From NCBI GenBank assembly GCA_046048995.1, contig JBJOEZ010000006.1:12606-76605 (forward strand): a stretch of DNA of 64,000 bases, given 5' to 3'. Below the pieces are notes generated by a model that searched no databases, was not told the DNA's origin, and worked only from the letters and a program-made list of their open reading frames with translations. The DNA comes from Verrucomicrobiota bacterium. GTDB taxonomy: Bacteria > Verrucomicrobiota > Verrucomicrobiia > Limisphaerales > JADJPG01. The position numbers and the translations under genes were made by a program. Shown here one piece after another: positions 1 through 64,000 of the stretch (position 1 is its first letter; each line of letters begins with the position of its first letter).

Positions 1-1278
1 GTAGAGTTCGTAGACCGGCCGGGGCGTGGTGAAGTAGGTCGCCGCCAGGCCGGGGGCGAGCCGGCCGGCGGCCTGGGCCGCCTTCATCTCCGTCCAGGCG
101 GCCCCGCCGGACGAGTCCACGGGCGCGTAGGGAATCCAGGGCGTGCAGTTGTAGATGAACTTGTGGCGGTCGCTCCGCACGGCGCGGCTGAGATCGTAGC
201 CGTTGTTGCTCATGTTGACCGCGACCGGGGCGCTGCCGTGCGGGCCGCGTTCGACGAAGACGTGCTGGCGCGGGGCATGGGGCTGGCCCTGCAGCAGGGG
301 CAGGAAGCTCACCCCGCTCATCCTCGCCGGTGCGGGCAGGCCGGCGGCCGCGAGCAGCGTGGGGGCCAGGTCCTCGCCGCTGAGCAGCGCGCGCGATTCG
401 CCCCCGGGTTTCACCACGCCGGGCCAGCGCACGAGGAACGGCACGTTGGAGCCCGGATCGTAGAGCGAGCCCTTCCCATGCGGCAGCGCCGCGCCATTGT
501 CACCGGCGAAGACGACCAGCGTGTTGGACTGGAAACCGCGCGCGGCCAGCAGCCCGAGAATCGTCTGCACCGAACGATCGAGGCGATTCACCTCGGCGCA
601 ATAGTCGGCCAGTTGCTGGCGCACCCCGGGGAGATCCGGCCAGTGCGCGGGCAGCTTCAGGCTGGCCGGCGCGGGCCGCCATTCAGCGGGGGCGTTCCAG
701 GCGTGATGGGGGTCGCTGAAATTGACCCAGAGGCAGAACGGCTTTCCCGCCGGCTTGCGATCAAGAAACTCGGCCATCTGGGTGGCCGCGGCCGCGTCGG
801 AGCCGGTCTGCACGTAGTCGAATCGCTGCTCGAAGGTCCGGAGACCGTGCTTCTCCAGGAGATCACCGGCCTCCGCGCCCCGGCGTGGACCAGGGCCGTC
901 GAGATGGTAGGGACGTCCACAGACGCCGACAAAATATCCCGCCTTCTCGCGCAGCAGCTCGGGAAACGTGATTTCCTCCCGCGCCAGCGGGGACGAGAAG
1001 CGGGTGATGCGCGCCGCCACCGGCGAGCGTCCGGTCAGGTAGGACGCGCGCGACGGGACGCACTGCGGCGCGGTGGTGAAGAACCGGTGAAACTTCATGC
1101 CCCCGGCGGCAAGCCCGTCCAGGGCCGGCGTCTTCACGTTCGGATCGCCGTAGCAGCTCAGGAAAGGATAGCTGTGGTCGTCCGAGAGCAGGAACAGGAT
1201 GTTGGGCGGGCTGGGGGCCGCACCGGCCGCGAGTGGAAGCAGGCCAAGCAGGGCCAGAACAAGGCTCGGGGTCTTCAA
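1..1278 (-). CDS. Sulfatase (arylsulfatase A family), secreted; C-terminus lies beyond the window edge
   Basis: The reverse frame is open from position 1. A TTG start at 1278 has an in-frame TAG 15 nt upstream. The N-terminus MKTPSLVLALLGLLPLAAGAAP looks like a signal peptide. It is followed by NILFLLSDDHS and CVPSRAS, the C-x-P-x-R formylglycine motif. It is absent from the ORF track because its stop is outside the window. Confidence 0.85.
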   Translation of the reverse strand, partial: MKTPSLVLALLGLLPLAAGAAPSPPNILFLLSDDHSYPFLSCYGDPNVKTPALDGLAAGGMKFHRFFTTAPQCVPSRASYLTGRSPVAARITRFSSPLAREEITFPELLREKAGYFVGVCGRPYHLDGPGPRRGAEAGDLLEKHGLRTFEQRFDYVQTGSDAAAATQMAEFLDRKPAGKPFCLWVNFSDPHHAWNAPAEWRPAPASLKLPAHWPDLPGVRQQLADYCAEVNRLDRSVQTILGLLAARGFQSNTLVVFAGDNGAALPHGKGSLYDPGSNVPFLVRWPGVVKPGGESRALLSGEDLAPTLLAAAGLPAPARMSGVSFLPLLQGQPHAPRQHVFVERGPHGSAPVAVNMSNNGYDLSRAVRSDRHKFIYNCTPWIPYAPVDSSGGAAWTEMKAAQAAGRLAPGLAATYFTTPRPVYELY

Positions 1279-1317
1279 GCGGCAGGGAGGCTAGCAGTTC
1301 CTGGCTGAAGGCCGCCA

Positions 1318-1568
1318 GTAGCAACGGACGTCAGTCCGTTGACTCCACCCCGCACCCAACCCGCTCACGCGGGTTGCTACCCCGTAGCAACGGACGTCAG
1401 TCCGTTGAAACCCCCCGCCCAACCCGCTCACGCGGGTTGCTACCCCGTAGCAACGGACGTCAGTCCGTTGAAGCCCCCCGCCCAACCCGCTCACGCGGGT
1501 TGCTACGCCGTAGCAACGGACGTCAGTCCGTTGAAGCCCCCCGCACCCAACCCGCTCACGCGGGTTGG
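1318..1568. repeat. Tandem array (about 4 copies, period 63-66 bp) of a structured palindromic repeat
   Basis: Units start at 1318, 1384, 1447 and 1510. Each unit has three overlapping hairpins: caacggac-gtca-gtccgttg, caacccgc-tcac-gcgggttg and gttgctac-NNN-gtagcaac. The stretches between the hairpins are near-identical in every unit, so this is not a CRISPR array. It lies in the divergent intergenic region between the sulfatase and the PA14 gene. Confidence 0.9.
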
Positions 1569-1638
1569 GACACGGCCGCTACTGGCCTCGCCGCCGTTTC
1601 CGATGTATGAGGGGAGTGTTCTCCGCGGCACTCCCCTC

Positions 1639-4600
1639 ATGAAGCTGTCGTCCTGCCTGTTCCTGGCCGCTGCACTCGCGATCGGCCTGCCCGTCTCGCT
1701 GCCCGCCGCCCAGGGTGGCGGCTATCTCCTGGCCGGGCTGGTCGGCGAATACTTCGCCAACACCAACCTCGCCGGGACGCCCGGGTTCACGCGGCGCGAT
1801 GTCCGCCTCGACTTCCGCCAGAACAGCCTGCCCCCCGGCGGCGCGGGCCAGGTCGGCGACCTCCCGTTTCGGTCCGTGCCCGCGACCGGGTTTTCAGTGC
1901 GCTGGACCGGCCGGTGCGTGCCGCGTTTCACGGAGTCCTACACCTTCCAGGCGCTGGCTTCCGGGCCGGTCCGGCTCCGCCTGCGCCCCGCGGGCCAGGC
2001 CGCGTGGAACACGGTGCTTGACGATCCCGCCCCCGGCCCGGGTGGCGCGACCGGGTCGGCGAACCTGAGCCAGGGCGTCCCCTGCGACCTTGAGGTCACC
2101 TTCAGGCACGGCGACGGTCCCTGGTCGCTCCGCCTGCTCTGGTCCGGCCCCAGCACCCCCCTCGAGGTGATCGACCCCGTCGTGCAGTCCGGCATCAACA
2201 ACCCGCCCTGGACCTCGGGGTTCACGGACATCATCAAGGGCGCGCGCAATTCCTGGGAACCGGTCAATGGCGGGACCCGCCCTGCCCTCGACACCAACGG
2301 GTGGCCGCACGGCGACGCGGGCTATTACTTCCAGGAAAGCCTCAACCACGGCATGGACCTCGATCCCCAGATGCGCGGGCGGGTCCGCTTCTCGTTCCGC
2401 GGCAGCGCGGCCGTCCAGGTCCGCGGCAACGTGCAGCCCGGGTCGTTGACCTTCCAGTATCACGCGGCCAGCAACCTCACCACCGGGTCCTTCCTCGCCG
2501 CCAGCAACGGGTGGAACGCCTCCTTCCTCAGCTTCACCAACTCCCGCCGCAACGGCCTGCCCGACGGTCCCCCGGGGTTCACCGACCTGCGCCTCATGCG
2601 CCCGGTCGCGCCGGACGCCCTGGCCAGCTTCGACCCGGACACCACCCTCTTTACGCCCGAGTTGCTCCGGGCCATGGAACATTTCACCGTCATCCGCCAC
2701 CAACTGGTCGCCAACCAGCAGCGGGACTGGGAGGAACGCACCCGGCCCGGCTGGTTCAACCAGAGCGGCGGCGCCATCAGCCCGCCGCACTACGGCATCG
2801 GCGACCCCTCCGACAACGGCCTTTCCTGGGAACACAAGGTTCTCCTCGCCAACGAGACCGGCCGCGACCTCATGCTCAGCGTCCCCACCCTGGCCTCCGG
2901 GCGCGAGCCCGCCGACACCACCAGCTACCTCGTCCGTCTCGCCCGCCTGATCGCCCACGGCTCCGACGGGGTGGAACCCTACCCCTCCCCCGTTGCCAAC
3001 CCCGTCTACCCGCCGCTCAACCCCAACCTCCGCGTCTACCTCGAGCTGGAAAACGAGCTCTGGAACTTCTTCAGCGTGTTCTACGTCGACTTCGCCAACA
3101 TCAACGCGATCACTGCGGCGGACGCCGACGCCAACAATGCCGACTTCCAGGTGATCAACTTCGACGGGCTCAGCACCGCCCGCGAGGCCGGGGGCGGCTA
3201 CGTGAGCATGAACACCTGGCGCTACCGGAAAATCATGCTCCGCCTCATCCAGATGAGCGACATTTTCCGGTCCGTCTTCGGGGACGACGCCATGATGACG
3301 CGCGTGCGGCCGCTCTACGAGTGGCAGTATGCCAATGACAACGACACCGCCCGCCTGGCCCTCACCTTCGCCGACCGCTACTTCAACAACGGCGACGGCC
3401 GGCCCCACGTGCCCAACCCCCGTCCCGTCCGTCACTGGCTCTGGGGCGGCGGCGGCGCCACCTACTACGGCGCCGCCAATGGGAACGGCCTGACCGATCT
3501 CGTCCCCAACCCGTCCTTTGCCAGCCCGGGCCTCGCCCCCGGCTACCATCGCTCCCCTGCCGGCGCCGGGTGGGCCTTCACCGGCAACGCCGGCATCGCC
3601 GTCGATGGAGGCCCGGGCGACGACATCCCACCCGCCTTCCGCGGCACCCAGATGGGTTACCTGACCGACCAGTCCTCCATCACCATTTCCGTCACCTTCC
3701 CCGCCACCGTCACCTCCCCCGTGTTCGGGGTGTCCTTCAAGGCGGTCAACCGCATCCCGGCGGGCGGCTCCGCCGCCAACCGGCAGAACGTCCGCGTCTA
3801 CCTCGACGGCACCAACGACATTACCGCCCGGACCTTCAGCCAGGGCAACGGCTACACCGCCCCCGGCTACAACCCCGAATACCCCTGGACCGCCAACAAT
3901 GTCTTTTGGGCCTACTCGGACTACTACTTCACGCGCTCCTTCACCGTGGAACCCGGCTCCACCCACACCCTCACCGTGCGCGGCCTGGGCGACCCCGCCA
4001 ACCCTGGCGCCACCAACCAGACGGTCTTCCTCGGCGACGTGCGGGTGACCAGCGTGGATCGGATCTTCGAGGACGGCATCCCGGGCGGGGGTGAGGCGGC
4101 GGGCCAACCGGTCGGGCAGAACATCCAGCAGACCATGAACGTGGAGGCCAGCTGGGCCAAGGCCTTCGGGCTTGAGCAGGTCTCCTACGAGGGCGGCTGG
4201 TCGCTGGGCGGCGATGACGGAGGATCCTGGGTGCAGCTCAAGGCCAAGTATGGCGACCCGCGCACCGCCGAGGCCCAGGGGCGGTTCATGGACATGTTTC
4301 ACCTCGCCGGGTCGGCGATCAATGTCTTCGGCACCTACGCCCAGTGGCCCACCTGGGCCGATTACTACGCCGAGCAGGGCCTGCTCGACATCAGCCGCTA
4401 CCCCATCATCCAGGGTATCGACGACCGCGCCAGCCGCCTCCCGCCCGAGGCCGCCCAGGGCGTCATCGTCCCCGCCACGCTCCTCCCCGCCATGGCCGCC
4501 CTCGACGACGGCGCCAACGCGTCCCTCGGCCGCATCACGACCGCCGGCGGGTGGATTCACTGGAATGTCCTGTCCCCCCGCCGCGGTGATTACCAAGTCA

Positions 4601-5835
4601 CCGTCTCCCCCCCGCTCACCCACGGCACGCTCCTCGTCAATGACCTTCCCGTCATCCTGCCGGGCCAGTCGACGGGCTCGGTCGCCCTCACCAAGGGCCT
4701 GCACAGCGTCAAGGTTCGCTCCGTCTCCACCAACCTTTGCCTCGTCAGCCGCATCACCCTGGCCGGCTTGGGCGCCCCGCCCGCCCCCAGCCTCACCGCG
4801 TGGCTCGATGGCGACGGCTCGGTCACCCTCGGCTGGACCCCCGTCGCCGGCGCCACCCGCTACGAGATCCGCCACGGAACCGTCTCCGGGTTCCACACCG
4901 CCCTCGTCGATGCCGGCACAGCCACCTCGTTCACCCTCACGGGCCTCACCAACGGCCTGCCGATCTTCGTCGTCGTCGTGGCCGAGAACACCGCCGGCCT
5001 CAGCCAGCCTTCCAACGAACGCGGCCTCATTCCCACCGCCGCCGGCCAGGGGGCCGGGCTCGCCCTCTGGGAATTCGCCGGAGCCGCCGGCCACGAATCC
5101 AACGCCCTGCCCCACGCCGCCACGGCCCGCCTCAGTGTCTCCCCCCTCACCCGCGGCCCCGGCCTGCTGCCCAGCACCAGCGAATGGGCGGTGAACCTCC
5201 GCGCCAACCGCTTCGCCAGCGAACCCCCCGCCAGCCTCGGCCACCTCTACGCTTCCAACCTCACCCACAGCATCACCCTGCAGCAGTTCTACCAGTTCAC
5301 CGTCGCCCCGGTTCCCGGCCACTTCCTCTCGCTCTCCCAGCTCACCTTCCGCGCCTTCTTCCAAAACGCCCGCGGCGGCGCCGGCCTGACCTTCAGTACC
5401 AACGGCTCCACCTTCATCACCGCTCCCGCCCCGGCCGGATCCCCTGCGTCCAGCCAGACGCCCTGGACCGCGACGCTGGCCTCAGTGCCCGCCCTGCAAG
5501 GCCTCGCCTCGCCCGTCATCTTCCGCCTGCACCTCCACGGGCTCGGTCCCTACGAAGTCTCCGGACTGGGCGACCCCGCGGGCTCCGACCTGATCCTGAT
5601 CGGATCCCTGCAGCCGGTCGCCCTCCCGTTGTCCGCCTCCCGCGTGGCCGGGCCGGGATTCATCCAGCTGGCCTGGGCCACCAACTCCTGGATCTATCAC
5701 CTCGAGACGAAACCCAACCTCGATCCTGCCCTGCCCTGGATTCGCCTGACCAACGCGCCGTCCCTGCAGGACGGCCAGTGGCGCCTCACCCTGCCCGCCC
5801 TCGATCCCCAGCGATTTTACCGCCTCGTGCCCTGA
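1639..5835 (+). CDS. Giant secreted PA14-domain and fibronectin-III-domain protein (1398 aa), possibly glycoside-hydrolase-like in the centre
   Basis: The signal peptide is MKLSSCLFLAAALAIGLPVSLPAAQG. A PA14-like N-terminus reads GLVGEYFANTNLAG...FSVRWTG...YTFQ. An FN3 unit reads SLTAWLDGDGSVTLGWTPVAGATRYEIRHG. The central segment YLELENELWN resembles the clan GH-A N-E acid/base motif, which is weak evidence. The track ORF starts at 1339 inside the repeat array; I prefer ATG 1639, with 1603 as an alternative. Confidence 0.8.
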   Translation: MKLSSCLFLAAALAIGLPVSLPAAQGGGYLLAGLVGEYFANTNLAGTPGFTRRDVRLDFRQNSLPPGGAGQVGDLPFRSVPATGFSVRWTGRCVPRFTESYTFQALASGPVRLRLRPAGQAAWNTVLDDPAPGPGGATGSANLSQGVPCDLEVTFRHGDGPWSLRLLWSGPSTPLEVIDPVVQSGINNPPWTSGFTDIIKGARNSWEPVNGGTRPALDTNGWPHGDAGYYFQESLNHGMDLDPQMRGRVRFSFRGSAAVQVRGNVQPGSLTFQYHAASNLTTGSFLAASNGWNASFLSFTNSRRNGLPDGPPGFTDLRLMRPVAPDALASFDPDTTLFTPELLRAMEHFTVIRHQLVANQQRDWEERTRPGWFNQSGGAISPPHYGIGDPSDNGLSWEHKVLLANETGRDLMLSVPTLASGREPADTTSYLVRLARLIAHGSDGVEPYPSPVANPVYPPLNPNLRVYLELENELWNFFSVFYVDFANINAITAADADANNADFQVINFDGLSTAREAGGGYVSMNTWRYRKIMLRLIQMSDIFRSVFGDDAMMTRVRPLYEWQYANDNDTARLALTFADRYFNNGDGRPHVPNPRPVRHWLWGGGGATYYGAANGNGLTDLVPNPSFASPGLAPGYHRSPAGAGWAFTGNAGIAVDGGPGDDIPPAFRGTQMGYLTDQSSITISVTFPATVTSPVFGVSFKAVNRIPAGGSAANRQNVRVYLDGTNDITARTFSQGNGYTAPGYNPEYPWTANNVFWAYSDYYFTRSFTVEPGSTHTLTVRGLGDPANPGATNQTVFLGDVRVTSVDRIFEDGIPGGGEAAGQPVGQNIQQTMNVEASWAKAFGLEQVSYEGGWSLGGDDGGSWVQLKAKYGDPRTAEAQGRFMDMFHLAGSAINVFGTYAQWPTWADYYAEQGLLDISRYPIIQGIDDRASRLPPEAAQGVIVPATLLPAMAALDDGANASLGRITTAGGWIHWNVLSPRRGDYQVTVSPPLTHGTLLVNDLPVILPGQSTGSVALTKGLHSVKVRSVSTNLCLVSRITLAGLGAPPAPSLTAWLDGDGSVTLGWTPVAGATRYEIRHGTVSGFHTALVDAGTATSFTLTGLTNGLPIFVVVVAENTAGLSQPSNERGLIPTAAGQGAGLALWEFAGAAGHESNALPHAATARLSVSPLTRGPGLLPSTSEWAVNLRANRFASEPPASLGHLYASNLTHSITLQQFYQFTVAPVPGHFLSLSQLTFRAFFQNARGGAGLTFSTNGSTFITAPAPAGSPASSQTPWTATLASVPALQGLASPVIFRLHLHGLGPYEVSGLGDPAGSDLILIGSLQPVALPLSASRVAGPGFIQLAWATNSWIYHLETKPNLDPALPWIRLTNAPSLQDGQWRLTLPALDPQRFYRLVP

Positions 5836-5848
5836 CCCAGGCTGCGCC

Positions 5849-7651
5849 CTAGCGGCCACCCGCATCGCGTGGACCGGCTGCGGGCATCGGTCGCGCCAGG
5901 GCCGCGTCCACGGCCGTGATCGCCTCGCGCAGGATCTCCGGCCGGACCGCCCCGGTGAAGCGCCCCTCGATGCGACCGTCCCGGGCCAGCACCAGCACAT
6001 TGGCCACGCCCGGCCGCAGCCCCAGCTGCGCGGAGGCCTCCCCGGACCAATCCATCATCACCGGGTACTTGCGTTGTTCCTGGAATTTTTTCCGCACCCG
6101 CCCGCGCAGCAGGCCGGGCACTCCCCGCACATCGGCCAGGCCGCGAATCTCGACGCGTCCGCCATGCCGCTCCTTGAGGGCTGTCACCCAGCCATCGATT
6201 TCATCCGACCCCTTCCGGTCGGCCAGGAAGAGGACCACGACATTGGTGTGCGGAAACCCCAGCTGCTGCGGTTGCTCGTATTGGTCGGCCAACGCCAGGC
6301 GATCCGGGGCCCGCGTCACCGGGGTGGCCGGGGCGGATTTGGGCTCCGCCGCATCGGCGCCAAGCAAGCCTGCCCGCAACAACCAGGCGCAGGCCAGCAG
6401 AAGCACAATTGCCACGAGCCAGGCGCCCACCGACCAGCGCGTCCGCGGGACACCCGCGGGACCGGCTTGGAGGCCGGAAGCGGGGGCATCACCGGTTCCA
6501 GCCGCATAGCGGCGACCCTTCCATTCCATGGGTCGGCCAAGGCAGTGCCGAGCCAGGGCCTGCCACTGGATGACGAGCAGGGCCAGCACACCCATGGGAT
6601 GCAGCAGGGCGCTGCCGAGGGGTTGGCGGAACAGGACCACGCCGAGCAGACGCGGCAGCCACGACAGCGCCGCCGCTGCCCCGGCCAAGCCCAGCGCCTT
6701 GGCTGACAGCCATGGCGCGGCAGCCAGCAGGACCCAGGGCAGGACTTGTCCGCCCAGCAGCAGGAGGGTCATGGGCAGGATGGTTCCCGGGGCGGCCAGA
6801 CCCTCCGTCGCATTCTTGCCCAGGCCGCGCCATGTTTCGGCACTGCTTCTATACATCCGGCAGGTGGCCAAGTCGGTGGCGTCGAACAGGTCGGTGCCCA
6901 ACCCGGCCCGCCGGAATGCCCGCGGCAGCTTGACGCCGTCGTGGAGCGAGTCGCGCAGCATGGCATGGCCGCCGCAGCGCTCGTAGGCATCCCGCCACGA
7001 CACGAACAGCTGGCCGCAGCCCGCCGAGGCCGCCCCCCAGCAGGTCAGGCGCATGAGGAACATGGGCAGGTAGCCGAGCAGGACGAAATGGATGAGCGGG
7101 ATGAGCAGGCGCTCCCCCCACGTGCCGAGGTCCTGGGCGGGCACGCCGCTGGCCAGGGCCACGGGGCGCCCCGGACGCCGCCGGCCTCGCTCCATGAAAT
7201 CCGCCATCCGGCCCAGCGCATCCGGGGCCAGTCGCACATCGGCGTCGAGGAACACCAGCAGGGGATGCCGCGCCAGGCGGGCCAGCACATGACAGGCATG
7301 CTGTTTCCCGCACCAGCCAGGGGGCAGGGCCGGGGCCGATTCGAGCCGGAGCCGCGGATCGCCGGCGGCGAGGTCCCGCACGATGCGGGCGGTGGCGTCC
7401 GTGGAATGGTCGTCGAGGACGACCACCTCAAAGTCGGCCTCCCGGCTGGCCAACACGGCCGTCAGCGTGGCCCGGATGTTGGCCTCCTCATTGCGGGCCG
7501 GGATGAGGACGGAGAGCCGCGGACGCGCCGGGCAGGAGGTCGCCGGGAGGGCGCGCGGGAGCCGCCGATAGAGGGCGAGGTTGAGGAGGAAGAGGGTGGC
7601 CGGGATGGCGGCCAGTCCCAGCGCGACCAGCGTGAGGACGTCCGGAATCAT
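5849..7651 (-). CDS. Family-2 glycosyltransferase (carotenoid glycosyltransferase CrtQ-like) with multi-pass membrane region and C-terminal thioredoxin-fold-like domain
   Basis: GT2 signatures are LSVLIPARNEE, VVVLDDHSTD and FLDADV (DxD). Several hydrophobic segments follow. The C-terminal ~150 aa resemble a TlpA/redoxin fold (NVVVLFLADRKGSDE...NVLVLARDGRIEGRF) but contain no CxxC. The start at 7651 forms an ATGA overlap with the upstream stop (7648-7651); the track's alternative start is 7690. Confidence 0.75.
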   Translation of the reverse strand: MIPDVLTLVALGLAAIPATLFLLNLALYRRLPRALPATSCPARPRLSVLIPARNEEANIRATLTAVLASREADFEVVVLDDHSTDATARIVRDLAAGDPRLRLESAPALPPGWCGKQHACHVLARLARHPLLVFLDADVRLAPDALGRMADFMERGRRRPGRPVALASGVPAQDLGTWGERLLIPLIHFVLLGYLPMFLMRLTCWGAASAGCGQLFVSWRDAYERCGGHAMLRDSLHDGVKLPRAFRRAGLGTDLFDATDLATCRMYRSSAETWRGLGKNATEGLAAPGTILPMTLLLLGGQVLPWVLLAAAPWLSAKALGLAGAAAALSWLPRLLGVVLFRQPLGSALLHPMGVLALLVIQWQALARHCLGRPMEWKGRRYAAGTGDAPASGLQAGPAGVPRTRWSVGAWLVAIVLLLACAWLLRAGLLGADAAEPKSAPATPVTRAPDRLALADQYEQPQQLGFPHTNVVVLFLADRKGSDEIDGWVTALKERHGGRVEIRGLADVRGVPGLLRGRVRKKFQEQRKYPVMMDWSGEASAQLGLRPGVANVLVLARDGRIEGRFTGAVRPEILREAITAVDAALARPMPAAGPRDAGGR

Positions 7652-8562
7652 TCCGGCGTATGGTCCGGGGTGAAGGACTCGCCGCGGCAACGGGCCCGGA
7701 ACGAACGCCAGAGATCATAGATGCCGCCCTGTCCTGCGCCCCCGCGCAGCAGCACCCGGAAGGCGGCGGGATCGCGCTGGCGCGCCTCGGCGGCGAGGAC
7801 GTCCTGGGTGGCCGCCAGCCGCTGCTCGAGCAACGCGCTGCGCTCGGCGACCGCGAGGGGGGCCACGCTGGCCCGGCCCAGCACGAGGGGCTCGCCAAAG
7901 CGCACGAGGACCTCCGGCAGGCGGTCATCCCAGAAGATAAACTCGGTGGCCATGGGCAGGAACATGGCCTGATGAACCCGGCCGGCCAGGTGGGCCAGCC
8001 CGGGCTGGAACCGCAGCGGCCGCTCGCGAACGTCGGCAAAGCGGCCCTGCGGGGTGACGGCCAGGATGCGGCCGGGTTCCCGCAGGATGGCCTCACTCGT
8101 GCGGAGAAAATCCACCGCCCCGCGCCGCGTGCCCTGTTCGACCCCGAAGAACCCCATCCGGCCAAACATCCGATAGCGCCGCAGCATGGCCGCATCGATG
8201 GGCGCATACAACTGGTGGTGGGGATAGAAAGCCGACTTCAGGAACAGTCCCACCAGGGGATCCCACCAGGACGCATGGTTGGCGTAGAGGACGAGGGGCA
8301 GCGTGGGGGCCGCGGGAGGCGGAGCGGATCGGGACACGCGGACGGCGTGGAAATGTTTCCGGATATAGCGCCGGCAGTAGCCGGTGAACCAGTGCAGCAG
8401 CAGCGGCGAAATGGCCGGCAGGGGGGGAACAGCCTCGAGGCCCGCCCCGGCGTCGACCGGGGCGCGGTCGGTCCGGGGCGGGTCGAGGGAGAGCGGGGCT
8501 GTCAATGGCCCAAGTCCCCCGGTCGGGGGGTGCAAGGAAGGCAATGGCGCCCCAAGTGACAT
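7648..8562 (-). CDS. PlsC-family (lysophospholipid-type) acyltransferase, CrtO-like by context
   Basis: The HX4D acyltransferase motif is NHASWWD. FFGVEQG and LAVTPQGR blocks are also present. It sits 9 nt downstream of the CrtI-family gene and overlaps the GT2 gene by ATGA. Confidence 0.7.
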   Translation of the reverse strand: MSLGAPLPSLHPPTGGLGPLTAPLSLDPPRTDRAPVDAGAGLEAVPPLPAISPLLLHWFTGYCRRYIRKHFHAVRVSRSAPPPAAPTLPLVLYANHASWWDPLVGLFLKSAFYPHHQLYAPIDAAMLRRYRMFGRMGFFGVEQGTRRGAVDFLRTSEAILREPGRILAVTPQGRFADVRERPLRFQPGLAHLAGRVHQAMFLPMATEFIFWDDRLPEVLVRFGEPLVLGRASVAPLAVAERSALLEQRLAATQDVLAAEARQRDPAAFRVLLRGGAGQGGIYDLWRSFRARCRGESFTPDHTPE

Positions 8563-8571
8563 GGCGACAAC

Positions 8572-10155
8572 TCAGGCTTCGACCAAATCGGCCTGGCGCC
8601 GGCCGGCTGCCCCGGCCGTCCGGGTTGCGCCCGGCTGGGCAGCCTTGTCCTGATGGAGGGTGTCGGCGGCAATCCAGCCGCTCATGAGGACCATGGGCAT
8701 GCCCGGCCCGGGATGGGCGGCGCCGCCCGCGAGATACAGGCCCTCGAGATCCGGGGAACGATTCCCGGGCTTGAAGGCGCCGAGGAACCGGCCATGGCTG
8801 GCCAGCCCGTAGATGGCGCCGTTCAGGACCTGGTAGCGGTCGTGGATGTCCTGCGGGGTGAGGGTGGCCTCGAAGACGATGCGGTCCTCGAGATCGGGCA
8901 TCTGCCCGGTGCTCTTGAGTTTCTCGATGATGACCTTCCGGTAGGCGGGCAGCATCTTCTTCCAGTCGTGGTGCGGGCGCAGGTAGGGGGTGTGGACCAG
9001 TACGTAGAGGGCCTCGCCGCCGGCCGGGGCGGTGGCCGGCTCGCTGCAGGTCGTGGCGGCCAGGTAGCAGGTCGGATCCGGCGCCGGCTCGCCCCGCTTG
9101 TAAATCCAGTCGAACTCCTCCTCGGGATCGCGGCTGAACACGAAGTCGTGGTGGGCCAGGTGGTCATAGCGCTTCTTGAGACCGAGGTAGAGGACCACCC
9201 CGGAACAGGCGGGCTCGTATTCCCGGCGGGCATCGAAGCGGGCGCCGATCGAGCCATTGATGAGCTCGCGATGGGTGCGGACCGAGTCGCAATTGGACAC
9301 CACGGCCCGGAGGGGAATCTCCTCGCCGGTGCTGGTGCGGACGCCGGTGACGCGGCCCTTGTCGGTCAGGATCTTGGCCACCTGGGTGCCGGTCCGGATC
9401 TCGACGCCGAGCTCGCGGGCGAGTTTCTCGAGGGCCAGGGGGACGGCGCGGGTGCCGCCCATCGGATACCAGATGCCCTCGCTGGTCTGCATGTGGGCGA
9501 TGCCGCAGAGGACCGCCGGGGACCCGTAGGGGGAACTGCCCACATACTGGGTGAAGTGGTCCATCATCTGGGCCACGCGGGCGTCGGGGGTGAAGGCCCG
9601 CACCGTGCCGGCGACGCTGCGGCCCATGCGCATGGCGAGGACGTCGCCGAGCACCTTGGGATCGAAGCTGGTCTTGAGGTCGAACATGTCGCGCAGGCCG
9701 CCGATCGACTTGTAGAAGAAGTGGCGGTGGGAGATGTCGTTGAGGCGTTCGCTGAGCTGGAGGAAGTCGAGGTAGCGCTGGCCGGAACCCGTGCCCGGGG
9801 CGAAGCGCTCCAGCTCGCCGGTCATGGTCTCGGGATCCTGCATCAGGTTCAGGACCGAGCCGTCCTCGAAGAAACAGCGCCACTGCGGATCCAGCCGGAC
9901 CATGTCGAGGTAATCCTCCATGCGGCGGTCGGCCTCGGCGAAGATGCGCCGGAGGACGGACGGGATGGTGACGATGGTGGGGCCCATGTCGAAGCGGAAG
10001 CCCGCGCCCTCCAGCCGGGCGGCCTTGCCGCCGAGCCATTCGTTGCGTTCGAGGAGGAGAACCTGGTAACCGCGCGCGGCCAGGGTGCAAGCGGCCGCCA
10101 GGCCGGCCAAGCCGCCGCCAATGACGCCAATGTGCTCTTTCGTGTTCTTGCTCAT
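8572..10155 (-). CDS. CrtI-family carotenoid desaturase/oxygenase (CrtP- or CrtD-like)
   Basis: The N-terminal FAD fold is HIGVIGGGLAGLAAACTLAARGYQVLLLERNEWLGGKA. The C-terminal CrtI-type block is GLYLAGGAAHPGPGMPMVLMSG. The ATG at 10155 forms an ATGA overlap with the aldehyde dehydrogenase stop. The track extension to 10326 lacks any family-like sequence. Confidence 0.85.
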   Translation of the reverse strand: MSKNTKEHIGVIGGGLAGLAAACTLAARGYQVLLLERNEWLGGKAARLEGAGFRFDMGPTIVTIPSVLRRIFAEADRRMEDYLDMVRLDPQWRCFFEDGSVLNLMQDPETMTGELERFAPGTGSGQRYLDFLQLSERLNDISHRHFFYKSIGGLRDMFDLKTSFDPKVLGDVLAMRMGRSVAGTVRAFTPDARVAQMMDHFTQYVGSSPYGSPAVLCGIAHMQTSEGIWYPMGGTRAVPLALEKLARELGVEIRTGTQVAKILTDKGRVTGVRTSTGEEIPLRAVVSNCDSVRTHRELINGSIGARFDARREYEPACSGVVLYLGLKKRYDHLAHHDFVFSRDPEEEFDWIYKRGEPAPDPTCYLAATTCSEPATAPAGGEALYVLVHTPYLRPHHDWKKMLPAYRKVIIEKLKSTGQMPDLEDRIVFEATLTPQDIHDRYQVLNGAIYGLASHGRFLGAFKPGNRSPDLEGLYLAGGAAHPGPGMPMVLMSGWIAADTLHQDKAAQPGATRTAGAAGRRQADLVEA

Positions 10156-11744
10156 GCTGTGTCTTTCGGGGATGTCATGCGCCGGCGACCCAGGGTCATG
10201 AGGCGGCGCAACGCCGCCCCGCGCCCCCGGCCCGGCCCATGGAGGAATTGAAGGAATGCCGCAAACAAATCCGCGTCGCCCATCGCCGCGGGGTCCAGGT
10301 GCGGACGCCAGCGCGCCCGGTTCCACTGGATCACCTTGGGCGTGGTCATCTCGAGCAGGCCCTCGGCGCCGCGCGTGACCCCGAACCCGCTGCGGCCGCG
10401 CCCGCCAAACGGGAGGCGCGGGTCGGCCGTGGGGGCCACCATGTCGTTCACCACCACGCCGCCGGCGCGCACGCGCCCGGCCAGCGCCCGGGCCGCCGCC
10501 TCGTCGCGCCCGAACACCGTGGCTCCCAGCGCATAGGGGGACTCCGCCGCCAGGGCGAGGGCCTCGTCATCGCCGTCCACCGCGACCACGCTCAGCACGG
10601 AGGCAAAGACATCCTCGCGCAGCAGGGCTGAACCGCGCGGCACTCCGGCCAGCACCAGGGGCAGCTGCAGGGCGCCGTCGGGGGCGAGGGATCCGGCCAC
10701 GAGGTGAGCCCCGCCGGCCAGGGCCTCCTCAACCAGGGGACGCACGCGGTCGGCGGCCGGGCCGCGGAGGGCGAAGGACGACGACGCGCCGAGGGCGCGG
10801 GCCAGGCGGCCCTCCAGTTCCGTGGCGAGGGAGCGGGGAACAAAGAGCCGGCGCGGGCCGATGCAGGTGGCCCCGCCGTTGAGCTGCAGGCCGAAGGAGA
10901 CGCTGCGCGTGACCAGGTCCAGGTCGGCGTCCGCCCGGACGAACACGGCGTCGCAGCCGCTCAGTTCCATGGTGGAAGGCGTGAGGCGGGGGGCGATTTG
11001 GGCAAGGATGCGGGCGCCGGTGTCGGCGCTGCCGGTGAACACGACCTTGTCGACCCCGGCGCCGAGGGCGGCCTGGGCGGCCTCGGTGGTGTCAGGCAGC
11101 ACCTGGGCGAGGTCGGGGTCGAGCCCGGCCTGATGGAGGAGATCGACGAAGAGGCGCACCGGGGTGGCGCTGCCGGGGGCGGGCTTGAGGAGGACGGCAT
11201 TGCCGGCGGCGAGGGCCTGGAGGGCCTGCACACCGGCGAGGAAGAGGGGATAGTTGCCCGGGCCGATGACGAGGACGACGCCGAAGGGTTCCCGGCGCAC
11301 TTCCGAGCCAATACCGCCCAGCCAAAGGGGGCGGGACCAGAGGCCCGGGCGGCGGGGGCGGAGGAGTCGGGCCGCCTCGCGCTCGAGGAACCGGCAGGCG
11401 GCGGCCAAGGGGAGCACCTCGGCGGTGAGGGCCTCGGCGGCGGGCCGTTGCCGGCAGGCGGCGGAGGCCTCGGCCAGGCGAAGCCCGGCCTCGGCAAAGA
11501 GATGGCGCGCGCGGCGAACAACGTGGAGCCGGGCCGCCAGGGGGGAGGCGGCCCACCGTCCCTGGGACCGGCGGGCCTTGGCAAGAATGGTGGCGATGGA
11601 ATCGGCGCGATCGGTCATGGCCGGACGAGACGCCGGGGCGTCCTGGACATCCGGGGCAGGCGAAGACTCCGGACCAGGGCGGGCAACGCCACGGTCGGAG
11701 GCTGCGTCCACCGCGAGGGATGACCAGGACGGCGCGACATTCAT
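10152..11744 (-). CDS. Aldehyde dehydrogenase (carotenoid aldehyde dehydrogenase by context)
   Basis: ALDH motifs are VVFTGSADTG, the general-base block MELSGCDAVFV, and the catalytic Cys in LNGGATCIGPRRLFV. The start at 11744 forms an ATGA overlap with the upstream stop at 11741. The track extension to 12296 overlaps the upstream gene and is rejected. Confidence 0.85.
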   Translation of the reverse strand: MNVAPSWSSLAVDAASDRGVARPGPESSPAPDVQDAPASRPAMTDRADSIATILAKARRSQGRWAASPLAARLHVVRRARHLFAEAGLRLAEASAACRQRPAAEALTAEVLPLAAACRFLEREAARLLRPRRPGLWSRPLWLGGIGSEVRREPFGVVLVIGPGNYPLFLAGVQALQALAAGNAVLLKPAPGSATPVRLFVDLLHQAGLDPDLAQVLPDTTEAAQAALGAGVDKVVFTGSADTGARILAQIAPRLTPSTMELSGCDAVFVRADADLDLVTRSVSFGLQLNGGATCIGPRRLFVPRSLATELEGRLARALGASSSFALRGPAADRVRPLVEEALAGGAHLVAGSLAPDGALQLPLVLAGVPRGSALLREDVFASVLSVVAVDGDDEALALAAESPYALGATVFGRDEAAARALAGRVRAGGVVVNDMVAPTADPRLPFGGRGRSGFGVTRGAEGLLEMTTPKVIQWNRARWRPHLDPAAMGDADLFAAFLQFLHGPGRGRGAALRRLMTLGRRRMTSPKDTA

Positions 11745-13360
11745 GAGGGACGCCGGGTGGAAAGACCGAAGAACATCGCGGCGGCGTGCAGGAGGCTGGA
11801 TTTCTCCGCGGTGGCCATCTCGTGCCCGCCGCGCGGGGCGATCTCCAGCTGGGGGGAGGCGGGTTCGCCCAGGCCCGCGCCGGGCACGCCGAGGTCCTGG
11901 AGCAGGAGGCGTGAGCTGATGCGGGCGCTCTCGAAGATCACGGGCAGGCCGCTGCCGGGATGGGTGCCGCCCCCGACGAGATACATGCCGTCGAGGTCCT
12001 CGAAGCGGTTGTGCGGCCGCAGGTGCAGCATCTGGTCGAGGGAATGGGCGAGGTTGAAGGTGGCCCCGCGGTAGACCTCGTAGCGCTGGTCCCAGTCGGC
12101 CGGGGTGATGATGCGCTCGTAGCGGACGCGCTTCTCCAGTCCCGCGTAGCCGGCGGCGCCGATGCGGTCGTAGAGGAGCCGCCGGAAGCGGGCCTTCTCG
12201 CGGTTCCAGTCGATGTTCGGATGCTGGTGGGAGACCGGCGAGAGGATGTAGAGGGCGCTGTGTCCCCGGGGGGCCAGGGTGGGGTCGGTGACGCACGCGT
12301 TCTGGACGTAGAAGCTGGGGTCCTCGCTGAGGACGTGGCGCGACTCGATGTCCTCCAGGTTGCCCGCGTAGTCCTTGGCGATGTGGATGGTGTGATGGGG
12401 CAGGTCGAAGGTGCCCTCGACCCCGACATACATCATGAAAGTGGAGCAGGAGTATTTCTTCCTGGCGAGCCGGGCATTGGTCCAGCGGCGGCGCAGGTGG
12501 TCGGGGACGAGGCGTTCCATGGCGCGGGCGAAGTCGGCGTTGACGACGACGGCATCGGCGCGATGGGTGGAGGAGGCGGTGACGACGCCGGTGGCGCGAC
12601 GGCCGGTGAACAGGATTTCCTCGACCGGCTGGTTGAGGCAGATCTCGACGCCGAGGCGGCGGGCAACCCGGGCCATGGCCTCGGAGACGGCGGCGCAGCC
12701 CCCGATGGGGTGCCAGACCCCGTGTTCATACTCGAGGAAGCTGAGGATGCTGAACAGGCTGGGGCAGCGGAACGGCGACATGCCGAGGTATTTCGACTGG
12801 AAGCAGAAGGCCAGCCGGACCCGCTCATCCTTGAAGAAGCGCTTGAGATAGGTTTCGACCGACTGGTGGGGCCGGAGCATGGGGAGCATGCGGAGGAGGC
12901 GGCCCTGGGCCAGGTCCCCCCAGCCGAGGAACGGTCTTTCCAGGCACGGCTCCATGGCGGCGAGCTTGGCGCGGTTCTCATCCAGGAAACGCCGAAAACC
13001 CGGGACATCCCCGGGCGACAGGGCGGCGATCCCCTGCTCCATGCGTTCCACGTCCGGCGTGCAATCCAGCTGGCCGCCCTGTCCGAACTGGATGCGGTAC
13101 TGGGGATCCAGGCGCACCATGGGAACCTCGGCGCGGAGCGTCGTGCCGGCCGCCCGGAAAATCTCGTCGAGGACCCGGGGGTAGAGGAAGAAGGTGGGCC
13201 CGAGGTCGAACTTGTAGCCGTCCGCCTCGATGCGGGAGGTGCGGCCGCCCACGATGGGGAGGCGCTCGAGGACCTTGACCTTGACGCCGGCGGCCGCCAG
13301 CAGGATGGCGGAGGCCAGGCCGCCGGGACCGGCGCCGATGACGATGACTTGTTTGCTCAT
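11741..13360 (-). CDS. CrtI-family phytoene/dehydrosqualene desaturase (CrtI/CrtN-like)
   Basis: The FAD fold is VIVIGAGPGGLASAILLAAAGVKVKVLERLPIVGGR. The C-terminal block is MYLVGGGTHPGSGLPVIFESA. It is the first biosynthetic gene after the sigma factor, with a 22-nt gap. Confidence 0.85.
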   Translation of the reverse strand: MSKQVIVIGAGPGGLASAILLAAAGVKVKVLERLPIVGGRTSRIEADGYKFDLGPTFFLYPRVLDEIFRAAGTTLRAEVPMVRLDPQYRIQFGQGGQLDCTPDVERMEQGIAALSPGDVPGFRRFLDENRAKLAAMEPCLERPFLGWGDLAQGRLLRMLPMLRPHQSVETYLKRFFKDERVRLAFCFQSKYLGMSPFRCPSLFSILSFLEYEHGVWHPIGGCAAVSEAMARVARRLGVEICLNQPVEEILFTGRRATGVVTASSTHRADAVVVNADFARAMERLVPDHLRRRWTNARLARKKYSCSTFMMYVGVEGTFDLPHHTIHIAKDYAGNLEDIESRHVLSEDPSFYVQNACVTDPTLAPRGHSALYILSPVSHQHPNIDWNREKARFRRLLYDRIGAAGYAGLEKRVRYERIITPADWDQRYEVYRGATFNLAHSLDQMLHLRPHNRFEDLDGMYLVGGGTHPGSGLPVIFESARISSRLLLQDLGVPGAGLGEPASPQLEIAPRGGHEMATAEKSSLLHAAAMFFGLSTRRPS

Positions 13361-13382
13361 GAGATGGGGGTAGGGGTCGGGC

Positions 13383-14444
13383 TCAGGCCGTCATGGCGAA
13401 CGATTCGCGTTCCTCCATGAGGGTCCGCAGGCGGCCGAGGGCGAGGTTCTGGAGCTGGCGGATACGCTCCCGGGTCAGGCCCATCATGGCCCCGATGTCC
13501 TCCAGGGTCCGCTCCGTGCCGCCATCGAGGCCGAATCGCAGGCGGAGAATCTGGGCTTCGCGGGCCGGCAGCTTGGGCAGTTGCTCGCGCAGCAGGTCGA
13601 GCTGGGACTCGCGGTCAAGCTCGGCCCCGGGCAGCTGGGCGTTTTCGTCCGCAATCACCTCGGAGAGCCGGCTGGAATCGTCGTCCCCCAGCGGCGCGTC
13701 CAACGAGGCCGGGCGCAGCGACGCCACCCGCAACTCGCCAATGCGGTCCGAGGAAAGACCGAGTTCATCAGCCAATTCCCGCTCCGTCGCATCCCGGCCC
13801 AGCTGCTCGCGCAGCCGCAGCTCCGCCCGGCTCATGTGATACACCTGGTCGGCGGCGTAGACCGGCAGGCGGATGGTTTTGCCCTGCGTGGCCAGCGCGC
13901 GCCGGATGCTCTGGCGAATCCACCAGGAACTGTAGGTCGACAACTTGGCCCCCTTGCGCGGGTCAAACCGGTCCACCGCAATCATCAGCCCGATGTTGCC
14001 CTCGTTGATCAAGTCCAGCAGGGGCAGGCCGAGGTGTTCATATTCCCGGGCGATCTTGATGACAAAGCGGAGGTTGGCCCGAATCATGTGTTCCCGGGCG
14101 GCAGCGTCACCCCGGCGAATCCGCTTGGCCAGCTGAATTTCCTCCTGGGCCGTCAACAACGGCACCTGGCCGGCATCCCTCATGTAGAGGGAAAGCGGGG
14201 AACTGAGCTCGGGGGTAGGCAGCGAGACCGCAGCCGCCTTGGCCACCGGGGTCGCCTTGGCCACCTTGGCCGGCGCCGGGGAGGGAGCGGGGACAGCCCC
14301 CCGGCCCGCCGCCAGTTTCGCAGCCCGGGCCTTGGGCGTCAGGGTCCGGGCATTGCAGGTCAGTTGGATTTGGAGGCTACGACGCGCACCATTTTTCGAG
14401 GCAACGCGGACCTTCTTGGGCAGGCGGGCTTGGGAGCGGCTCAT
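13383..14444 (-). CDS. Sigma-70 family RNA polymerase sigma factor (regions 2-4 present, no region 1.1)
   Basis: Region 2 reads LIRANLRFVIKIAREY...DLINEGNIGLMIAVDRFDPRKGAKLSTYSSWWIRQSI. Region 4 reads LPAREAQILRLRFGL...TLEDIGAMMGLTRERIRQLQNLAL. The N-terminus is basic and Ala/Pro/Lys-rich. Confidence 0.85.
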   Translation of the reverse strand: MSRSQARLPKKVRVASKNGARRSLQIQLTCNARTLTPKARAAKLAAGRGAVPAPSPAPAKVAKATPVAKAAAVSLPTPELSSPLSLYMRDAGQVPLLTAQEEIQLAKRIRRGDAAAREHMIRANLRFVIKIAREYEHLGLPLLDLINEGNIGLMIAVDRFDPRKGAKLSTYSSWWIRQSIRRALATQGKTIRLPVYAADQVYHMSRAELRLREQLGRDATERELADELGLSSDRIGELRVASLRPASLDAPLGDDDSSRLSEVIADENAQLPGAELDRESQLDLLREQLPKLPAREAQILRLRFGLDGGTERTLEDIGAMMGLTRERIRQLQNLALGRLRTLMEERESFAMTA

Positions 14445-14520
14445 AATCGTGTTTTGTTGCGGGTTAGGGATTCAGGCTTCCAAACGTGCAGGGCTATGAC
14501 AGAGCTAGATTTGTGTTCAG

Positions 14521-14549
14521 ATAATGTCTACGTTTTGTTTATATGTCAA
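14521..14549 (-). promoter_or_regulatory. Candidate sigma-70-type promoter of the sigma/carotenoid operon: TTGACA-N17-CATTAT
   Basis: The reverse complement of 14521-14550 reads gTTGACAtataaacaaaacgtagaCATTAT. This gives a perfect -35, a 17-nt spacer and a 4/6 -10. It lies about 75-105 nt upstream of the sigma ATG (14444), in the only AT-rich stretch of the window. Confidence 0.5.
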
Positions 14550-14575
14550 CACTTTGTCTATAAAATGTTGATGTT
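14524..14575. promoter_or_regulatory. Cluster of five 11-bp-phased direct repeats nTGTnnAnnTn (candidate CarH/LitR operator) over the -35/spacer/-10
   Basis: The repeats are aTGTctAcgTt (14524), tTGTttAtaTg (14535), aTGTcaAcaCt (14543), tTGTctAtaAa (14554) and aTGTtgAtgTt (14565). Three match fully and two lack the final T. The register is 11 bp, with one 8-bp step. Confidence 0.4.
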
Positions 14576-14669
14576 TGAAAAAGCATTTTCAAATGACTGA
14601 CTGACAAGCATTTAAATTATGAATAAACCTATCGGAAACTGAAAACGAAACTTGATTTACGAAACCGTA

Positions 14670-14691
14670 ATGTCTACTCTTTGTCTATCTA
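14670..14691. promoter_or_regulatory. Second pair of the same 11-bp direct repeats, immediately upstream of the regulator start codon
   Basis: The repeats are aTGTctActCt (14670) and tTGTctAtcTa (14681). They end 2 nt before ATG 14694. Confidence 0.3.
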
Positions 14692-14693
14692 AC

Positions 14694-15668
14694 ATGAGTG
14701 ACGTTGGACATTCGATGAAGTGGGTGGCGCGGCGCACGGGATTGAGTGCGCATGTCATCCGCGTATGGGAGCGGCGTTACGGGGCGGTGGCGCCGCTGCG
14801 GACGGGCACGAATCGTCGGCGTTACTCGGAGGCGGACATTGAGCGGCTGTATCTGCTGCGGCGGCTGACGGAAGTGGGGCACAGCATTGGGGACATTGCG
14901 GCGCTGCCCTTGGATCGCCTGCAGGCGATGGGAGCTGGATTGCCGCCGAACGGGCATGCGACGGAGCTGCCGGCGAAGGTTTTGGGGAAGCCCCGGGCCC
15001 TGCCGGCGGCGGCAGACCCTGCGCCCCTGCTGCTGAAGCAATGCCTGGCCGCGGTGCAGGCCTTGGATGCCGAGGCCCTGAAGGGGGCCCTGGCTGAGGC
15101 GGGAGTGTTGTTGGGCAGCCAGGGATTGCTGCAACGGGTGATTGCCCCGCTGGCCCAGAAAGTGGGCGAACTCTGGCGGGAAGGCGTCATCACGGCTGCC
15201 CATGAACATTTTGCGACCGCCGTGCTCCGCACGATCCTGAGTCATTCCATGAAGCCCTTTGCGGCGGTGCCGGGGGCGCCGGTGCTGGTGGTGGCGACGC
15301 CGGCGGGGCAACTGCACGAGCTGGGCGCCCTGCTCGTGGCCTCGGCCGCCTCAAACCTGGGGTGGCGCATCCTCTATCTGGGCGCGGCCCTCCCGGCCGC
15401 CGAGATTGCCGGGGCGGTCCGCCAAAGCGGCGCGCGGGCCCTGGCGTTGAGCCTGGTTTATCCCGAGGAGGATGCGGACCTGCCCGCGGAACTGCTGCGC
15501 CTGCGCGAGTTGCTCCCGGCCGGCCTGCCGGTACTGGCGGGCGGCCGGGCCATGACCGCCTACCGCGGCGCCCTGCAGCAAATGGGCGCCCTCCAGATCG
15601 GCGACCTCAACGACCTTTGCACGAAACTGGACGACATCCGAACCCAGTCCCGTCCTTTCCCCGCTTGA
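14694..15668 (+). CDS. carH: MerR-family, B12-binding light-sensing transcriptional regulator (CarH/LitR type)
   Basis: The MerR HTH is WVARRTGLSAHVIRVWERRYGAVAPLRTGTNRRRYSEADIERL. A Wx9EH motif (WREGVITAAHEH, nt 15174-15209) sits in the helical-bundle region. The Rossmann B12 motif is GQLHELG (His codon 15315-15317), followed by LSLVY and LAGG. The start is ambiguous between 14652 TTG, 14670, 14694 and 14715. I chose 14694 by alignment of the HTH with remembered CarH N-termini. Confidence 0.8.
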   Translation: MSDVGHSMKWVARRTGLSAHVIRVWERRYGAVAPLRTGTNRRRYSEADIERLYLLRRLTEVGHSIGDIAALPLDRLQAMGAGLPPNGHATELPAKVLGKPRALPAAADPAPLLLKQCLAAVQALDAEALKGALAEAGVLLGSQGLLQRVIAPLAQKVGELWREGVITAAHEHFATAVLRTILSHSMKPFAAVPGAPVLVVATPAGQLHELGALLVASAASNLGWRILYLGAALPAAEIAGAVRQSGARALALSLVYPEEDADLPAELLRLRELLPAGLPVLAGGRAMTAYRGALQQMGALQIGDLNDLCTKLDDIRTQSRPFPA

Positions 15669-15874
15669 AAACCTTCTTCACCCCCAACATTTCCGGCAAG
15701 GGCCGCCTCGTGCGCGGCCTGGGCGCCCTGGCCCTCCTCATCGGGGCCGGCTTTGGCTTCACCGTGTCCCCCTGGCTGGGTGCCGTGCTTTTAATTTCCG
15801 GCGCCTTCGTGGCCTTTGAGGCCCTGCGCGGGTGGTGCGTGATGCGCGCCTGCGGCATCAAGACCAAGCTCTGA
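15665..15874 (+). CDS. Small DUF2892 (YgaP-like) two-TM membrane protein
   Basis: The TTG start overlaps the carH TGA stop (TTGA, 15665-15668). The sequence NISGKGRLVRGLGALALLIGAGFGF...GWCVMRACGIKTKL matches my recollection of the DUF2892 pattern. Confidence 0.6.
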   Translation: MKTFFTPNISGKGRLVRGLGALALLIGAGFGFTVSPWLGAVLLISGAFVAFEALRGWCVMRACGIKTKL

Positions 15875-15956
15875 AACCCGCACCCGCACCGCCCAACCCG
15901 CTTACGCGGGTTGCTACGCTGTAGCAGCGGACGTCAGTCCGCTGAGGCCCCGCCCC
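15875..15956. repeat. Solo copy of the structured repeat seen at 1318-1568
   Basis: It has the same three hairpins: caacccgc-ttac-gcgggttg, gttgctac-gct-gtagcagc and cagcggac-gtca-gtccgctg. The last stem carries a compensatory A>G / T>C pair relative to the tandem copies. Confidence 0.75.
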
Positions 15957-16055
15957 CTGGAGGAGGTCTTCGCCTTCTTTTCCGACGCCCACAACCTGCA
16001 GGATCCCACCCCGCCCTGGGTTCATTTCCAGGTCCTGACCCCCGCCCCGCTTGCC

Positions 16056-16385
16056 ATGCGCGCCGGGACGCTCATCGACTACCGCATCCGCATCCATGGC
16101 TTCCCCATCCGGTGGCGCACGGAAATCCAGGACTGGTCGCCCCCGCACCAGTTCGTCGATGTGCAGTTGCGCGGGCCCTACCTCCTCTGGCACCACACCC
16201 ACACCTTCGAGGCGCGCGACGGGTGGACCCTGTGCCGGGAAGTCGTCCGCTACCGGCCCTTCGGCGGCGCGCTCATCCACCGGCTGTTTGTCCGCCGCGA
16301 CGTGGAGCGCATCTTCGCCTTCCGGCGGGACCGGCTCGCCGCCCTCTTTCACGCCGTTCGCCCCGCCGCCGCCCCCGCAGCCTGA
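16056..16385 (+). CDS. SRPBCC (cyclase/dehydrase, START-like) family protein, apparently 5'-truncated
   Basis: The family-like core is GTLIDYRIRIHGFPIRWRTEIQDWSPPHQFVDVQLRGPYLLWHHTHTFE. Family-like sequence (PLEEVFAFFSDAHNL...) continues in frame upstream to 15954 without any ATG/GTG/TTG. This may be a pseudogene or may use a CTG start. Confidence 0.5.
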   Translation: MRAGTLIDYRIRIHGFPIRWRTEIQDWSPPHQFVDVQLRGPYLLWHHTHTFEARDGWTLCREVVRYRPFGGALIHRLFVRRDVERIFAFRRDRLAALFHAVRPAAAPAA

Positions 16386-16397
16386 GCGGCGGACCCC

Positions 16398-18212
16398 TCA
16401 CCAGCCGACCTGGCGGCCCTTGTTCTGCTCCCGCAGGTAGGCCAGCAGGGGCTCGTAATACTCCAGCATGGGCCGGGCGCTCAGGTCCTCGCCCGTCGCC
16501 TCCCGGATGAGGGTGCGCCAGTCGCGCGTGGCCCCGGCCTGCATCAGGCGATGCAGGAATTCCCCCACCTGCCGGTTGCCGTAAAAATTGGAGTTCCGCG
16601 GATCCTGCTTCAGCAGCTTCTTCGCGATGTGCATGTGGAGCTGGTACTTGATCGCGTAGGCGATGGCATACTTGTAGTACTCCGCCGGGTCGTCGTTGAT
16701 GTGGGTCTTGGTGGCGGCGTCACAGAACTCCTCGCCGCGCGGCTCGGGCGGGGCCATGCCCTGGTAGCGCTCCACATGCTGCCACCAGCGGCGGTTCAGC
16801 TGGTCGGCCGGGAGGTTCTCCTCATAAAAGTCGTGCTCCCAGGCCGCCATCACCCCCGCCGCCCACGGCAGGCGGACCACCTGGTTCAGCGCGCTGTCCA
16901 GCAGCCACTGGGTCTCGTCGATGCGCAGGTCGGCCGGCACAATCCCAAGCTGGCGGAGGTAGGGCAGCTGGATGGTCGGGGTGGCCAGGGCCTCCGCCAT
17001 GGCCTCATGGAAGGCCGGGCAGGCCGCCTCGCGCAGGACAAACGGCACCTCCGGGCGGCGGTAGCTCAGGTCATAAAAGATGTGTCCCAGCTCGTGGTGC
17101 GTCGTCTCGAACCACTGGAAGTCCGCCTTCACGCTCATCAACGACCGCACGTCGCCGTCCAGGTTGATGTCCCAAGCCGAGGCGTGCGTGTTCTTCCTGC
17201 GGGTCGAGCCCGGCGGCAGCTCGTAGAGGTCGGACTTGGTCCAGAAACTTTCCGGGACCCGGGGCAGGCCGAGGGATTCCCCGTAGACGACCGCGTTGGT
17301 CACGATCCAGCCCGGGCTGACGCGCCGGAAGAGCGGGTCCAGGTCGGCGGCGGCGACCAGGCCCGGCCATTCCTGGCCCCAGCGGTTGCCCAGCCAGTGG
17401 GCCGGGATGAGGCGGGGGACGGGCTGGCCGTAGCGGGCGGCCAGCTGGTGGCGTGCCCAGCAATGGAGCTGCTCATAAAGCGGGCGGGCCTGGCGGACGA
17501 GGTCCTCGGTCAGCGCCCGCATCTCCGCCACGGTCATGCCGTAATCCGCCACCTGCAGCGCATAGAACGAGCGGTAGCCCATCTCGCGCGCGACGCGGTT
17601 GCGCAGGTCGCGCAGCTCAAGCAGGCCGGCCTTGAGGGCCACCCCGGATTCCTTCGAGGCCTTCCACACGGCCAGGCGCTCGGCGAGGTTCGTGGAGTTG
17701 ACCAGCAGGTCATCGATGCGGTTGACCCGGATGGGCTCGGGCCGGCCGGATCCGGGCGGGGTCCACTGGAAGGCAAACCCGTCCAGGGTGGCGCTTTGGC
17801 GGGCCTCGGCGGTCACCCGGCGGGTCACGACGTCCGGGATGGTGCCCGGGGCGTTGGCGGCCCGCAGGTAAACCAGGGCCAGCTGCCGGCGCGTGAGGTC
17901 GTCGTACTCGTTGGTGCGCCGGAGGAAGGCCCGGCATTGCTCGATCACATAGGCGCTGCCGACAAAGGCCGAGAGCGCCTGGTCGGCCCCGATGCGCCGG
18001 CCGGTGTTCTCGGGGGTGACGTCGGTGGCCGCCGCCCAGGAGGCCTCGCTGGCCGCGGTGGCCAGCGGCTGGTAAAGCCGGTTGTAGGCCTCCAGGAAGT
18101 GGGCGATCTCGGCCGGGGCCCGGCGGGCCGGGGCGGCCGGCAACGCGGTCACAAACGACGCCAACAGCAGGCAGGCCAGGGGGAGGGAGACGGGGCGGGA
18201 CAGCAGGCGCAT
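16398..18212 (-). CDS. M2-family zinc metallopeptidase (angiotensin-converting-enzyme-like peptidyl-dipeptidase), secreted
   Basis: The signal peptide is MRLLSRPVSLPLACLLLASFVTALPA. The HEXXH motif sits in TTHHELGHIFYD, with a downstream FHEAMAE that would supply the third zinc ligand Glu. Confidence 0.85.
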   Translation of the reverse strand: MRLLSRPVSLPLACLLLASFVTALPAAPARRAPAEIAHFLEAYNRLYQPLATAASEASWAAATDVTPENTGRRIGADQALSAFVGSAYVIEQCRAFLRRTNEYDDLTRRQLALVYLRAANAPGTIPDVVTRRVTAEARQSATLDGFAFQWTPPGSGRPEPIRVNRIDDLLVNSTNLAERLAVWKASKESGVALKAGLLELRDLRNRVAREMGYRSFYALQVADYGMTVAEMRALTEDLVRQARPLYEQLHCWARHQLAARYGQPVPRLIPAHWLGNRWGQEWPGLVAAADLDPLFRRVSPGWIVTNAVVYGESLGLPRVPESFWTKSDLYELPPGSTRRKNTHASAWDINLDGDVRSLMSVKADFQWFETTHHELGHIFYDLSYRRPEVPFVLREAACPAFHEAMAEALATPTIQLPYLRQLGIVPADLRIDETQWLLDSALNQVVRLPWAAGVMAAWEHDFYEENLPADQLNRRWWQHVERYQGMAPPEPRGEEFCDAATKTHINDDPAEYYKYAIAYAIKYQLHMHIAKKLLKQDPRNSNFYGNRQVGEFLHRLMQAGATRDWRTLIREATGEDLSARPMLEYYEPLLAYLREQNKGRQVGW

Positions 18213-18459
18213 GCCCCGGTATTGCGGAGAATGCGGGGGTGGGTCAACGGGAAAGCCGCCAGAGTCAACGAGCGAGCGAGGGTGGGAGTGAATGAATGGG
18301 GAAAGGGCGCGGGGGGGATCCCGGGGCCCGTTACCGGGGTTTTACGGGGGTAGTGGAGCGTAGCTCTCCCCATCGCGCGCGGGGCGGTCCGGGTTTAAGG
18401 AAGGCGTGCCGGCAGGCCCGGCCAACGCACACACGAACCTGAACCCCACCATCGACACC

Positions 18460-19224
18460 ATGCACAACACCCTCCGCCCCGTCGTCGCCGGCCTCACCGG
18501 GCTGGCCCTCCTCGGCCTCTCCGCCGCGCGCGCTGACAAGCAGGTCACCGCCGAGTTCGAGATGGCCATGCGCGTCAACGCCGTCGTGAACTCCTCCGAC
18601 TGCATGAACAACAACGGCCCCGAGGTCACCCTGGGCGGCGACATCACCCTGGACGGGATCAAGATGAAGCTCATCTTCAAGAACAACAAGAAGGGCACGC
18701 TCCAGACCGTCATCGTGAAGGAGACGTCGGTGACGCTCCTGCCCCTGGGCAGCAGCATCACCATCCCCAAGCAGCCGGTGCGCGGCGGCGTGGGCGGCAA
18801 CCCGCACATCTACCTCCAGTTCCATGACGGCAAGGGCGGCATGCTGAGCGACGAGTTCTACCTCGGCCGCTGCGTCCAGGGCCTGACCCTCTCGCCCGAC
18901 CTGCTGAGCGCCGCGCTCGCCCGCGCGAACATCCACACCGAGGCCTGCTCCAACAAGGGCGGCCCCTACATCACGCTGAACGGCGACCTCGTCCTCGGCG
19001 GCCTGCACGCCAACTTCATCTTCCGCAACAACGTGAAGGGCACGCACACGGCCGAGGAAACCCGCGACGTCTCCCTGATTGTCGAGGGCTCGACCATCAC
19101 CCTGCCCAAGCAGCCCGTGAAGGGCGGCGTCGGCGGCAATCCCATCATCGGCATCCAGTTCCTTGAGGCCGATGGCGCCCCCATCACCCAGCCGGTCGAC
19201 CTCGGCCGCTGCAACACGCTGTAA
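18460..19224 (+). CDS. Secreted protein of unknown function built from two tandem ~90-aa Cys-bounded repeats
   Basis: The signal peptide is MHNTLRPVVAGLTGLALLGLSAARA. The two halves (nt 18601-18873 and 18946-19212) share C-x-N-x-GP-x-[VI]TL-x-GD, IF[KR]NN-x-KGT, IT-x-PKQPV[RK]GGVGGNP and LGRC. Confidence 0.7.
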   Translation: MHNTLRPVVAGLTGLALLGLSAARADKQVTAEFEMAMRVNAVVNSSDCMNNNGPEVTLGGDITLDGIKMKLIFKNNKKGTLQTVIVKETSVTLLPLGSSITIPKQPVRGGVGGNPHIYLQFHDGKGGMLSDEFYLGRCVQGLTLSPDLLSAALARANIHTEACSNKGGPYITLNGDLVLGGLHANFIFRNNVKGTHTAEETRDVSLIVEGSTITLPKQPVKGGVGGNPIIGIQFLEADGAPITQPVDLGRCNTL

Positions 19225-19253
19225 GTTTCACTGCCAACCCACCCCTGCCAACG

Positions 19254-19287
19254 GCGGCGGACCCTCCCGGGTCCGCCGCTTTGCTTT
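19254..19287 (+). terminator. Rho-independent terminator
   Basis: A perfect 11-bp stem gcggcggaccc / gggtccgccgc has a 4-nt loop and is followed by tttgcttt. It starts 30 nt after the stop at 19224. Confidence 0.6.
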
Positions 19288-19366
19288 GGCCGGGGGTGGG
19301 CGGCGTCCGCGGCGGGGGCCGCGCCCGGTTCTTGCCTTTCCTGCGGCCGCCGCTTTAATCCCGCGC

Positions 19367-20740
19367 GTGGCACAGCAACAAACCCTGCGGCAGGCGGTCA
19401 GCTTTTCCGGGGTGGGCCTGCACAGCGGCAACCGGGTGCAGATGACCTTCCTCCCCGCGCCGCCCAATTCCGGCATCCGTTTCCGGCGCATCGACCTCGA
19501 CGGCAAGCCCGAGATCGAGGCGCGCATCGACCACGTCACCCAGACCAACCGGTCGACCACCCTCGGCAAGGGCAACGTCAAGGTGACCACGGTCGAACAT
19601 GTGCTGGCCACCTTCGCCGGGTGCGGCGTGGACAACGTCATTGTCGAGCTGGACGCCAACGAGCCGCCCATCGCGGACGGGAGCGCCCGCCAGTATTGCC
19701 GCATGGTGGACGAGGCCGGATTGGCCGCCCAGGCCGAGGCCCGGGAACCGTTTGCGGTGACCGAGCCGATCGAGCTGCAGACGGAGGATTCCCTCATCTC
19801 CATCTTCCCGCACGACCGCCTCAAGATCTCGTGCACGAGCGCCGATCACGCCGGGCGGTTCTCGCAGTTTTACAGCGTCGAGATCACCCCCGAGACCTGG
19901 CGGCGCGACATTGCGCACGCGCGCACGTTCTGCTTCTTCGAGGAGATCGAGTACCTGATCAAGAACGGCCTGATCAAGGGGGGGTCGCTCGAGAACGCGG
20001 TGGTCATCCGGGACGACGCGGTCCTCACCACCGAGCCGTTGCGCTACCCGGATGAGTTCGTCCGGCACAAGATTCTCGACATCATCGGCGACCTGTTCCT
20101 GCTCGGCCGGCCCCTGCACGGCCACATCGTGGCGGTGCGCCCCAGCCACTCGCTCAACTGCGAGCTGGCCCGCGCGCTGCAGGCCCGCCTGCGCAAGCCG
20201 CTCGAGACCAAGCAGGCCTTTGCCCCGCCGCCGCCCGCCCTCGATCCCCGCGCCGCCGCCCGCCCCAACGCGGCCGAGATCGAGAAGATGATGAGCGACG
20301 GCTCCAGCCTCGACATCATGCAGGTGATGAAAATCATCCCGCACCGGTTCCCCTTCCTCATGGTGGACAAGGTGCTGAAGATCGAGGGCAACCGCATCAC
20401 CGCCCAGAAAAACGTCAGCATCAACGAGCCGTTCTTCCAGGGCCACTTCGAGGGCCATCCCATCATGCCCGGCGTCCTCCAGCTCGAGGCCATGGCCCAG
20501 GTCGCCGGCATCCTCATGCTCAAGCAGGCCGAGAACTTCGGGAAACTCGCCTATTTCATGAGCGCCGAGAGCGTGAAATGGCGCAAACCCGTCCGCCCCG
20601 GCGACTGCCTCGTCATCGACATCGAGCTGGTCAAGTCCCGCGGCAAGATCGGCAAGGCCAAGGGAGTCTGCCTCGTCGACAACGAGCCGGTCAGCGAGGC
20701 CGAGGTCACCTTCGTGCTCATCGAACGCGAGGGCTCCTAG
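19367..20740 (+). CDS. lpxC/fabZ: Bifunctional UDP-3-O-acyl-GlcNAc deacetylase / 3-hydroxyacyl-ACP dehydratase (LpxC-FabZ fusion)
   Basis: LpxC blocks are SGVGLHSGN, TTVEHVLA and HKILDIIGDLFLLG. FabZ blocks are IPHRFPFLMVDKV, FFQGHFEGHPIMPGVLQLEAMAQ. The GTG start at 19367 follows the terminator. Confidence 0.9.
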   Translation: MAQQQTLRQAVSFSGVGLHSGNRVQMTFLPAPPNSGIRFRRIDLDGKPEIEARIDHVTQTNRSTTLGKGNVKVTTVEHVLATFAGCGVDNVIVELDANEPPIADGSARQYCRMVDEAGLAAQAEAREPFAVTEPIELQTEDSLISIFPHDRLKISCTSADHAGRFSQFYSVEITPETWRRDIAHARTFCFFEEIEYLIKNGLIKGGSLENAVVIRDDAVLTTEPLRYPDEFVRHKILDIIGDLFLLGRPLHGHIVAVRPSHSLNCELARALQARLRKPLETKQAFAPPPPALDPRAAARPNAAEIEKMMSDGSSLDIMQVMKIIPHRFPFLMVDKVLKIEGNRITAQKNVSINEPFFQGHFEGHPIMPGVLQLEAMAQVAGILMLKQAENFGKLAYFMSAESVKWRKPVRPGDCLVIDIELVKSRGKIGKAKGVCLVDNEPVSEAEVTFVLIEREGS

Positions 20741-21525
20741 TGCATCCCGCCCCCGTCACCGTCCACCCCACCGCCCTCGTCCACCCGGGAGCCCGCCTCG
20801 GCGCCGGCTGCGTCATCGGCCCCTACTGCCTCATCGGCGAGCACGTCACCCTCGGGGACCGCTGCCACCTCCACGGCCATGTCGTCATCGACGGCCACAC
20901 CACCCTCGGCTCCGACAACCAGGTCTACCCCTTCGCCTGCCTCGGCCTGCAGACCCAGGACCTCAAGTACAAGGGCGGGATCACCCGCACCGAAATCGGG
21001 AGCCACAACACCTTCCGCGAGCACGTCACCGTCCACAGCGCCACCGCCGACGGCGCCGTCACCCGCATCGGGTCCCATAACAACCTGCTCGCCTACACCC
21101 ACGTCGCCCACGACTGCCAGCTGGGACACCACATCATCATGTCCAACGTGGCCACCCTGGCCGGCCACGTCACCGTCGAGGACCACGCCATCATCGGCGG
21201 CCTCGCCGCCATCCACCAGTTTTGCCGGATCGGACGCCACTCCATGATCGGCGGCTGTTCCAAGGTGGTGCAGGACATCCCCCCCTTCATGATCGGCGAC
21301 GGCAACCCGGCCGAGACCCGCGCCCTCAACAAGGTCGGCCTGGAGCGCCATGGCTTCACCGCCGAAACCCAGTCCGCCCTCAAGTCCGCCTACAAAATCC
21401 TCTTCCGCCAGGGTCTCACCATCCCCAACGCCCTCGCCAAAATTGAGGCCGAGGTGGCCAACACCCCGGAAATCCTCCATCTGCTTGCCTTCGTCCGCTC
21501 CAGCGAACGCGGCCTGACCAAGTAG
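20740..21525 (+). CDS. lpxA: Acyl-ACP--UDP-N-acetylglucosamine O-acyltransferase
   Basis: Left-handed beta-helix hexapeptide repeats (HPTALVHPGARLGAGCVIGPYCLIGEHVTLG...) are present. The C-terminal helical domain is NKVGLERHGF...LKSAYKILFR. The GTG start overlaps the preceding TAG by 1 nt. Confidence 0.9.
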   Translation: MHPAPVTVHPTALVHPGARLGAGCVIGPYCLIGEHVTLGDRCHLHGHVVIDGHTTLGSDNQVYPFACLGLQTQDLKYKGGITRTEIGSHNTFREHVTVHSATADGAVTRIGSHNNLLAYTHVAHDCQLGHHIIMSNVATLAGHVTVEDHAIIGGLAAIHQFCRIGRHSMIGGCSKVVQDIPPFMIGDGNPAETRALNKVGLERHGFTAETQSALKSAYKILFRQGLTIPNALAKIEAEVANTPEILHLLAFVRSSERGLTK

Positions 21526-21548
21526 GAACTCCGGCGGCGCCCATCCGC

Positions 21549-24500
21549 TCAGGGCGTGACCACCCGGAAGAAACGGGCTGCGCCGGCGGCTGGCTGGGTG
21601 AACACGGCCGGACCGCTGACAGCCCGGGCCGGAAGGTTGGTCAGGGCCACCCATGATTCCCCGGTCGGGCCCGCCCCGCCCAACAGCGTGTAGGTCCGGT
21701 TGGACACCGCCAGGAACTGGACGCTGAACACCCCCTGGCCGAGCGCGACCGACTGCACTGCCAGCACGCTCGCCGCATCGAGCGGGTGGGTCCCGGCCCC
21801 GAACTCCTGCAGGTTGGTCATCCCGTCGCCATCCGGGTCGGCGCCGCCGTCCGCCACAAACGGCTGCGTGCCGTTGACCTGCTCCCACGCATCCGGCAGG
21901 CCGTCGCCGTCGCTGTCCGGACCCTCGCTGGTGAAGCGGCGGCCGGGGGTGGGTTGGGCGGCGATCCAGCTGGCGGGATCGTCGCCGTAGGTGAAGGGTT
22001 CGAGGCGCTGCAGCGAGGCCCCGCCGCCGTCGGCGGCCGGCGGCCACGGGGCGCGGTCGTTGTAACGGAGTTCCTCGACCACGATATGGCCCGTGCCATT
22101 GGTGTCGGGGACATCGGGACGCTCCAGGCGCAGGCGTTCGCCGCTGTCCTGCAGGGACCCGAGCCACGGGCCAACCACGGGAACGCCGGCGGGGACGGCA
22201 TACTTGGCGCGGAATTCGTCGGGGTTGCCGGCGGCGAGGACGAGCAGGCCGCCGGCCGGGATGACCAGGTTGGTGTTCAGCGCGTAGTCGAGGCCCGAGA
22301 CCCGCCAGGTGTTGGTCGGATTGGCCGGCTCAAGGAGCGCGACCGGATGGGTGGAGACGTTGAGCAGCTCGATGAACTCCTCCTCGCCCAACAGGGGATG
22401 GTAATGGATTTCGCTGAACACGACGGGCCCAATCCGGGGCCCGGCGTTGGCGGCGTTGAAGGTGCGGGCGATCTGCGCGGGGAAGGATTCCCCGCCGACG
22501 CTGTTGAGGTGGCGGCCGAAAGTCACGCCGCTGGGGGCGGCCCCGAACCCGAACCCATGGCCGTAGCCGGTGAGGGCGCCGGCGGCGTCCGCGCTGAAGA
22601 GGTGGACGGATTCGCCGTGGGAGCTGAGCGAGAAGCTGCCGTTGGTGCCCGGGGTCGCGTTGAAGTCGGACTCGCTGAAGGTGATGAACCCGCCGGCTCC
22701 CAGGGTGGTGCCGTCCGGGATGCGGAACTTGCGCGGCACGGCGCGGTCGTCCGTCAAAAACCAACCGCCAATCGACGCCGGCACGGCGCCGGGGTTGAAG
22801 AGCTCAATGGTGTCCGTGGGCGGGGCCGGGTCGGAGTGGGTGAGGATCTCGTTGATGACGACGGCCGGGATGGCCGGCTCGGGGTCATCGGCGCCGGGGG
22901 AGCCGCCCGGATGCGCGCTCGCGCGCCAGTCCGCGCCGGCGTCCGGGGCCTGGGCAAGCCCGGGTTGCCGGGGGACGAGCGAGAAGCCCAGGCCGTCGGC
23001 GGCGGCGGGCCAGGGCGGGTCATCGTTGTAGGCCACGCTGAACACCGTGCCCCCCAGCGCCAGCGAGAGCGTGAGCGTCTCGCCCGCGTTGTTCAGGCCG
23101 CCGGCGAACACCCCGTGGAGGGCCACGCCGGGATGGCGCGCGGCGAAGGTCGCCGCGTCGCGGACCAGGACACAAAACGCGCCCGGGGCCAGTTCGGTGC
23201 CGTTGGTGAAGGTAAAGCCGATGCCGCTGAAGACGAGGCCCGAGAGGTTGAGGACGTTGGTCCCGGTGTTTTTCAGTTCCACGAACTCGAGGAGATCGCT
23301 GTTGGTGAGGCCCGCCGTGGGAGCGGGGTTGAACATGATTTCCGTGAGGGCCAGGCGGCTGAGGTCCTGGGGCGGATAGAACGTGGCCTCGACGAGGGCG
23401 CTCCAGCTGTCGGCGCTGAGGACCCGGGCGCGGACGACGGTGGGCTGGTTGACGGGAAGCGGGGTGGCATAGGCCTGGGCCGACCCGGCGACGGCGCCGC
23501 TGCCATAGGTGCGGGGGTCGGCGCCGTCGGTGGTGTAGTAGATGGTCCCGGCGGGATTGGTGTGGGTGATGGCCAGGCTGAACCCGGCGGGGACAGCGCC
23601 GCCGTGCTGGCTGAAGGTGGGGGCGCCGACGGTGGGATAGAGGCCGGTGGCGCGCAGGCGGGCGATGTTGTCGGCGGTGAGCCTGGGGAGGAAGTTGGTG
23701 GAGAGCTTGTCGATTTCCGGCTGCCAGTATTCGTCGCGGGTGAAGGTTTGGCCGGTGCCGATTTGCCCGGCGGGCACGCCGGTCTTGCGGGCGTCGCCCC
23801 AGCGGGCCGACTCGCCGACCACGGCGCTGCGGATGAGGGCGGCCTGGCCGAGGAGGCGGGCGACACTGTTGGAGGGGGTGAGGGCGCCGCCGGTGAAGAG
23901 GTGCTTCTGGACGCGGTCGCCGAATTGGCGGCGGAATTCGGGCCAGGGCCGCAGCTGGTTGTAGACCCGGGCCGGGCTGTAGACCTCGCCGCCGGTGACG
24001 CCGACCCCGGTGCGATCGCGGCGGACGAGGCGGTCGAGGGTGAGTTCCTGGTCCCAGATGGTGCAGGTCCACTTGGTGCCGGGGAGCCCGTTGGTGGGGC
24101 GGCGCCGGGCGAGGTACCAGTTGTGGAACGGCCAGTCCTCCGACTCGGCGAAGATGTGGAGGAGCATGAAGTCGATCAGGTTGTCGAGGTCGACCTCGGC
24201 GCCGATGGCCTGGTAGGCGGCGTCGTTGGTGACGCCGGCGTTGGCGAGGGCAAGGACGGCGTTCCAGGAGGTGTTGGTGCCATCGACGATGTCGGGGGGC
24301 TGGTTGAAGTCGTTGCCCACGAGGACATCCCAGGCCCCCTCGGCCCCGCCGGCGTGCTGCGACCAATAGGAGGCGTCGATGCGTTCAGAGGGCTGGTAGA
24401 GGCCCCAGTAGAGGCCGTTGAGATAGAGGTGCACATAGGCGCTGCGGCTGGCCGTCCAGCCCATGGCGCGGAAGGATTCCTTCACCCACACATCACGCAG

Positions 24501-26996
24501 GTAGCAGGTGGTTTCCGGCCGGTAACGCAGGCCGCGGAAGGTTTCGCCCGTCTCGGTGCTGACGTAGAGGTTGGTGTCGGCGTAACGCCCGGCCCAGCCG
24601 TCCACGAAACCGCACGAGCGCAGGATGATCTTGTCGTGCGTCTCGACCCCGCCCCCGAACCAGTCATAGCGCAGCTTGGCCGGGCCGTAGTCGCCGCTGA
24701 AGCTGAGGCGGAGGGAGTGCTTGGGCGTGCGGACGTTGTCGCGGCTGGCGTTGCCATGCAGCTCGATTTGGCAGGGGAGGGCGAACTCGGTGGTGTTGTT
24801 GGAGGCGATGAGCTCGAGGGAGGCGGCCCGTTCCCAGGCGGGGCCGACGCTGGTGGGGTTGGGATAAATGCCGGTGACGGAGTTCCACAGGCCGTTCTGC
24901 TCGGACACGATGCAGAGCGTGTGGAGGCTGCGCAGGTCGTTGGTGAGGGTGGCCCCGTAGACGGGGTGGTGGACGAGGTTGGAATCCATCCCGTAATCGG
25001 CGGGGTAACCGGCCTGCCAGGCGGCGGGGTAGCCGGGCAGGTTGTTGGACTGCCGGAGGATGTCGCGCAGGAAGAGGTAGCTGTGGGTGTCCACATCGCT
25101 GGGAACGAACCCGGGCTTGAAGGCGGCGGCGCGGACGAAGCTCTGGCCGGTGATGGGGAAGGGGGTGGTGTAGAGGTTGCCGTTGACGGGGCTGGGGGCG
25201 CTGCCATTGGTGGTCCAGCGGATCTGGGCGCCGGCGGTGGCGGTGGTGATGGAGAGGAAGAAGGGGGCGAAGTGGAACCCGCGGTTCACGCTGAACTTCG
25301 TGTCGGCCACCAGGCCGACCAACCCGGGGCCGTTGTTGGTGGCGGGGGTGGGCGGCTGGAAATAGCGTCCGGAAAATTCGGTCGTCTGCTGCGCGGAGAG
25401 CTCGGGCGCGAGGGTGAAGTCCGCATCGCCCGGCGCGACGTTGAGGCCGTGGAGGGCGAGCAGGTTGGTCCCGGCCACCAGGAGGCCGTCCGGCGGGATG
25501 ATGAGGATGTCCTCGGCCAGCGCGGCGGACCGGACGGCGGTGGCGGTGGAATTCCACTGGGGAGCGGCCGGGGCGTTGCGGGACGCGACGGGCTGGCCGT
25601 TGAGGTAGGCGACGAAGCCGTCGTTGCAACGGATGCGGAGGGTGAGGGAGGAAATGCCGGAGGCGCTGGCGAGGACGAAGGGGACGCGGACGTAGGCCGA
25701 GGGACTGTTGCTGAGCATGAGGGCGGCGAGGCCGTTGGTGGGCGCGGTGAAGGACAGCGCGGACACCTGGAGGGCGTTGAGGAAGACCCCCAGGCCGCCC
25801 GTGCTGGTGGTGTCGCGGCGGCCGGCGACCAGCAGCCGCCCGGCGCCATCCACCGTCTGGTCGCCGCTGAAGCGGTGCTGGCTGTTGTTGGTGGGGACGG
25901 CCGTGGCGCTGCCAGCGAAGGTGTAGTTGTCGATGATCTGGGTGCCGTTCACGAACCAGTCCGACACGCGGTTGTTCGGGCTGCCCGAGTCGTAGGACCA
26001 GACCATGACCCGGATGCGCTGGCCGGGGGTGAGGCCGCCGAGGGAGACATCGAGGCCGCCGGTGCCGGTGCCGTCGGGCGAGAAGACAAAGTCCCGCAGC
26101 AGCAGCGACTCAGTGAAGGCGCCGCTGTTGAGGGGGCTGGCGCGGAGCCGGTCGTCGTAGCCGAGCGGGGCGGTGTTGGAGACGGTGACGGTGATGGCGC
26201 CGTAGGCGCGGGTGGTGGCCTGGGTCTGGACGGCGGTGGCGCTGAGGTTGGAGCTGAGAAGGAACGGCTGGAAACCGGCCTCGGTGGTGGAGGCGGGGTC
26301 CTGGCCGCGCTCGTTGAAGTCGAGGGAGAGGATGGGCGTGGTGTTGGCGCCGACCGCGAAACCGACGGGCAGGTTGGTGGAAATCCACCCGGTGTCGTTG
26401 AAGGGAACCTGGCTCCAGGTCAGCCCGAGGGCGCTGTTGGAGGGCACGAAGACCCGGGCGGTGGCGCCGGTGGGGACGAGGGGGGTGACCGCGTTGGAGA
26501 TGCCGAGGCCGTAGGAGACGTTGACCCGCTGGGCCGGGTAGGTGACGGCATCCTCGATCGTGGCGCCGTCCGGCCGCACGAGGGCGAGGTGTCCGCCGGC
26601 CTGTTCGAGGCGGAAGTTGGCGTGCAGCTCAGCCCCGGCCACCGCGCGGTTCTTGCCCGAGGCGAACACCAGCAGGAGGCCACCCGACGGGAGCTGGACC
26701 GCGGGAAAGGTCCACTTCGAAAGGTTGCCGGGCGCGTCGGTCAGCCGCCAGCCGCCGAGGTTGACCGGGGCCGCGGAGTCGTTGAAGAGCTCGACCCAGT
26801 CGGGGGTGTCCCCGTCGGCGTCCCGCAGCCCGCCGTCGTTTTCCGCGAGCAGCTCGGTGATGCGGACGGCGGCCGGGGCGGCGGCGGCGGTGAGGAAAAA
26901 GACCGCGGCCAGGCAGGCCAGCCGCGCCGCAAAATGCACCGCCTGTCCGGTCACGGCAAACCGGGGACGGGCGGGGCGAATCATGGGCCAGACCAT
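21549..26996 (-). CDS. Giant secreted multi-LTD (lamin-tail-domain) / CotH kinase-family protein (about 1816 aa)
   Basis: LTD units include RITELLAEND...PDWVELFNDSAAPVNLGGWRLTD, LTEIMFNP...EFVELKNTG and VVINEILTHSD...IELFNPG. The CotH-like core is HSLRLSF...YLRDVWVKESFRAMG...VHLYLNGLYWGLYQPSERID. TSP3-like DSDGDGLPD/DPDGDGMTN repeats are also present. The start is 26996 or 26984; the track extension to 27377 overlaps the upstream gene. Confidence 0.85.
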   Translation of the reverse strand: MVWPMIRPARPRFAVTGQAVHFAARLACLAAVFFLTAAAAPAAVRITELLAENDGGLRDADGDTPDWVELFNDSAAPVNLGGWRLTDAPGNLSKWTFPAVQLPSGGLLLVFASGKNRAVAGAELHANFRLEQAGGHLALVRPDGATIEDAVTYPAQRVNVSYGLGISNAVTPLVPTGATARVFVPSNSALGLTWSQVPFNDTGWISTNLPVGFAVGANTTPILSLDFNERGQDPASTTEAGFQPFLLSSNLSATAVQTQATTRAYGAITVTVSNTAPLGYDDRLRASPLNSGAFTESLLLRDFVFSPDGTGTGGLDVSLGGLTPGQRIRVMVWSYDSGSPNNRVSDWFVNGTQIIDNYTFAGSATAVPTNNSQHRFSGDQTVDGAGRLLVAGRRDTTSTGGLGVFLNALQVSALSFTAPTNGLAALMLSNSPSAYVRVPFVLASASGISSLTLRIRCNDGFVAYLNGQPVASRNAPAAPQWNSTATAVRSAALAEDILIIPPDGLLVAGTNLLALHGLNVAPGDADFTLAPELSAQQTTEFSGRYFQPPTPATNNGPGLVGLVADTKFSVNRGFHFAPFFLSITTATAGAQIRWTTNGSAPSPVNGNLYTTPFPITGQSFVRAAAFKPGFVPSDVDTHSYLFLRDILRQSNNLPGYPAAWQAGYPADYGMDSNLVHHPVYGATLTNDLRSLHTLCIVSEQNGLWNSVTGIYPNPTSVGPAWERAASLELIASNNTTEFALPCQIELHGNASRDNVRTPKHSLRLSFSGDYGPAKLRYDWFGGGVETHDKIILRSCGFVDGWAGRYADTNLYVSTETGETFRGLRYRPETTCYLRDVWVKESFRAMGWTASRSAYVHLYLNGLYWGLYQPSERIDASYWSQHAGGAEGAWDVLVGNDFNQPPDIVDGTNTSWNAVLALANAGVTNDAAYQAIGAEVDLDNLIDFMLLHIFAESEDWPFHNWYLARRRPTNGLPGTKWTCTIWDQELTLDRLVRRDRTGVGVTGGEVYSPARVYNQLRPWPEFRRQFGDRVQKHLFTGGALTPSNSVARLLGQAALIRSAVVGESARWGDARKTGVPAGQIGTGQTFTRDEYWQPEIDKLSTNFLPRLTADNIARLRATGLYPTVGAPTFSQHGGAVPAGFSLAITHTNPAGTIYYTTDGADPRTYGSGAVAGSAQAYATPLPVNQPTVVRARVLSADSWSALVEATFYPPQDLSRLALTEIMFNPAPTAGLTNSDLLEFVELKNTGTNVLNLSGLVFSGIGFTFTNGTELAPGAFCVLVRDAATFAARHPGVALHGVFAGGLNNAGETLTLSLALGGTVFSVAYNDDPPWPAAADGLGFSLVPRQPGLAQAPDAGADWRASAHPGGSPGADDPEPAIPAVVINEILTHSDPAPPTDTIELFNPGAVPASIGGWFLTDDRAVPRKFRIPDGTTLGAGGFITFSESDFNATPGTNGSFSLSSHGESVHLFSADAAGALTGYGHGFGFGAAPSGVTFGRHLNSVGGESFPAQIARTFNAANAGPRIGPVVFSEIHYHPLLGEEEFIELLNVSTHPVALLEPANPTNTWRVSGLDYALNTNLVIPAGGLLVLAAGNPDEFRAKYAVPAGVPVVGPWLGSLQDSGERLRLERPDVPDTNGTGHIVVEELRYNDRAPWPPAADGGGASLQRLEPFTYGDDPASWIAAQPTPGRRFTSEGPDSDGDGLPDAWEQVNGTQPFVADGGADPDGDGMTNLQEFGAGTHPLDAASVLAVQSVALGQGVFSVQFLAVSNRTYTLLGGAGPTGESWVALTNLPARAVSGPAVFTQPAAGAARFFRVVTP

Positions 26997-27042
26997 ACCA
27001 CAGGGACGACCGGTTGGGGCAGCCCCGGGTGGGGCGCCCCGC

Positions 27043-29868
27043 CTACGGCTCCTGGACGACGCGGTAGAACTGGGTGCTGGTGGCGGGGAAGGGCGCGGCG
27101 AAGGTCGCCTGCACCTGGCTCCCGAGCAGCGGCGTGAACACCGCGTCCGGCACATCGGTCCACGCACCGCTGCCGAGGCTGGGGCGGGACTGGATCTTGT
27201 GGACGGCGCCGATGTTGATCGCGTCGAAGACGAGGGTGATGTCGAGATTCTGGAAGTTGGCGAGGCTGAGGATGCGGATGCCCTTCTTCTCGATGGAGAG
27301 GGCGTTGAGGAAGCAGTTGATGGCGCCGGTGGTGGTGGGCTCGCGGCGGCTCTGGAGGAGGATGCGGCCGGAGGCATCGGACGGCACGTCGAAGGTGAAG
27401 ACGTAGTCGTCGTCGTCCGCGGGCAGGATGGTCCCGATGATCGACCAGTTGTCCATCACGAGGACGCCGTTGGCGGTCCAGTCCGAGATGCGACTGGGGG
27501 TGGGGCTGCCGCTGTCGAAGGACCAGACCATGACCCGGTAGACGGTGTTGCTCTCGAGGAACTCGAGGGTGACATCCATGCCGAGGTCGGGATTGGCGTC
27601 GCGGGCGAAGATGAAATCCTGCAGGAGGCGCTCCTGGGTGAAGGCGCCGTTGTTGGTCGGCGTGGCCCGCTTGCGGCTTTCCAGGAGCACGCCGGTTCCG
27701 GCCAGGGTGACATCCGCCCCGCCGAAGGTCCTGGTGAAGGGGCCAACGCCGGCGCCCGGGAGGGAGAAGGACTCGAAGCCGGGCTCGGTGTTGGCCGGGC
27801 TGTCATCGGCGCCGTTGTTGTTGAAGTCGATCTTGAGGCTGAGGGGCGGCGGCGGGCGCAGGGTCACGGTGAGCACGGCAACCTGGCTGGTCGCGCTGCC
27901 GCCGCCATTGGAGACAATCACGTCGTAGTTGCCGGCGTCGGAGAGGGCCAGGCTGGGCAGGAACAGGGTGGTGTTGGTCTCGTCGGTGAGATCCACGCCG
28001 TCCTTGCGCCACTGGATCTGGAGCGGGCTGGTGCCGATGGCCGCGAAGGAGAAGGTGGCCCGGGACCGGGTCAGCAGCGACAGGCTGGCCGGCTGCTGGG
28101 TGATGGTCGGCGGGATCACCGAGATGGGCGGCGGGACACTGTTGGTGCGGATCTGGTTGATTTCCGTGATGGTGAGGATGCGGTTCCAGACCGCGATGTC
28201 GTCCATTGTGCCCCCAAAGAAGCTGGCCACGGAATTGTTCCGGAAAATGGCGGCCAGCGCGGTCTGGTCGAGCGTCAGGGTGCTGCGGGTGTAGAGAAAG
28301 TCCGTGCCGTCGAGGACGCCATCGATGTAGAGCCGGCCGAAGCCATTGGTCTCCGTCCAGGCCACGTGATGCCAGTTGCCGTCGAAGACCGGGGTGGTGG
28401 AATAGGCATCCAGGATGACGGTGTTGGTGTCGTTGCGGAAGTAGAGCCGGAGCAGGGCGTTGCTGCCGGTGGCATGGGTGCCGAAGGCGACGAGGGGATT
28501 GTTGCTGTTGGTGGAGGTCTCGCAGAAAACGCGCCGGTCGGACTGGCCGAGGCCGGTGCCCTTGACCCAGAAGGCGAGGCTGTAGCCGGGGTTGTTGTAG
28601 ATGGGGAAACCCCCGCGCCGGAGGGCGTATTGGTTGACGCCGTTGAAGGCAAGCCCGTTGCCGAACACGGCCGGCACGCCGAGGAAGGAATTGGTGAACT
28701 CCTGGAAGGGATTGCCGCTGTAGAGGTCCGGGGTGAACAGGCCGTCGCCGATGCCGTTTTCCACGTCAAGCGGCCAGTAGGAGAGCAGGCCCGCGCGCAC
28801 GTCCGGAGCCGGGTCCGGACGGACGGTCAGGACCGCCCCGCTGCTCGTCTCCGAGCCGATGCTGTCGGTCACGCGGAAGCTGTAGGTGCCGGAGTCGGCC
28901 GGGGTGAGGTTGTTGAGCGTGAGGGACTCCCCGATGGCGCCGGGGATTTCGACGCCATCCTTGAGCCATTGCACGCTGACCGGCCGGGTGCCCACGGCGG
29001 CGGCGCGGAAGGTGTAGCGATCGCCCACCATGCGGGTGGCCCCCACCGGCTGGGCGTAAATGTAGGGCTGGAGCTGCGGGATGGGCGTGCTGAGGCTGTT
29101 GTTCATCACCTGCTGCACCTCGGCCTGGCTGAGGGGGCGTTCCCAGAGCGCCACGTCGTCAATCTGGCCGGCGAAGAAGCTGCTCACGGTGGAGCGGACC
29201 AGGCCGCCGATCGTGGTGGTGTTGAAGCTGAACACCCCGGAGGGCGTGTAGCGGAAGACGGCCGGGTCGGGATTGCCGTCGATGTAGAGGCGGCAGTTGC
29301 CCCGGTCATCGACCCAGGCCACGTGGCGCCACGTGTTGTCGAAGACCACGTTGGTGGAGTAAACGTGGTTCATGAGGGTGGCATTGGCGTTGTTGCGGAG
29401 GATGACGTCGAACTTGCCGCTGGTGGCGGCGGCCGTCCCGCTCTGCAGCAGGAGGATCGGGTTTTGCCCGGCCGTCACGCCGCCCACGTTGGTCGCCCCA
29501 AGGCCAAAGAAAACCTTGTTTGTCTGCGCCGGCGCCTTGATCCACATGGCCACGGTGTAGGCGGCACCCGCGCGGTAGACGGGCAAGCCGGTGGCCGCGT
29601 TGTTCGGGGAATGCAGGTTGGTCAGGCACATCGAGGCCCCGTTCAGGGTCACGGCATTGCCAAGCTTGCCGGGGTCGAAGGTCGGCGCGCCCCGCAGGCT
29701 CAGGCCATTGAGCCCCAGGTGGGACGCATCGGGCGTCGTGACCGAGTCGGTCGCATCCATCGGCCAGTAGGCGACGAGGCCGACGCGGACGTCGCCGGGC
29801 TGGGCGCGCAGGCTGGGGACCAGGGCCAGGCAGGCCAGGGCGAGGGTGAGGCAGCGGAGGTTGTTCAT
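27043..29868 (-). CDS. Secreted protein with two LamG (concanavalin-A-like) domains and two Ig (I-set-like) domains
   Basis: The signal peptide is MNNLRCLTLALACLALVPSLRAQ. LamG hallmarks are WRHVAWVDDRGNCRLYIDG...FAGQIDDVALWERPLS, and a second copy WHHVAWTETNGFGRLYIDG...GTMDDIAVWNRIL. Ig units read VSVQWLKDGVEIPG...ADSGTYSFRV and LQIQWRKDGVDL...SDAGNYDVIV. Confidence 0.85.
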   Translation of the reverse strand: MNNLRCLTLALACLALVPSLRAQPGDVRVGLVAYWPMDATDSVTTPDASHLGLNGLSLRGAPTFDPGKLGNAVTLNGASMCLTNLHSPNNAATGLPVYRAGAAYTVAMWIKAPAQTNKVFFGLGATNVGGVTAGQNPILLLQSGTAAATSGKFDVILRNNANATLMNHVYSTNVVFDNTWRHVAWVDDRGNCRLYIDGNPDPAVFRYTPSGVFSFNTTTIGGLVRSTVSSFFAGQIDDVALWERPLSQAEVQQVMNNSLSTPIPQLQPYIYAQPVGATRMVGDRYTFRAAAVGTRPVSVQWLKDGVEIPGAIGESLTLNNLTPADSGTYSFRVTDSIGSETSSGAVLTVRPDPAPDVRAGLLSYWPLDVENGIGDGLFTPDLYSGNPFQEFTNSFLGVPAVFGNGLAFNGVNQYALRRGGFPIYNNPGYSLAFWVKGTGLGQSDRRVFCETSTNSNNPLVAFGTHATGSNALLRLYFRNDTNTVILDAYSTTPVFDGNWHHVAWTETNGFGRLYIDGVLDGTDFLYTRSTLTLDQTALAAIFRNNSVASFFGGTMDDIAVWNRILTITEINQIRTNSVPPPISVIPPTITQQPASLSLLTRSRATFSFAAIGTSPLQIQWRKDGVDLTDETNTTLFLPSLALSDAGNYDVIVSNGGGSATSQVAVLTVTLRPPPPLSLKIDFNNNGADDSPANTEPGFESFSLPGAGVGPFTRTFGGADVTLAGTGVLLESRKRATPTNNGAFTQERLLQDFIFARDANPDLGMDVTLEFLESNTVYRVMVWSFDSGSPTPSRISDWTANGVLVMDNWSIIGTILPADDDDYVFTFDVPSDASGRILLQSRREPTTTGAINCFLNALSIEKKGIRILSLANFQNLDITLVFDAINIGAVHKIQSRPSLGSGAWTDVPDAVFTPLLGSQVQATFAAPFPATSTQFYRVVQEP

Positions 29869-30018
29869 GGCGGTGGACGCAATTCAGCCGGAGGTCAGGC
29901 GGCGGGGACCAGTGGATTAATTAGCTTTATAGCAGGATGCCCCGCTGCAGGCCAGCTGGAATTGGCACCCAAGACCGCAATCGGGGGCCGGGGTTTCCCC
30001 GGGATCAACCCATGCCGT

Positions 30019-30055
30019 CAAACAAAGGCCCCGCCGGGTGATGACCGGCGGGGCC
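30019..30055 (-). terminator. Rho-independent terminator after the PQQ-like propeller gene
   Basis: On the minus strand the sequence is ggccccgccgg-tcatcac-ccggcggggcc (11-bp stem) followed by tttgtttg. It lies 35 nt after the stop at 30090. Confidence 0.55.
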
Positions 30056-30089
30056 GCGGGAGACACCTCGGGGAGGTGCCGGAAAGGGC

Positions 30090-31469
30090 TTACTTCTTGC
30101 CGATGCAGTAGAGGTTCCGGCTGGTGCGAATGAAGAGTTGGCCGTGGCTGAAGGGGATGCTGGCGCGGAGATTGTTCTCGCCCTCGGCCATGGCGGCGGT
30201 GTGGAGGAGCCTGAACTCGTTGCCGCCGGCCTGGACCACGAAGACCTCGCCGGGGAAGTTCATCATGTAGAGCTTGCCATCGGCGGCGGTGGGGCTGGAT
30301 TGGAAGATGCCCTTGGCGGGCAGGGTGCCGGACCAGTGGACCTTCCCGGAGGCATCGAAGCAGACCAGCTTTTTGCGGGTGCCGTTGAGGACGTAGAAGC
30401 GGCCCTGGTAATACACGGGGGTGGGGACGTCGCTGCTGAGGTCCCGGGCATCGAGGGAGCGGCCGGCGGTGGCGGCGTCCTCGGTGCTCTGGATGAAGCT
30501 CTGCCAGGCCACGGCGCTGCGGGGGAGGTTGCCGTTGCCGCCCAGCTTCACGGCATAGACGGGGGCATCCTTGGGGGCGCAAGCCAGCACGATGCCATCG
30601 GCGGCCACGGGGGAGGGCACCAGGCGCCAATGGCCGATGCGGGTGGGGTTCCAGGTGCCCCAGCGCCAGAGTTCCTTGCCGGTGGCGGGGTCATGGCCGG
30701 AGATGCAGTCGCCGCCGGTGATGAGGAGCTCGGTGCGGCCCTGGTGGGTGAAGGGGACCGGGGTGCTGAAGGCCTCGAGCGACTCGGACTGCGCTTCGCT
30801 GGGGCGGATGACCTTCCAGAGTTCCTTGCCCGTCTTGGGGTCGAGGGCGAGCAGGTAGGACTCGATGGGGCCGTCCTTGCGGCCGCGGCCGCTGACGGGC
30901 TCGTTGCGCTGGAGGACCTGAAGATACAGGCGGCCGTCATGGAGGAGCGGGCTGGTGCTGAAGGTCCAGAGGAAGGCGAACTGGCCGTAGTCCTTCTCGA
31001 TGTTGCGGTGCCAGAGCTGTTTGCCGGCGAAGTCGAAGCAGGCCAGGTCGCCGGTGCCGTAGAAGAACCAGACATGCTGGCCGTCGGTGACCGGGGAGGA
31101 ATTGGAAAAGGTGCTCATGCGGTCGCGGCCCATGCCTTCGGCCACCTTGGCCCGCCAGAGTTCCTTGCCGGTCTTGCGATCGAGGGCGATGGCCACGCAG
31201 GTCTTGGCGGCCTCATCGGTGGAGGCGACGAAGACGTGGTCGCCGGACAGGATGGGGGTGGACCCGCTGGGCCCGGGCAGGGGGGCGTTCCACGCCACGT
31301 TTTCCGTGCGGCTGAAGGTGGCGGGGAGGTTCTTTTCCGGGCTCGACCCGTCCTGCTGGGGGCCGCGCCAGCCGGGCCAGTCGGCCGCCGGCAGGCCAGG
31401 GGTGGGGAGGACGAGGGCGGCGAGGGTGACCCCGAGCAGCGGGGCCAGGCGAGAGCTGATGTGTTTCAT
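30090..31469 (-). CDS. PQQ-like (BamB-type) beta-propeller repeat protein, secreted
   Basis: The signal peptide is MKHISSRLAPLLGVTLAALVLPTPGLPAADWPGWRGP. Repeated G-x-ELWR/ LWH blade motifs are present (GKELWRAKV, GKQLWHRN, GKELWKV, GKELWRWG). Confidence 0.85.
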   Translation of the reverse strand: MKHISSRLAPLLGVTLAALVLPTPGLPAADWPGWRGPQQDGSSPEKNLPATFSRTENVAWNAPLPGPSGSTPILSGDHVFVASTDEAAKTCVAIALDRKTGKELWRAKVAEGMGRDRMSTFSNSSPVTDGQHVWFFYGTGDLACFDFAGKQLWHRNIEKDYGQFAFLWTFSTSPLLHDGRLYLQVLQRNEPVSGRGRKDGPIESYLLALDPKTGKELWKVIRPSEAQSESLEAFSTPVPFTHQGRTELLITGGDCISGHDPATGKELWRWGTWNPTRIGHWRLVPSPVAADGIVLACAPKDAPVYAVKLGGNGNLPRSAVAWQSFIQSTEDAATAGRSLDARDLSSDVPTPVYYQGRFYVLNGTRKKLVCFDASGKVHWSGTLPAKGIFQSSPTAADGKLYMMNFPGEVFVVQAGGNEFRLLHTAAMAEGENNLRASIPFSHGQLFIRTSRNLYCIGKK

Positions 31470-31727
31470 GGCGTTGTTGGAGTAGGCACCGTGGAAAACC
31501 CGCCAGCGGTGAACCGGCGGGCTTTTAAGCCGGCCTTCGACGCAAGACAAGGTTGAACCATTGAAGGCAAGATTCGATGGGCGGCCGGGCCCGCGCGGGC
31601 CCGTTGGGCGGGAAGTCCGCATTGCCCCAGCACCCCGGGGATGGTAGACAGAGGAGTTCCGTCACGCACCCCCGGCCCGGCTGCGCCGTAACCGATTCCG
31701 ACCCGGGGGGTCGTAGCGGCCATCTTC

Positions 31728-34700
31728 ATGATGATCCTGTCCTTGCGCACGCGGGGTTTCCTGCGGCTGTCCACAACGCTGTGGTTGTTCCTGGGTGCCG
31801 TTATCCCGCTGCCCGCGCAGTTGTCCCTCGACCGGGAACCCCCGGGGCCCTGCACCCGGAAGACCGGGCTGGTCATCACGGAAATCTTCTATGGCCCGAA
31901 GGTCAACCCGGCCCGGACCAACGAGAGCCCCGAGTTCATCGAGGTCTACAACGCGCATGCCTGGGCCGAGGACCTGGGCGGGTTTGCCATCGAGGCGACC
32001 GCCTTCCGCTACACCTTCCCCTCCAACACCGTCCTGCCCTCCAAGGGCTACCTCGTCCTGGCCCGCCAGCCGGGCACCGTCATCACCAATTATGGGACGA
32101 ACTTCACGGTGGTCGGGCCCTGGCCGGGGGCGACAACCAACCGGCTGTCCCCCGAGCGCGACACCGTCCGGCTGCGCAACCGGCAGGGGGCGGTCCTGCT
32201 GGAGATCAACTACCAGGATTCCCCGCCCTGGCCCGAGGGGGCCGACGGCACCGGCCATTCCCTGGTGCTGGCCCGGCCTTCCTACGGCGAGGACGACTTC
32301 CGCGCCTGGGCGCAGAGCGACGTGGTGGGCGGATCGCCGGGGCGGATGGACCCAATGCCGGTCGAGCCCCTGGCCAGCGTGGTCATCAACGAGTGGCAGA
32401 ACCACAGCGATCCGGACGACTGGATTGAGCTCTACAACCGGAGCAACACCGCGGTGGACCTCTCCGGGGCCTGGCTGAGCGACGATCCCTCCACCAACAA
32501 ATACCGCATCCCCAACGGCACCATCATTCCCGCCCGCGGGTTCCTGTCCTGGACCCAGACCCAGCTGGGCTTCGAGCTGTTCGCCGGCGGTGAGACCATC
32601 TTTTTCTGGAACGCCGCCCAGACCCGACTCCTCGACGTGATGGATTTCCGCGGCCAGTCCAACAACATCACGAGCGGCCGCTACCCGGACGGCGGCCCCA
32701 TCACCCAGGGCCTGGCGAACCCGACCCGCGGGGCCGCCAACGCCCGTCCCATGCGCTACGCGGTGGTCATCAACGAGATCATGTACAACCCGATCTCGGG
32801 CAACACGGACGAGGAATACGTGGAGATTCACAACCGCAGCGGGCAGACGGTGAACCTGGCCGCCTGGGAGTTCGTGGTCGGCATCGGCTACATGTTCCCC
32901 AGCAACGGGCCGGCCACCGCCATGCCCCCCGGGGCCCACTGGGTCATCGCGCGCAACCCCGCCGCCCTCGCCCTCATCCACACCAACCTCAGCACCAACG
33001 TCAACCTGTTCGGCCCCTACACCGGCACCCTGGCCAACGGCGGGGAACGCCTCACCCTGGCCGCCGCCGACTACGACAACGTGACCGGCCCGGGCGGCAG
33101 CACGATTGTCGAGCGCCTGCCCGTGCCGGTCAGCGACCTCATCTACGGGGACGGCGGCAAGTGGGGTTTCTGGAGCGACGGCGACGGCAGCAGCCTCGAG
33201 CTGATCGACCCCGAGGCCGACGTGCATCATCCCTCCAACTGGGCCGACAGCAGCGACACCGGGGAGAGCCTCTGGACCCACGTTGAGTGGAACGGTCCCA
33301 TTGGGGAAACGCTCGGCTCCCAGGTCAACGACCGCCTGCTCCTCTACCTGCAGGGCGTCGGCGAATGCCTGATTGACGAGGTGGAGGTCCGGGTCAACCA
33401 GGGGCCCAACCTGGTCGCCAACGGGGGCTTCGAGGACGGGCTGAACGGCTGGACGCTGCAGGGCTCGCACGACTTCTCCACCCTCGAGAACGAGGGCTTT
33501 ACCGGCACGAAGAGCCTGCACCTGCGCGCCGGGTCGCGCGGCGACAACCAGTCCAACCGCATCCTCTCGGCGCCCTTTGCCAGCCCGATCCCGGCGGACG
33601 CCACCAACGTGTCCATCCGCTGCAAGGCCCGCTGGTTCCGCGGCCTTCCCGACGTGTTGCTGCGCCTGCATGGCAGCGCCACCGAGGCCTACGGCCGCAT
33701 GGCCCTGCCCCGCCGGCTGGGCTCGCCCGGCCTGCCCAACAGCCGGCGGGTCAGCAACGCCGGACCCGCCATCTACGACGTTCTCCATCAGCCGATCCTG
33801 CCCGCCGCCGGCCAGCCGGTCGTGGTGACCGCCCGGGCCATCGACAACAACAACCCGGTCACGCTGACCCTGAAATACCGGCTGGATCCCACGCCCACCT
33901 ACACCGGGGTGACGATGCGGGACGACGGCACGGGCGGGGACGCGGTGGCCGGCGACGGCCTGTTCAGCGCCACCCTGCCGGGGCAGGCCACGGGCGTGAT
34001 GGCGGCCTTCTATGTGGAGGGCCGCGACGGCCTCAACGCGGCGGGGACCTTCCCGCACAACGCCTTCCCGGCGCCGGGGTTTGACCGGTGCTGGCCCTAC
34101 GACGCCCGCGTGCGCGAATGCGTGCTGCGCTGGGGGGAGGTCCAGATGGCGGGGGATTTCCCGACCTACCACCTCTGGGTCTCGGCGGTGAACTCCAACC
34201 GGTGGCACACGCGCGAGGTCCAGAACAACACCGAGCTGGACGGGACGTTCGTCTACAACAATGCGCGCGTGATCTACAACGCGCTGCCCCTCTACTCCGG
34301 CAGCCCCTGGCACCGCACCAACGCCCTGACCGGGCCGGCCGGCGTCAACCGCACCGATTACGAGATGAACTTCCCCGGGGACGATGCCTTCCTCGGCAGC
34401 ACCGACTTCGTCCTCAACAACCCCGGCAACGCGGACATCCTCACGGTCAGCGACCAAAGCGCGCTCGGCGAGCAGACGGTCTACCGGATCTTCGAGGGCA
34501 TGGGCCTGATCCACAATCACCGCCGCTACATCCACCTGTTCGTCAACGGCAGCCAGCGCAGCACCGCCTGGGAGCGGCCGGGCAACTTCATTTTCGAGGA
34601 TTCGCAGCAGCCCAACGGCGACATGATCGAGCAATGGTTCCCGGCCGACGCCGGGGGGCAGCTGTTCAAGGTGGAGGACTGGTTTGAGTTCCACGACAAC

Positions 34701-37562
34701 GGCTACGACATCGCGGCCAACAACGACGCCGACCTGACGCGCCGCACAGTGCTGGTCAATGGGCAGCCGACGCTCCTGCCCGGGGCCTACCGCTACATGT
34801 TCCGCAAGCGCTCGGTGAACGTGGGCTCCTCGGCCAACGATTACTCCCCCATCTTCTCCCTGGTCAACGCGGTCAGCCCGGCCGACAACCCCACCAACCC
34901 CGTGGTCGACCCGGCCGTGCTGGCCGGCACGGTCGACTGGGAGGCCTGGATGCGCCACTTCGCGGTGCAGCGCGCGGTCGGGAACTGGGACAGCTACGGC
35001 TGGATGCGCGGCAAGAATGATTACCTCTATCAGACCGCGGCCGGCTTTGTGCACATGCCGTGGGACATCGACTACAGCCTCGGCCTCGGCCGCGGCCCCC
35101 AGGAACCCCTCTTCGAGAGCAACGACCCGCGCGTGCTCGCCCTCTTCAACACCCCGGAAATCCTGCGCGCCTACTGGCGCGCCTTCCAGGAACTGGTCAG
35201 CGGCCCCTTCACCAGCGCCTACCTCGACCCCTTCATCGACTCGCGCATGAACGCGCTGCTCGACAACGACATCAACATCGACCCGGCCGCCGTCGATGCC
35301 ATCCGCGCCTACATCGCCGCCCGCCACGCCTACCTCGTCACCCAGCTGGCCACCGTGGCCGTCCCCTTCGCCATCGACGGCCCCCCCAGCTTCAGCACCA
35401 CCAACAACCTCTTCCTCCTCACCGGCACCGCCCCCGTCGAGGTCAAGTCCCTCCTCATCAACGGCGCCGTCTACCCGGTCACCTGGACCAGCGCCACCGC
35501 CTTCCAAATCCGCCTCGTCCTCGCCTCCGGTCCCAACTCCATCAGCCTCCAGGGCCTCGACCGCTCCGGCAATCCCCTCCCCGCCGCCACCGCCACCGTC
35601 ACCGTCGATTATACCGGCCCCATCCCGAACCCCGTCGGATCCCTCCTCATCACCGAAATCCTCCCCAACCCCCTCACCAACGGCGCCGCCTTCGTCGAAA
35701 TCATCAACCGCTCCGCCCAGAACTTCGACCTCACCGGCTGGCGCATCGATCGCCTCGGCCTCACCTTCCCGCCCGGTTCCATCGTCACCAACGGACAAAC
35801 GCTCATCCTCGCCCAGAACCGCGCCGCCTTCCGCGCCGCCTTCGGCCCCGTCCCGGTCTTCGCCACCTTCCCCTTCACCCCCTCCCCCACCGCCCAAATC
35901 GTCGCCCTCGTCCAGCCCACCCCCGCCGGCGATGCCTGGGTCGATGGCGTCCGCTACGAGTCCGCCGCCCCCTGGCCCCTGATCGTTCCCGGCCAGTCCT
36001 TCCAGGTCATCGATCCTTCCCAGGAGAACTCCCGCGCCGCCAACTGGGCCGCCGCCGCGCCCACCCCGGGCGCCCCCAACGCCGTGCTCGGCTCCCTCAC
36101 CCCCTTCGACGCCGTCTGGATCAACGAGGTCCAAATCGAGAACCTCAACGGCATCGTCGATAACCTCGGCGAAACCAACCCGTGGGTGGAACTCCACAAC
36201 TCCGGCCCCACCCCCATCAACCTCGGCAATTACTTCCTCGCCACCAACTTCACCGGCTCCCTCGCCGACTGGAACTTTCCCCCCGGCACCGTGATCGCCC
36301 CCGGCCAGCACCTGGTCCTCTGGGCCGACGGCCAGGTCGAGCAAAGCACCCCCACCCAGCTGCACACGCCCTTCGCCCTCGCCGAGGACGGCCGCCTCGC
36401 CCTCGTCCGCTTCACCGGCGGCCAGCTCCAGATCGTGGATCACCTCGTCTGGAGCGGCCTCGGCGCCAACACCAGCCAGGGCGGCGCCCCCAGCGGCCAG
36501 TCCTTCAACCGCTTCGTCCTCCACCAGCCCACCCCCGGCGCCAGCAACACCGAGCCGCCCCTGCGCGTCTTCATCAACGAATGGATGGCCCGCAACGTGA
36601 ACGGCATCGTGGACATCGCCGACAATTCCCGCGAGCCGTGGTTCGAGCTGCACAACGCCGAGGATTTCACCATCGACCTCGGCAACTATTACCTCACCGA
36701 CAACGCCTCCGTCCCCACCCGCTACCGCATCCCCGCGACGGGCCAATACCGCATCGCACCCGGCGGCTACCTCGTCGTCTGGGCCGACGCCGAGCCCGCC
36801 CAGAACAGCCCCGTCCGCACCAATCTCCACGTCAACTTCTCCCTCGGGAGAACCAACGGGTCCGGGTCCATCGGGCTCTTCGCCCCGGACGGGGTCACGC
36901 CGGTGGATTTCATCACCTACACCAACCAGTTCAACGACGTGAGCGAGGGCCGCTACGCCGATGGCGCCACCAACCGTTACCTCATGAGCGCCGCCACCCC
37001 GAGCGCCCCCAACGGCATCCCGGGCTACAACAGCGCCCCCCGCTTCCCCGTCTTCGGCACCCTCCTCACCGCCCCCGGCCGCACCAACACGCTCACCATC
37101 CGCGTCAGCGATCCCGACCCCTCCCAGTTCAGCACCTACGCCTTCGTCTCCCCCACTCCGCCCGGCACCAACATCCTCAACCAAGGCGGCCTCTACCGCT
37201 GGATCGTCCCCACCAACGCCGCCCTCGGCGATTACCAGGTCGCCATCCGCGCCACCGACAACGGCACCCCGCCCCGCAGCGCCACCCTCAACCTCACCTT
37301 CCGCGTCCAGGCCCCCACCCTTCCCGTGGTCATCACCACCAACGGCCCGGCCATCTATGCCCTCGGGGCGGCCGACGGCCGGTTCACCCTTTCCTTCCAG
37401 GCCATCGCCGGGCGCACCTACCGCGTCCTCTACAAGAACAGCCTGCTCGAAACCAACTGGACCCAGATCGATCGCGACTTCGTCGCGGGCAACGTCTCGG
37501 CCAGCCTCACCGATACCCTCAGCGGCCCGGAACGCTACTACCGCGTCCTGCAGGTCGACTAA
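31728..37562 (+). CDS. Giant secreted multi-LTD / CotH kinase-family protein (1944 aa), paralogous in architecture to 21549-26996
   Basis: LTD units include VITEIFYGP...EFIEVYNAH, VVINEWQNHSDPDDWIELYNRS, VVINEIMYNP...EYVEIHNRSG, LLITEILPNP...FVEIINRS, VWINEVQIEN...WVELHNSG and VFINEWMARN...WFELHNAE. The CotH-like core is TDYEMNFPGDD...IHLFVNGSQRS...GNWDSYGW. Confidence 0.85.
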   Translation: MMILSLRTRGFLRLSTTLWLFLGAVIPLPAQLSLDREPPGPCTRKTGLVITEIFYGPKVNPARTNESPEFIEVYNAHAWAEDLGGFAIEATAFRYTFPSNTVLPSKGYLVLARQPGTVITNYGTNFTVVGPWPGATTNRLSPERDTVRLRNRQGAVLLEINYQDSPPWPEGADGTGHSLVLARPSYGEDDFRAWAQSDVVGGSPGRMDPMPVEPLASVVINEWQNHSDPDDWIELYNRSNTAVDLSGAWLSDDPSTNKYRIPNGTIIPARGFLSWTQTQLGFELFAGGETIFFWNAAQTRLLDVMDFRGQSNNITSGRYPDGGPITQGLANPTRGAANARPMRYAVVINEIMYNPISGNTDEEYVEIHNRSGQTVNLAAWEFVVGIGYMFPSNGPATAMPPGAHWVIARNPAALALIHTNLSTNVNLFGPYTGTLANGGERLTLAAADYDNVTGPGGSTIVERLPVPVSDLIYGDGGKWGFWSDGDGSSLELIDPEADVHHPSNWADSSDTGESLWTHVEWNGPIGETLGSQVNDRLLLYLQGVGECLIDEVEVRVNQGPNLVANGGFEDGLNGWTLQGSHDFSTLENEGFTGTKSLHLRAGSRGDNQSNRILSAPFASPIPADATNVSIRCKARWFRGLPDVLLRLHGSATEAYGRMALPRRLGSPGLPNSRRVSNAGPAIYDVLHQPILPAAGQPVVVTARAIDNNNPVTLTLKYRLDPTPTYTGVTMRDDGTGGDAVAGDGLFSATLPGQATGVMAAFYVEGRDGLNAAGTFPHNAFPAPGFDRCWPYDARVRECVLRWGEVQMAGDFPTYHLWVSAVNSNRWHTREVQNNTELDGTFVYNNARVIYNALPLYSGSPWHRTNALTGPAGVNRTDYEMNFPGDDAFLGSTDFVLNNPGNADILTVSDQSALGEQTVYRIFEGMGLIHNHRRYIHLFVNGSQRSTAWERPGNFIFEDSQQPNGDMIEQWFPADAGGQLFKVEDWFEFHDNGYDIAANNDADLTRRTVLVNGQPTLLPGAYRYMFRKRSVNVGSSANDYSPIFSLVNAVSPADNPTNPVVDPAVLAGTVDWEAWMRHFAVQRAVGNWDSYGWMRGKNDYLYQTAAGFVHMPWDIDYSLGLGRGPQEPLFESNDPRVLALFNTPEILRAYWRAFQELVSGPFTSAYLDPFIDSRMNALLDNDINIDPAAVDAIRAYIAARHAYLVTQLATVAVPFAIDGPPSFSTTNNLFLLTGTAPVEVKSLLINGAVYPVTWTSATAFQIRLVLASGPNSISLQGLDRSGNPLPAATATVTVDYTGPIPNPVGSLLITEILPNPLTNGAAFVEIINRSAQNFDLTGWRIDRLGLTFPPGSIVTNGQTLILAQNRAAFRAAFGPVPVFATFPFTPSPTAQIVALVQPTPAGDAWVDGVRYESAAPWPLIVPGQSFQVIDPSQENSRAANWAAAAPTPGAPNAVLGSLTPFDAVWINEVQIENLNGIVDNLGETNPWVELHNSGPTPINLGNYFLATNFTGSLADWNFPPGTVIAPGQHLVLWADGQVEQSTPTQLHTPFALAEDGRLALVRFTGGQLQIVDHLVWSGLGANTSQGGAPSGQSFNRFVLHQPTPGASNTEPPLRVFINEWMARNVNGIVDIADNSREPWFELHNAEDFTIDLGNYYLTDNASVPTRYRIPATGQYRIAPGGYLVVWADAEPAQNSPVRTNLHVNFSLGRTNGSGSIGLFAPDGVTPVDFITYTNQFNDVSEGRYADGATNRYLMSAATPSAPNGIPGYNSAPRFPVFGTLLTAPGRTNTLTIRVSDPDPSQFSTYAFVSPTPPGTNILNQGGLYRWIVPTNAALGDYQVAIRATDNGTPPRSATLNLTFRVQAPTLPVVITTNGPAIYALGAADGRFTLSFQAIAGRTYRVLYKNSLLETNWTQIDRDFVAGNVSASLTDTLSGPERYYRVLQVD

Positions 37563-37568
37563 ACCCCC

Positions 37569-38849
37569 ATGGCCCGGACGAACGCCTGCACCCGCCGCCG
37601 GTTCCTGCAGGCCGGCACCGCCCTCGCCGCCGCCGCCGTCACGGGCCGGGCCGCCCCGGACCCCCGCCCGCCCGGCATCTCGCCCGCCACGGCCTTCGAT
37701 CCCGTCGTTGAGCGTTTCATGCAGGAACGCGCCGTGCCCGGGGGCGCGCTGGCCGTGGTCAAGGACGGCCGGCTCGTCCATGCCCGCGGGTATGGCCGTC
37801 TGGATCGCGCCGGCGCAGCGCCGGTCGAGCCCGGCTCCCTCTTCCGCATCGCCAGCCTGTCCAAGCCGGTCACGGCGGTGGCCATCCTGCAGCTGGCCGC
37901 CCGCGGCCGCCTCGATCTCGACGCGCCGGTCTTCGCGCTGCTCGCCCTGGAGGCGAAGCGCCCGCCCGGGCGGAACCTCGATCCGCGCTGGCAGCGCGTG
38001 ACCCTCCGGCACCTGCTCCAGCACACCGGCGGCTGGGATCGCGACCGGACTTTTGACCCGATGTTCCGGCCGCGCGTCATCGCCGAGGCCCTCGGCGAAG
38101 CGCCGCCCGCAGGCGCCCAGGCGGTCGTGCGCTACATGCTCGGTCAACCCCTCGATTTCGATCCCGGCACCCGCTACGCCTATTCCAACTTCGGCTACTG
38201 CCTCCTCGGCCGGGTCATCGAGACCGTCAGCGGCCAGTCCTACGGGCAGTTCGTGCGGGAACAGGTCCTGGCCCCGGCCGGCCTCCGCACCATGCGCCTG
38301 GGAGCCAGCCGCGCGGACGGCCGCGCCCCCGGCGAGGCGACCTACCACACGGCCACGCCCGAGCGCACCCCCAGCGTTTTCCCGGGCGCGCCCGGGCCCG
38401 TGGATTATCCCTATGGCGGCTTCCATCTCGAGGCGATGGACGCCCACGGAGGCTGGATCGCCTCCGTGCTGGACCTCGCCCGCTGGGCGGCCGCCCTCGA
38501 CACCGGCCGGCCGGCCGGCCTGCTTTCGCCCGCCAGCCACCGGGAAATGATCGCGGCGCCCGCCGCCCCGGTGGCCCGGCGCCCGGACGGCAGCCTGGCC
38601 GATCATTGGTATGGGTGCGGCTGGCTCGTGCGCCCGGTCGGCCGCGACGGCCGCGTCAACACGTGGCACACCGGCAGCCTGCCCGGCACCTGCACCCTGC
38701 TCGTCCGCCGCGCCGACGGCATCAGCTACGCCGCCCTCTTCAACCAGCGCTCCAAGACCGATGCCGAGCTGGATCCGCTGCTGGCCCGCGCCGCCCGGGC
38801 CGTCACCGCCTGGCCCGCGCACGATCTGTTCCAGGAACGCCACGGCTGA
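37569..38849 (+). CDS. Serine hydrolase of the beta-lactamase / PBP (class C-like) family, Tat-exported
   Basis: The twin-arginine signal is TRRRFLQAGTALAAAAV. The SxxK nucleophile motif is in FRIASLSKPVTA, and a YSN motif is in YAYSNFGY. Confidence 0.85.
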   Translation: MARTNACTRRRFLQAGTALAAAAVTGRAAPDPRPPGISPATAFDPVVERFMQERAVPGGALAVVKDGRLVHARGYGRLDRAGAAPVEPGSLFRIASLSKPVTAVAILQLAARGRLDLDAPVFALLALEAKRPPGRNLDPRWQRVTLRHLLQHTGGWDRDRTFDPMFRPRVIAEALGEAPPAGAQAVVRYMLGQPLDFDPGTRYAYSNFGYCLLGRVIETVSGQSYGQFVREQVLAPAGLRTMRLGASRADGRAPGEATYHTATPERTPSVFPGAPGPVDYPYGGFHLEAMDAHGGWIASVLDLARWAAALDTGRPAGLLSPASHREMIAAPAAPVARRPDGSLADHWYGCGWLVRPVGRDGRVNTWHTGSLPGTCTLLVRRADGISYAALFNQRSKTDAELDPLLARAARAVTAWPAHDLFQERHG

Positions 38850-38950
38850 CCCGCCAACCACTGCCACGGGGCCGCCGCGCCCCGTCAGGAATTGCTCGCC
38901 TTCCCCGTCGGTCCGGAGCCAAAGTGGGATCAACCCTGACCCGCAACCGC

Positions 38951-39391
38951 ATGAGCACACCCGACCCCAAGATTCTCCAGCGCCGCTTCGTCACCGCCGC
39001 CGAGAAGGTGGATTTCCTCTCCCCGTGGACCCTTGAGGAATGGCTGTGCCGCGCGGATGTGGTCCCGAACCAGGAACTCCTGATGGTGCGCGCCAACATG
39101 GAGCCGTTCCGGTCGCATCCCTTCCACACCCATCCGACCCGCGAGGAAATCATCTTCATCCTTTCCGGCCGCGCCGAGCAATGGTGCGGGCGCGAGCATC
39201 GCATCCTTGGCCCGGGCGAGATGGTCCTCATCCCCAAGGGCGAAGTGCACGGCACCTACAACCCCTTCAACGAACGCCTTGTCTTCCTCGCCATTCTCTC
39301 CCCCGCCAACGCCGCCGAGCCCGGCATTGTCGATGTCTCCCAGGAGGAACCGTGGAAATCCCTGCGGAACGGCTTCCCCAAGGTGACCTGA
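38951..39391 (+). CDS. Cupin-domain protein
   Basis: The cupin motifs are HPFHTHPTREEIIFILSG...GEMVLIPKGEVHG. The gene ends 1 nt before the next start. Confidence 0.75.
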   Translation: MSTPDPKILQRRFVTAAEKVDFLSPWTLEEWLCRADVVPNQELLMVRANMEPFRSHPFHTHPTREEIIFILSGRAEQWCGREHRILGPGEMVLIPKGEVHGTYNPFNERLVFLAILSPANAAEPGIVDVSQEEPWKSLRNGFPKVT

Positions 39392-39392
39392 C

Positions 39393-40904
39393 ATGACGCG
39401 GTGGGTCCGGCATGAGGCAGGCCGCAGGATGGCGTGGGCGGCCGTGGTGATCCTGGTTGGGCTGGTTTGGGCCTGCCCGGGCGCCCGCGGGGCGCAGGCA
39501 CCCGCCCGGCCAAACGTCCTGCTCATCGCCGTCGATGACCTGAACGACTGGATCGGCTGCCTCGGCGGGCATCCCCAGGCTCGCACGCCCCACCTCGATC
39601 GCCTGGCCGCCCGGGGCACCCTCTTCGCCAATGCCCACTGCCAGTCCCCCCTCTGCAACCCGTCCCGGACCAGCCTCCTGACCGGCCTGCGCCCCTCCAG
39701 CACCGGCATCTATGGCCTGGCCCCCGGCCTGCGCGCCGTCACAAGCGTCAGCAACGCGGTCACCCTCCCGCAGTATTTTGCGCGGCAGGGCTATCACACC
39801 GCCTGCTTTGGCAAGATCCACCATGACGGCGCCATCCCGCCCCGGCTGCGGGCCGCGGAGTTCGACGTGTGGGGCGAGCCCGGCCCGATGCCGTATCCCA
39901 AGTCGAAGCTGGTCCGGACCCCGGACCCGATCCGGGCCATGGACTGGGGCGTGTTCCCGGAGCGGGACGAGGAGCAGGGGGACTGGAAGATTGCCAGCGC
40001 CGCCATCGCGCATCTCCGGACCCGCACCAACGGGCAGCCGTTTTTCCTGTCGGTGGGCTTTCGCCTGCCGCACGTCCCGTGCTTTGCCTCGCAGAAGTGG
40101 TTCGACCTGTTCCCGGAGGAACAGGTGGTGCTGCCCCCGGTGCTGGCAGGGGACCGGGCGGACCTGCCCCGCTTTGCCGGCTACCTGCACTGGCGCCTGC
40201 CCGAGCCGCGGCTGGCCTGGCTGCAGGGCCAGGGCCAGTGGCGCCCGCTGGTGCGCGCCTACCTGGCCAGCACGACGTTCATGGACAGCCAGGCCGGGCG
40301 ACTGCTGCAGGCGCTGGACGACCTCGGCCACGCCTCCAACACGGTCGTGGTGGTCTGGAGCGACCATGGCTGGCACCTGGGCGAGAAGGCGATCACGGGC
40401 AAGAACACCCTGTGGGAACGCTCGACGCGGGTGCCCCTGATCGTGGCCGGGCCCGGCGTGGCCCGCGGGGCGCGCTGCACCCGGCCGGTGGAACTGCTCG
40501 ACCTGTATCCCACGCTGGTGGACCTCTGCGGCCTGCCGCCGCGGGCGGGGCTGGAGGGACGCAGCCTGCGCCCGCTCCTGACGAACGCGGCCGCCGCCCG
40601 GCCCTGGCCGGCCATCACCACGCACAACCACGACAACCACTCCGTGCGCACCGAGGACTGGCGTTACATCCGCTACGCCGACGGGTCGGAGGAACTCTAC
40701 GACCTGCGCGCCGACCCGCATGAGTGGACCAACGTGGCGGCGCGGGCGGCCCTGGCCATCCGCAAACAGGAGCTGGCTGGCTGGCTGCCGCGCACCAACG
40801 CCCCCCCCGCCCCGGGCAGCGCCCACCGCATCCTCATCTACACCAACGGCCTGGCCACCTGGGAAGGCCGGCCCATCGCGGCCGACGATCCCTGGCCGGA
40901 ATAA
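39393..40904 (+). CDS. Sulfatase (iduronate-2-sulfatase-like), secreted
   Basis: NVLLIAVDDLNDW is followed by the formylglycine motif CNPSRTSLLTG. GKIHH and WSDHGWHLGEK blocks are also present. Confidence 0.85.
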   Translation: MTRWVRHEAGRRMAWAAVVILVGLVWACPGARGAQAPARPNVLLIAVDDLNDWIGCLGGHPQARTPHLDRLAARGTLFANAHCQSPLCNPSRTSLLTGLRPSSTGIYGLAPGLRAVTSVSNAVTLPQYFARQGYHTACFGKIHHDGAIPPRLRAAEFDVWGEPGPMPYPKSKLVRTPDPIRAMDWGVFPERDEEQGDWKIASAAIAHLRTRTNGQPFFLSVGFRLPHVPCFASQKWFDLFPEEQVVLPPVLAGDRADLPRFAGYLHWRLPEPRLAWLQGQGQWRPLVRAYLASTTFMDSQAGRLLQALDDLGHASNTVVVVWSDHGWHLGEKAITGKNTLWERSTRVPLIVAGPGVARGARCTRPVELLDLYPTLVDLCGLPPRAGLEGRSLRPLLTNAAAARPWPAITTHNHDNHSVRTEDWRYIRYADGSEELYDLRADPHEWTNVAARAALAIRKQELAGWLPRTNAPPAPGSAHRILIYTNGLATWEGRPIAADDPWPE

Positions 40905-41050
40905 GGCTGGGCCCCCGTGGTTGGGCCCGACTGCAGGAGACGCCCGGCCGTGCCGATGGAGTTCCCACGTGGAACGCGGCTTTACGCCGGGCCAACCGGC
41001 GTTACATTGCGGTGTTCATCCCCAAGGAAGGGTCCCGTCCGTCATCACTC

Positions 41051-43537
41051 ATGATCGAGCCACCCCGGCCCCGGCTCCGGCGCGCCCTGCGCGCGGGCGT
41101 GGCCCTGCTTTGCCTGGCGGCGACGACGGTCACGGCCCAGTTGGTCGGGCCGAACCGGAATGCAACCCGGATGGCGGGCGACAAGACCGAGCCGGCCGTG
41201 GCCATCGACCCGACCAACCCGACCCGGGCGGTCCTGGCGGCCAACGTCCAGGACGGCAACGGCCTGTTCGTGGCCTACAGCACGGACGGGGGGAACACCT
41301 GGACGCCGGTGGATGCGGTGGACCGGGTCATTGCGGACGGAGGCGATGGGTTGCCGGAGTCCTGCTGTGACGCCAGCGTGAGCCTGGCGGCCGACCGTTA
41401 CGGGAACTTCTTCCTGGTCTACCTGAAGACGGCGGCCCCGTCGGGGATTGTGGTGCTGCTGAGCACGAACGGGGGGCAGGGCTTCCGGCATTACGCCACG
41501 CTGGCTCCCGGGCACGCGGCCGGCCAGCCCACGGTGGCGGCGGGGTGCGACCCCGGGTGCGCGAACGCGGCGGTGTGGGTGACCTACAGCGACACGGCGC
41601 AGGCGGGCACGCCGGTGGTGGCCCATGGGGCGCGCGTGCTGGGGCTGGGCAACGTGCTGCCCTTCAGCGGCGCGCAGGCGGTGCCGGCGTCGGCCGGCGG
41701 CAACTTCGGCGACCTGGCCCTCGGCCCGCAGGGGCAGGTGGCGGTGGCCTTCCAGACCACCGGCACCAACCACGGGCCCAGCCTGATTTACACGGCCCTG
41801 GATCCGGACGGGCTGGGCGCGGCGGGGTTCGGGACACCGGGGCTGGCCGCGGTGAGCGGGGTGGGTGACGGCGAATCGATTCCGGCCCAACCCACCCGGG
41901 GCATTGATGCGGCGGCGGGGCTGGCCTACGACCGGTGGAGCGGCCGTTTGTTCCTGGTCTATGTGGACCAGGCGGGGACGGGGTCGGGGACCACGGATGT
42001 GGTGGTCCGCCACTCGGACAACCACGGCGCCAGCTGGAGCGCGGCGCGGCGCGTGAACAACGATCTCACCGGGCGCAGCCATTTCCTGCCCCGCATTGCC
42101 TGCGATCCGGTGACGGGTTTTGCCGCCATTGCCTGGCTGGACGCGCGGGAGGACGCGGGGGACGGCTCGCCGGCCGACCGCACGCCGGGGACCAACAACG
42201 ACGTGCGCCTGTTCCTGGCGTCCTCGTTGGACGGCGGCCTGACGTGGTCGCCGAACCTGCGGGTGAGCGAGGGGGTCTCGGCCGCGGCCGCCTCGATGAA
42301 CTGGAACAACTTCGGGGAATACCTCGCGCTGGCCTACCAGGGCGGCACGGCCATCCCGGCCTGGCCGGACAATTCCAACAGCACCGGGGACAACCCGGCC
42401 GGGGCCGCGAGCATGGAGATCTACACGGCCCGGGTCGCGCTGGGGGGCAGCGCCATGTTCCGTGTGTGGGACGCGGTGCTCTCGGCGGAGAACTGCCAGC
42501 CGGCCAACGGGGCGGTGGACCCGGGCGAACTGGTCACCGTGGACATCGCCCTGCAGAACACGGGGAGCGGGGACGTGTTCAACCTGGAGGCGACGCTGCT
42601 GCCCACCGGCGGGGTGCTCCAGCCGGACGGCCCCCAGAACTACGGCTACATCGCCGCCGGGGATCCCGAGGTGGCGCGGCCCTACACGTTCCTGGCCAGC
42701 GGCGAGTGCGGCGGGACCCTGACCCTCACGCTTGAGCTGCGGGACGGCGGCGCCAGCTTTGGCACCGTCACCTTCCCGCTCCCGCTCGGGCGCCTGTCCA
42801 CGAGCGGAAGGAGCTTCTCGAACGCCGCCCCCGTCATCATCCAGGACGACAACGAGGCCATTCCCTACCCGTCGGAAATCACGGTGTCCGGCCTCGCCGG
42901 CCCGGTGACCAACGTGAGCGTGACGCTGCACCGGTTCATCCACACCTACCCGGCCGACGTGGACATCCTCCTGACCGGCCCGGGGGGCCAGGCGGTGATG
43001 CTGATGTCGGATGCGGGCGCGGGGCACAACGTGGACGCGACGATCACCTTCGAGGACGGCGCGCCGGCGCTGCCACAGGTGCTGCCGCTGGCGGCGGGGC
43101 GTTATGCCCCGGGCAACCTGGCGGACCCGCTGAACCCGTCCGATCCCCTGCCCTTCCCCGCCCCCGAGGCGCCCTACGCCACCTCCCTGGCCACCTTTGC
43201 CGGGAGCAACCCGAACGGCACCTGGCGCCTCTATGCGTTTGATGATTCGGGGAGCGACGCGGGGGAAATCGCCGGCGGCTGGAGCCTGAATTTCGTCAGC
43301 ACCGAGGCCTCCTGCTGCGACCCGCCGCCGCGGCTCCGCATCGAGGCCGCCAACGGCGAGGTCGAAATCTCCTGGCCGTCCAGCAGCGGCGCGGCCTACC
43401 TCCTCGAGGGCCGCGCGTCCCTCAGTCCCGCGCATCCATGGACCACAGTCGGACAAACCCCCATCCTGGGTGACGGCACCTACTCGGTGATCCTGCCCGC
43501 CACCAACCCCGCCCGCTTCTTCCGCCTGCGCCGCTAG
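41051..43537 (+). CDS. Secreted BNR/Asp-box beta-propeller (sialidase-like fold) fused to a proprotein-convertase P-domain
   Basis: Asp-box motifs are STDGGNTW, SDNHGASW and SLDGGLTW. The P-domain-like block is VSVTLHRFIHTYPADVDILLTGPGG...NPNGTWRLYAFDDSGSDAGEIAGGWSLNF. Confidence 0.8.
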   Translation: MIEPPRPRLRRALRAGVALLCLAATTVTAQLVGPNRNATRMAGDKTEPAVAIDPTNPTRAVLAANVQDGNGLFVAYSTDGGNTWTPVDAVDRVIADGGDGLPESCCDASVSLAADRYGNFFLVYLKTAAPSGIVVLLSTNGGQGFRHYATLAPGHAAGQPTVAAGCDPGCANAAVWVTYSDTAQAGTPVVAHGARVLGLGNVLPFSGAQAVPASAGGNFGDLALGPQGQVAVAFQTTGTNHGPSLIYTALDPDGLGAAGFGTPGLAAVSGVGDGESIPAQPTRGIDAAAGLAYDRWSGRLFLVYVDQAGTGSGTTDVVVRHSDNHGASWSAARRVNNDLTGRSHFLPRIACDPVTGFAAIAWLDAREDAGDGSPADRTPGTNNDVRLFLASSLDGGLTWSPNLRVSEGVSAAAASMNWNNFGEYLALAYQGGTAIPAWPDNSNSTGDNPAGAASMEIYTARVALGGSAMFRVWDAVLSAENCQPANGAVDPGELVTVDIALQNTGSGDVFNLEATLLPTGGVLQPDGPQNYGYIAAGDPEVARPYTFLASGECGGTLTLTLELRDGGASFGTVTFPLPLGRLSTSGRSFSNAAPVIIQDDNEAIPYPSEITVSGLAGPVTNVSVTLHRFIHTYPADVDILLTGPGGQAVMLMSDAGAGHNVDATITFEDGAPALPQVLPLAAGRYAPGNLADPLNPSDPLPFPAPEAPYATSLATFAGSNPNGTWRLYAFDDSGSDAGEIAGGWSLNFVSTEASCCDPPPRLRIEAANGEVEISWPSSSGAAYLLEGRASLSPAHPWTTVGQTPILGDGTYSVILPATNPARFFRLRR

Positions 43538-43557
43538 GCCAGGGGGCAGGGGCGACC

Positions 43558-44343
43558 TTAACGGGGCGATTCCGGCCGGCGGACCGGCCCGACGGGCGAA
43601 CCCGGTTCACCTTCAAACGTCACCTGCACGGGGTAGGCCTTGGCGTCGTGGAAGCTGCGCATGAGCCATTTCTCGACGAAGGCGGCCGTCTCGCGCCGGG
43701 CGGACTCACGAATCAGGGACACTCCCTCGCGGCCGCGCAGCACGACCAGCGACCCGATGGAGCGCTTGAGATCCTCCAGAGCCTCGTCCGTCTTGAAGCT
43801 GCCCTTGCGCACCTCGTAGGTCAGCCCGGCCAGGTCCACGGCGGGCTTGTTGACCTGCAGCCGGGGCGCCCGCACCCGGATCACGCCCTCCTCCAGCACC
43901 AGCTGCCAGGGGGCGTTCAGGTCCAGGTAATAGGTGTATTCGACCGGCGCCCGCGCCTCGACCACCACGTCGGGCAGCGGCAGATAACCGAAGGCCGTGC
44001 TCATCTGGTTGGTCTGCGTGAAGACGGCCATCTCCCGCAGGGTGGCCACCTGCAGCCGCTGATGGTTGGTCAGGGTGGTGGCATAGCTGACAAAGGAGGT
44101 GGTGACGGTTCCCTGCTTGAAGGCGGCCGCGATGCTGGCCAGGGCGGACCCGGCCTGGTCGAGGGTCCGGCCGGGGATCTCGCGGCACGTCTTCACAAAA
44201 AACACGACGTTGAGCGTGATGAACAACAGGACCACCCCCCACAGGGTGGTCTTGGCCCAGTTGCCCTCGCCGGCCGGCGGAGGCGCCGTTGGGGGCGGGT
44301 TGGAGGAAGGCGGCGGTGCGGAGCCACCCGTGGATGCGGGCAT
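43558..44343 (-). CDS. DUF4230-like membrane-anchored protein
   Basis: A Pro-rich N-terminus and one TM segment (TLWGVVLLFITLNVVFFV) precede a domain (VTTSFVSYATTL...VEYTYYLDL...) that matches my recollection of DUF4230. The track extension to 44766 overlaps the MBL gene. Confidence 0.6.
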   Translation of the reverse strand: MPASTGGSAPPPSSNPPPTAPPPAGEGNWAKTTLWGVVLLFITLNVVFFVKTCREIPGRTLDQAGSALASIAAAFKQGTVTTSFVSYATTLTNHQRLQVATLREMAVFTQTNQMSTAFGYLPLPDVVVEARAPVEYTYYLDLNAPWQLVLEEGVIRVRAPRLQVNKPAVDLAGLTYEVRKGSFKTDEALEDLKRSIGSLVVLRGREGVSLIRESARRETAAFVEKWLMRSFHDAKAYPVQVTFEGEPGSPVGPVRRPESPR

Positions 44344-44398
44344 GAGCGCAGGTGTAACCCAGCCACCCCGCGCTGACCACGGCAAAGTGCGCGCCGGC

Positions 44399-45247
44399 CT
44401 AGCGGATCGAGCTGCTCCAGCCTTCCCCCGCGCGCAGGATGCGGCAGTCCTGGCCCAGCTCGCGGCAGGCGGCGGCGAACACGGCCGGGTCCGCGGTGTT
44501 GAACTCGAACATCTCGTAGTGGCAGGGGATGGCCAGGCGGGCGTCGATGTCGCGGGCCAGCCGCGCCGCCTGCGGACCGTCAAGGTTGCCCGCCACGCCG
44601 CGGGCGGGGTCGTCGCCGTTGATGGGCAACAGCGCCACGTCCACCCGCCAGCGCGCCAGCCAGGATTCCTGCCCGGGATACCGCAGGGTATCCCCCGCAT
44701 GATAGATCGTCCAAGGCCCCGCCTCCACCACATAGCCCAGGAACCGGTGCCGGCCCGCCTCGTCACATTCCAGCCGGTTGTGCGCCGCCGGCACCGCCTG
44801 CACGGTGAACCCGGCCACGGTCACCGATCCGCCCGCGTTCAGCCCCAGCGGACGGTCGGCCGCGAGGGCGAGCCGGTCGGCCGCAAAGGCGCGGTTGGCC
44901 TCCGGGATGACCAGCTCCAGCCGGGGATTGGCCTGCAAGAGCGGGCCAAGGGTGGCGGCGTCGAGATGGTCGGTGTGGTTGTGACTGGACGTCGCCACGT
45001 CCACAAACCCCAGCCGTTCCGGGGCCACCACCCGCTCCGTCATCCGCACATGCGGGCGCTCCGTGCCGGCGTATTTCCGGGTCAGCGAATCCGAGAGGTA
45101 GGGATCCAGGAGCAGATGCCGGCCCTGCCATTGCAACAGAAAGCCGCTTTGCCCCAACCACCACAGGTGCAGGGAACGCGGCGCCTCGCGCCGGGCACGC
45201 TCGACGTCCGCCAGGAAGGCGTCATCCTGCAGGAGGGGCCGAATCAT
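44399..45247 (-). CDS. MBL-fold metallo-hydrolase
   Basis: An HxHxDH motif sits in SSHNHTDHLD. The LWWLGQSGFLL N-terminal strand is typical of the UlaG-like subgroup. Confidence 0.8.
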   Translation of the reverse strand: MIRPLLQDDAFLADVERARREAPRSLHLWWLGQSGFLLQWQGRHLLLDPYLSDSLTRKYAGTERPHVRMTERVVAPERLGFVDVATSSHNHTDHLDAATLGPLLQANPRLELVIPEANRAFAADRLALAADRPLGLNAGGSVTVAGFTVQAVPAAHNRLECDEAGRHRFLGYVVEAGPWTIYHAGDTLRYPGQESWLARWRVDVALLPINGDDPARGVAGNLDGPQAARLARDIDARLAIPCHYEMFEFNTADPAVFAAACRELGQDCRILRAGEGWSSSIR

Positions 45248-45282
45248 GGGAGAGCGCGGGGCCGCGCCGGGGGCCGGGGGCC

Positions 45283-45672
45283 TCAGGACTTCCAGTCCAG
45301 GGCCCGCTTCTTCACGGCATAGAGGTAGCCCACGAAGAGCACGCCGAGGAAGGAAAGCATGGCGGCGAAGATGACGTCCCGCATCTCGGGGACGGCTAGG
45401 AAATCGCGGTAGACCACGGCCCAGGGATAGAGGAACACCACCTCGATATCGAAGAGGATGAAGAGCATGGCCACGAGGTAGAACTTCACGGACATGCGGG
45501 TGCTGCCCTCGCCGACGGGGATCATGCCGCACTCGTAGGCGATGTCCTTGGCCTTGCTGCGGCGGTTGCGCCAGCCCAGGAACAGGGAGAAGGCCAGGGT
45601 GCTGGCGGCAAAGCCGACCGCGACCAGGCCGAGGAGCAGGATGGGGATGTATTGCTGGAGCTGCGCGTCCAT
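45283..45672 (-). CDS. nuoA: NADH-quinone oxidoreductase subunit A
   Basis: The 129-aa three-TM protein has the conserved YECG (DIAYECGMIP) and FDIEVVFLYPWA blocks. The 604-aa track ORF is an antisense-type N-terminal extension. Confidence 0.85.
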   Translation of the reverse strand: MDAQLQQYIPILLLGLVAVGFAASTLAFSLFLGWRNRRSKAKDIAYECGMIPVGEGSTRMSVKFYLVAMLFILFDIEVVFLYPWAVVYRDFLAVPEMRDVIFAAMLSFLGVLFVGYLYAVKKRALDWKS

Positions 45673-45867
45673 CAGGGGAAAGAGGATAGGCAAGGAGCGC
45701 CCCGGAGGCAAGTCCGGGGCGGACCGGGCCGGCGGTTGGAGCAGCCCTGTTGACTCAAAAATGGGTGTTACCGGGCCATGAACACCCCGGGCTTGAAGCG
45801 GCGGCGGGCCCGGCGGCAAGCTCGGGTCTTCGTCGGCACCCCCGGGGGGACGGCGGAACCTGAAACC

Positions 45868-47259
45868 ATGAAGATCCGAGTTATTGGCGCGGCGGGCGGC
45901 GAGGTGACCGGCTCCGCCTACCTGGTGGAGACGGCGCAGGCGCGGCTGTTGATCGACTGCGGGTTGTTCCAGGGGGGCAAGCGGTCGGAAGCGCTCAACC
46001 GCACGCCGGTCCCGGCCGGGCGCCGGCTGGACGCCGTGCTGCTGACGCACGGGCATTTGGACCACACGGGCCGGCTGCCCCTGCTCGCCAAGGCGGGCCA
46101 CACGGGGCCGGTTTACTGCACGCCGGCCACCATTGAGATGACGGCCCTGATCCTGCGGGACGCGGCCCGGCTGCAGGTGCAGGACGCCGAGCGCCAGAAC
46201 CGCCGGCGCCAACGGGCGGGCGAGCCGCCCCTGGACCCGCTGTATGGCCCGGCCGACGCGGAGGCCATCCTGCAATGCCTGCGCCCGGTGCCCTATCGCG
46301 AGCCGGTGGCGGTGGCCCCGGGGGTGAAGGCCCTCTGGGGCGAGGCCGGGCACATGCTGGGCTCGGCCAGCATCCAGCTGCTCGTGGAGGAACAGGGCCG
46401 GACGCGGCGGGTGGTGTTCTCGGGCGACCTGGGCCCGCGCGGGATTCCCATCCTGCGCGACTATGAACCCTTCCAGCACGCCGACATGGTGTTCCTGGAG
46501 TCCACCTACGGCGACCGGGACCACCGGCCGTTTGACGAGACGGTGCGGGAGTTCGTGCAGATTGTGAACGAGGCGGTGGCGGCGGGCGGGAAGATCCTGG
46601 TCCCCACCTTCGCGGTCGGGCGCGCCCAGCTGCTGGTCAGCCTGCTCGGCTGGATGTTCCGCACCCGCCGGGCCAAGCCCTTCCCCATCTTCCTGGACAG
46701 CCCCATGGCCATCGAGGCCATGGCCATCTACGCCCGCAACACCGAGCTCTTCGACGAGGCGGCCCGCGCCTACCTGGCCGAGAAACCCCTCATGGCCGAC
46801 CTGCAGACCCTCAAGATGTGCACCTCCGCCGAGGAATCCAAGGCCATCAATGACCAGCCCGGCCCCTGCCTCATCATGGCCGGCGCCGGCATGTGCAACG
46901 CCGGCCGCATCCTGCATCACCTGCGCGCCAACCTCTGGCGGCCCGAGTCCCATGTCCTCATCGTCGGCTACCAGGGCGACGGCTCGCTCGGGCGCCGCCT
47001 CGTCGAAGGCGCCCGCGAGGTCAGCATCTTCGGCGAGAAAATCGCCGTGAAGGGCCGCGTCCACACCCTCGGCGGCTTCAGCGCCCACGCCGGGCAATCA
47101 GACCTCCTCAACTGGTTCCAGCTGCTCGCCCCGGCCAAGCCGCAGGTGGTCCTGACCCATGGTGAGGACGGCCCCCGCGCCGCGCTCGCCGCCTGCCTCC
47201 AGAAACGTCACCGCATCAAGGCCATCCTGCCCCGGCTCCAGGAGGTCGTCTCCCTCTAG
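45868..47259 (+). CDS. MBL-fold beta-CASP family RNA-processing nuclease
   Basis: MKIRVIGAAGGEVTGSAYLV is followed by the HxHxDH motif (LTHGHLDHTG). The ESTYGDRDH block and the C-terminal GFSAHAG motif are typical of beta-CASP. Confidence 0.85.
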   Translation: MKIRVIGAAGGEVTGSAYLVETAQARLLIDCGLFQGGKRSEALNRTPVPAGRRLDAVLLTHGHLDHTGRLPLLAKAGHTGPVYCTPATIEMTALILRDAARLQVQDAERQNRRRQRAGEPPLDPLYGPADAEAILQCLRPVPYREPVAVAPGVKALWGEAGHMLGSASIQLLVEEQGRTRRVVFSGDLGPRGIPILRDYEPFQHADMVFLESTYGDRDHRPFDETVREFVQIVNEAVAAGGKILVPTFAVGRAQLLVSLLGWMFRTRRAKPFPIFLDSPMAIEAMAIYARNTELFDEAARAYLAEKPLMADLQTLKMCTSAEESKAINDQPGPCLIMAGAGMCNAGRILHHLRANLWRPESHVLIVGYQGDGSLGRRLVEGAREVSIFGEKIAVKGRVHTLGGFSAHAGQSDLLNWFQLLAPAKPQVVLTHGEDGPRAALAACLQKRHRIKAILPRLQEVVSL

Positions 47260-47275
47260 TCCCCCGCCACACCCC

Positions 47276-48406
47276 ATGTACTTCAACTGGCGCATGTTCG
47301 GCCGGGCCCTCCGGCTGTCGCTGTTCGGGCAACCTTTCCGCCTCCGGCGCTGGGCCTACGTCCTCTTTTTCAGCGGGCTGTTCCTCGTCTTCCTCGGGTT
47401 GGTCGCCCTCGGACGGCTGCTCGACCGGATCCTGTTCCCCGGCCACCGGCGGCAGGCCGTGACCCAGCCGGTCTTCATCATCGCCCCGCCCCGCAGCGGG
47501 ACCACCCTCGTCCAGCGCCTGTTCAGCCTCGACCAGGAACGGTTCGTGCACCTGAAGATGTACCAGACCATCTTCCCGACCGTGTGCTTCCAGCGGCTGT
47601 TCGACGCGGTGGCGTGGATCGACCGCCGGCTGGGCCGGCCGGCCGAGCGGTTGCTGGGCTGGTGCGAACGAAAATGGTTCGGCGGCTGGGATGACATGCA
47701 CAAGATGCGCCTCAACCAGCCGGAGGAGGACGACGCGCTCTTCCTTTACGCGTTTGCCTCCGAGGCCATCTACATGCTGTTTCCCTTCGTGAAACCGCTC
47801 TGGGAGGCGGGGTTCCCCGACGCGCTGCCCCCGGACGACCGGCGGCGCCTGATGGCCTACTACCGCAGCTGCCTGCAGCGGCATCTCTACGCCAACGGCC
47901 CCACCCGCACCCTCCTCTCCAAGGCCACCCAGTCGTCCGGCACCGTGGAATCGCTCATGCAGGAGTTCCCCGACGCCCGCTTCATCACCATCATCCGCCA
48001 TCCCTACCGCTCGGTCGCCTCGCATGTCAGCCTCTTCGTCCCGGTCTGGCAGGCCCATTCGCCGGAGATTGCCAAGGACGGCCCGGTGGCGCGCGACTAT
48101 GCCCAGCTGGCGGTGGAATGGTACCGGCACCTGTTCCGGTTCCGGGAAAAAATCGACCCGCGGCGCTACCACTGCATCGATTACCGGGAGCTGGTGAAAA
48201 ACCCCCGGGCCGCCATCGAGCAGGCCTACGCCCATTTTGGCTGGCCGGTGGGGCCCGCGCTGGCGGCGCGCCTGGACGAGGCGACCCGCCAGCAGGCCGG
48301 GTTCCAGAGCAAGCACGACTACACCCTGGAGGAATTCGGGTTGTCGAAAGAGTGGATTCAGGCTGAACTGGGAGAGGTGCTGGACGCCTATCGACTGGAG
48401 CGTTGA
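47276..48406 (+). CDS. Membrane-anchored sulfotransferase-family protein
   Basis: An N-terminal TM segment (WAYVLFFSGLFLVFLGLVAL) is followed by a PAPS 5'-phosphosulfate-binding loop-like motif, IIAPPRSGTTL. A later RHPYRSVAS block is present. Confidence 0.7.
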   Translation: MYFNWRMFGRALRLSLFGQPFRLRRWAYVLFFSGLFLVFLGLVALGRLLDRILFPGHRRQAVTQPVFIIAPPRSGTTLVQRLFSLDQERFVHLKMYQTIFPTVCFQRLFDAVAWIDRRLGRPAERLLGWCERKWFGGWDDMHKMRLNQPEEDDALFLYAFASEAIYMLFPFVKPLWEAGFPDALPPDDRRRLMAYYRSCLQRHLYANGPTRTLLSKATQSSGTVESLMQEFPDARFITIIRHPYRSVASHVSLFVPVWQAHSPEIAKDGPVARDYAQLAVEWYRHLFRFREKIDPRRYHCIDYRELVKNPRAAIEQAYAHFGWPVGPALAARLDEATRQQAGFQSKHDYTLEEFGLSKEWIQAELGEVLDAYRLER

Positions 48407-48425
48407 GGCACCTGCCGTATCGCCG

Positions 48426-49910
48426 ATGAAGACCGACACCCTTGCCGCCCCCGCCCCGGCCCCGGCCCCCCTGGCCGGGACCACGTCCACGCCCGCACCG
48501 GCCGCCGCGACCCGGCCGCCGCTGGACATCCGGGCCCTGCTGGAACAGCACGCGGGCCGCAACTACGACCTGCACAGCGAGCACGTCAACCCGGCCAACG
48601 TGCGCACCCTGCGGACGATTGGATTCGACCGCTGCTACGTGCGGGCGGAGGGGGCCCACCTGTGGGATGTGGACGGGGTGAAGTACCTGGACATGCTGAG
48701 CGGCTACGGGGTGTTCGGGCTGGGCCGCAACCATCCCGAGGTGCGCCGGATCCTGACCGACTTCCTCCAGGCCGAGTATCCGAGCCTGGTCAAGATGGAG
48801 GCGCCGCTGCTCTGCGGCCTGCTGGCCGAGGAGCTGAAGAAGCGGATGCCGAACCAGCTCGACATGGTGTTCTTCGCCAACTCCGGGGCGGAGGGCGTGG
48901 AGGCGGCCATCAAGTACGCGCGCTGCGCGACCGGGCGGCCGGGCATCATCCATTGCGCCAAGGCCTACCACGGCCTGACCTACGGGGCGCTCTCGCTCAA
49001 CGGCGACGAGAGTTTCCGGGACGGCTTCGCCCCGTTCCTGACCGACTGCCGGAAGATTCCCTTCAATGACCTGGCCGCCCTCGAGCAGGAACTGCGCAAG
49101 GGCGACGTGGCCGCCTTCGTGGTCGAGCCGATCCAGGGCAAGGGCGTGAACATCCCCGCCCCCGGCTACCTGCGGGAGGCCATCGCCCTGTGCCACAAGT
49201 ACGGCGCCCTCTTCATCGACGACGAGGTCCAGTCCGGCATGGGCCGCACGGGCCGCTTCCTCGCCATCGAACACGACGGACCCGGGGTTGACCCGGACAT
49301 GGTGGTGCTGTCCAAGACGCTCTCCGCGGGCTTCGTGCCCGTCGCCGCCGTGCTCTCCAAGAAATGGATCCACGACAAGGTCTTCTCAAGCATGCAGCGC
49401 TCGGTGGTCCATTCGTCCACCTTCAGCCAGGGCAGCTTCGCCATGACCGCCGGCCTGGCCGCGCTGGACGTGATCGACCGGCACGGGTTGATCGCGCGGG
49501 CCGAGCAGTATGGCAACCGCATCGGGAACGCCCTCCAGGCCATGCTGCCGCGCTTTGAGTTCCTCAAGGAAGTGCGCTGGCGCGGCCTCATGATGGGGAT
49601 CGAGTTCGGCGAGCCGCGCTCCTTCGCCCTCAAGGCCGCCTGGACCATCACCCACAAGCTCGACAAGAGCCTGTTCCCCCAGGCTGCCATCATCCCGCTG
49701 ATGGACAAGCATCACATCATCACGCAGGTGGCCGGCCACAACATTGACGTCATCAAGCTGCTGCCTCCCTTCGTGATCAGCGACGAGGATGTGCGCTGGT
49801 TCCTCGACGCCTTCGAGGATGTGCTGGTGCAGATGCACAAGTTCCCGGGCCCCGCCTGGGACGTGCTGACCGACATCGGCAAGATGGCGCTGACTTCCCG
49901 CGCCCGCTGA
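48426..49910 (+). CDS. Class-III pyridoxal-phosphate aminotransferase (acetylornithine/putrescine aminotransferase-like)
   Basis: Blocks are FANSGAEGVEAAIKYAR and FIDDEVQSGMGRTG, with the Schiff-base lysine in VVLSKTLSAG. The N-terminal extension is Pro/Ala-rich. Confidence 0.85.
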   Translation: MKTDTLAAPAPAPAPLAGTTSTPAPAAATRPPLDIRALLEQHAGRNYDLHSEHVNPANVRTLRTIGFDRCYVRAEGAHLWDVDGVKYLDMLSGYGVFGLGRNHPEVRRILTDFLQAEYPSLVKMEAPLLCGLLAEELKKRMPNQLDMVFFANSGAEGVEAAIKYARCATGRPGIIHCAKAYHGLTYGALSLNGDESFRDGFAPFLTDCRKIPFNDLAALEQELRKGDVAAFVVEPIQGKGVNIPAPGYLREAIALCHKYGALFIDDEVQSGMGRTGRFLAIEHDGPGVDPDMVVLSKTLSAGFVPVAAVLSKKWIHDKVFSSMQRSVVHSSTFSQGSFAMTAGLAALDVIDRHGLIARAEQYGNRIGNALQAMLPRFEFLKEVRWRGLMMGIEFGEPRSFALKAAWTITHKLDKSLFPQAAIIPLMDKHHIITQVAGHNIDVIKLLPPFVISDEDVRWFLDAFEDVLVQMHKFPGPAWDVLTDIGKMALTSRAR

Positions 49911-50160
49911 ACGCCGGGCCTTCCCCGGACCCCTTCCCCTCCTCCGGCCGCACCGGAATCCATAAGTCCTTTGTTTCAAGGGATTTGTGTTTCTGGCTAC
50001 GGATGATTCCCACCTGATTTGTAGGCGTTTCCCCGGTCGGCCACCCGGTTCGGATGCGGGGGTAAGCCTGCGTGCCTCCCCCAATACCGCCCGCCCTGTC
50101 CATGGGGGAGTTTCTGCGTAGCCGCGATCGGCCGGTCGATTGCGCAACACACACACACGT

Positions 50161-52707
50161 ATGAAGATCACAAAGCTCCAACTGAACACGATTCGGCGCG
50201 CGGGGCGCGGCTGGGTGGCCGCGGCCATCGGCGTGCTCGGCATCCTTGGCGGACCCCGTCAGGCCGCCTGGGCCAGCAACATCACCTTCCGGGAAATCGT
50301 CCGGAACACCGACTTCGCCACCGCCGGGGTCGGCGGCATGCGCAACGTGGGGAGCGGCACCATCAGCCTGACCGGCGTCACCGGGACGGTCCAGCGCGCC
50401 TGGCTCTACTGGGCCGGCCCGAGCAACCCGACCAACGCCGCCGCCAACGCCGCCGTCTCCATCGACGGCAAGTTCATCATGGGCGAGCACATCGGCACCA
50501 CCAGCGACAACAGCTGGGGATACAAGCGCAGCTTCGCCTACCGGGCCGATGTGACCGACGTGGTGGCGCCCAAGAAGAACGGCGCCTACAGCCTGAGCGG
50601 CTTCATGAAGCAGGGCACCAACGTGAACGTGAATGGCGCCTCGCTGATGGTCTTCTACCAGGACCCGCACGCCTCCAACAACCGCGACATCGTGCTCTAT
50701 GACGGCAACGACTCGAATGCCCCGAACGGCTACGATTCCTCCGACTGGGTCGTCCTCCTGCGCGGCATCCGCTACACCAACGGGATTGTGCGCCTCCAGA
50801 TGCATGTGTCGGACGGCCAGACCTACCGGGATCCCGCCCTCTTCATCAACGGGCGCACCCTGGTCTCCGAGGGGACCGTCTTCTCCGGCGCCAGCGTGCC
50901 GGGCGACAACAACGGCCCGCTCAACAACGGGCGCCTCTGGGACATCAAGAGCTGGGATGTCACCCGCTTCCTCGGCGTGGGCACCAATTACCTGCGCCTC
51001 GGCCATGGCTTCTACAGCAGCAGCGGCGACTGCGTCGCCCTGGTTGCGGCCATCATGAACCTCCCCGCCGGGGCGGCCCCGCCCGATGACCCGACGCTGA
51101 CCAACCGCGCCCCGGCCGTGACGGCCGAGCCGGTGCAGGTCTTCAACACCCCCAAGGCCATCACCCTGCAGGCCAGCGTGAGCGACCTGGATGGTGACTC
51201 CCTCATCACGGCCATCAGCATGAACAACAAGCTGATGTCGACCGGCACCATCGCGCGCAGCACGCCCATCACGATCGGTACGCTCTCGCTGACCTGCCCG
51301 TTTGACCTCGGCTCCAACCAGGTCGTCTTCGCGGCCACGGACGGCGACCTCAGCGGCACCGCGGTCGTGCAGGTGAACATCGTGGACAACACCATGCCCA
51401 CGCTGAACGTCCCGGCCGACATCACCACCACCACCGGGCCCGGCGAGAGCAAGAAGACCGTCACCTTCAGCGCCACGGCCTCCGATGATTTCGGCTCGGT
51501 CAGCGTTTCCTGCGCGCCGCCCTCCGGCTACTCCTTCCCCATCGGCGTGACGACCGTCAGTTGCTCCGCGGTGGACGGGTCGGGCAACACGGCCCGCGCC
51601 GAGTTCCGCATCACCGTCCTCGACGGCCAGGCCCCCACCCTTGCCTGCCCGGCTGACATGTCCCGCCCGGCCATCCCCGGCGGCACCACGGCGATCGTCA
51701 CCTACAGCGTCAGCGCCCAGGACACCGACCCCAACGTGGTGGTCACCTGCGCGCCGCCGTCCGGCAGCACCTTCGCCCTCGGCACCACCCCGGTCACCTG
51801 CACCGCCACCGACTCCTCCGGCAACGCCTCCACCTGCACCTTCCGCGTCGCCATCCTCGACCAGCAGGCGCCCGTCATCACCGTGCCCACCAACATGGTG
51901 GTGGCCAATGACGCCGGCCGCTGCTCCGCGGTGGTCGAATACACCGCCACCGTGACCGACAACGTGCCCGGCGCCATCCTCCTCTGCGTGCCCCCGTCCG
52001 GCAGCGAGTTCCCCGCCGGCACCAACCTCGTGCAGTGCACGGCCACCGACGCCGCCGGCAACACCGCCGTCAAGGGCTTCTGCATCAAGGTCACCGACAG
52101 CGAGGGCCCCCGCCTCACCGTCCCGGCCGACATCACCGTCCCCTGCAGCGCCGGCAAGGCCAACGCCGTCGTCACCTTCAATCCCACCGCGACCGACAAC
52201 TGCTCGGCCGCCACCGTCACCAGCGTGCCGGCGTCCGGCTCGGTCTTCGCCGTCGGCACCAACACCGTCCGCTGCACGGCGGTCGATGCCGCCGGGAACC
52301 GGACCCTCGGCTCCTTCAGGGTCATCGTGCTCGACACCGAGGCCCCGGTCATCAAGAGCATCACCCCCACCAACAAGGTCCTCTGGCCCCCCAACCACAA
52401 GATGGTGCCGGTCTCCTTCAGCGTGAACGCCGTCGACAACTGCGGCTGGGTCACCAACTGCATCATCGCGGTCAAGAGCAACCAGCCGGTCGATGGCGGC
52501 GCCGATGGCACCACCGCCCCGGACTACATCATCACCGGCAGCCTGAGCGTCAGCGTCCTCTCCGACCTCCGCAGCGAGCGCGACGGCAGCACCGGCGACC
52601 GCATCTACACCGTCACCATCCAGACCAAGGACCGGGCCGGCAACGCCGCCACCCGCGACGTCTACGTCACGGTGCCCAAGTCCTACAAGACCGTGAACAA
52701 GAAGTAA
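50161..52707 (+). CDS. Secreted protein with ~300-aa uncharacterised N-terminal domain, Ig-like module and four HYR (hyalin-repeat) domains
   Basis: HYR-type repeats have a P-x-L/I-x-(V/C)P-x-(D/N)(I/M) lead and then a C-x-PPSGS-x-F-x-GT-x-V-x-C-x-A-x-D-x-(S/A)GN core. The four copies are VSCAPPSGYSFPIGVTTVSCSAVDGSGN, VTCAPPSGSTFALGTTPVTCTATDSSGN, LLCVPPSGSEFPAGTNLVQCTATDAAGN and VTSVPASGSVFAVGTNTVRCTAVDAAGN. Confidence 0.85.
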   Translation: MKITKLQLNTIRRAGRGWVAAAIGVLGILGGPRQAAWASNITFREIVRNTDFATAGVGGMRNVGSGTISLTGVTGTVQRAWLYWAGPSNPTNAAANAAVSIDGKFIMGEHIGTTSDNSWGYKRSFAYRADVTDVVAPKKNGAYSLSGFMKQGTNVNVNGASLMVFYQDPHASNNRDIVLYDGNDSNAPNGYDSSDWVVLLRGIRYTNGIVRLQMHVSDGQTYRDPALFINGRTLVSEGTVFSGASVPGDNNGPLNNGRLWDIKSWDVTRFLGVGTNYLRLGHGFYSSSGDCVALVAAIMNLPAGAAPPDDPTLTNRAPAVTAEPVQVFNTPKAITLQASVSDLDGDSLITAISMNNKLMSTGTIARSTPITIGTLSLTCPFDLGSNQVVFAATDGDLSGTAVVQVNIVDNTMPTLNVPADITTTTGPGESKKTVTFSATASDDFGSVSVSCAPPSGYSFPIGVTTVSCSAVDGSGNTARAEFRITVLDGQAPTLACPADMSRPAIPGGTTAIVTYSVSAQDTDPNVVVTCAPPSGSTFALGTTPVTCTATDSSGNASTCTFRVAILDQQAPVITVPTNMVVANDAGRCSAVVEYTATVTDNVPGAILLCVPPSGSEFPAGTNLVQCTATDAAGNTAVKGFCIKVTDSEGPRLTVPADITVPCSAGKANAVVTFNPTATDNCSAATVTSVPASGSVFAVGTNTVRCTAVDAAGNRTLGSFRVIVLDTEAPVIKSITPTNKVLWPPNHKMVPVSFSVNAVDNCGWVTNCIIAVKSNQPVDGGADGTTAPDYIITGSLSVSVLSDLRSERDGSTGDRIYTVTIQTKDRAGNAATRDVYVTVPKSYKTVNKK

Positions 52708-52738
52708 TCGGACCCCGGTTGCTTCCCTGCCTTCCCGT

Positions 52739-52770
52739 CCGCCCGGAACCGCCTCGGTGGTTCCGGGCGG
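52739..52770 (+). terminator. Strong hairpin between convergent genes (possible terminator)
   Basis: A 12-bp perfect stem ccgcccggaacc / ggttccgggcgg has an 8-nt loop. Only a weak T-run (cttt) follows. Confidence 0.4.
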
Positions 52771-52784
52771 CGGCCTTTCCAGGT

Positions 52785-54170
52785 TCAGGGCGCCACGGGA
52801 GACCCGCCACCCCGATCCACCGGGACCGTCCCCGAGGGCCGGAGGGCGTCCCGGCGCCGGTCCAGCTCTTCCAGCGTGCGCAGGGTCTCATGCACCAGCA
52901 GTCGCGGATTCACGGCCGGGGTGATCTTGGTCTCCAGGGCGGGCTTGGCCCGCTGGCGCAGATATCCCTGCAGCACCTGGCGGTAATTCGCGACCAGCAG
53001 CGCCACCTCCGGCGGGGAGCGCGGCAGCAGCGCCTCCAGACGGGCCACCTTGGCCTCCAGCACGGGCGCCTGCCGCGCAAACTCCCACTCCCCAAGCATC
53101 CGCGGCAACGGGATCGATGTCTGGATGGGAAGGGCGCCGGGCCCGGTCCGCACCTCCACCGCCGTGCCCAGCACCTCCTCCAGCTGGGCCAGCGCCGCCC
53201 CCACCGCCCACTGCGTCCGGACCTCGCGCCCAGCCTGGTGCATCGCCACCAACAGCCACCACTTGTCCACGTCGAGGAGTCGCGGAAAATCAGCGGCGTA
53301 AGCGCCCAGGAAGGCCGTCTGCCAGTTGAGGTGCCGCGGCAGCCGCACCAGGAGGTCCCGCAGCTTGTCCGGCCCGCCCCGCAGCCGCAGCAGCTCATGG
53401 ACAAACAGCTGCGCCGCCGCCGCATAATGCGCCGGGTCCACCCCGCCCGTGCCCGGGTGACTCAGCTGGTCGAAGTTGAGCACGCCTCGTTCCCGCAGGA
53501 CTTCGCGGACCCGGCGCAACGGGTCCGGCCGGGCCGCATTTCCCACCATGGCCGTCCCGGGCTCCAGGGCCAGCCCGGCCAGCGCCGTGGCCTCCAGCTG
53601 CGCCGCCAGGCCATCCGCCAGCCAGGGCGGCAGCTCCACCTCGCGCGCCAGCGCCGTGCGATGGGCAAACTCCAGCAGGAGAACCGTCACCACTGTCCGA
53701 ATGAAACGCGGCTTGTCCACCACTTCGGGCATCTCCACCCGGTAACCCCAGCCGTTGGCGAACTTCACCGAGGTGACGGTCACCATGGGGTCATCCGTCA
53801 CCACCGGAAAGGTCTGCACGTTGATGGGCCCCTTCCAGCCCTCCGTCAGCCCCAGCTCGGATCCGAGGGCGTGCCGGATGCGTTCGAGGGAAACGGCGGT
53901 GAGGGTGGGATCCAGGCGCAGGTAACTGACCTCCGAGGTTCCTCGTCCGCCCACCGGCGGACCCAGCGGAAGCCCGCGCACCGTGAATTGCCCCGACGTG
54001 CTGCGCACGGTGACCGGTTCCTGTCCGCCCAAGGGGGCGGGCGCGGCCACGACCGGGCAGGGCTGGCCGACCCCCGTCACGAGAAGCAGGAGCAGGCCAG
54101 CGGGGATCCATGGCCCTCCCTGCCACCAGCGGAGAAGAAAGGCGGGCCGGGAACCCTGCGGAAAGGTCAT
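52785..54170 (-). CDS. Hypothetical membrane-anchored/secreted protein (461 aa)
   Basis: The reading frame is coherent and has an N-terminal hydrophobic segment (WIPAGLLLLLVTGVG). I recognise no family. The start at 54170 was chosen because the track extension to 54392 overlaps the zinc-ribbon gene. Confidence 0.55.
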   Translation of the reverse strand: MTFPQGSRPAFLLRWWQGGPWIPAGLLLLLVTGVGQPCPVVAAPAPLGGQEPVTVRSTSGQFTVRGLPLGPPVGGRGTSEVSYLRLDPTLTAVSLERIRHALGSELGLTEGWKGPINVQTFPVVTDDPMVTVTSVKFANGWGYRVEMPEVVDKPRFIRTVVTVLLLEFAHRTALAREVELPPWLADGLAAQLEATALAGLALEPGTAMVGNAARPDPLRRVREVLRERGVLNFDQLSHPGTGGVDPAHYAAAAQLFVHELLRLRGGPDKLRDLLVRLPRHLNWQTAFLGAYAADFPRLLDVDKWWLLVAMHQAGREVRTQWAVGAALAQLEEVLGTAVEVRTGPGALPIQTSIPLPRMLGEWEFARQAPVLEAKVARLEALLPRSPPEVALLVANYRQVLQGYLRQRAKPALETKITPAVNPRLLVHETLRTLEELDRRRDALRPSGTVPVDRGGGSPVAP

Positions 54171-54184
54171 GGCAGGCCGGGGAC

Positions 54185-54505
54185 CTACTTGTCGCCGCCC
54201 TTGGCCGGTTTGGGCGCCGGTTTCTTTTCCCCGCCGGAGGAGGCCGAGCCGCCGCCACTGCCGCCGCCGGCGTCCTTCTTGGCGGCGGCCTTGTAGCTCT
54301 CGCTGCGGTAATCCGTGATGTAGAACCCGGAGCCCTTGAAGATGAGGCCACTTCCGGCGCTGAGGAGTCGTTTGACCTTCCCCTTGCCCCATTTTTTGAG
54401 GCCGCAGACCTCGGCGGGGCAGACGGTCAAGGGCTGGTCATTCATGGATTGGAACTTTTCAAATTCCTTTCCGCACTTCTGACAGAGGTATTCGTAGGTG
54501 GGCAT
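54185..54505 (-). CDS. FmdB-family zinc-ribbon protein (CxxC_CxxC_SSSS type) with Gly/Lys-rich tail
   Basis: MPTYEYLCQKCGKEFE...VCPAEVCG has the canonical MPxYEYxCxxCG start and a second Cys pair. The low-complexity tail is GGGSGGGSASSGGEKKPAPKPAKGGDK. Confidence 0.8.
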   Translation of the reverse strand: MPTYEYLCQKCGKEFEKFQSMNDQPLTVCPAEVCGLKKWGKGKVKRLLSAGSGLIFKGSGFYITDYRSESYKAAAKKDAGGGSGGGSASSGGEKKPAPKPAKGGDK

Positions 54506-54618
54506 AGGTCGCTGGGCGCAGCAGGGCCGGCATTGTAGGGAGCCGGGCGCGATCTGCAAGGGGTGCGGACGCCCGTTCGCTGGCGCTGGAGGGCGCCGCC
54601 TGCTAGCGTGCGAGCCGC

Positions 54619-56205
54619 ATGCCCGACCAGCCCGTCCCTGCCGCCCCCGACCCCGGTGACGCCCGCGCCGCCGAACGGCTGCGTGCCGTGGAACGGCTGC
54701 GGGCGGCCGCGGAGATTCTGGAGCAGGCGGCTGCGGACCGGGCCTTGTTGGCCGCCCTCGGCGTGGAGGAGCGCGCGCGGCTGCTCAAGGCGGCCGGCGA
54801 TGTGTATTGCCCGGACGTGACGGCGCGGCGGCGCCTGGTCAAGGCCACCATCCGCCAGCGCAAGGCCGACCGGCGCGAGCAGAACCAGTCCGCCCTGAAC
54901 GACACCGGCATCCGGGCCCTGCGCCGCCAGAAGGTCTTCACCACGCCGAACGTGTTCCCACCGGAGGGATTCGTGCAGCAGGAGCATCCCGAGGCGGAGT
55001 TCCGCGAGCTGGTGGAGCCACAGAACTGCTACATCTGCAAGCAGGACTACCGCGCCCTGCACGCCTTCTACGACCAGCTCTGCCCTGCCTGCGCCGAGTT
55101 CAATTTCCGCAAACGCACCGAGCTGGCCGACCTGCGGGGCCGCGTCGCCCTCCTCACCGGCGGCCGCGTCAAAATCGGCTACCAAGCCGGCCTCAAGCTC
55201 CTCCGGTGCGGCGCCCATCTCATCGTCACCACCCGCTTCCCCCGCGATTCCGCCCTCCGCTACGCGGCCGAACCCGATTTCGCCCAGTGGCAGGACCGCC
55301 TCGAAATCTTCGGCCTCGACCTCCGCCACACCCCCAGCGTCGAGGCCTTCTGCCGCCACCTCATCGAAACCCGTTCCAGGCTGGACTTTATCATTAATAA
55401 TGCCTGCCAAACGGTGCGGAGACCCCCGGATTTCTATCGGCACATGATGGATCGGGAGACGGCCTCGGTGCAGTCCATGCCGGATTCGGCGCGGCGGTTG
55501 GTGGGAGCGTATGAGGGGTTGCGGGGGTATCACCTGTTGCCGGAGGGCCGGGAGGCGGGGATGCCGGCGCGGCTGGAGGAGTTGTCGGGGCTGAGCGGGT
55601 TGACCCATGCGGCGGCCTTGTCGCAGGTGCCGTTGTTGCCCGGGGAGCTGGACGCGCAACGGGATTTGTTCCCGGAAGGCCGCTTGGACCAGGACCTCCA
55701 GCAGGTGGATCTGCGCGACCGGAACTCCTGGCGGCTGACCTTGGCGGAAGTGCCCTCGGTGGAGTTGCTGGAGGTGCAGTTGGTCAACGCCATTGCCCCT
55801 TTCCTCCTGAATGCCCGGCTGAAGCCCCTGCTCCTGCGGGTGCCGTCCCGGGACAAGCACGTGGTCAATGTGTCCGCCGTGGAGGGACAGTTCTATCGGA
55901 AGTTCAAGACCACGCGGCATCCCCACACCAACATGGCCAAGGCCGCGCTCAACATGATGACCCGCACGTCGGCGGCCGACTACCATGCCGACGGCATCCA
56001 CATGAACAGCGTGGACACCGGGTGGGTGACGGACGAGGACCCGGTGGCCATCGCCGCCCGCAAGCAGGAGGAACACCGCTTTCATCCCCCGCTCGACATT
56101 GTCGATGGCGCGGCCCGGATCGTGGACCCCATCATCGCCGGGTTCAACACGGGGGAGCATGTCTGGGGGCAGTTCCTCAAGGACTACAAACCCGCGGACT
56201 GGTGA
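54619..56205 (+). CDS. Atypical short-chain dehydrogenase/reductase with ~170-aa N-terminal extension carrying a CxxC-x14-CxxC element
   Basis: The Rossmann motif is ALLTGGRVKIGYQ, with the NNAC block in IINNACQ and NVSAVEG. The position of YxxxK reads TNMAK. CYIC...CPAC lies at nt 55027-55092. Confidence 0.7.
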   Translation: MPDQPVPAAPDPGDARAAERLRAVERLRAAAEILEQAAADRALLAALGVEERARLLKAAGDVYCPDVTARRRLVKATIRQRKADRREQNQSALNDTGIRALRRQKVFTTPNVFPPEGFVQQEHPEAEFRELVEPQNCYICKQDYRALHAFYDQLCPACAEFNFRKRTELADLRGRVALLTGGRVKIGYQAGLKLLRCGAHLIVTTRFPRDSALRYAAEPDFAQWQDRLEIFGLDLRHTPSVEAFCRHLIETRSRLDFIINNACQTVRRPPDFYRHMMDRETASVQSMPDSARRLVGAYEGLRGYHLLPEGREAGMPARLEELSGLSGLTHAAALSQVPLLPGELDAQRDLFPEGRLDQDLQQVDLRDRNSWRLTLAEVPSVELLEVQLVNAIAPFLLNARLKPLLLRVPSRDKHVVNVSAVEGQFYRKFKTTRHPHTNMAKAALNMMTRTSAADYHADGIHMNSVDTGWVTDEDPVAIAARKQEEHRFHPPLDIVDGAARIVDPIIAGFNTGEHVWGQFLKDYKPADW

Positions 56206-56265
56206 AACGGGCCGGGGGGCAAAACCGGCTTGACCCCCGGGGGCGGTGTGGTTGCATCAGCGCCT

Positions 56266-56655
56266 ATGAATTTGAAGTGGTTTTCCTCCCTGGCGCTTGC
56301 CTCCCTCACCCTCCTGGTCACCGGCTGTGTTGAGACCGTCGATGGACGGCACCGGGCCGGCCTGCCGTTCCAGCGCGACCGGATTGAGGGCCGCTACGAG
56401 CGGCCGGCGGCCGACGTGATGGCCGCGGCCCGCGAGGTGCTCCGCCAGCAGGGCAACCTGACCAGCGAGGACAACGTGCGGAGCTCAATGCAGGGCGTGG
56501 TCGAGAAGGCCAACGTCTGGATCGCCGTCGAGGCCATCGACAAGGGCGTCACCCGCGTCATCGTGCAGGCCCGCAAGAACGGCGTCGCCGACGTCGAACT
56601 GGCCGCCCACCTGGAGAAGGCCATCGCCGTCCGCCTCGCCAGCGGCACCCGGTAA
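56266..56655 (+). CDS. Small lipoprotein (DUF3568-like)
   Basis: The signal peptide with lipobox is [21 protein letters not shown]. The family name is from recollection only. Confidence 0.65.
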
Positions 56656-56719
56656 CCGACGGCCCCGCCTCATCCGGCCCCACCCCAAAGTCCGCACCCT
56701 CCATCCCGCATTTCCATCC

Positions 56720-58084
<1,365 letters not shown>

Positions 58085-58136
58085 GGGGCCCAGCCCCAGC
58101 CCGCCCTCCTGCCGATCCGGGAACCCGGCCTGCGGC

Positions 58137-59465
58137 CTAGTTCCCGGCGGGAGCCAAGGCCGCCCGCGGCCCGTTCCCGCCCTTGCCCCCGGTGCCAATG
58201 CACCACAGGTGCTGGTAGGTGCGGATGAAGATCTCCCCGCGGGACGGGGCCACGGAGGCATTGCACATCTCGTTGCCCAACCCATTGGCCGCCAGCACCT
58301 CAAAGGTCGGGCTGGCCTTGAGCACAATGCAGTCGGCGCTCTGGTTGAGGATATAGATCCGGTCCCCGGCCAGCACCATCGAGGACCAGCTGTCCCCCTT
58401 CGGCCCCGGCCCGCGCAGCCGCTCGCTCCACACCTTTTCCCCGGTGGCCAGGCGATGGCAATGGGCGATGCCGTCCATGCTCATGAAATAATAGTGCCCG
58501 TCATGGATGACCCCCGAACCGATGCCGCCCTTGGCCCGCACCTGATGCCACAGCCGGGCGCCCGTGACATCGCCGCTGCCCCCGGTCCGGACCGCCAGGC
58601 TGTTCCCAAAGTAACCGCCCATGGCCACGACGATGCCCTCCGCATGGATCGGCGACGTGTAGACCAGCGGATTGAGGCCCCCGCAATGCCAGAGCGCCCG
58701 GCCGGTGGCGGGGTCCAGTGCCTGGAGCACGCCGGGAAAACTCATGATCAATTCCTCCCGTGTCCCGGCCTTCACCAGGACCGGGGTGCTGTAGGTGCAG
58801 ACAATCCCTGGCTCCTTGCCGCGAAACCCGTCCGTGCGCCCGCGCACGTCCACCGGCGGTTCCTCAAACTTCCACACCGTCTTGCCCGTGCGCCGATCGA
58901 GCGCCAGCAGGTGCGAACCCGCCCCGGGACCGAAATACAGGATGGCCAGGTTGCCGTGCAGCACCGGCGAGGTGGCGTTGCCCCAGTCAAACTTCTGCGG
59001 GCCCAGGTCGCGCCGCCAGAGCTCATTGCCCTCCATGTCATAGCAAAACACCCCGGCCGACCCATGGCAGACAATCACCCGCTCGCCATCCGTCGCCGGC
59101 GAGCCCGAGCAATACGGGTTGTCCGGATGGGTCTGTTCCTTGGCCTCATACGCCACCCCTTTCTGCCACAGAATCCGTCCATCCTGCCGCGACAGGCACA
59201 TCAACGTGCGACGCCGTTCCTTCTCCAGCGCCTGCGGGACAAACACCCGGTCCCCCCAGATCACCGGCGTGGCGTTGCCCCGATCCGGCAGCGCCACCTT
59301 CCAGCGCACATTCTCCGTCGGGCTCCAGCGCACGGGCAATTGGCGATCCGTCGTGATTCCCTGCCCGTCAGGACCCCGCCAGGCCGGCCAGTCGGCCCGC
59401 ACCGGCACAGGGGTGAACACAAGGGCCCCCAGCAGGAGGCAAACCAGCGGCATCCGGGTCTTCAT
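58137..59465 (-). CDS. PQQ-like (BamB-type) beta-propeller repeat protein, secreted; paralog of 30090-31469
   Basis: The signal peptide and N-terminus are MKTRMPLVCLLLGALVFTPVPVRADWPAWRGP. Blade motifs are GRILWQKG, GNELWRRD, GKTVWKF, GRALWHCG and GEKVWSE. Confidence 0.85.
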   Translation of the reverse strand: MKTRMPLVCLLLGALVFTPVPVRADWPAWRGPDGQGITTDRQLPVRWSPTENVRWKVALPDRGNATPVIWGDRVFVPQALEKERRRTLMCLSRQDGRILWQKGVAYEAKEQTHPDNPYCSGSPATDGERVIVCHGSAGVFCYDMEGNELWRRDLGPQKFDWGNATSPVLHGNLAILYFGPGAGSHLLALDRRTGKTVWKFEEPPVDVRGRTDGFRGKEPGIVCTYSTPVLVKAGTREELIMSFPGVLQALDPATGRALWHCGGLNPLVYTSPIHAEGIVVAMGGYFGNSLAVRTGGSGDVTGARLWHQVRAKGGIGSGVIHDGHYYFMSMDGIAHCHRLATGEKVWSERLRGPGPKGDSWSSMVLAGDRIYILNQSADCIVLKASPTFEVLAANGLGNEMCNASVAPSRGEIFIRTYQHLWCIGTGGKGGNGPRAALAPAGN

Positions 59466-59664
59466 GGGCGCGAAGCATAGGCGGTCGCCCACCCCCGCTC
59501 AACCCCCCGCTCAACCCGCCCGTCTCCCCCGTCATTTGCATGTCCCACAATCGTTGGTTTCCTGTCACCGTCCTGTCACAGGACCCGGCGATGGTCTTCC
59601 CGGGCACCGGCCGGGGCAGGCATGCACCGGTCGGCCACCCGAACACTGAACACTGACCTGACGT

Positions 59665-60168
59665 ATGACTGCCCGCGTTGAAATCCCCGGCGCCGCCGGA
59701 CGGTTCACCCTCCCGTGGAACCTGTCGGAGTGGACGCCCAAGGACCAGCTCCTGGCCTGGGTCCGGGAAGAGATTGCCACCCTGCACTGGGACAATCCCG
59801 AGCTGGTGGCGATCCTGAAATCACGCCCTTCCTGGCAGCCGCGCGTCCATCTCTCGCTGCTGGTCTACGCCTACTCAATCGGCACCTGCGACGCGCAGGA
59901 TGCGGCCGACCTTTTTCATGTGGATCCGCATGTCCGGGCCGCCTTCCCGGGCGCGGTCCCGGCCGCCAAGTCGCTGATCCGGTTCCGCATCGAGAACCAG
60001 GGCCTGATTCGCTGGGGCCTCGAGCAGGTTTTCAAGCGCGTGCTCCGGGCCCGGTTCGAGCTCGGCGACGGCCTCATCCCGCCCGGCCTCAAGCGGATCC
60101 TGCGCGATTCCGCCGCCACCCGCCTCGACGCCGCCCGCCAGCTCGACCGCTGCCTGCACGACGAGTGA
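59665..60168 (+). CDS. Hypothetical protein resembling a stand-alone IS1182/IS5-type transposase N-terminal (DUF772-like) domain
   Basis: LSLLVYAYSIGTCDAQDAADLFHVDPHVRAAFPGAVPAAKSLIRFRIENQGLI resembles the LLxYxYxxGxxSSRxIe...FR pattern of that domain. No DDE catalytic domain and no flanking inverted repeats are seen. Confidence 0.45.
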   Translation: MTARVEIPGAAGRFTLPWNLSEWTPKDQLLAWVREEIATLHWDNPELVAILKSRPSWQPRVHLSLLVYAYSIGTCDAQDAADLFHVDPHVRAAFPGAVPAAKSLIRFRIENQGLIRWGLEQVFKRVLRARFELGDGLIPPGLKRILRDSAATRLDAARQLDRCLHDE

Positions 60169-60190
60169 CGGGGCGAACCCGGGGTGCCCC

Positions 60191-61363
<1,173 letters not shown>

Positions 61364-61414
61364 GGGCCGGCATGATTCCCGGGCGGCCCGGCCGAGGCAA
61401 GGACGGCGGGTGGC

Positions 61415-62269
61415 TCAGGCCCGCCGGGACCGGCGCCGGGACGCGCGCGGGGAGGGATGCCGGCGCACCGGCCACACCCGGCAGACCGGACGGGGCAGGC
61501 GTTCCCAATCCCGACCCGGCGGCTGCGGGTCCACGGCATAGACCCGCGCGTCGTCCCGCGCCCGGCGAAACTCATGCAACGGAATCGCCGCGCCGGCGTC
61601 CACGCCCGGCGCCGTCCAGCGCGGGCGCACCGCCCGCCAGGTGCCCCGGTCCTTCGCACCCTTCTGACGCCACTCACCCGTCATCACCCCGTCCCGGAGG
61701 CGCCCGGTCAGCTCGTAGAAATCGTCGTTGTTCTCCACGGTGAACACGATGCGGTCCCGGCTGAAGGTGCCACCCCGGATGAAGGCCACCTGATGTCCGG
61801 TTTCCTCGTCAAACCGGCCGGCCAAATCGCGGCCTTCCGGGGCGAACTCCCAGACGAGGAAGTTCTCCTCCCCGTCGCGCAGGGCGGTGCATTCCCAGCG
61901 GCCGGCGATGCGGGCGGCATCCGGCTCGTCGGCGGGCGGCAGCGCGAGGAAGAGCGGCTGCACCAGGTGTTCCTGGCCGCGGGGGGGGCGCCGACGCAGC
62001 GTGAATCGACCATCCCGTTCCTGCCCGTAGACCGGCACCCAGCCGGGCCACCAGTTGGTCGCAGGCAGGGCCAGGAAGAGGGGCCCCTCCACCTCCCCGG
62101 AGGCGGGCGGCGCCGCGTCGTGCCGGCCAAGCACCAGGCGCTGGCGGCCCGCCTCGCCGCGCAGGCGCAGCACCGGCTCCAGCGCGGAGACCGCCGTGAG
62201 CCCGGCGGCGAGCAAGGCGGGAACCAACAGCCAGCGGAACACCCGGGACGCGAAGGGCGAAAGTCTCAT
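61415..62269 (-). CDS. Hypothetical secreted protein (284 aa)
   Basis: The signal-like N-terminus is MRLSPFASRVFRWLLVPALLAAGLTAVSA. I recognise no family. It sits between the DUF1501 and oxidoreductase genes on the same strand. Confidence 0.55.
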   Translation of the reverse strand: MRLSPFASRVFRWLLVPALLAAGLTAVSALEPVLRLRGEAGRQRLVLGRHDAAPPASGEVEGPLFLALPATNWWPGWVPVYGQERDGRFTLRRRPPRGQEHLVQPLFLALPPADEPDAARIAGRWECTALRDGEENFLVWEFAPEGRDLAGRFDEETGHQVAFIRGGTFSRDRIVFTVENNDDFYELTGRLRDGVMTGEWRQKGAKDRGTWRAVRPRWTAPGVDAGAAIPLHEFRRARDDARVYAVDPQPPGRDWERLPRPVCRVWPVRRHPSPRASRRRSRRA

Positions 62270-62276
62270 GCTGTCC

Positions 62277-63752
62277 TCAGCCTAGCAGACCGGGCACCAC
62301 CCGGCCCCCCTGTCGATCCGTCAGGCTCAGGTCAACGCCGTTGCGCTTGTAGATCAGGCGCTCATGGTCAAGCCCGAAGAGGTGGAGGAGCGTCGCGTGA
62401 TAATCGTAGTGGTGCACCACGTCCTTCACCGCGTGGTGGCCGAACTCGTCGGTCTCGCCATGCACATGGCCGGCCCGGAAACCGCCGCCCGCCATCCATT
62501 GGCTGAACCCGTAGGTGTTGTGATCCCGGCCCCACTTGGCCCGGCCCGCATCATTCTGCAGCACGGGCAGCCGCCCCATCTCCCCGCCCCAATGCACCAC
62601 CGTGCTGTCCAGCAGGCCGCGCTGTTTCAGGTCCAGCACGAGCGCCGCACAGGGCTGGTCCACGGCCCGGCAGGAGGCGGGCAGGCCGGTGATGAGGGAC
62701 CCGTGATGATCCCAGCTCTGGCCCTGGTTGAGCACCTGCACGAAACGCACCCCCCGCTCCACCAACCGCCGCGCGATCAGGCAGCGCGTGCCGTAATCGC
62801 GGGTGGCGTCCTGGTCCAGCCCGTAGAGCTGCCGGATGGAGGGCGGCTCGCCGGAGAGATCGAGCGCCTCGCGGGCCGCCGTCTGCATGCGGGCGGCCAG
62901 CTCATAGCTGGCGATGCGCGCCTCCAGGTCCAGCTCGCCTGGATGCTGCGCGGCGTGATCCCGGTTGAGCTCCCGCAGGAAGGCCTGCTGCCGTTCCTGG
63001 GGCCGGCCCGCCAGGTGGGGAGGCGGATCCAAATTCAGCAGGTGGGGCGCCTTGGGCCGGAAGAGGGTGCCCTGGTAAACGGCCGGCAACCAGCCGCTGG
63101 TCCAGTTCTCATGCGCCAGGAGCGGCTGCCCATGCGGGCTCATCAGCGCCACGTAGGACGGCAGATCCTGGGTCTCGCTGCCCAGACCGTAGCCGAGCCA
63201 GCTGCCCAGGGCGGGCCGTCCCGCCGTGATTCGGCCGGTGTTGAGCGCATGGAGGGACTGGCCGTGGTTGTTGACCCCGGTCCGCATCGAGCGGATGAGG
63301 CAGAGCTCGTCCGCCACCCGGCCCAGCCACGGCAGGAGCTCGCTCAGTTCCATGCCGCACTGGCCGTGGCGGGAAAACCGGAAGGGACTGGCGAACACCT
63401 TCGAGGACGCCTCCGCCGCGTTGTCATACTTGATCTCGCCGGGAAAAGGCTGGCCGTCGTAGCGGGCCAGGATCGGCTTGGGATCAAACAGGTCCATCTG
63501 GCTGGGGCCGCCGATCATCAGGAGCGAGATCATGGCCCGGGCGCGGGGGGTATGATGGGGCGCCTTGGGCGTCAGGTCATGGGTCGCCGGCCCGAGATGC
63601 GGCTTGACCGGCGCCGCGAGGAGGCCGTCCTCGCGCAGGAGCGAGGCGAGGGCGAGGCTGCCGAGGCCGAAGGATGACGCGCCGAGGAAATGGCGGCGGG
63701 AACAAACCCCGGGCAGGGCGCCGCGGGCGGCAACGGGAGGATCACTGGACAT
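62277..63752 (-). CDS. DUF1501 (sulfatase-like, Tat-exported) protein
   Basis: The Tat motif is SRRHFLGASSFGLGSLA. Blocks include MIGGPSQMDLFDPKP, SWDHH, VVHWGGEMGRLP and GRDHN. Confidence 0.88.
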   Translation of the reverse strand: MSSDPPVAARGALPGVCSRRHFLGASSFGLGSLALASLLREDGLLAAPVKPHLGPATHDLTPKAPHHTPRARAMISLLMIGGPSQMDLFDPKPILARYDGQPFPGEIKYDNAAEASSKVFASPFRFSRHGQCGMELSELLPWLGRVADELCLIRSMRTGVNNHGQSLHALNTGRITAGRPALGSWLGYGLGSETQDLPSYVALMSPHGQPLLAHENWTSGWLPAVYQGTLFRPKAPHLLNLDPPPHLAGRPQERQQAFLRELNRDHAAQHPGELDLEARIASYELAARMQTAAREALDLSGEPPSIRQLYGLDQDATRDYGTRCLIARRLVERGVRFVQVLNQGQSWDHHGSLITGLPASCRAVDQPCAALVLDLKQRGLLDSTVVHWGGEMGRLPVLQNDAGRAKWGRDHNTYGFSQWMAGGGFRAGHVHGETDEFGHHAVKDVVHHYDYHATLLHLFGLDHERLIYKRNGVDLSLTDRQGGRVVPGLLG

Positions 63753-64000
63753 AAAGAAACCGGTTCGCGCTCATCAACACCTGGCAAAGGCTGGCCAGGG
63801 CCCGCAGGGAATCATCCGGCGGGGCGGGCTTGTCCTTCTCCTTCCCGGGACCCGCAGCTTCCAGGGTGGCGGCCCGGGCGCGGATGGCCTCGCCCTGCTC
63901 CGCGACGTGGACGAGGGCCCGCTCGAGCTCGGCGGGGGACGGGGCGGCCCCGTGGAGCAGGCGCCAGGCGAGGGTGAGCTGGGCGCGCAGGTCGCCGGGG
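63742..64000 (-). CDS. C-terminal end of a DUF1553-type (PSD/PSCyt-associated) protein; N-terminus beyond the window
   Basis: The reverse frame ends ...LRALASLCQVLMSANRFLYVQ*, the typical DUF1553 C-terminus (NEFLYV-like). The stop at 63742-63744 overlaps the DUF1501 start (63752) by 11 nt, the usual arrangement of this gene pair. Confidence 0.75.
   Translation of the reverse strand, partial: PGDLRAQLTLAWRLLHGAAPSPAELERALVHVAEQGEAIRARAATLEAAGPGKEKDKPAPPDDSLRALASLCQVLMSANRFLYVQ

What the first reader, a model, noticed from the sequence alone, without database searches (positions are those of the whole stretch)
5849..15874. CarH-type B12 photoreceptor divergent from a sigma-70 gene that heads a translationally coupled carotenoid-acid glycoside-ester operon
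- **Gene order.** On the minus strand the order is sigma-70 (14444-13383), CrtI-family desaturase, aldehyde dehydrogenase, second CrtI-family enzyme, PlsC-type acyltransferase, and a GT2 glycosyltransferase.
- **Coupling.** Three junctions are ATGA start/stop overlaps (11741-11744, 10152-10155, 7648-7651). The other two gaps are 22 and 9 nt. The six genes therefore look like one coupled unit.
- **Pathway analogy.** The enzyme set matches the post-synthase part of the staphyloxanthin-type C30 route (CrtN, CrtP, AldH, CrtQ, CrtO). I recall this route also being reported as squalene-derived in Planctomycetes. No CrtM/CrtB/HpnCDE synthase is in the window.
- **Regulator.** The divergent gene is a MerR regulator whose C-terminus has the photoreceptor signature Wx9EH (WREGVITAAHEH) plus the lower-ligand motif QLHELG. 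It is not just a generic B12-binding domain.
- **Why it matters.** A photoreceptor controlling a dedicated group-2/3-like sigma factor that is co-transcribed with its own target pathway would be a self-amplifying light switch. I am not aware of this being described for this lineage.
Basis: partly seen in the sequence, partly recalled or inferred. Interest (0 to 1): 0.7.

Follow-up and report, generated by a model that had tools for sequence, protein, structure and literature searches.

The report
B12 light switch controlling sigma-carotenoid operon
A freshwater Verrucomicrobiota genome carries a vitamin-B12-type light-sensor repressor whose binding sites sit on the promoter of an operon encoding an extra sigma factor plus enzymes for a C30-type carotenoid acid glycoside ester; this is a new lineage and a new variant of a well-known bacterial light-response design, not a new principle.

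Summary
The six minus-strand genes, the three ATGA overlaps, the 22- and 9-nt gaps and the divergent MerR/B12 regulator are all present. Two corrections:
- The regulator ends at 15668. Positions 15665-15874 are a separate, translationally coupled 69-aa DUF2892 gene.
- The lineage is Verrucomicrobiota (Limisphaerales/Pedosphaerales-like, freshwater MAG), not Planctomycetes.

New evidence:
- **Operator.** The AT-rich intergenic region holds CarH-type 11-bp direct repeats (TnnACA). They cover a TTGACA -35 and the -10 of the operon promoter, with a second pair just before the carH ATG.
- **Conservation.** This layout recurs in dozens of related genomes, whatever gene comes first in the operon.
- **Sigma factor.** It is a group-2-like sigma-70 paralogue. 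It lies between carH and crtN in 25 of 46 related loci, is absent or deleted in the others, and once occurs with carH but without crt genes.
- **Transcription.** A metatranscriptome shows the operon transcribed in situ. One contig spans the sigma/crtN junction, and coverage stops near the predicted start site.

Best reading: direct CarH repression of a housekeeping-type promoter. The sigma factor is a light-induced passenger that probably widens the light regulon. The "self-amplifying" loop is neither needed nor shown. This is a new variant of the CarH/LitR-LitS theme and is moderately interesting.

The parts
5849..7651 (-). GT2 glycosyltransferase, CrtQ-like, 600 aa. Residues ~400-600 form a C-terminal extension with no assigned domain.
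   Evidence: Pfam Glycos_transf_2 76.3 bits. NCBIfam HpnB-like 113.8 and CruG-like 84.8 bits, both below cut-off. 25% identity to S. pasteuri CrtQ (E 7e-24) and 52% to the Azospirillum cluster GT. The C-terminal 200 aa have no significant Pfam hit.
7648..8562 (-). PlsC-like acyltransferase, a functional analogue of CrtO.
   Evidence: Pfam Acyltransferase 20.8 bits, below the 23-bit cut-off. An HX4D motif (NHASWWD) is visible in the sequence. 45% identity to the lysophospholipid acyltransferase of the Azospirillum cluster. No homology to staphylococcal CrtO.
8572..10155 (-). CrtP-type carotenoid oxygenase (crtI-family 2).
   Evidence: crtI_fam 406.5 bits. Groups with S. pasteuri CrtP (289 bits, against 218 for CrtN) in the NJ tree. 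PDB: CrtD-like 4REP scores above CrtI 4DGK.
10152..11744 (-). Aldehyde dehydrogenase (carotenoid aldehyde to acid).
   Evidence: Pfam Aldedh 274.7 bits. 55% identity to the AldH next to the Azospirillum cluster.
11741..13360 (-). CrtN/CrtI-type desaturase (crtI-family 1).
   Evidence: crtI_fam 538.7 bits. PDB CrtI 4DGK 287.6 bits. Lies in the CrtN+CrtI clade. 61% identity to the first crtI gene of the Azospirillum cluster.
13383..14444 (-). Group-2-like sigma-70 family sigma factor, 353 aa, with a basic Lys/Ala/Pro-rich N-terminal tail. First gene of the operon.
   Evidence: Pfam regions 1.2, 2, 3 and 4. Best PDB matches are SigA/RpoD/SigB/RpoS. All NCBIfam equivalog models score below cut-off. 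Found between carH and crtN in 25 of 46 related loci.
14514..14560 (-). Operator site B together with the operon promoter. Four TnnACA repeats: TAGACA 14560-14555, TTGACA 14549-14544 (the -35), TAGACA 14530-14525 and TGAACA 14519-14514. The -10 is CATTAT at 14526-14521. Predicted transcription start is about 14514.
   Evidence: Repeats. This is the best sigma-70-type promoter match in 5600-16500, at 10 of 12 positions. The same layout occurs in 34 related loci. RNA-like coverage ends at 14500.
14671..14687 (-). Operator site A: TAGACA-N5-TAGACA, ending 6 nt before the carH ATG.
   Evidence: One or two repeats occupy the same position in most related loci.
14694..15668 (+). carH/litR-type MerR-B12 photoreceptor repressor, 324 aa.
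   Evidence: Pfam MerR_1, B12-binding_2 and B12-binding. T. thermophilus CarH E 7e-27 over both domains. Motifs RVWERRY, Wx9EH and QxHxxG-x41-SxV-x27-GG.
15665..15874 (+). DUF2892/YgaP-like small membrane protein, 69 aa. Its TTG start overlaps the carH stop codon.
   Evidence: Pfam YgaP-like_TM 25.9 bits. Junction read. Homologues lie beside carH or directly upstream of crtN in more than 40 related loci.
15948..16385 (+). SRPBCC/polyketide-cyclase-like gene, conserved downstream of carH. Here it lacks its first ~10 codons and its start codon.
   Evidence: Pfam Polyketide_cyc 26.2 bits. Conserved in about 35 loci. N-terminus compared with homologues.

Best explanation
**What it is.** This is a CarH/LitR-type, coenzyme-B12-dependent light switch in a freshwater Verrucomicrobiota genome.

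**In the dark (inferred).**
- AdoCbl-loaded CarH oligomers bind two pairs of 11-bp-spaced TnnACA direct repeats.
- These repeats cover the -35 (TTGACA) and -10 of a housekeeping-type promoter.
- A further pair sits just upstream of the carH start codon.
- Binding would block transcription of the divergent operon and probably of carH itself.

**In the light (inferred from the family).**
- Photolysis of AdoCbl releases CarH.
- The primary RNA polymerase holoenzyme then transcribes one mRNA, sigma-crtN-aldH-crtP-acyltransferase-GT2. Co-transcription is shown only for the sigma/crtN junction.

**What the products do.**
- The enzymes convert a precursor made elsewhere, most likely squalene or dehydrosqualene, into an acylated glycosyl ester of a C30 carotenoic acid. 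No synthase gene is linked to the cluster.
- The co-induced group-2-like sigma factor is not needed for crt expression.
- It most likely redirects RNA polymerase to further light-response genes elsewhere in the genome. It would act as a LitS-like second tier.
- It may also contribute to its own promoter.
For: **Regulator.**
- All CarH domains are present and the closest solved structure is CarH.
- RxWE(K/R)RY occurs in 51 of 52 relatives and Wx9EH in 51 of 52.

**Operator.**
- The repeats fit the published CarH operator: tandem 11-bp nnnnTnnACAn repeats, one of which contains the -35 TTGACA (PMC9304148).
- In the window, TAGACA occurs 5 times in 64 kb on both strands, and 4 of these lie in 14525-14687.
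- Across 80 related loci (2.57 Mb counting both strands) there are 29 T[AT]GACA-N5-T[AT]GACA pairs. Of these, 27 lie within 350 bp of a carH start. The other 2 also lie beside crtN or carH.
- 34 loci share the consensus TaaACAAAnnTTGACA-N13-TAGACAaanTaTagACA.

**Promoter.**
- TTGACA-17-CATTAT is the best sigma-70-type match in 11 kb.
- The intergenic region is 35% GC in a ~70% GC genome.

**Sigma is dispensable for crt.**
- 13 loci have carH directly divergent from crtN, with the same operator.
- 8 loci have other genes in that position (SDR, fasciclin, small membrane proteins).
- L005 keeps only an internally deleted sigma remnant.

**Sigma belongs to the CarH module.**
- Sigmas linked to carH/crt form one large clade (NJ tree).
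- L082 keeps carH, the operator and sigma, with no crt genes downstream.

**Transcription.**
- Metatranscriptome X2 covers 3270 of 8652 nt of the operon but only 787 of 23349 nt outside it.
- One contig (13276-13464) spans the sigma stop and the crtN start.
- Coverage ends at 14500, 14 nt short of the predicted start site.
- No credible minus-strand terminator lies inside the operon.
Against: - No experiment or dataset here tests light or B12 dependence.
- The B12 motif begins with Q, not the canonical D/E (QxHxxG in 48 of 48 relatives). Cobalamin binding is therefore inferred, not shown.
- The NCBIfam CarH equivalog model scores 116.7 bits against a cut-off of 400.
- The repeat pairs are 19 bp apart, not in 11-bp register. 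No characterised CarH operator has this geometry.
- RNA-like coverage is patchy. aldH and GT2 have none, so a single full-length transcript is not demonstrated.
- The run is labelled "METATRANSCRIPTOMIC WGS" and is held only as contigs without strand information.
- The sigma's targets are unknown.
Confidence: 0.72

Rival explanations
1. LitR-LitS-like obligatory cascade with positive feedback. CarH controls only the sigma promoter. The operon sigma is then required to transcribe its own operon and the crt genes, giving a self-amplifying switch.
For: - carH is divergent from a sigma gene, as litR is from litS (PMC11519972).
- Sigmas linked to carH form a conserved clade.
- The sigma keeps the region 4.2 motif TRERIRQ. 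From my own knowledge of E. coli sigma-70, these residues read a TTGACA -35. The sigma could therefore use its own promoter.
Against: - An identical promoter/operator precedes crtN directly in 13 loci that lack the sigma gene. One relative carries a deleted sigma remnant.
- Only 22 nt separate sigma and crtN, and an RNA-like contig spans that junction.
- The promoter is a canonical housekeeping type.
Confidence: 0.15
2. The cluster makes a C40 carotenoid glycoside ester, with a CrtI-type phytoene desaturase, rather than a C30 squalene- or dehydrosqualene-derived pigment.
For: crtI-1 scores higher against C40 CrtI (Roseobacter 302 bits, Pantoea 281 bits) than against staphylococcal CrtN (263 bits). 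In the NJ tree it sits beside the CrtI references. PDB CrtI 4DGK scores 287.6 bits.
Against: - crtI-2 groups with CrtP, and an AldH is present. Together these are the C30 acid-forming pair.
- No crtB, crtE or crtY is linked in the window or in any of 136 related loci.
- Loci labelled Planctomycetota/Gemmataceae carry 64-67% identical orthologues. The planctomycete pathway has been shown to be C30 via squalene (PMC9907078).
- Verrucomicrobial Rubritalea makes C30 diapolycopenedioic acid xylosyl esters (PMC3967232).
Confidence: 0.12
3. The regulator acts as a B12-availability sensor or a B12-independent MerR repressor (CarA- or class II LitR-like), not as a light sensor.
For: The canonical Asp/Glu of the DxHxxG motif is replaced by Gln throughout the clade. 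The residue after Trp is mostly Arg, not the His that ligates cobalt in light-exposed T. thermophilus CarH.
Against: - Wx9EH is intact. This motif distinguishes B12-dependent CarH from CarA (PMC9304148).
- The lower-ligand His and the SxV and GG elements are at canonical spacing.
- The regulated genes are photoprotective pigment genes.
Confidence: 0.08

Closest known systems
CarH of Thermus thermophilus, Bacillus megaterium and Myxococcales (AdoCbl photoreceptor repressor of carotenoid genes)
   Same: - Same three-part protein: MerR wHTH with RxWERRY, a Wx9EH helical bundle, and a Rossmann B12 domain.
- Operator built of 11-bp-spaced TnnACA direct repeats, one of which is the -35 TTGACA.
- carH is divergent from the carotenoid genes.
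   Different: - QxHxxG replaces D/ExHxxG.
- Arg, not His, follows the Trp.
- The repeats form a 2+2 split arrangement. Each pair has 11-bp spacing, and the pairs are 19 bp apart, covering both -35 and -10.
- An extra pair lies at the carH start codon.
- The phylum is Verrucomicrobiota.
- The target is a C30-type acid glycoside-ester cluster that also carries a sigma gene.
LitR-LitS of Streptomyces coelicolor/griseus
   Same: The B12 photoreceptor gene is divergent from a sigma factor gene, with a shared bidirectional control region. The sigma belongs to the light-induced carotenoid response.
   Different: - LitS is an ECF (group 4) sigma and is required for a separate crtE promoter.
- Here the sigma has regions 1.2, 2, 3 and 4 (group-2-like).
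- The crt genes are fused to it in one transcription unit.
- The same promoter works in relatives that lack the sigma.
Squalene-route C30 carotenoid pathway of Planctopirus limnophila (crtN, crtP, aldH, crtQ, crtO) and the staphyloxanthin crtOPQMN operon
   Same: A CrtN/CrtI-type desaturase, CrtP-type oxygenase, AldH, GT2 and an acyltransferase. As in the squalene route, no synthase is in the cluster.
   Different: - The acyltransferase is PlsC-like and not homologous to staphylococcal CrtO.
- The GT2 carries an unassigned ~200-aa C-terminal extension.
- Regulation by CarH has not been reported for these pathways in the papers searched.
Azospirillum carotenoid cluster with the adjacent RpoE-ChrR pair
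   Same: The same aldH/crtN/crtP/acyltransferase/GT gene set at 45-69% identity. A sigma factor is encoded nearby.
   Different: The sigma is an ECF factor with a ChrR anti-sigma (a singlet-oxygen type signal). There is no B12 photoreceptor, and the sigma is not in the crt operon.

Membership tests
CarH/LitR class I (AdoCbl-dependent photoreceptor repressors) | N-terminal MerR-type wHTH with the RxWERRY recognition-helix motif | tested here: met
   MerR_1 63.3 bits. RVWERRY is in the sequence. RxWE(K/R/Q)RY occurs in 51 of 52 relatives.
CarH/LitR class I (AdoCbl-dependent photoreceptor repressors) | Helical-bundle B12-binding_2 domain with an intact Wx9EH motif | tested here: met
   PF02607 37.8 bits. 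WREGVITAAHEH is present. The motif occurs in 51 of 52 relatives. Criterion taken from PMC9304148.
CarH/LitR class I (AdoCbl-dependent photoreceptor repressors) | Rossmann B12 motif D/ExHx2G/P-x41-SxT/V-x22-27-GG | tested here: inconclusive
   The His, Gly, x41-SLV and x27-GG elements are all in place. The first residue is Gln instead of Asp/Glu, and this holds in 48 of 48 relatives.
CarH/LitR class I (AdoCbl-dependent photoreceptor repressors) | Operator of tandem 11-bp TnnACA direct repeats overlapping promoter elements | tested here: met
   This rests on sequence and conservation only. Protein binding was not tested.
CarH/LitR class I (AdoCbl-dependent photoreceptor repressors) | AdoCbl binding and light-induced oligomer disassembly | not testable with these tools
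   Needs purified protein.
CarH/LitR class I (AdoCbl-dependent photoreceptor repressors) | NCBIfam equivalog NF052513 score cut-off | tested here: not met
   116.7 bits against a cut-off of 400. The protein is a distant family member, not an equivalog by that model.
LitR-LitS cascade | The partner sigma is an ECF (group 4) factor | tested here: not met
   Regions 1.2 and 3 are present. The best PDB matches are SigA/RpoD/RpoS.
LitR-LitS cascade | crt promoter dependent on the partner sigma | tested here: inconclusive
   Comparative evidence argues against necessity, because the same promoter occurs in loci without sigma. There is no functional test.
Group 2 (non-essential primary-like) sigma factors | Regions 1.2, 2, 3 and 4 are present, region 1.1 is absent, the protein resembles the primary sigma, and it is dispensable | tested here: met
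   - Domains.
- RpoD/RpoS models score 266-283 bits, all below their equivalog cut-offs.
- The gene is absent from, or deleted in, many close relatives.
C30 carotenoic-acid glycoside-ester pathway (CrtN, CrtP, AldH, CrtQ, CrtO) | CrtP-type oxygenase | tested here: met
   crtI-2 groups with S. pasteuri CrtP: 289 bits, against 218 for CrtN.
C30 carotenoic-acid glycoside-ester pathway (CrtN, CrtP, AldH, CrtQ, CrtO) | CrtN (C30-specific) desaturase, as opposed to C40 CrtI | tested here: inconclusive
   crtI-1 lies in the CrtN+CrtI clade and scores higher against CrtI references. Gene context favours C30.
C30 carotenoic-acid glycoside-ester pathway (CrtN, CrtP, AldH, CrtQ, CrtO) | CrtQ-type GT2 and an aldehyde dehydrogenase | tested here: met
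   The GT2 matches S. pasteuri CrtQ (E 7e-24). Aldedh scores 274.7 bits.
C30 carotenoic-acid glycoside-ester pathway (CrtN, CrtP, AldH, CrtQ, CrtO) | Acyltransferase homologous to staphylococcal CrtO | tested here: not met
   No tblastn match, E above 5. The gene here is PlsC-like, as in the Azospirillum cluster (45% identity).
C30 carotenoic-acid glycoside-ester pathway (CrtN, CrtP, AldH, CrtQ, CrtO) | Pigment chemistry (C30 backbone, glycosyl ester, acylation) | not testable with these tools
   Needs HPLC-MS.

The most novel reading that the evidence does not exclude
Many Verrucomicrobiota may have a dedicated "light sigma". This would be a group-2-like sigma-70 paralogue whose synthesis is gated directly by a B12 photoreceptor through a split 2+2 direct-repeat operator. 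It would switch on a genome-wide photoprotective regulon beyond the carotenoid genes. That would be a light-to-sigma cascade built with a primary-like rather than an ECF sigma. The repeatedly co-recruited genes (DUF2892, SRPBCC, SDR, fasciclin) would be conserved light-regulon members.
Probability: 0.4. Interest if true: 0.6.

Novelty: new variant of a known kind. Interest (0 to 1): 0.45.

Why it matters
- **Reach of the mechanism.** It would extend B12-based photoregulation to Verrucomicrobiota, an abundant freshwater and soil phylum with few genetic models. It would also link it to the recently defined C30 pigment route.
- **A testable operator.** The operator is very clean and conserved, which gives a ready prediction for CarH DNA-binding geometry: two tandem pairs 19 bp apart, rather than three or four contiguous repeats.
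- **A natural experiment.** The variable presence of a primary-like sigma factor under photoreceptor control shows how regulatory tiers are gained and lost.
- **Applied use.** The compact carH-operator-promoter cassette could serve as a light-inducible expression module for PVC-group bacteria.

Tried and rejected
- **Exact-sequence look-up of the sigma protein:** not on record.
- **Planctomycete origin:** rejected, because the best 80 genome loci are almost all Verrucomicrobiota MAGs.
- **Precursor synthase:** searched the window with Pfam on about 45 ORFs. Also ran tblastn with S. pasteuri CrtM and Roseobacter CrtB against the window and all 136 loci. Nothing was found.
- **GT2 C-terminal extension:** tried to assign a domain. 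Only sub-threshold hints appeared (Redoxin, E 0.057).
- **Other CarH boxes in the window:** none outside 14514-14687.
- **Sigma as the housekeeping sigma** (JGI names relatives "primary sigma factor"): rejected, because it is missing or deleted in close relatives.
- **Literature:** a search for CarH or LitR together with Verrucomicrobia or Planctomycetes found no relevant paper.
- **Light/dark inference from the metatranscriptomes:** not possible, because no sampling metadata were available and the runs are held only as contigs.

Full report
**1. The observation**

The window is about 70% GC. The junctions read as claimed:
- ATGA overlaps lie at 11741-44, 10152-55 and 7648-51.
- A 22-nt gap lies between the sigma stop (13383) and the next start (13360).
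- A 9-nt gap lies between 8572 and 8562.

Domain searches confirm each family:
- Sigma has Sigma70 regions 1.2, 2, 3 and 4.
- The two FAD enzymes score 538.7 and 406.5 bits on TIGR02734 crtI_fam (cut-off 238.1). This removes the "generic amine oxidase" refuter.
- AldH scores 274.7 bits on Aldedh.
- GT2 scores 76.3 bits on Glycos_transf_2.
- The acyltransferase hit is weak (20.8 bits, cut-off 23), but the HX4D motif is present.

The divergent regulator has MerR_1, B12-binding_2 and B12-binding, all above their cut-offs. This removes another refuter.

Two corrections are needed.
- The regulator runs 14694-15668, not to 15874. The last 210 nt (15665-15874) are a separate 69-aa DUF2892/YgaP-like membrane protein. 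Its TTG start overlaps the carH TGA stop.
- The lineage is not Planctomycetes. Taking crtI-1 as query, the 80 best loci in one-genome-per-species GTDB contigs are almost all Verrucomicrobiota MAGs (Limisphaerales, Pedosphaera-like, "subdivision 3") at up to 83% identity.

The window itself is held almost completely by a freshwater metagenome run.

**2. The regulator is CarH-type**

Its best solved relative is T. thermophilus CarH/LitR (3WHP, 5C8D), at E 7e-27 with both the DNA-binding and the B12 domains aligned. I applied the criteria in PMC9304148 to the sequence.
- RVWERRY is present.
- Wx9EH is present (WREGVITAAHEH).
- The B12 motif reads QLHELG-x41-SLV-x27-GG.

The only deviation is Gln where Asp/Glu is canonical. 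Across 52 CarH homologues from related loci, Wx9EH is kept in 51. All 48 with a recognisable B12 motif have the Gln, so this is a clade trait and not decay. The NCBIfam CarH equivalog model scores only 116.7 bits against a cut-off of 400. It is therefore a distant family member.

**3. The operator and promoter**

The 249-bp carH-sigma spacer is 35% GC. It contains three copies of a 21-nt element. Read on the operon strand, these are TnnACA hexamers spaced 11 bp apart.
- TAGACA at 14560-55
- TTGACA at 14549-44
- TAGACA at 14530-25
- TGAACA at 14519-14
- A second pair, TAGACA-N5-TAGACA, at 14687-71, ending 6 nt before the carH ATG

This is the published CarH operator unit: tandem 11-bp nnnnTnnACAn repeats, one holding the -35 TTGACA (PMC9304148).

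A blind consensus scan of 5600-16500 gives TTGACA-17-CATTAT at exactly this place as the best promoter, at 10 of 12 positions. TAGACA occurs five times in the whole 64-kb window on both strands, and four of these are here.

The layout is conserved.
- In 2.57 Mb (both strands) of 80 related loci there are 29 T[AT]GACA-N5-T[AT]GACA pairs.
- 27 of them lie within 350 bp of a carH start codon.
- The other two also lie beside crtN or carH.
- 34 loci share TaaACAAAnn-TTGACA-N13-TAGACAaanTaTagACA.

The two repeat pairs are 19 bp apart start to start, which is out of 11-bp register. They bracket both the -35 and the -10. I did not find this geometry described for the characterised operators.

**4. The sigma factor**

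It is a 353-aa sigma-70 family protein with regions 1.2-4 and a basic Lys/Ala/Pro-rich N-terminal tail. It is most similar to primary and group-2 sigmas (SigA, RpoD, Mtb SigB, RpoS). From my own knowledge of E. coli sigma-70:
- Region 4.2 (TRERIRQ) is identical to the -35-reading residues.
- Region 2.4 reads WWIRQSIRR, with Arg where sigma-70 has Thr440.

It is not the housekeeping sigma. Among 46 related loci with divergent carH and crtN, the arrangement varies:

| Content between carH and crtN | Loci |
|---|---|
| sigma | 25 |
| nothing (under 450 bp) | 13 |
| other genes (SDR, fasciclin, small membrane proteins) | 8 |

L005 retains an in-frame remnant, with region 1.2 fused to the C-terminal tail. 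All these loci keep the same operator and promoter in front of whatever gene comes first.

A sigma-centred metagenome scan and an NJ tree show the converse.
- Sigmas linked to carH/crt form one large clade. The tree is NJ, unbootstrapped and indicative only.
- Homologues at 60% identity or less are unlinked.
- One member (L082) keeps carH, the operator and sigma, but with unrelated genes downstream.

So the sigma is a genuine, recurrent member of the CarH-controlled module. It is dispensable for crt transcription.

**5. Transcription evidence**

Run X2 is labelled metatranscriptomic and is held as contigs.
- It covers 3270 of 8652 nt of the operon at 99% identity or better.
- It covers only 787 of 23349 nt of the flanking sequence examined.
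- This distribution is RNA-like, not DNA-like.
- One contig (13276-13464) spans the sigma stop and the crtN start.
- Coverage stops at 14500, 14 nt short of the predicted start site.
- carH itself has no coverage.
- aldH (74% GC) and GT2 are also uncovered, so a full-length transcript is not shown.
- Nothing can be said about light.

No minus-strand terminator above chance lies within the operon.

**6. The pathway**

crtI-2 groups with staphylococcal CrtP, identified by its position in the S. pasteuri crtOPQMN plasmid operon. It scores 289 bits against CrtP and 218 against CrtN.

crtI-1 lies in the CrtN+CrtI clade. It scores higher against C40 CrtI (302 and 281 bits) than against staphylococcal CrtN (263 bits). 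PDB 4DGK and 4REP show the same trend.

Other members of the enzyme set:
- The GT2 is homologous to CrtQ (E 7e-24).
- The acyltransferase is PlsC-like and unrelated to staphylococcal CrtO.
- The same five-gene set occurs on Azospirillum megaplasmids at 45-69% identity, next to an RpoE-ChrR pair.

No CrtM/CrtB-family gene is linked in the window or in any of 136 loci. This fits a precursor drawn from a separate squalene pathway, as shown in Planctopirus. That paper also reports CrtN in Verrucomicrobia (PMC9907078). Verrucomicrobial Rubritalea makes C30 diapolycopenedioic acid xylosyl esters (PMC3967232). C30 is therefore the better reading, but it is inferred.

**7. Mechanism and comparison**

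The best-supported model is direct CarH repression of a housekeeping-type promoter. Light-triggered release would then allow transcription of sigma plus the pigment enzymes. The sigma would serve as a second-tier output.

This combines two known designs.
- Direct CarH control of crt operons, as in Thermus, Bacillus and Myxococcales.
- The LitR-LitS photoreceptor-to-sigma arrangement of Streptomyces (PMC11519972).

It differs from both in four ways.
- The sigma class is primary-like, not ECF.
- Sigma and crt are fused in one unit.
- The operator is split 2+2.
- The B12 motif is QxHxxG.

It is neither required nor evidenced.

I found no paper in the searchable library that links CarH or LitR with Verrucomicrobia or Planctomycetes.

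**8. Verdict**

This is a real and well-conserved feature. It is a new variant of a known kind and is of moderate interest (0.45).

Noticed in passing
window 1318-1567 and 15883-15950: A REP-like 63-nt element with two hairpins (AACCCGC-TCAC-GCGGGTT and AACGGAC-GTCA-GTCCGTT). It forms 3.9 tandem copies at 1318-1567, and one dispersed copy lies between the DUF2892 gene and the SRPBCC gene. The source metagenome shows about 580x depth and contig breaks at the second copy, against about 62x elsewhere. The element is therefore multi-copy, and the assembly is uncertain at that point.
   Followed up: partly
window 15948-16385 (+): The SRPBCC/polyketide-cyclase-like gene is conserved downstream of carH in about 35 related loci. 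Here it lacks the conserved N-terminus (M-K-E-F-x-F-x-T-E-L-W) and any canonical start codon. REP-like element sequence replaces the missing part. It may be a pseudogene, an alternative start, or an assembly artefact.
   Followed up: partly
window 15665-15874; loci L018, L024, L037, L045, L050, L056, L061 and others: A 69-aa DUF2892/YgaP-like membrane protein is almost always linked to this module. It is either coupled to the carH stop codon or sits directly upstream of crtN. Its function is unknown. It looks like a core member of the light module.
   Followed up: partly
L004, L005, L008, L017 (fasciclin); L001, L003, L006, L027, L036, L048, L051 (SDR): The slot between the CarH-controlled promoter and crtN is a hotspot where different genes are inserted: a secreted FAS1/fasciclin protein, a short-chain dehydrogenase, and small membrane proteins beginning MF(N/E)Y(L/V)FPIF. 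L004 carries an SDR fragment and L005 a sigma remnant, which shows recent turnover.
   Followed up: partly
window 5849-6451 (GT2 residues ~400-600): The CrtQ-like glycosyltransferase carries a ~200-aa C-terminal extension. The extension is present in only some relatives (L016, L018, L020, L038, L046, L055). It has no significant Pfam match, only a sub-threshold redoxin-like hint.
   Followed up: partly
window 13383-14444, N-terminal ~85 residues of sigma: The sigma factor has a basic Lys/Ala/Pro-rich, histone-H1-like N-terminal tail. This tail is poorly conserved among relatives. Alignments to homologues start at about residue 85.
   Followed up: no
window 21549-37562: Two very large divergent genes (about 1968 and 1956 aa) encode proteins with multiple Lamin-tail domains plus a CotH kinase-like domain. 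They flank a 946-aa LamG/Ig-domain protein and a PQQ beta-propeller protein. They are probably secreted or surface proteins typical of PVC bacteria.
   Followed up: no
window 1-1290, 39387-40904, 47156-48406: Two sulfatases and a sulfotransferase are present. This is consistent with the sulfated-polysaccharide lifestyle reported for Verrucomicrobiota.
   Followed up: no
L081 (Azospirillum ramasamyi plasmid, NZ_CP029831.1 66146-85627): The same aldH/crtN/crtP/acyltransferase/GT cluster lies about 5 kb from an ECF sigma with a ChrR anti-sigma pair, and it is followed by a sulfotransferase. This is an independent pairing of the pigment cluster with a sigma factor.
   Followed up: no
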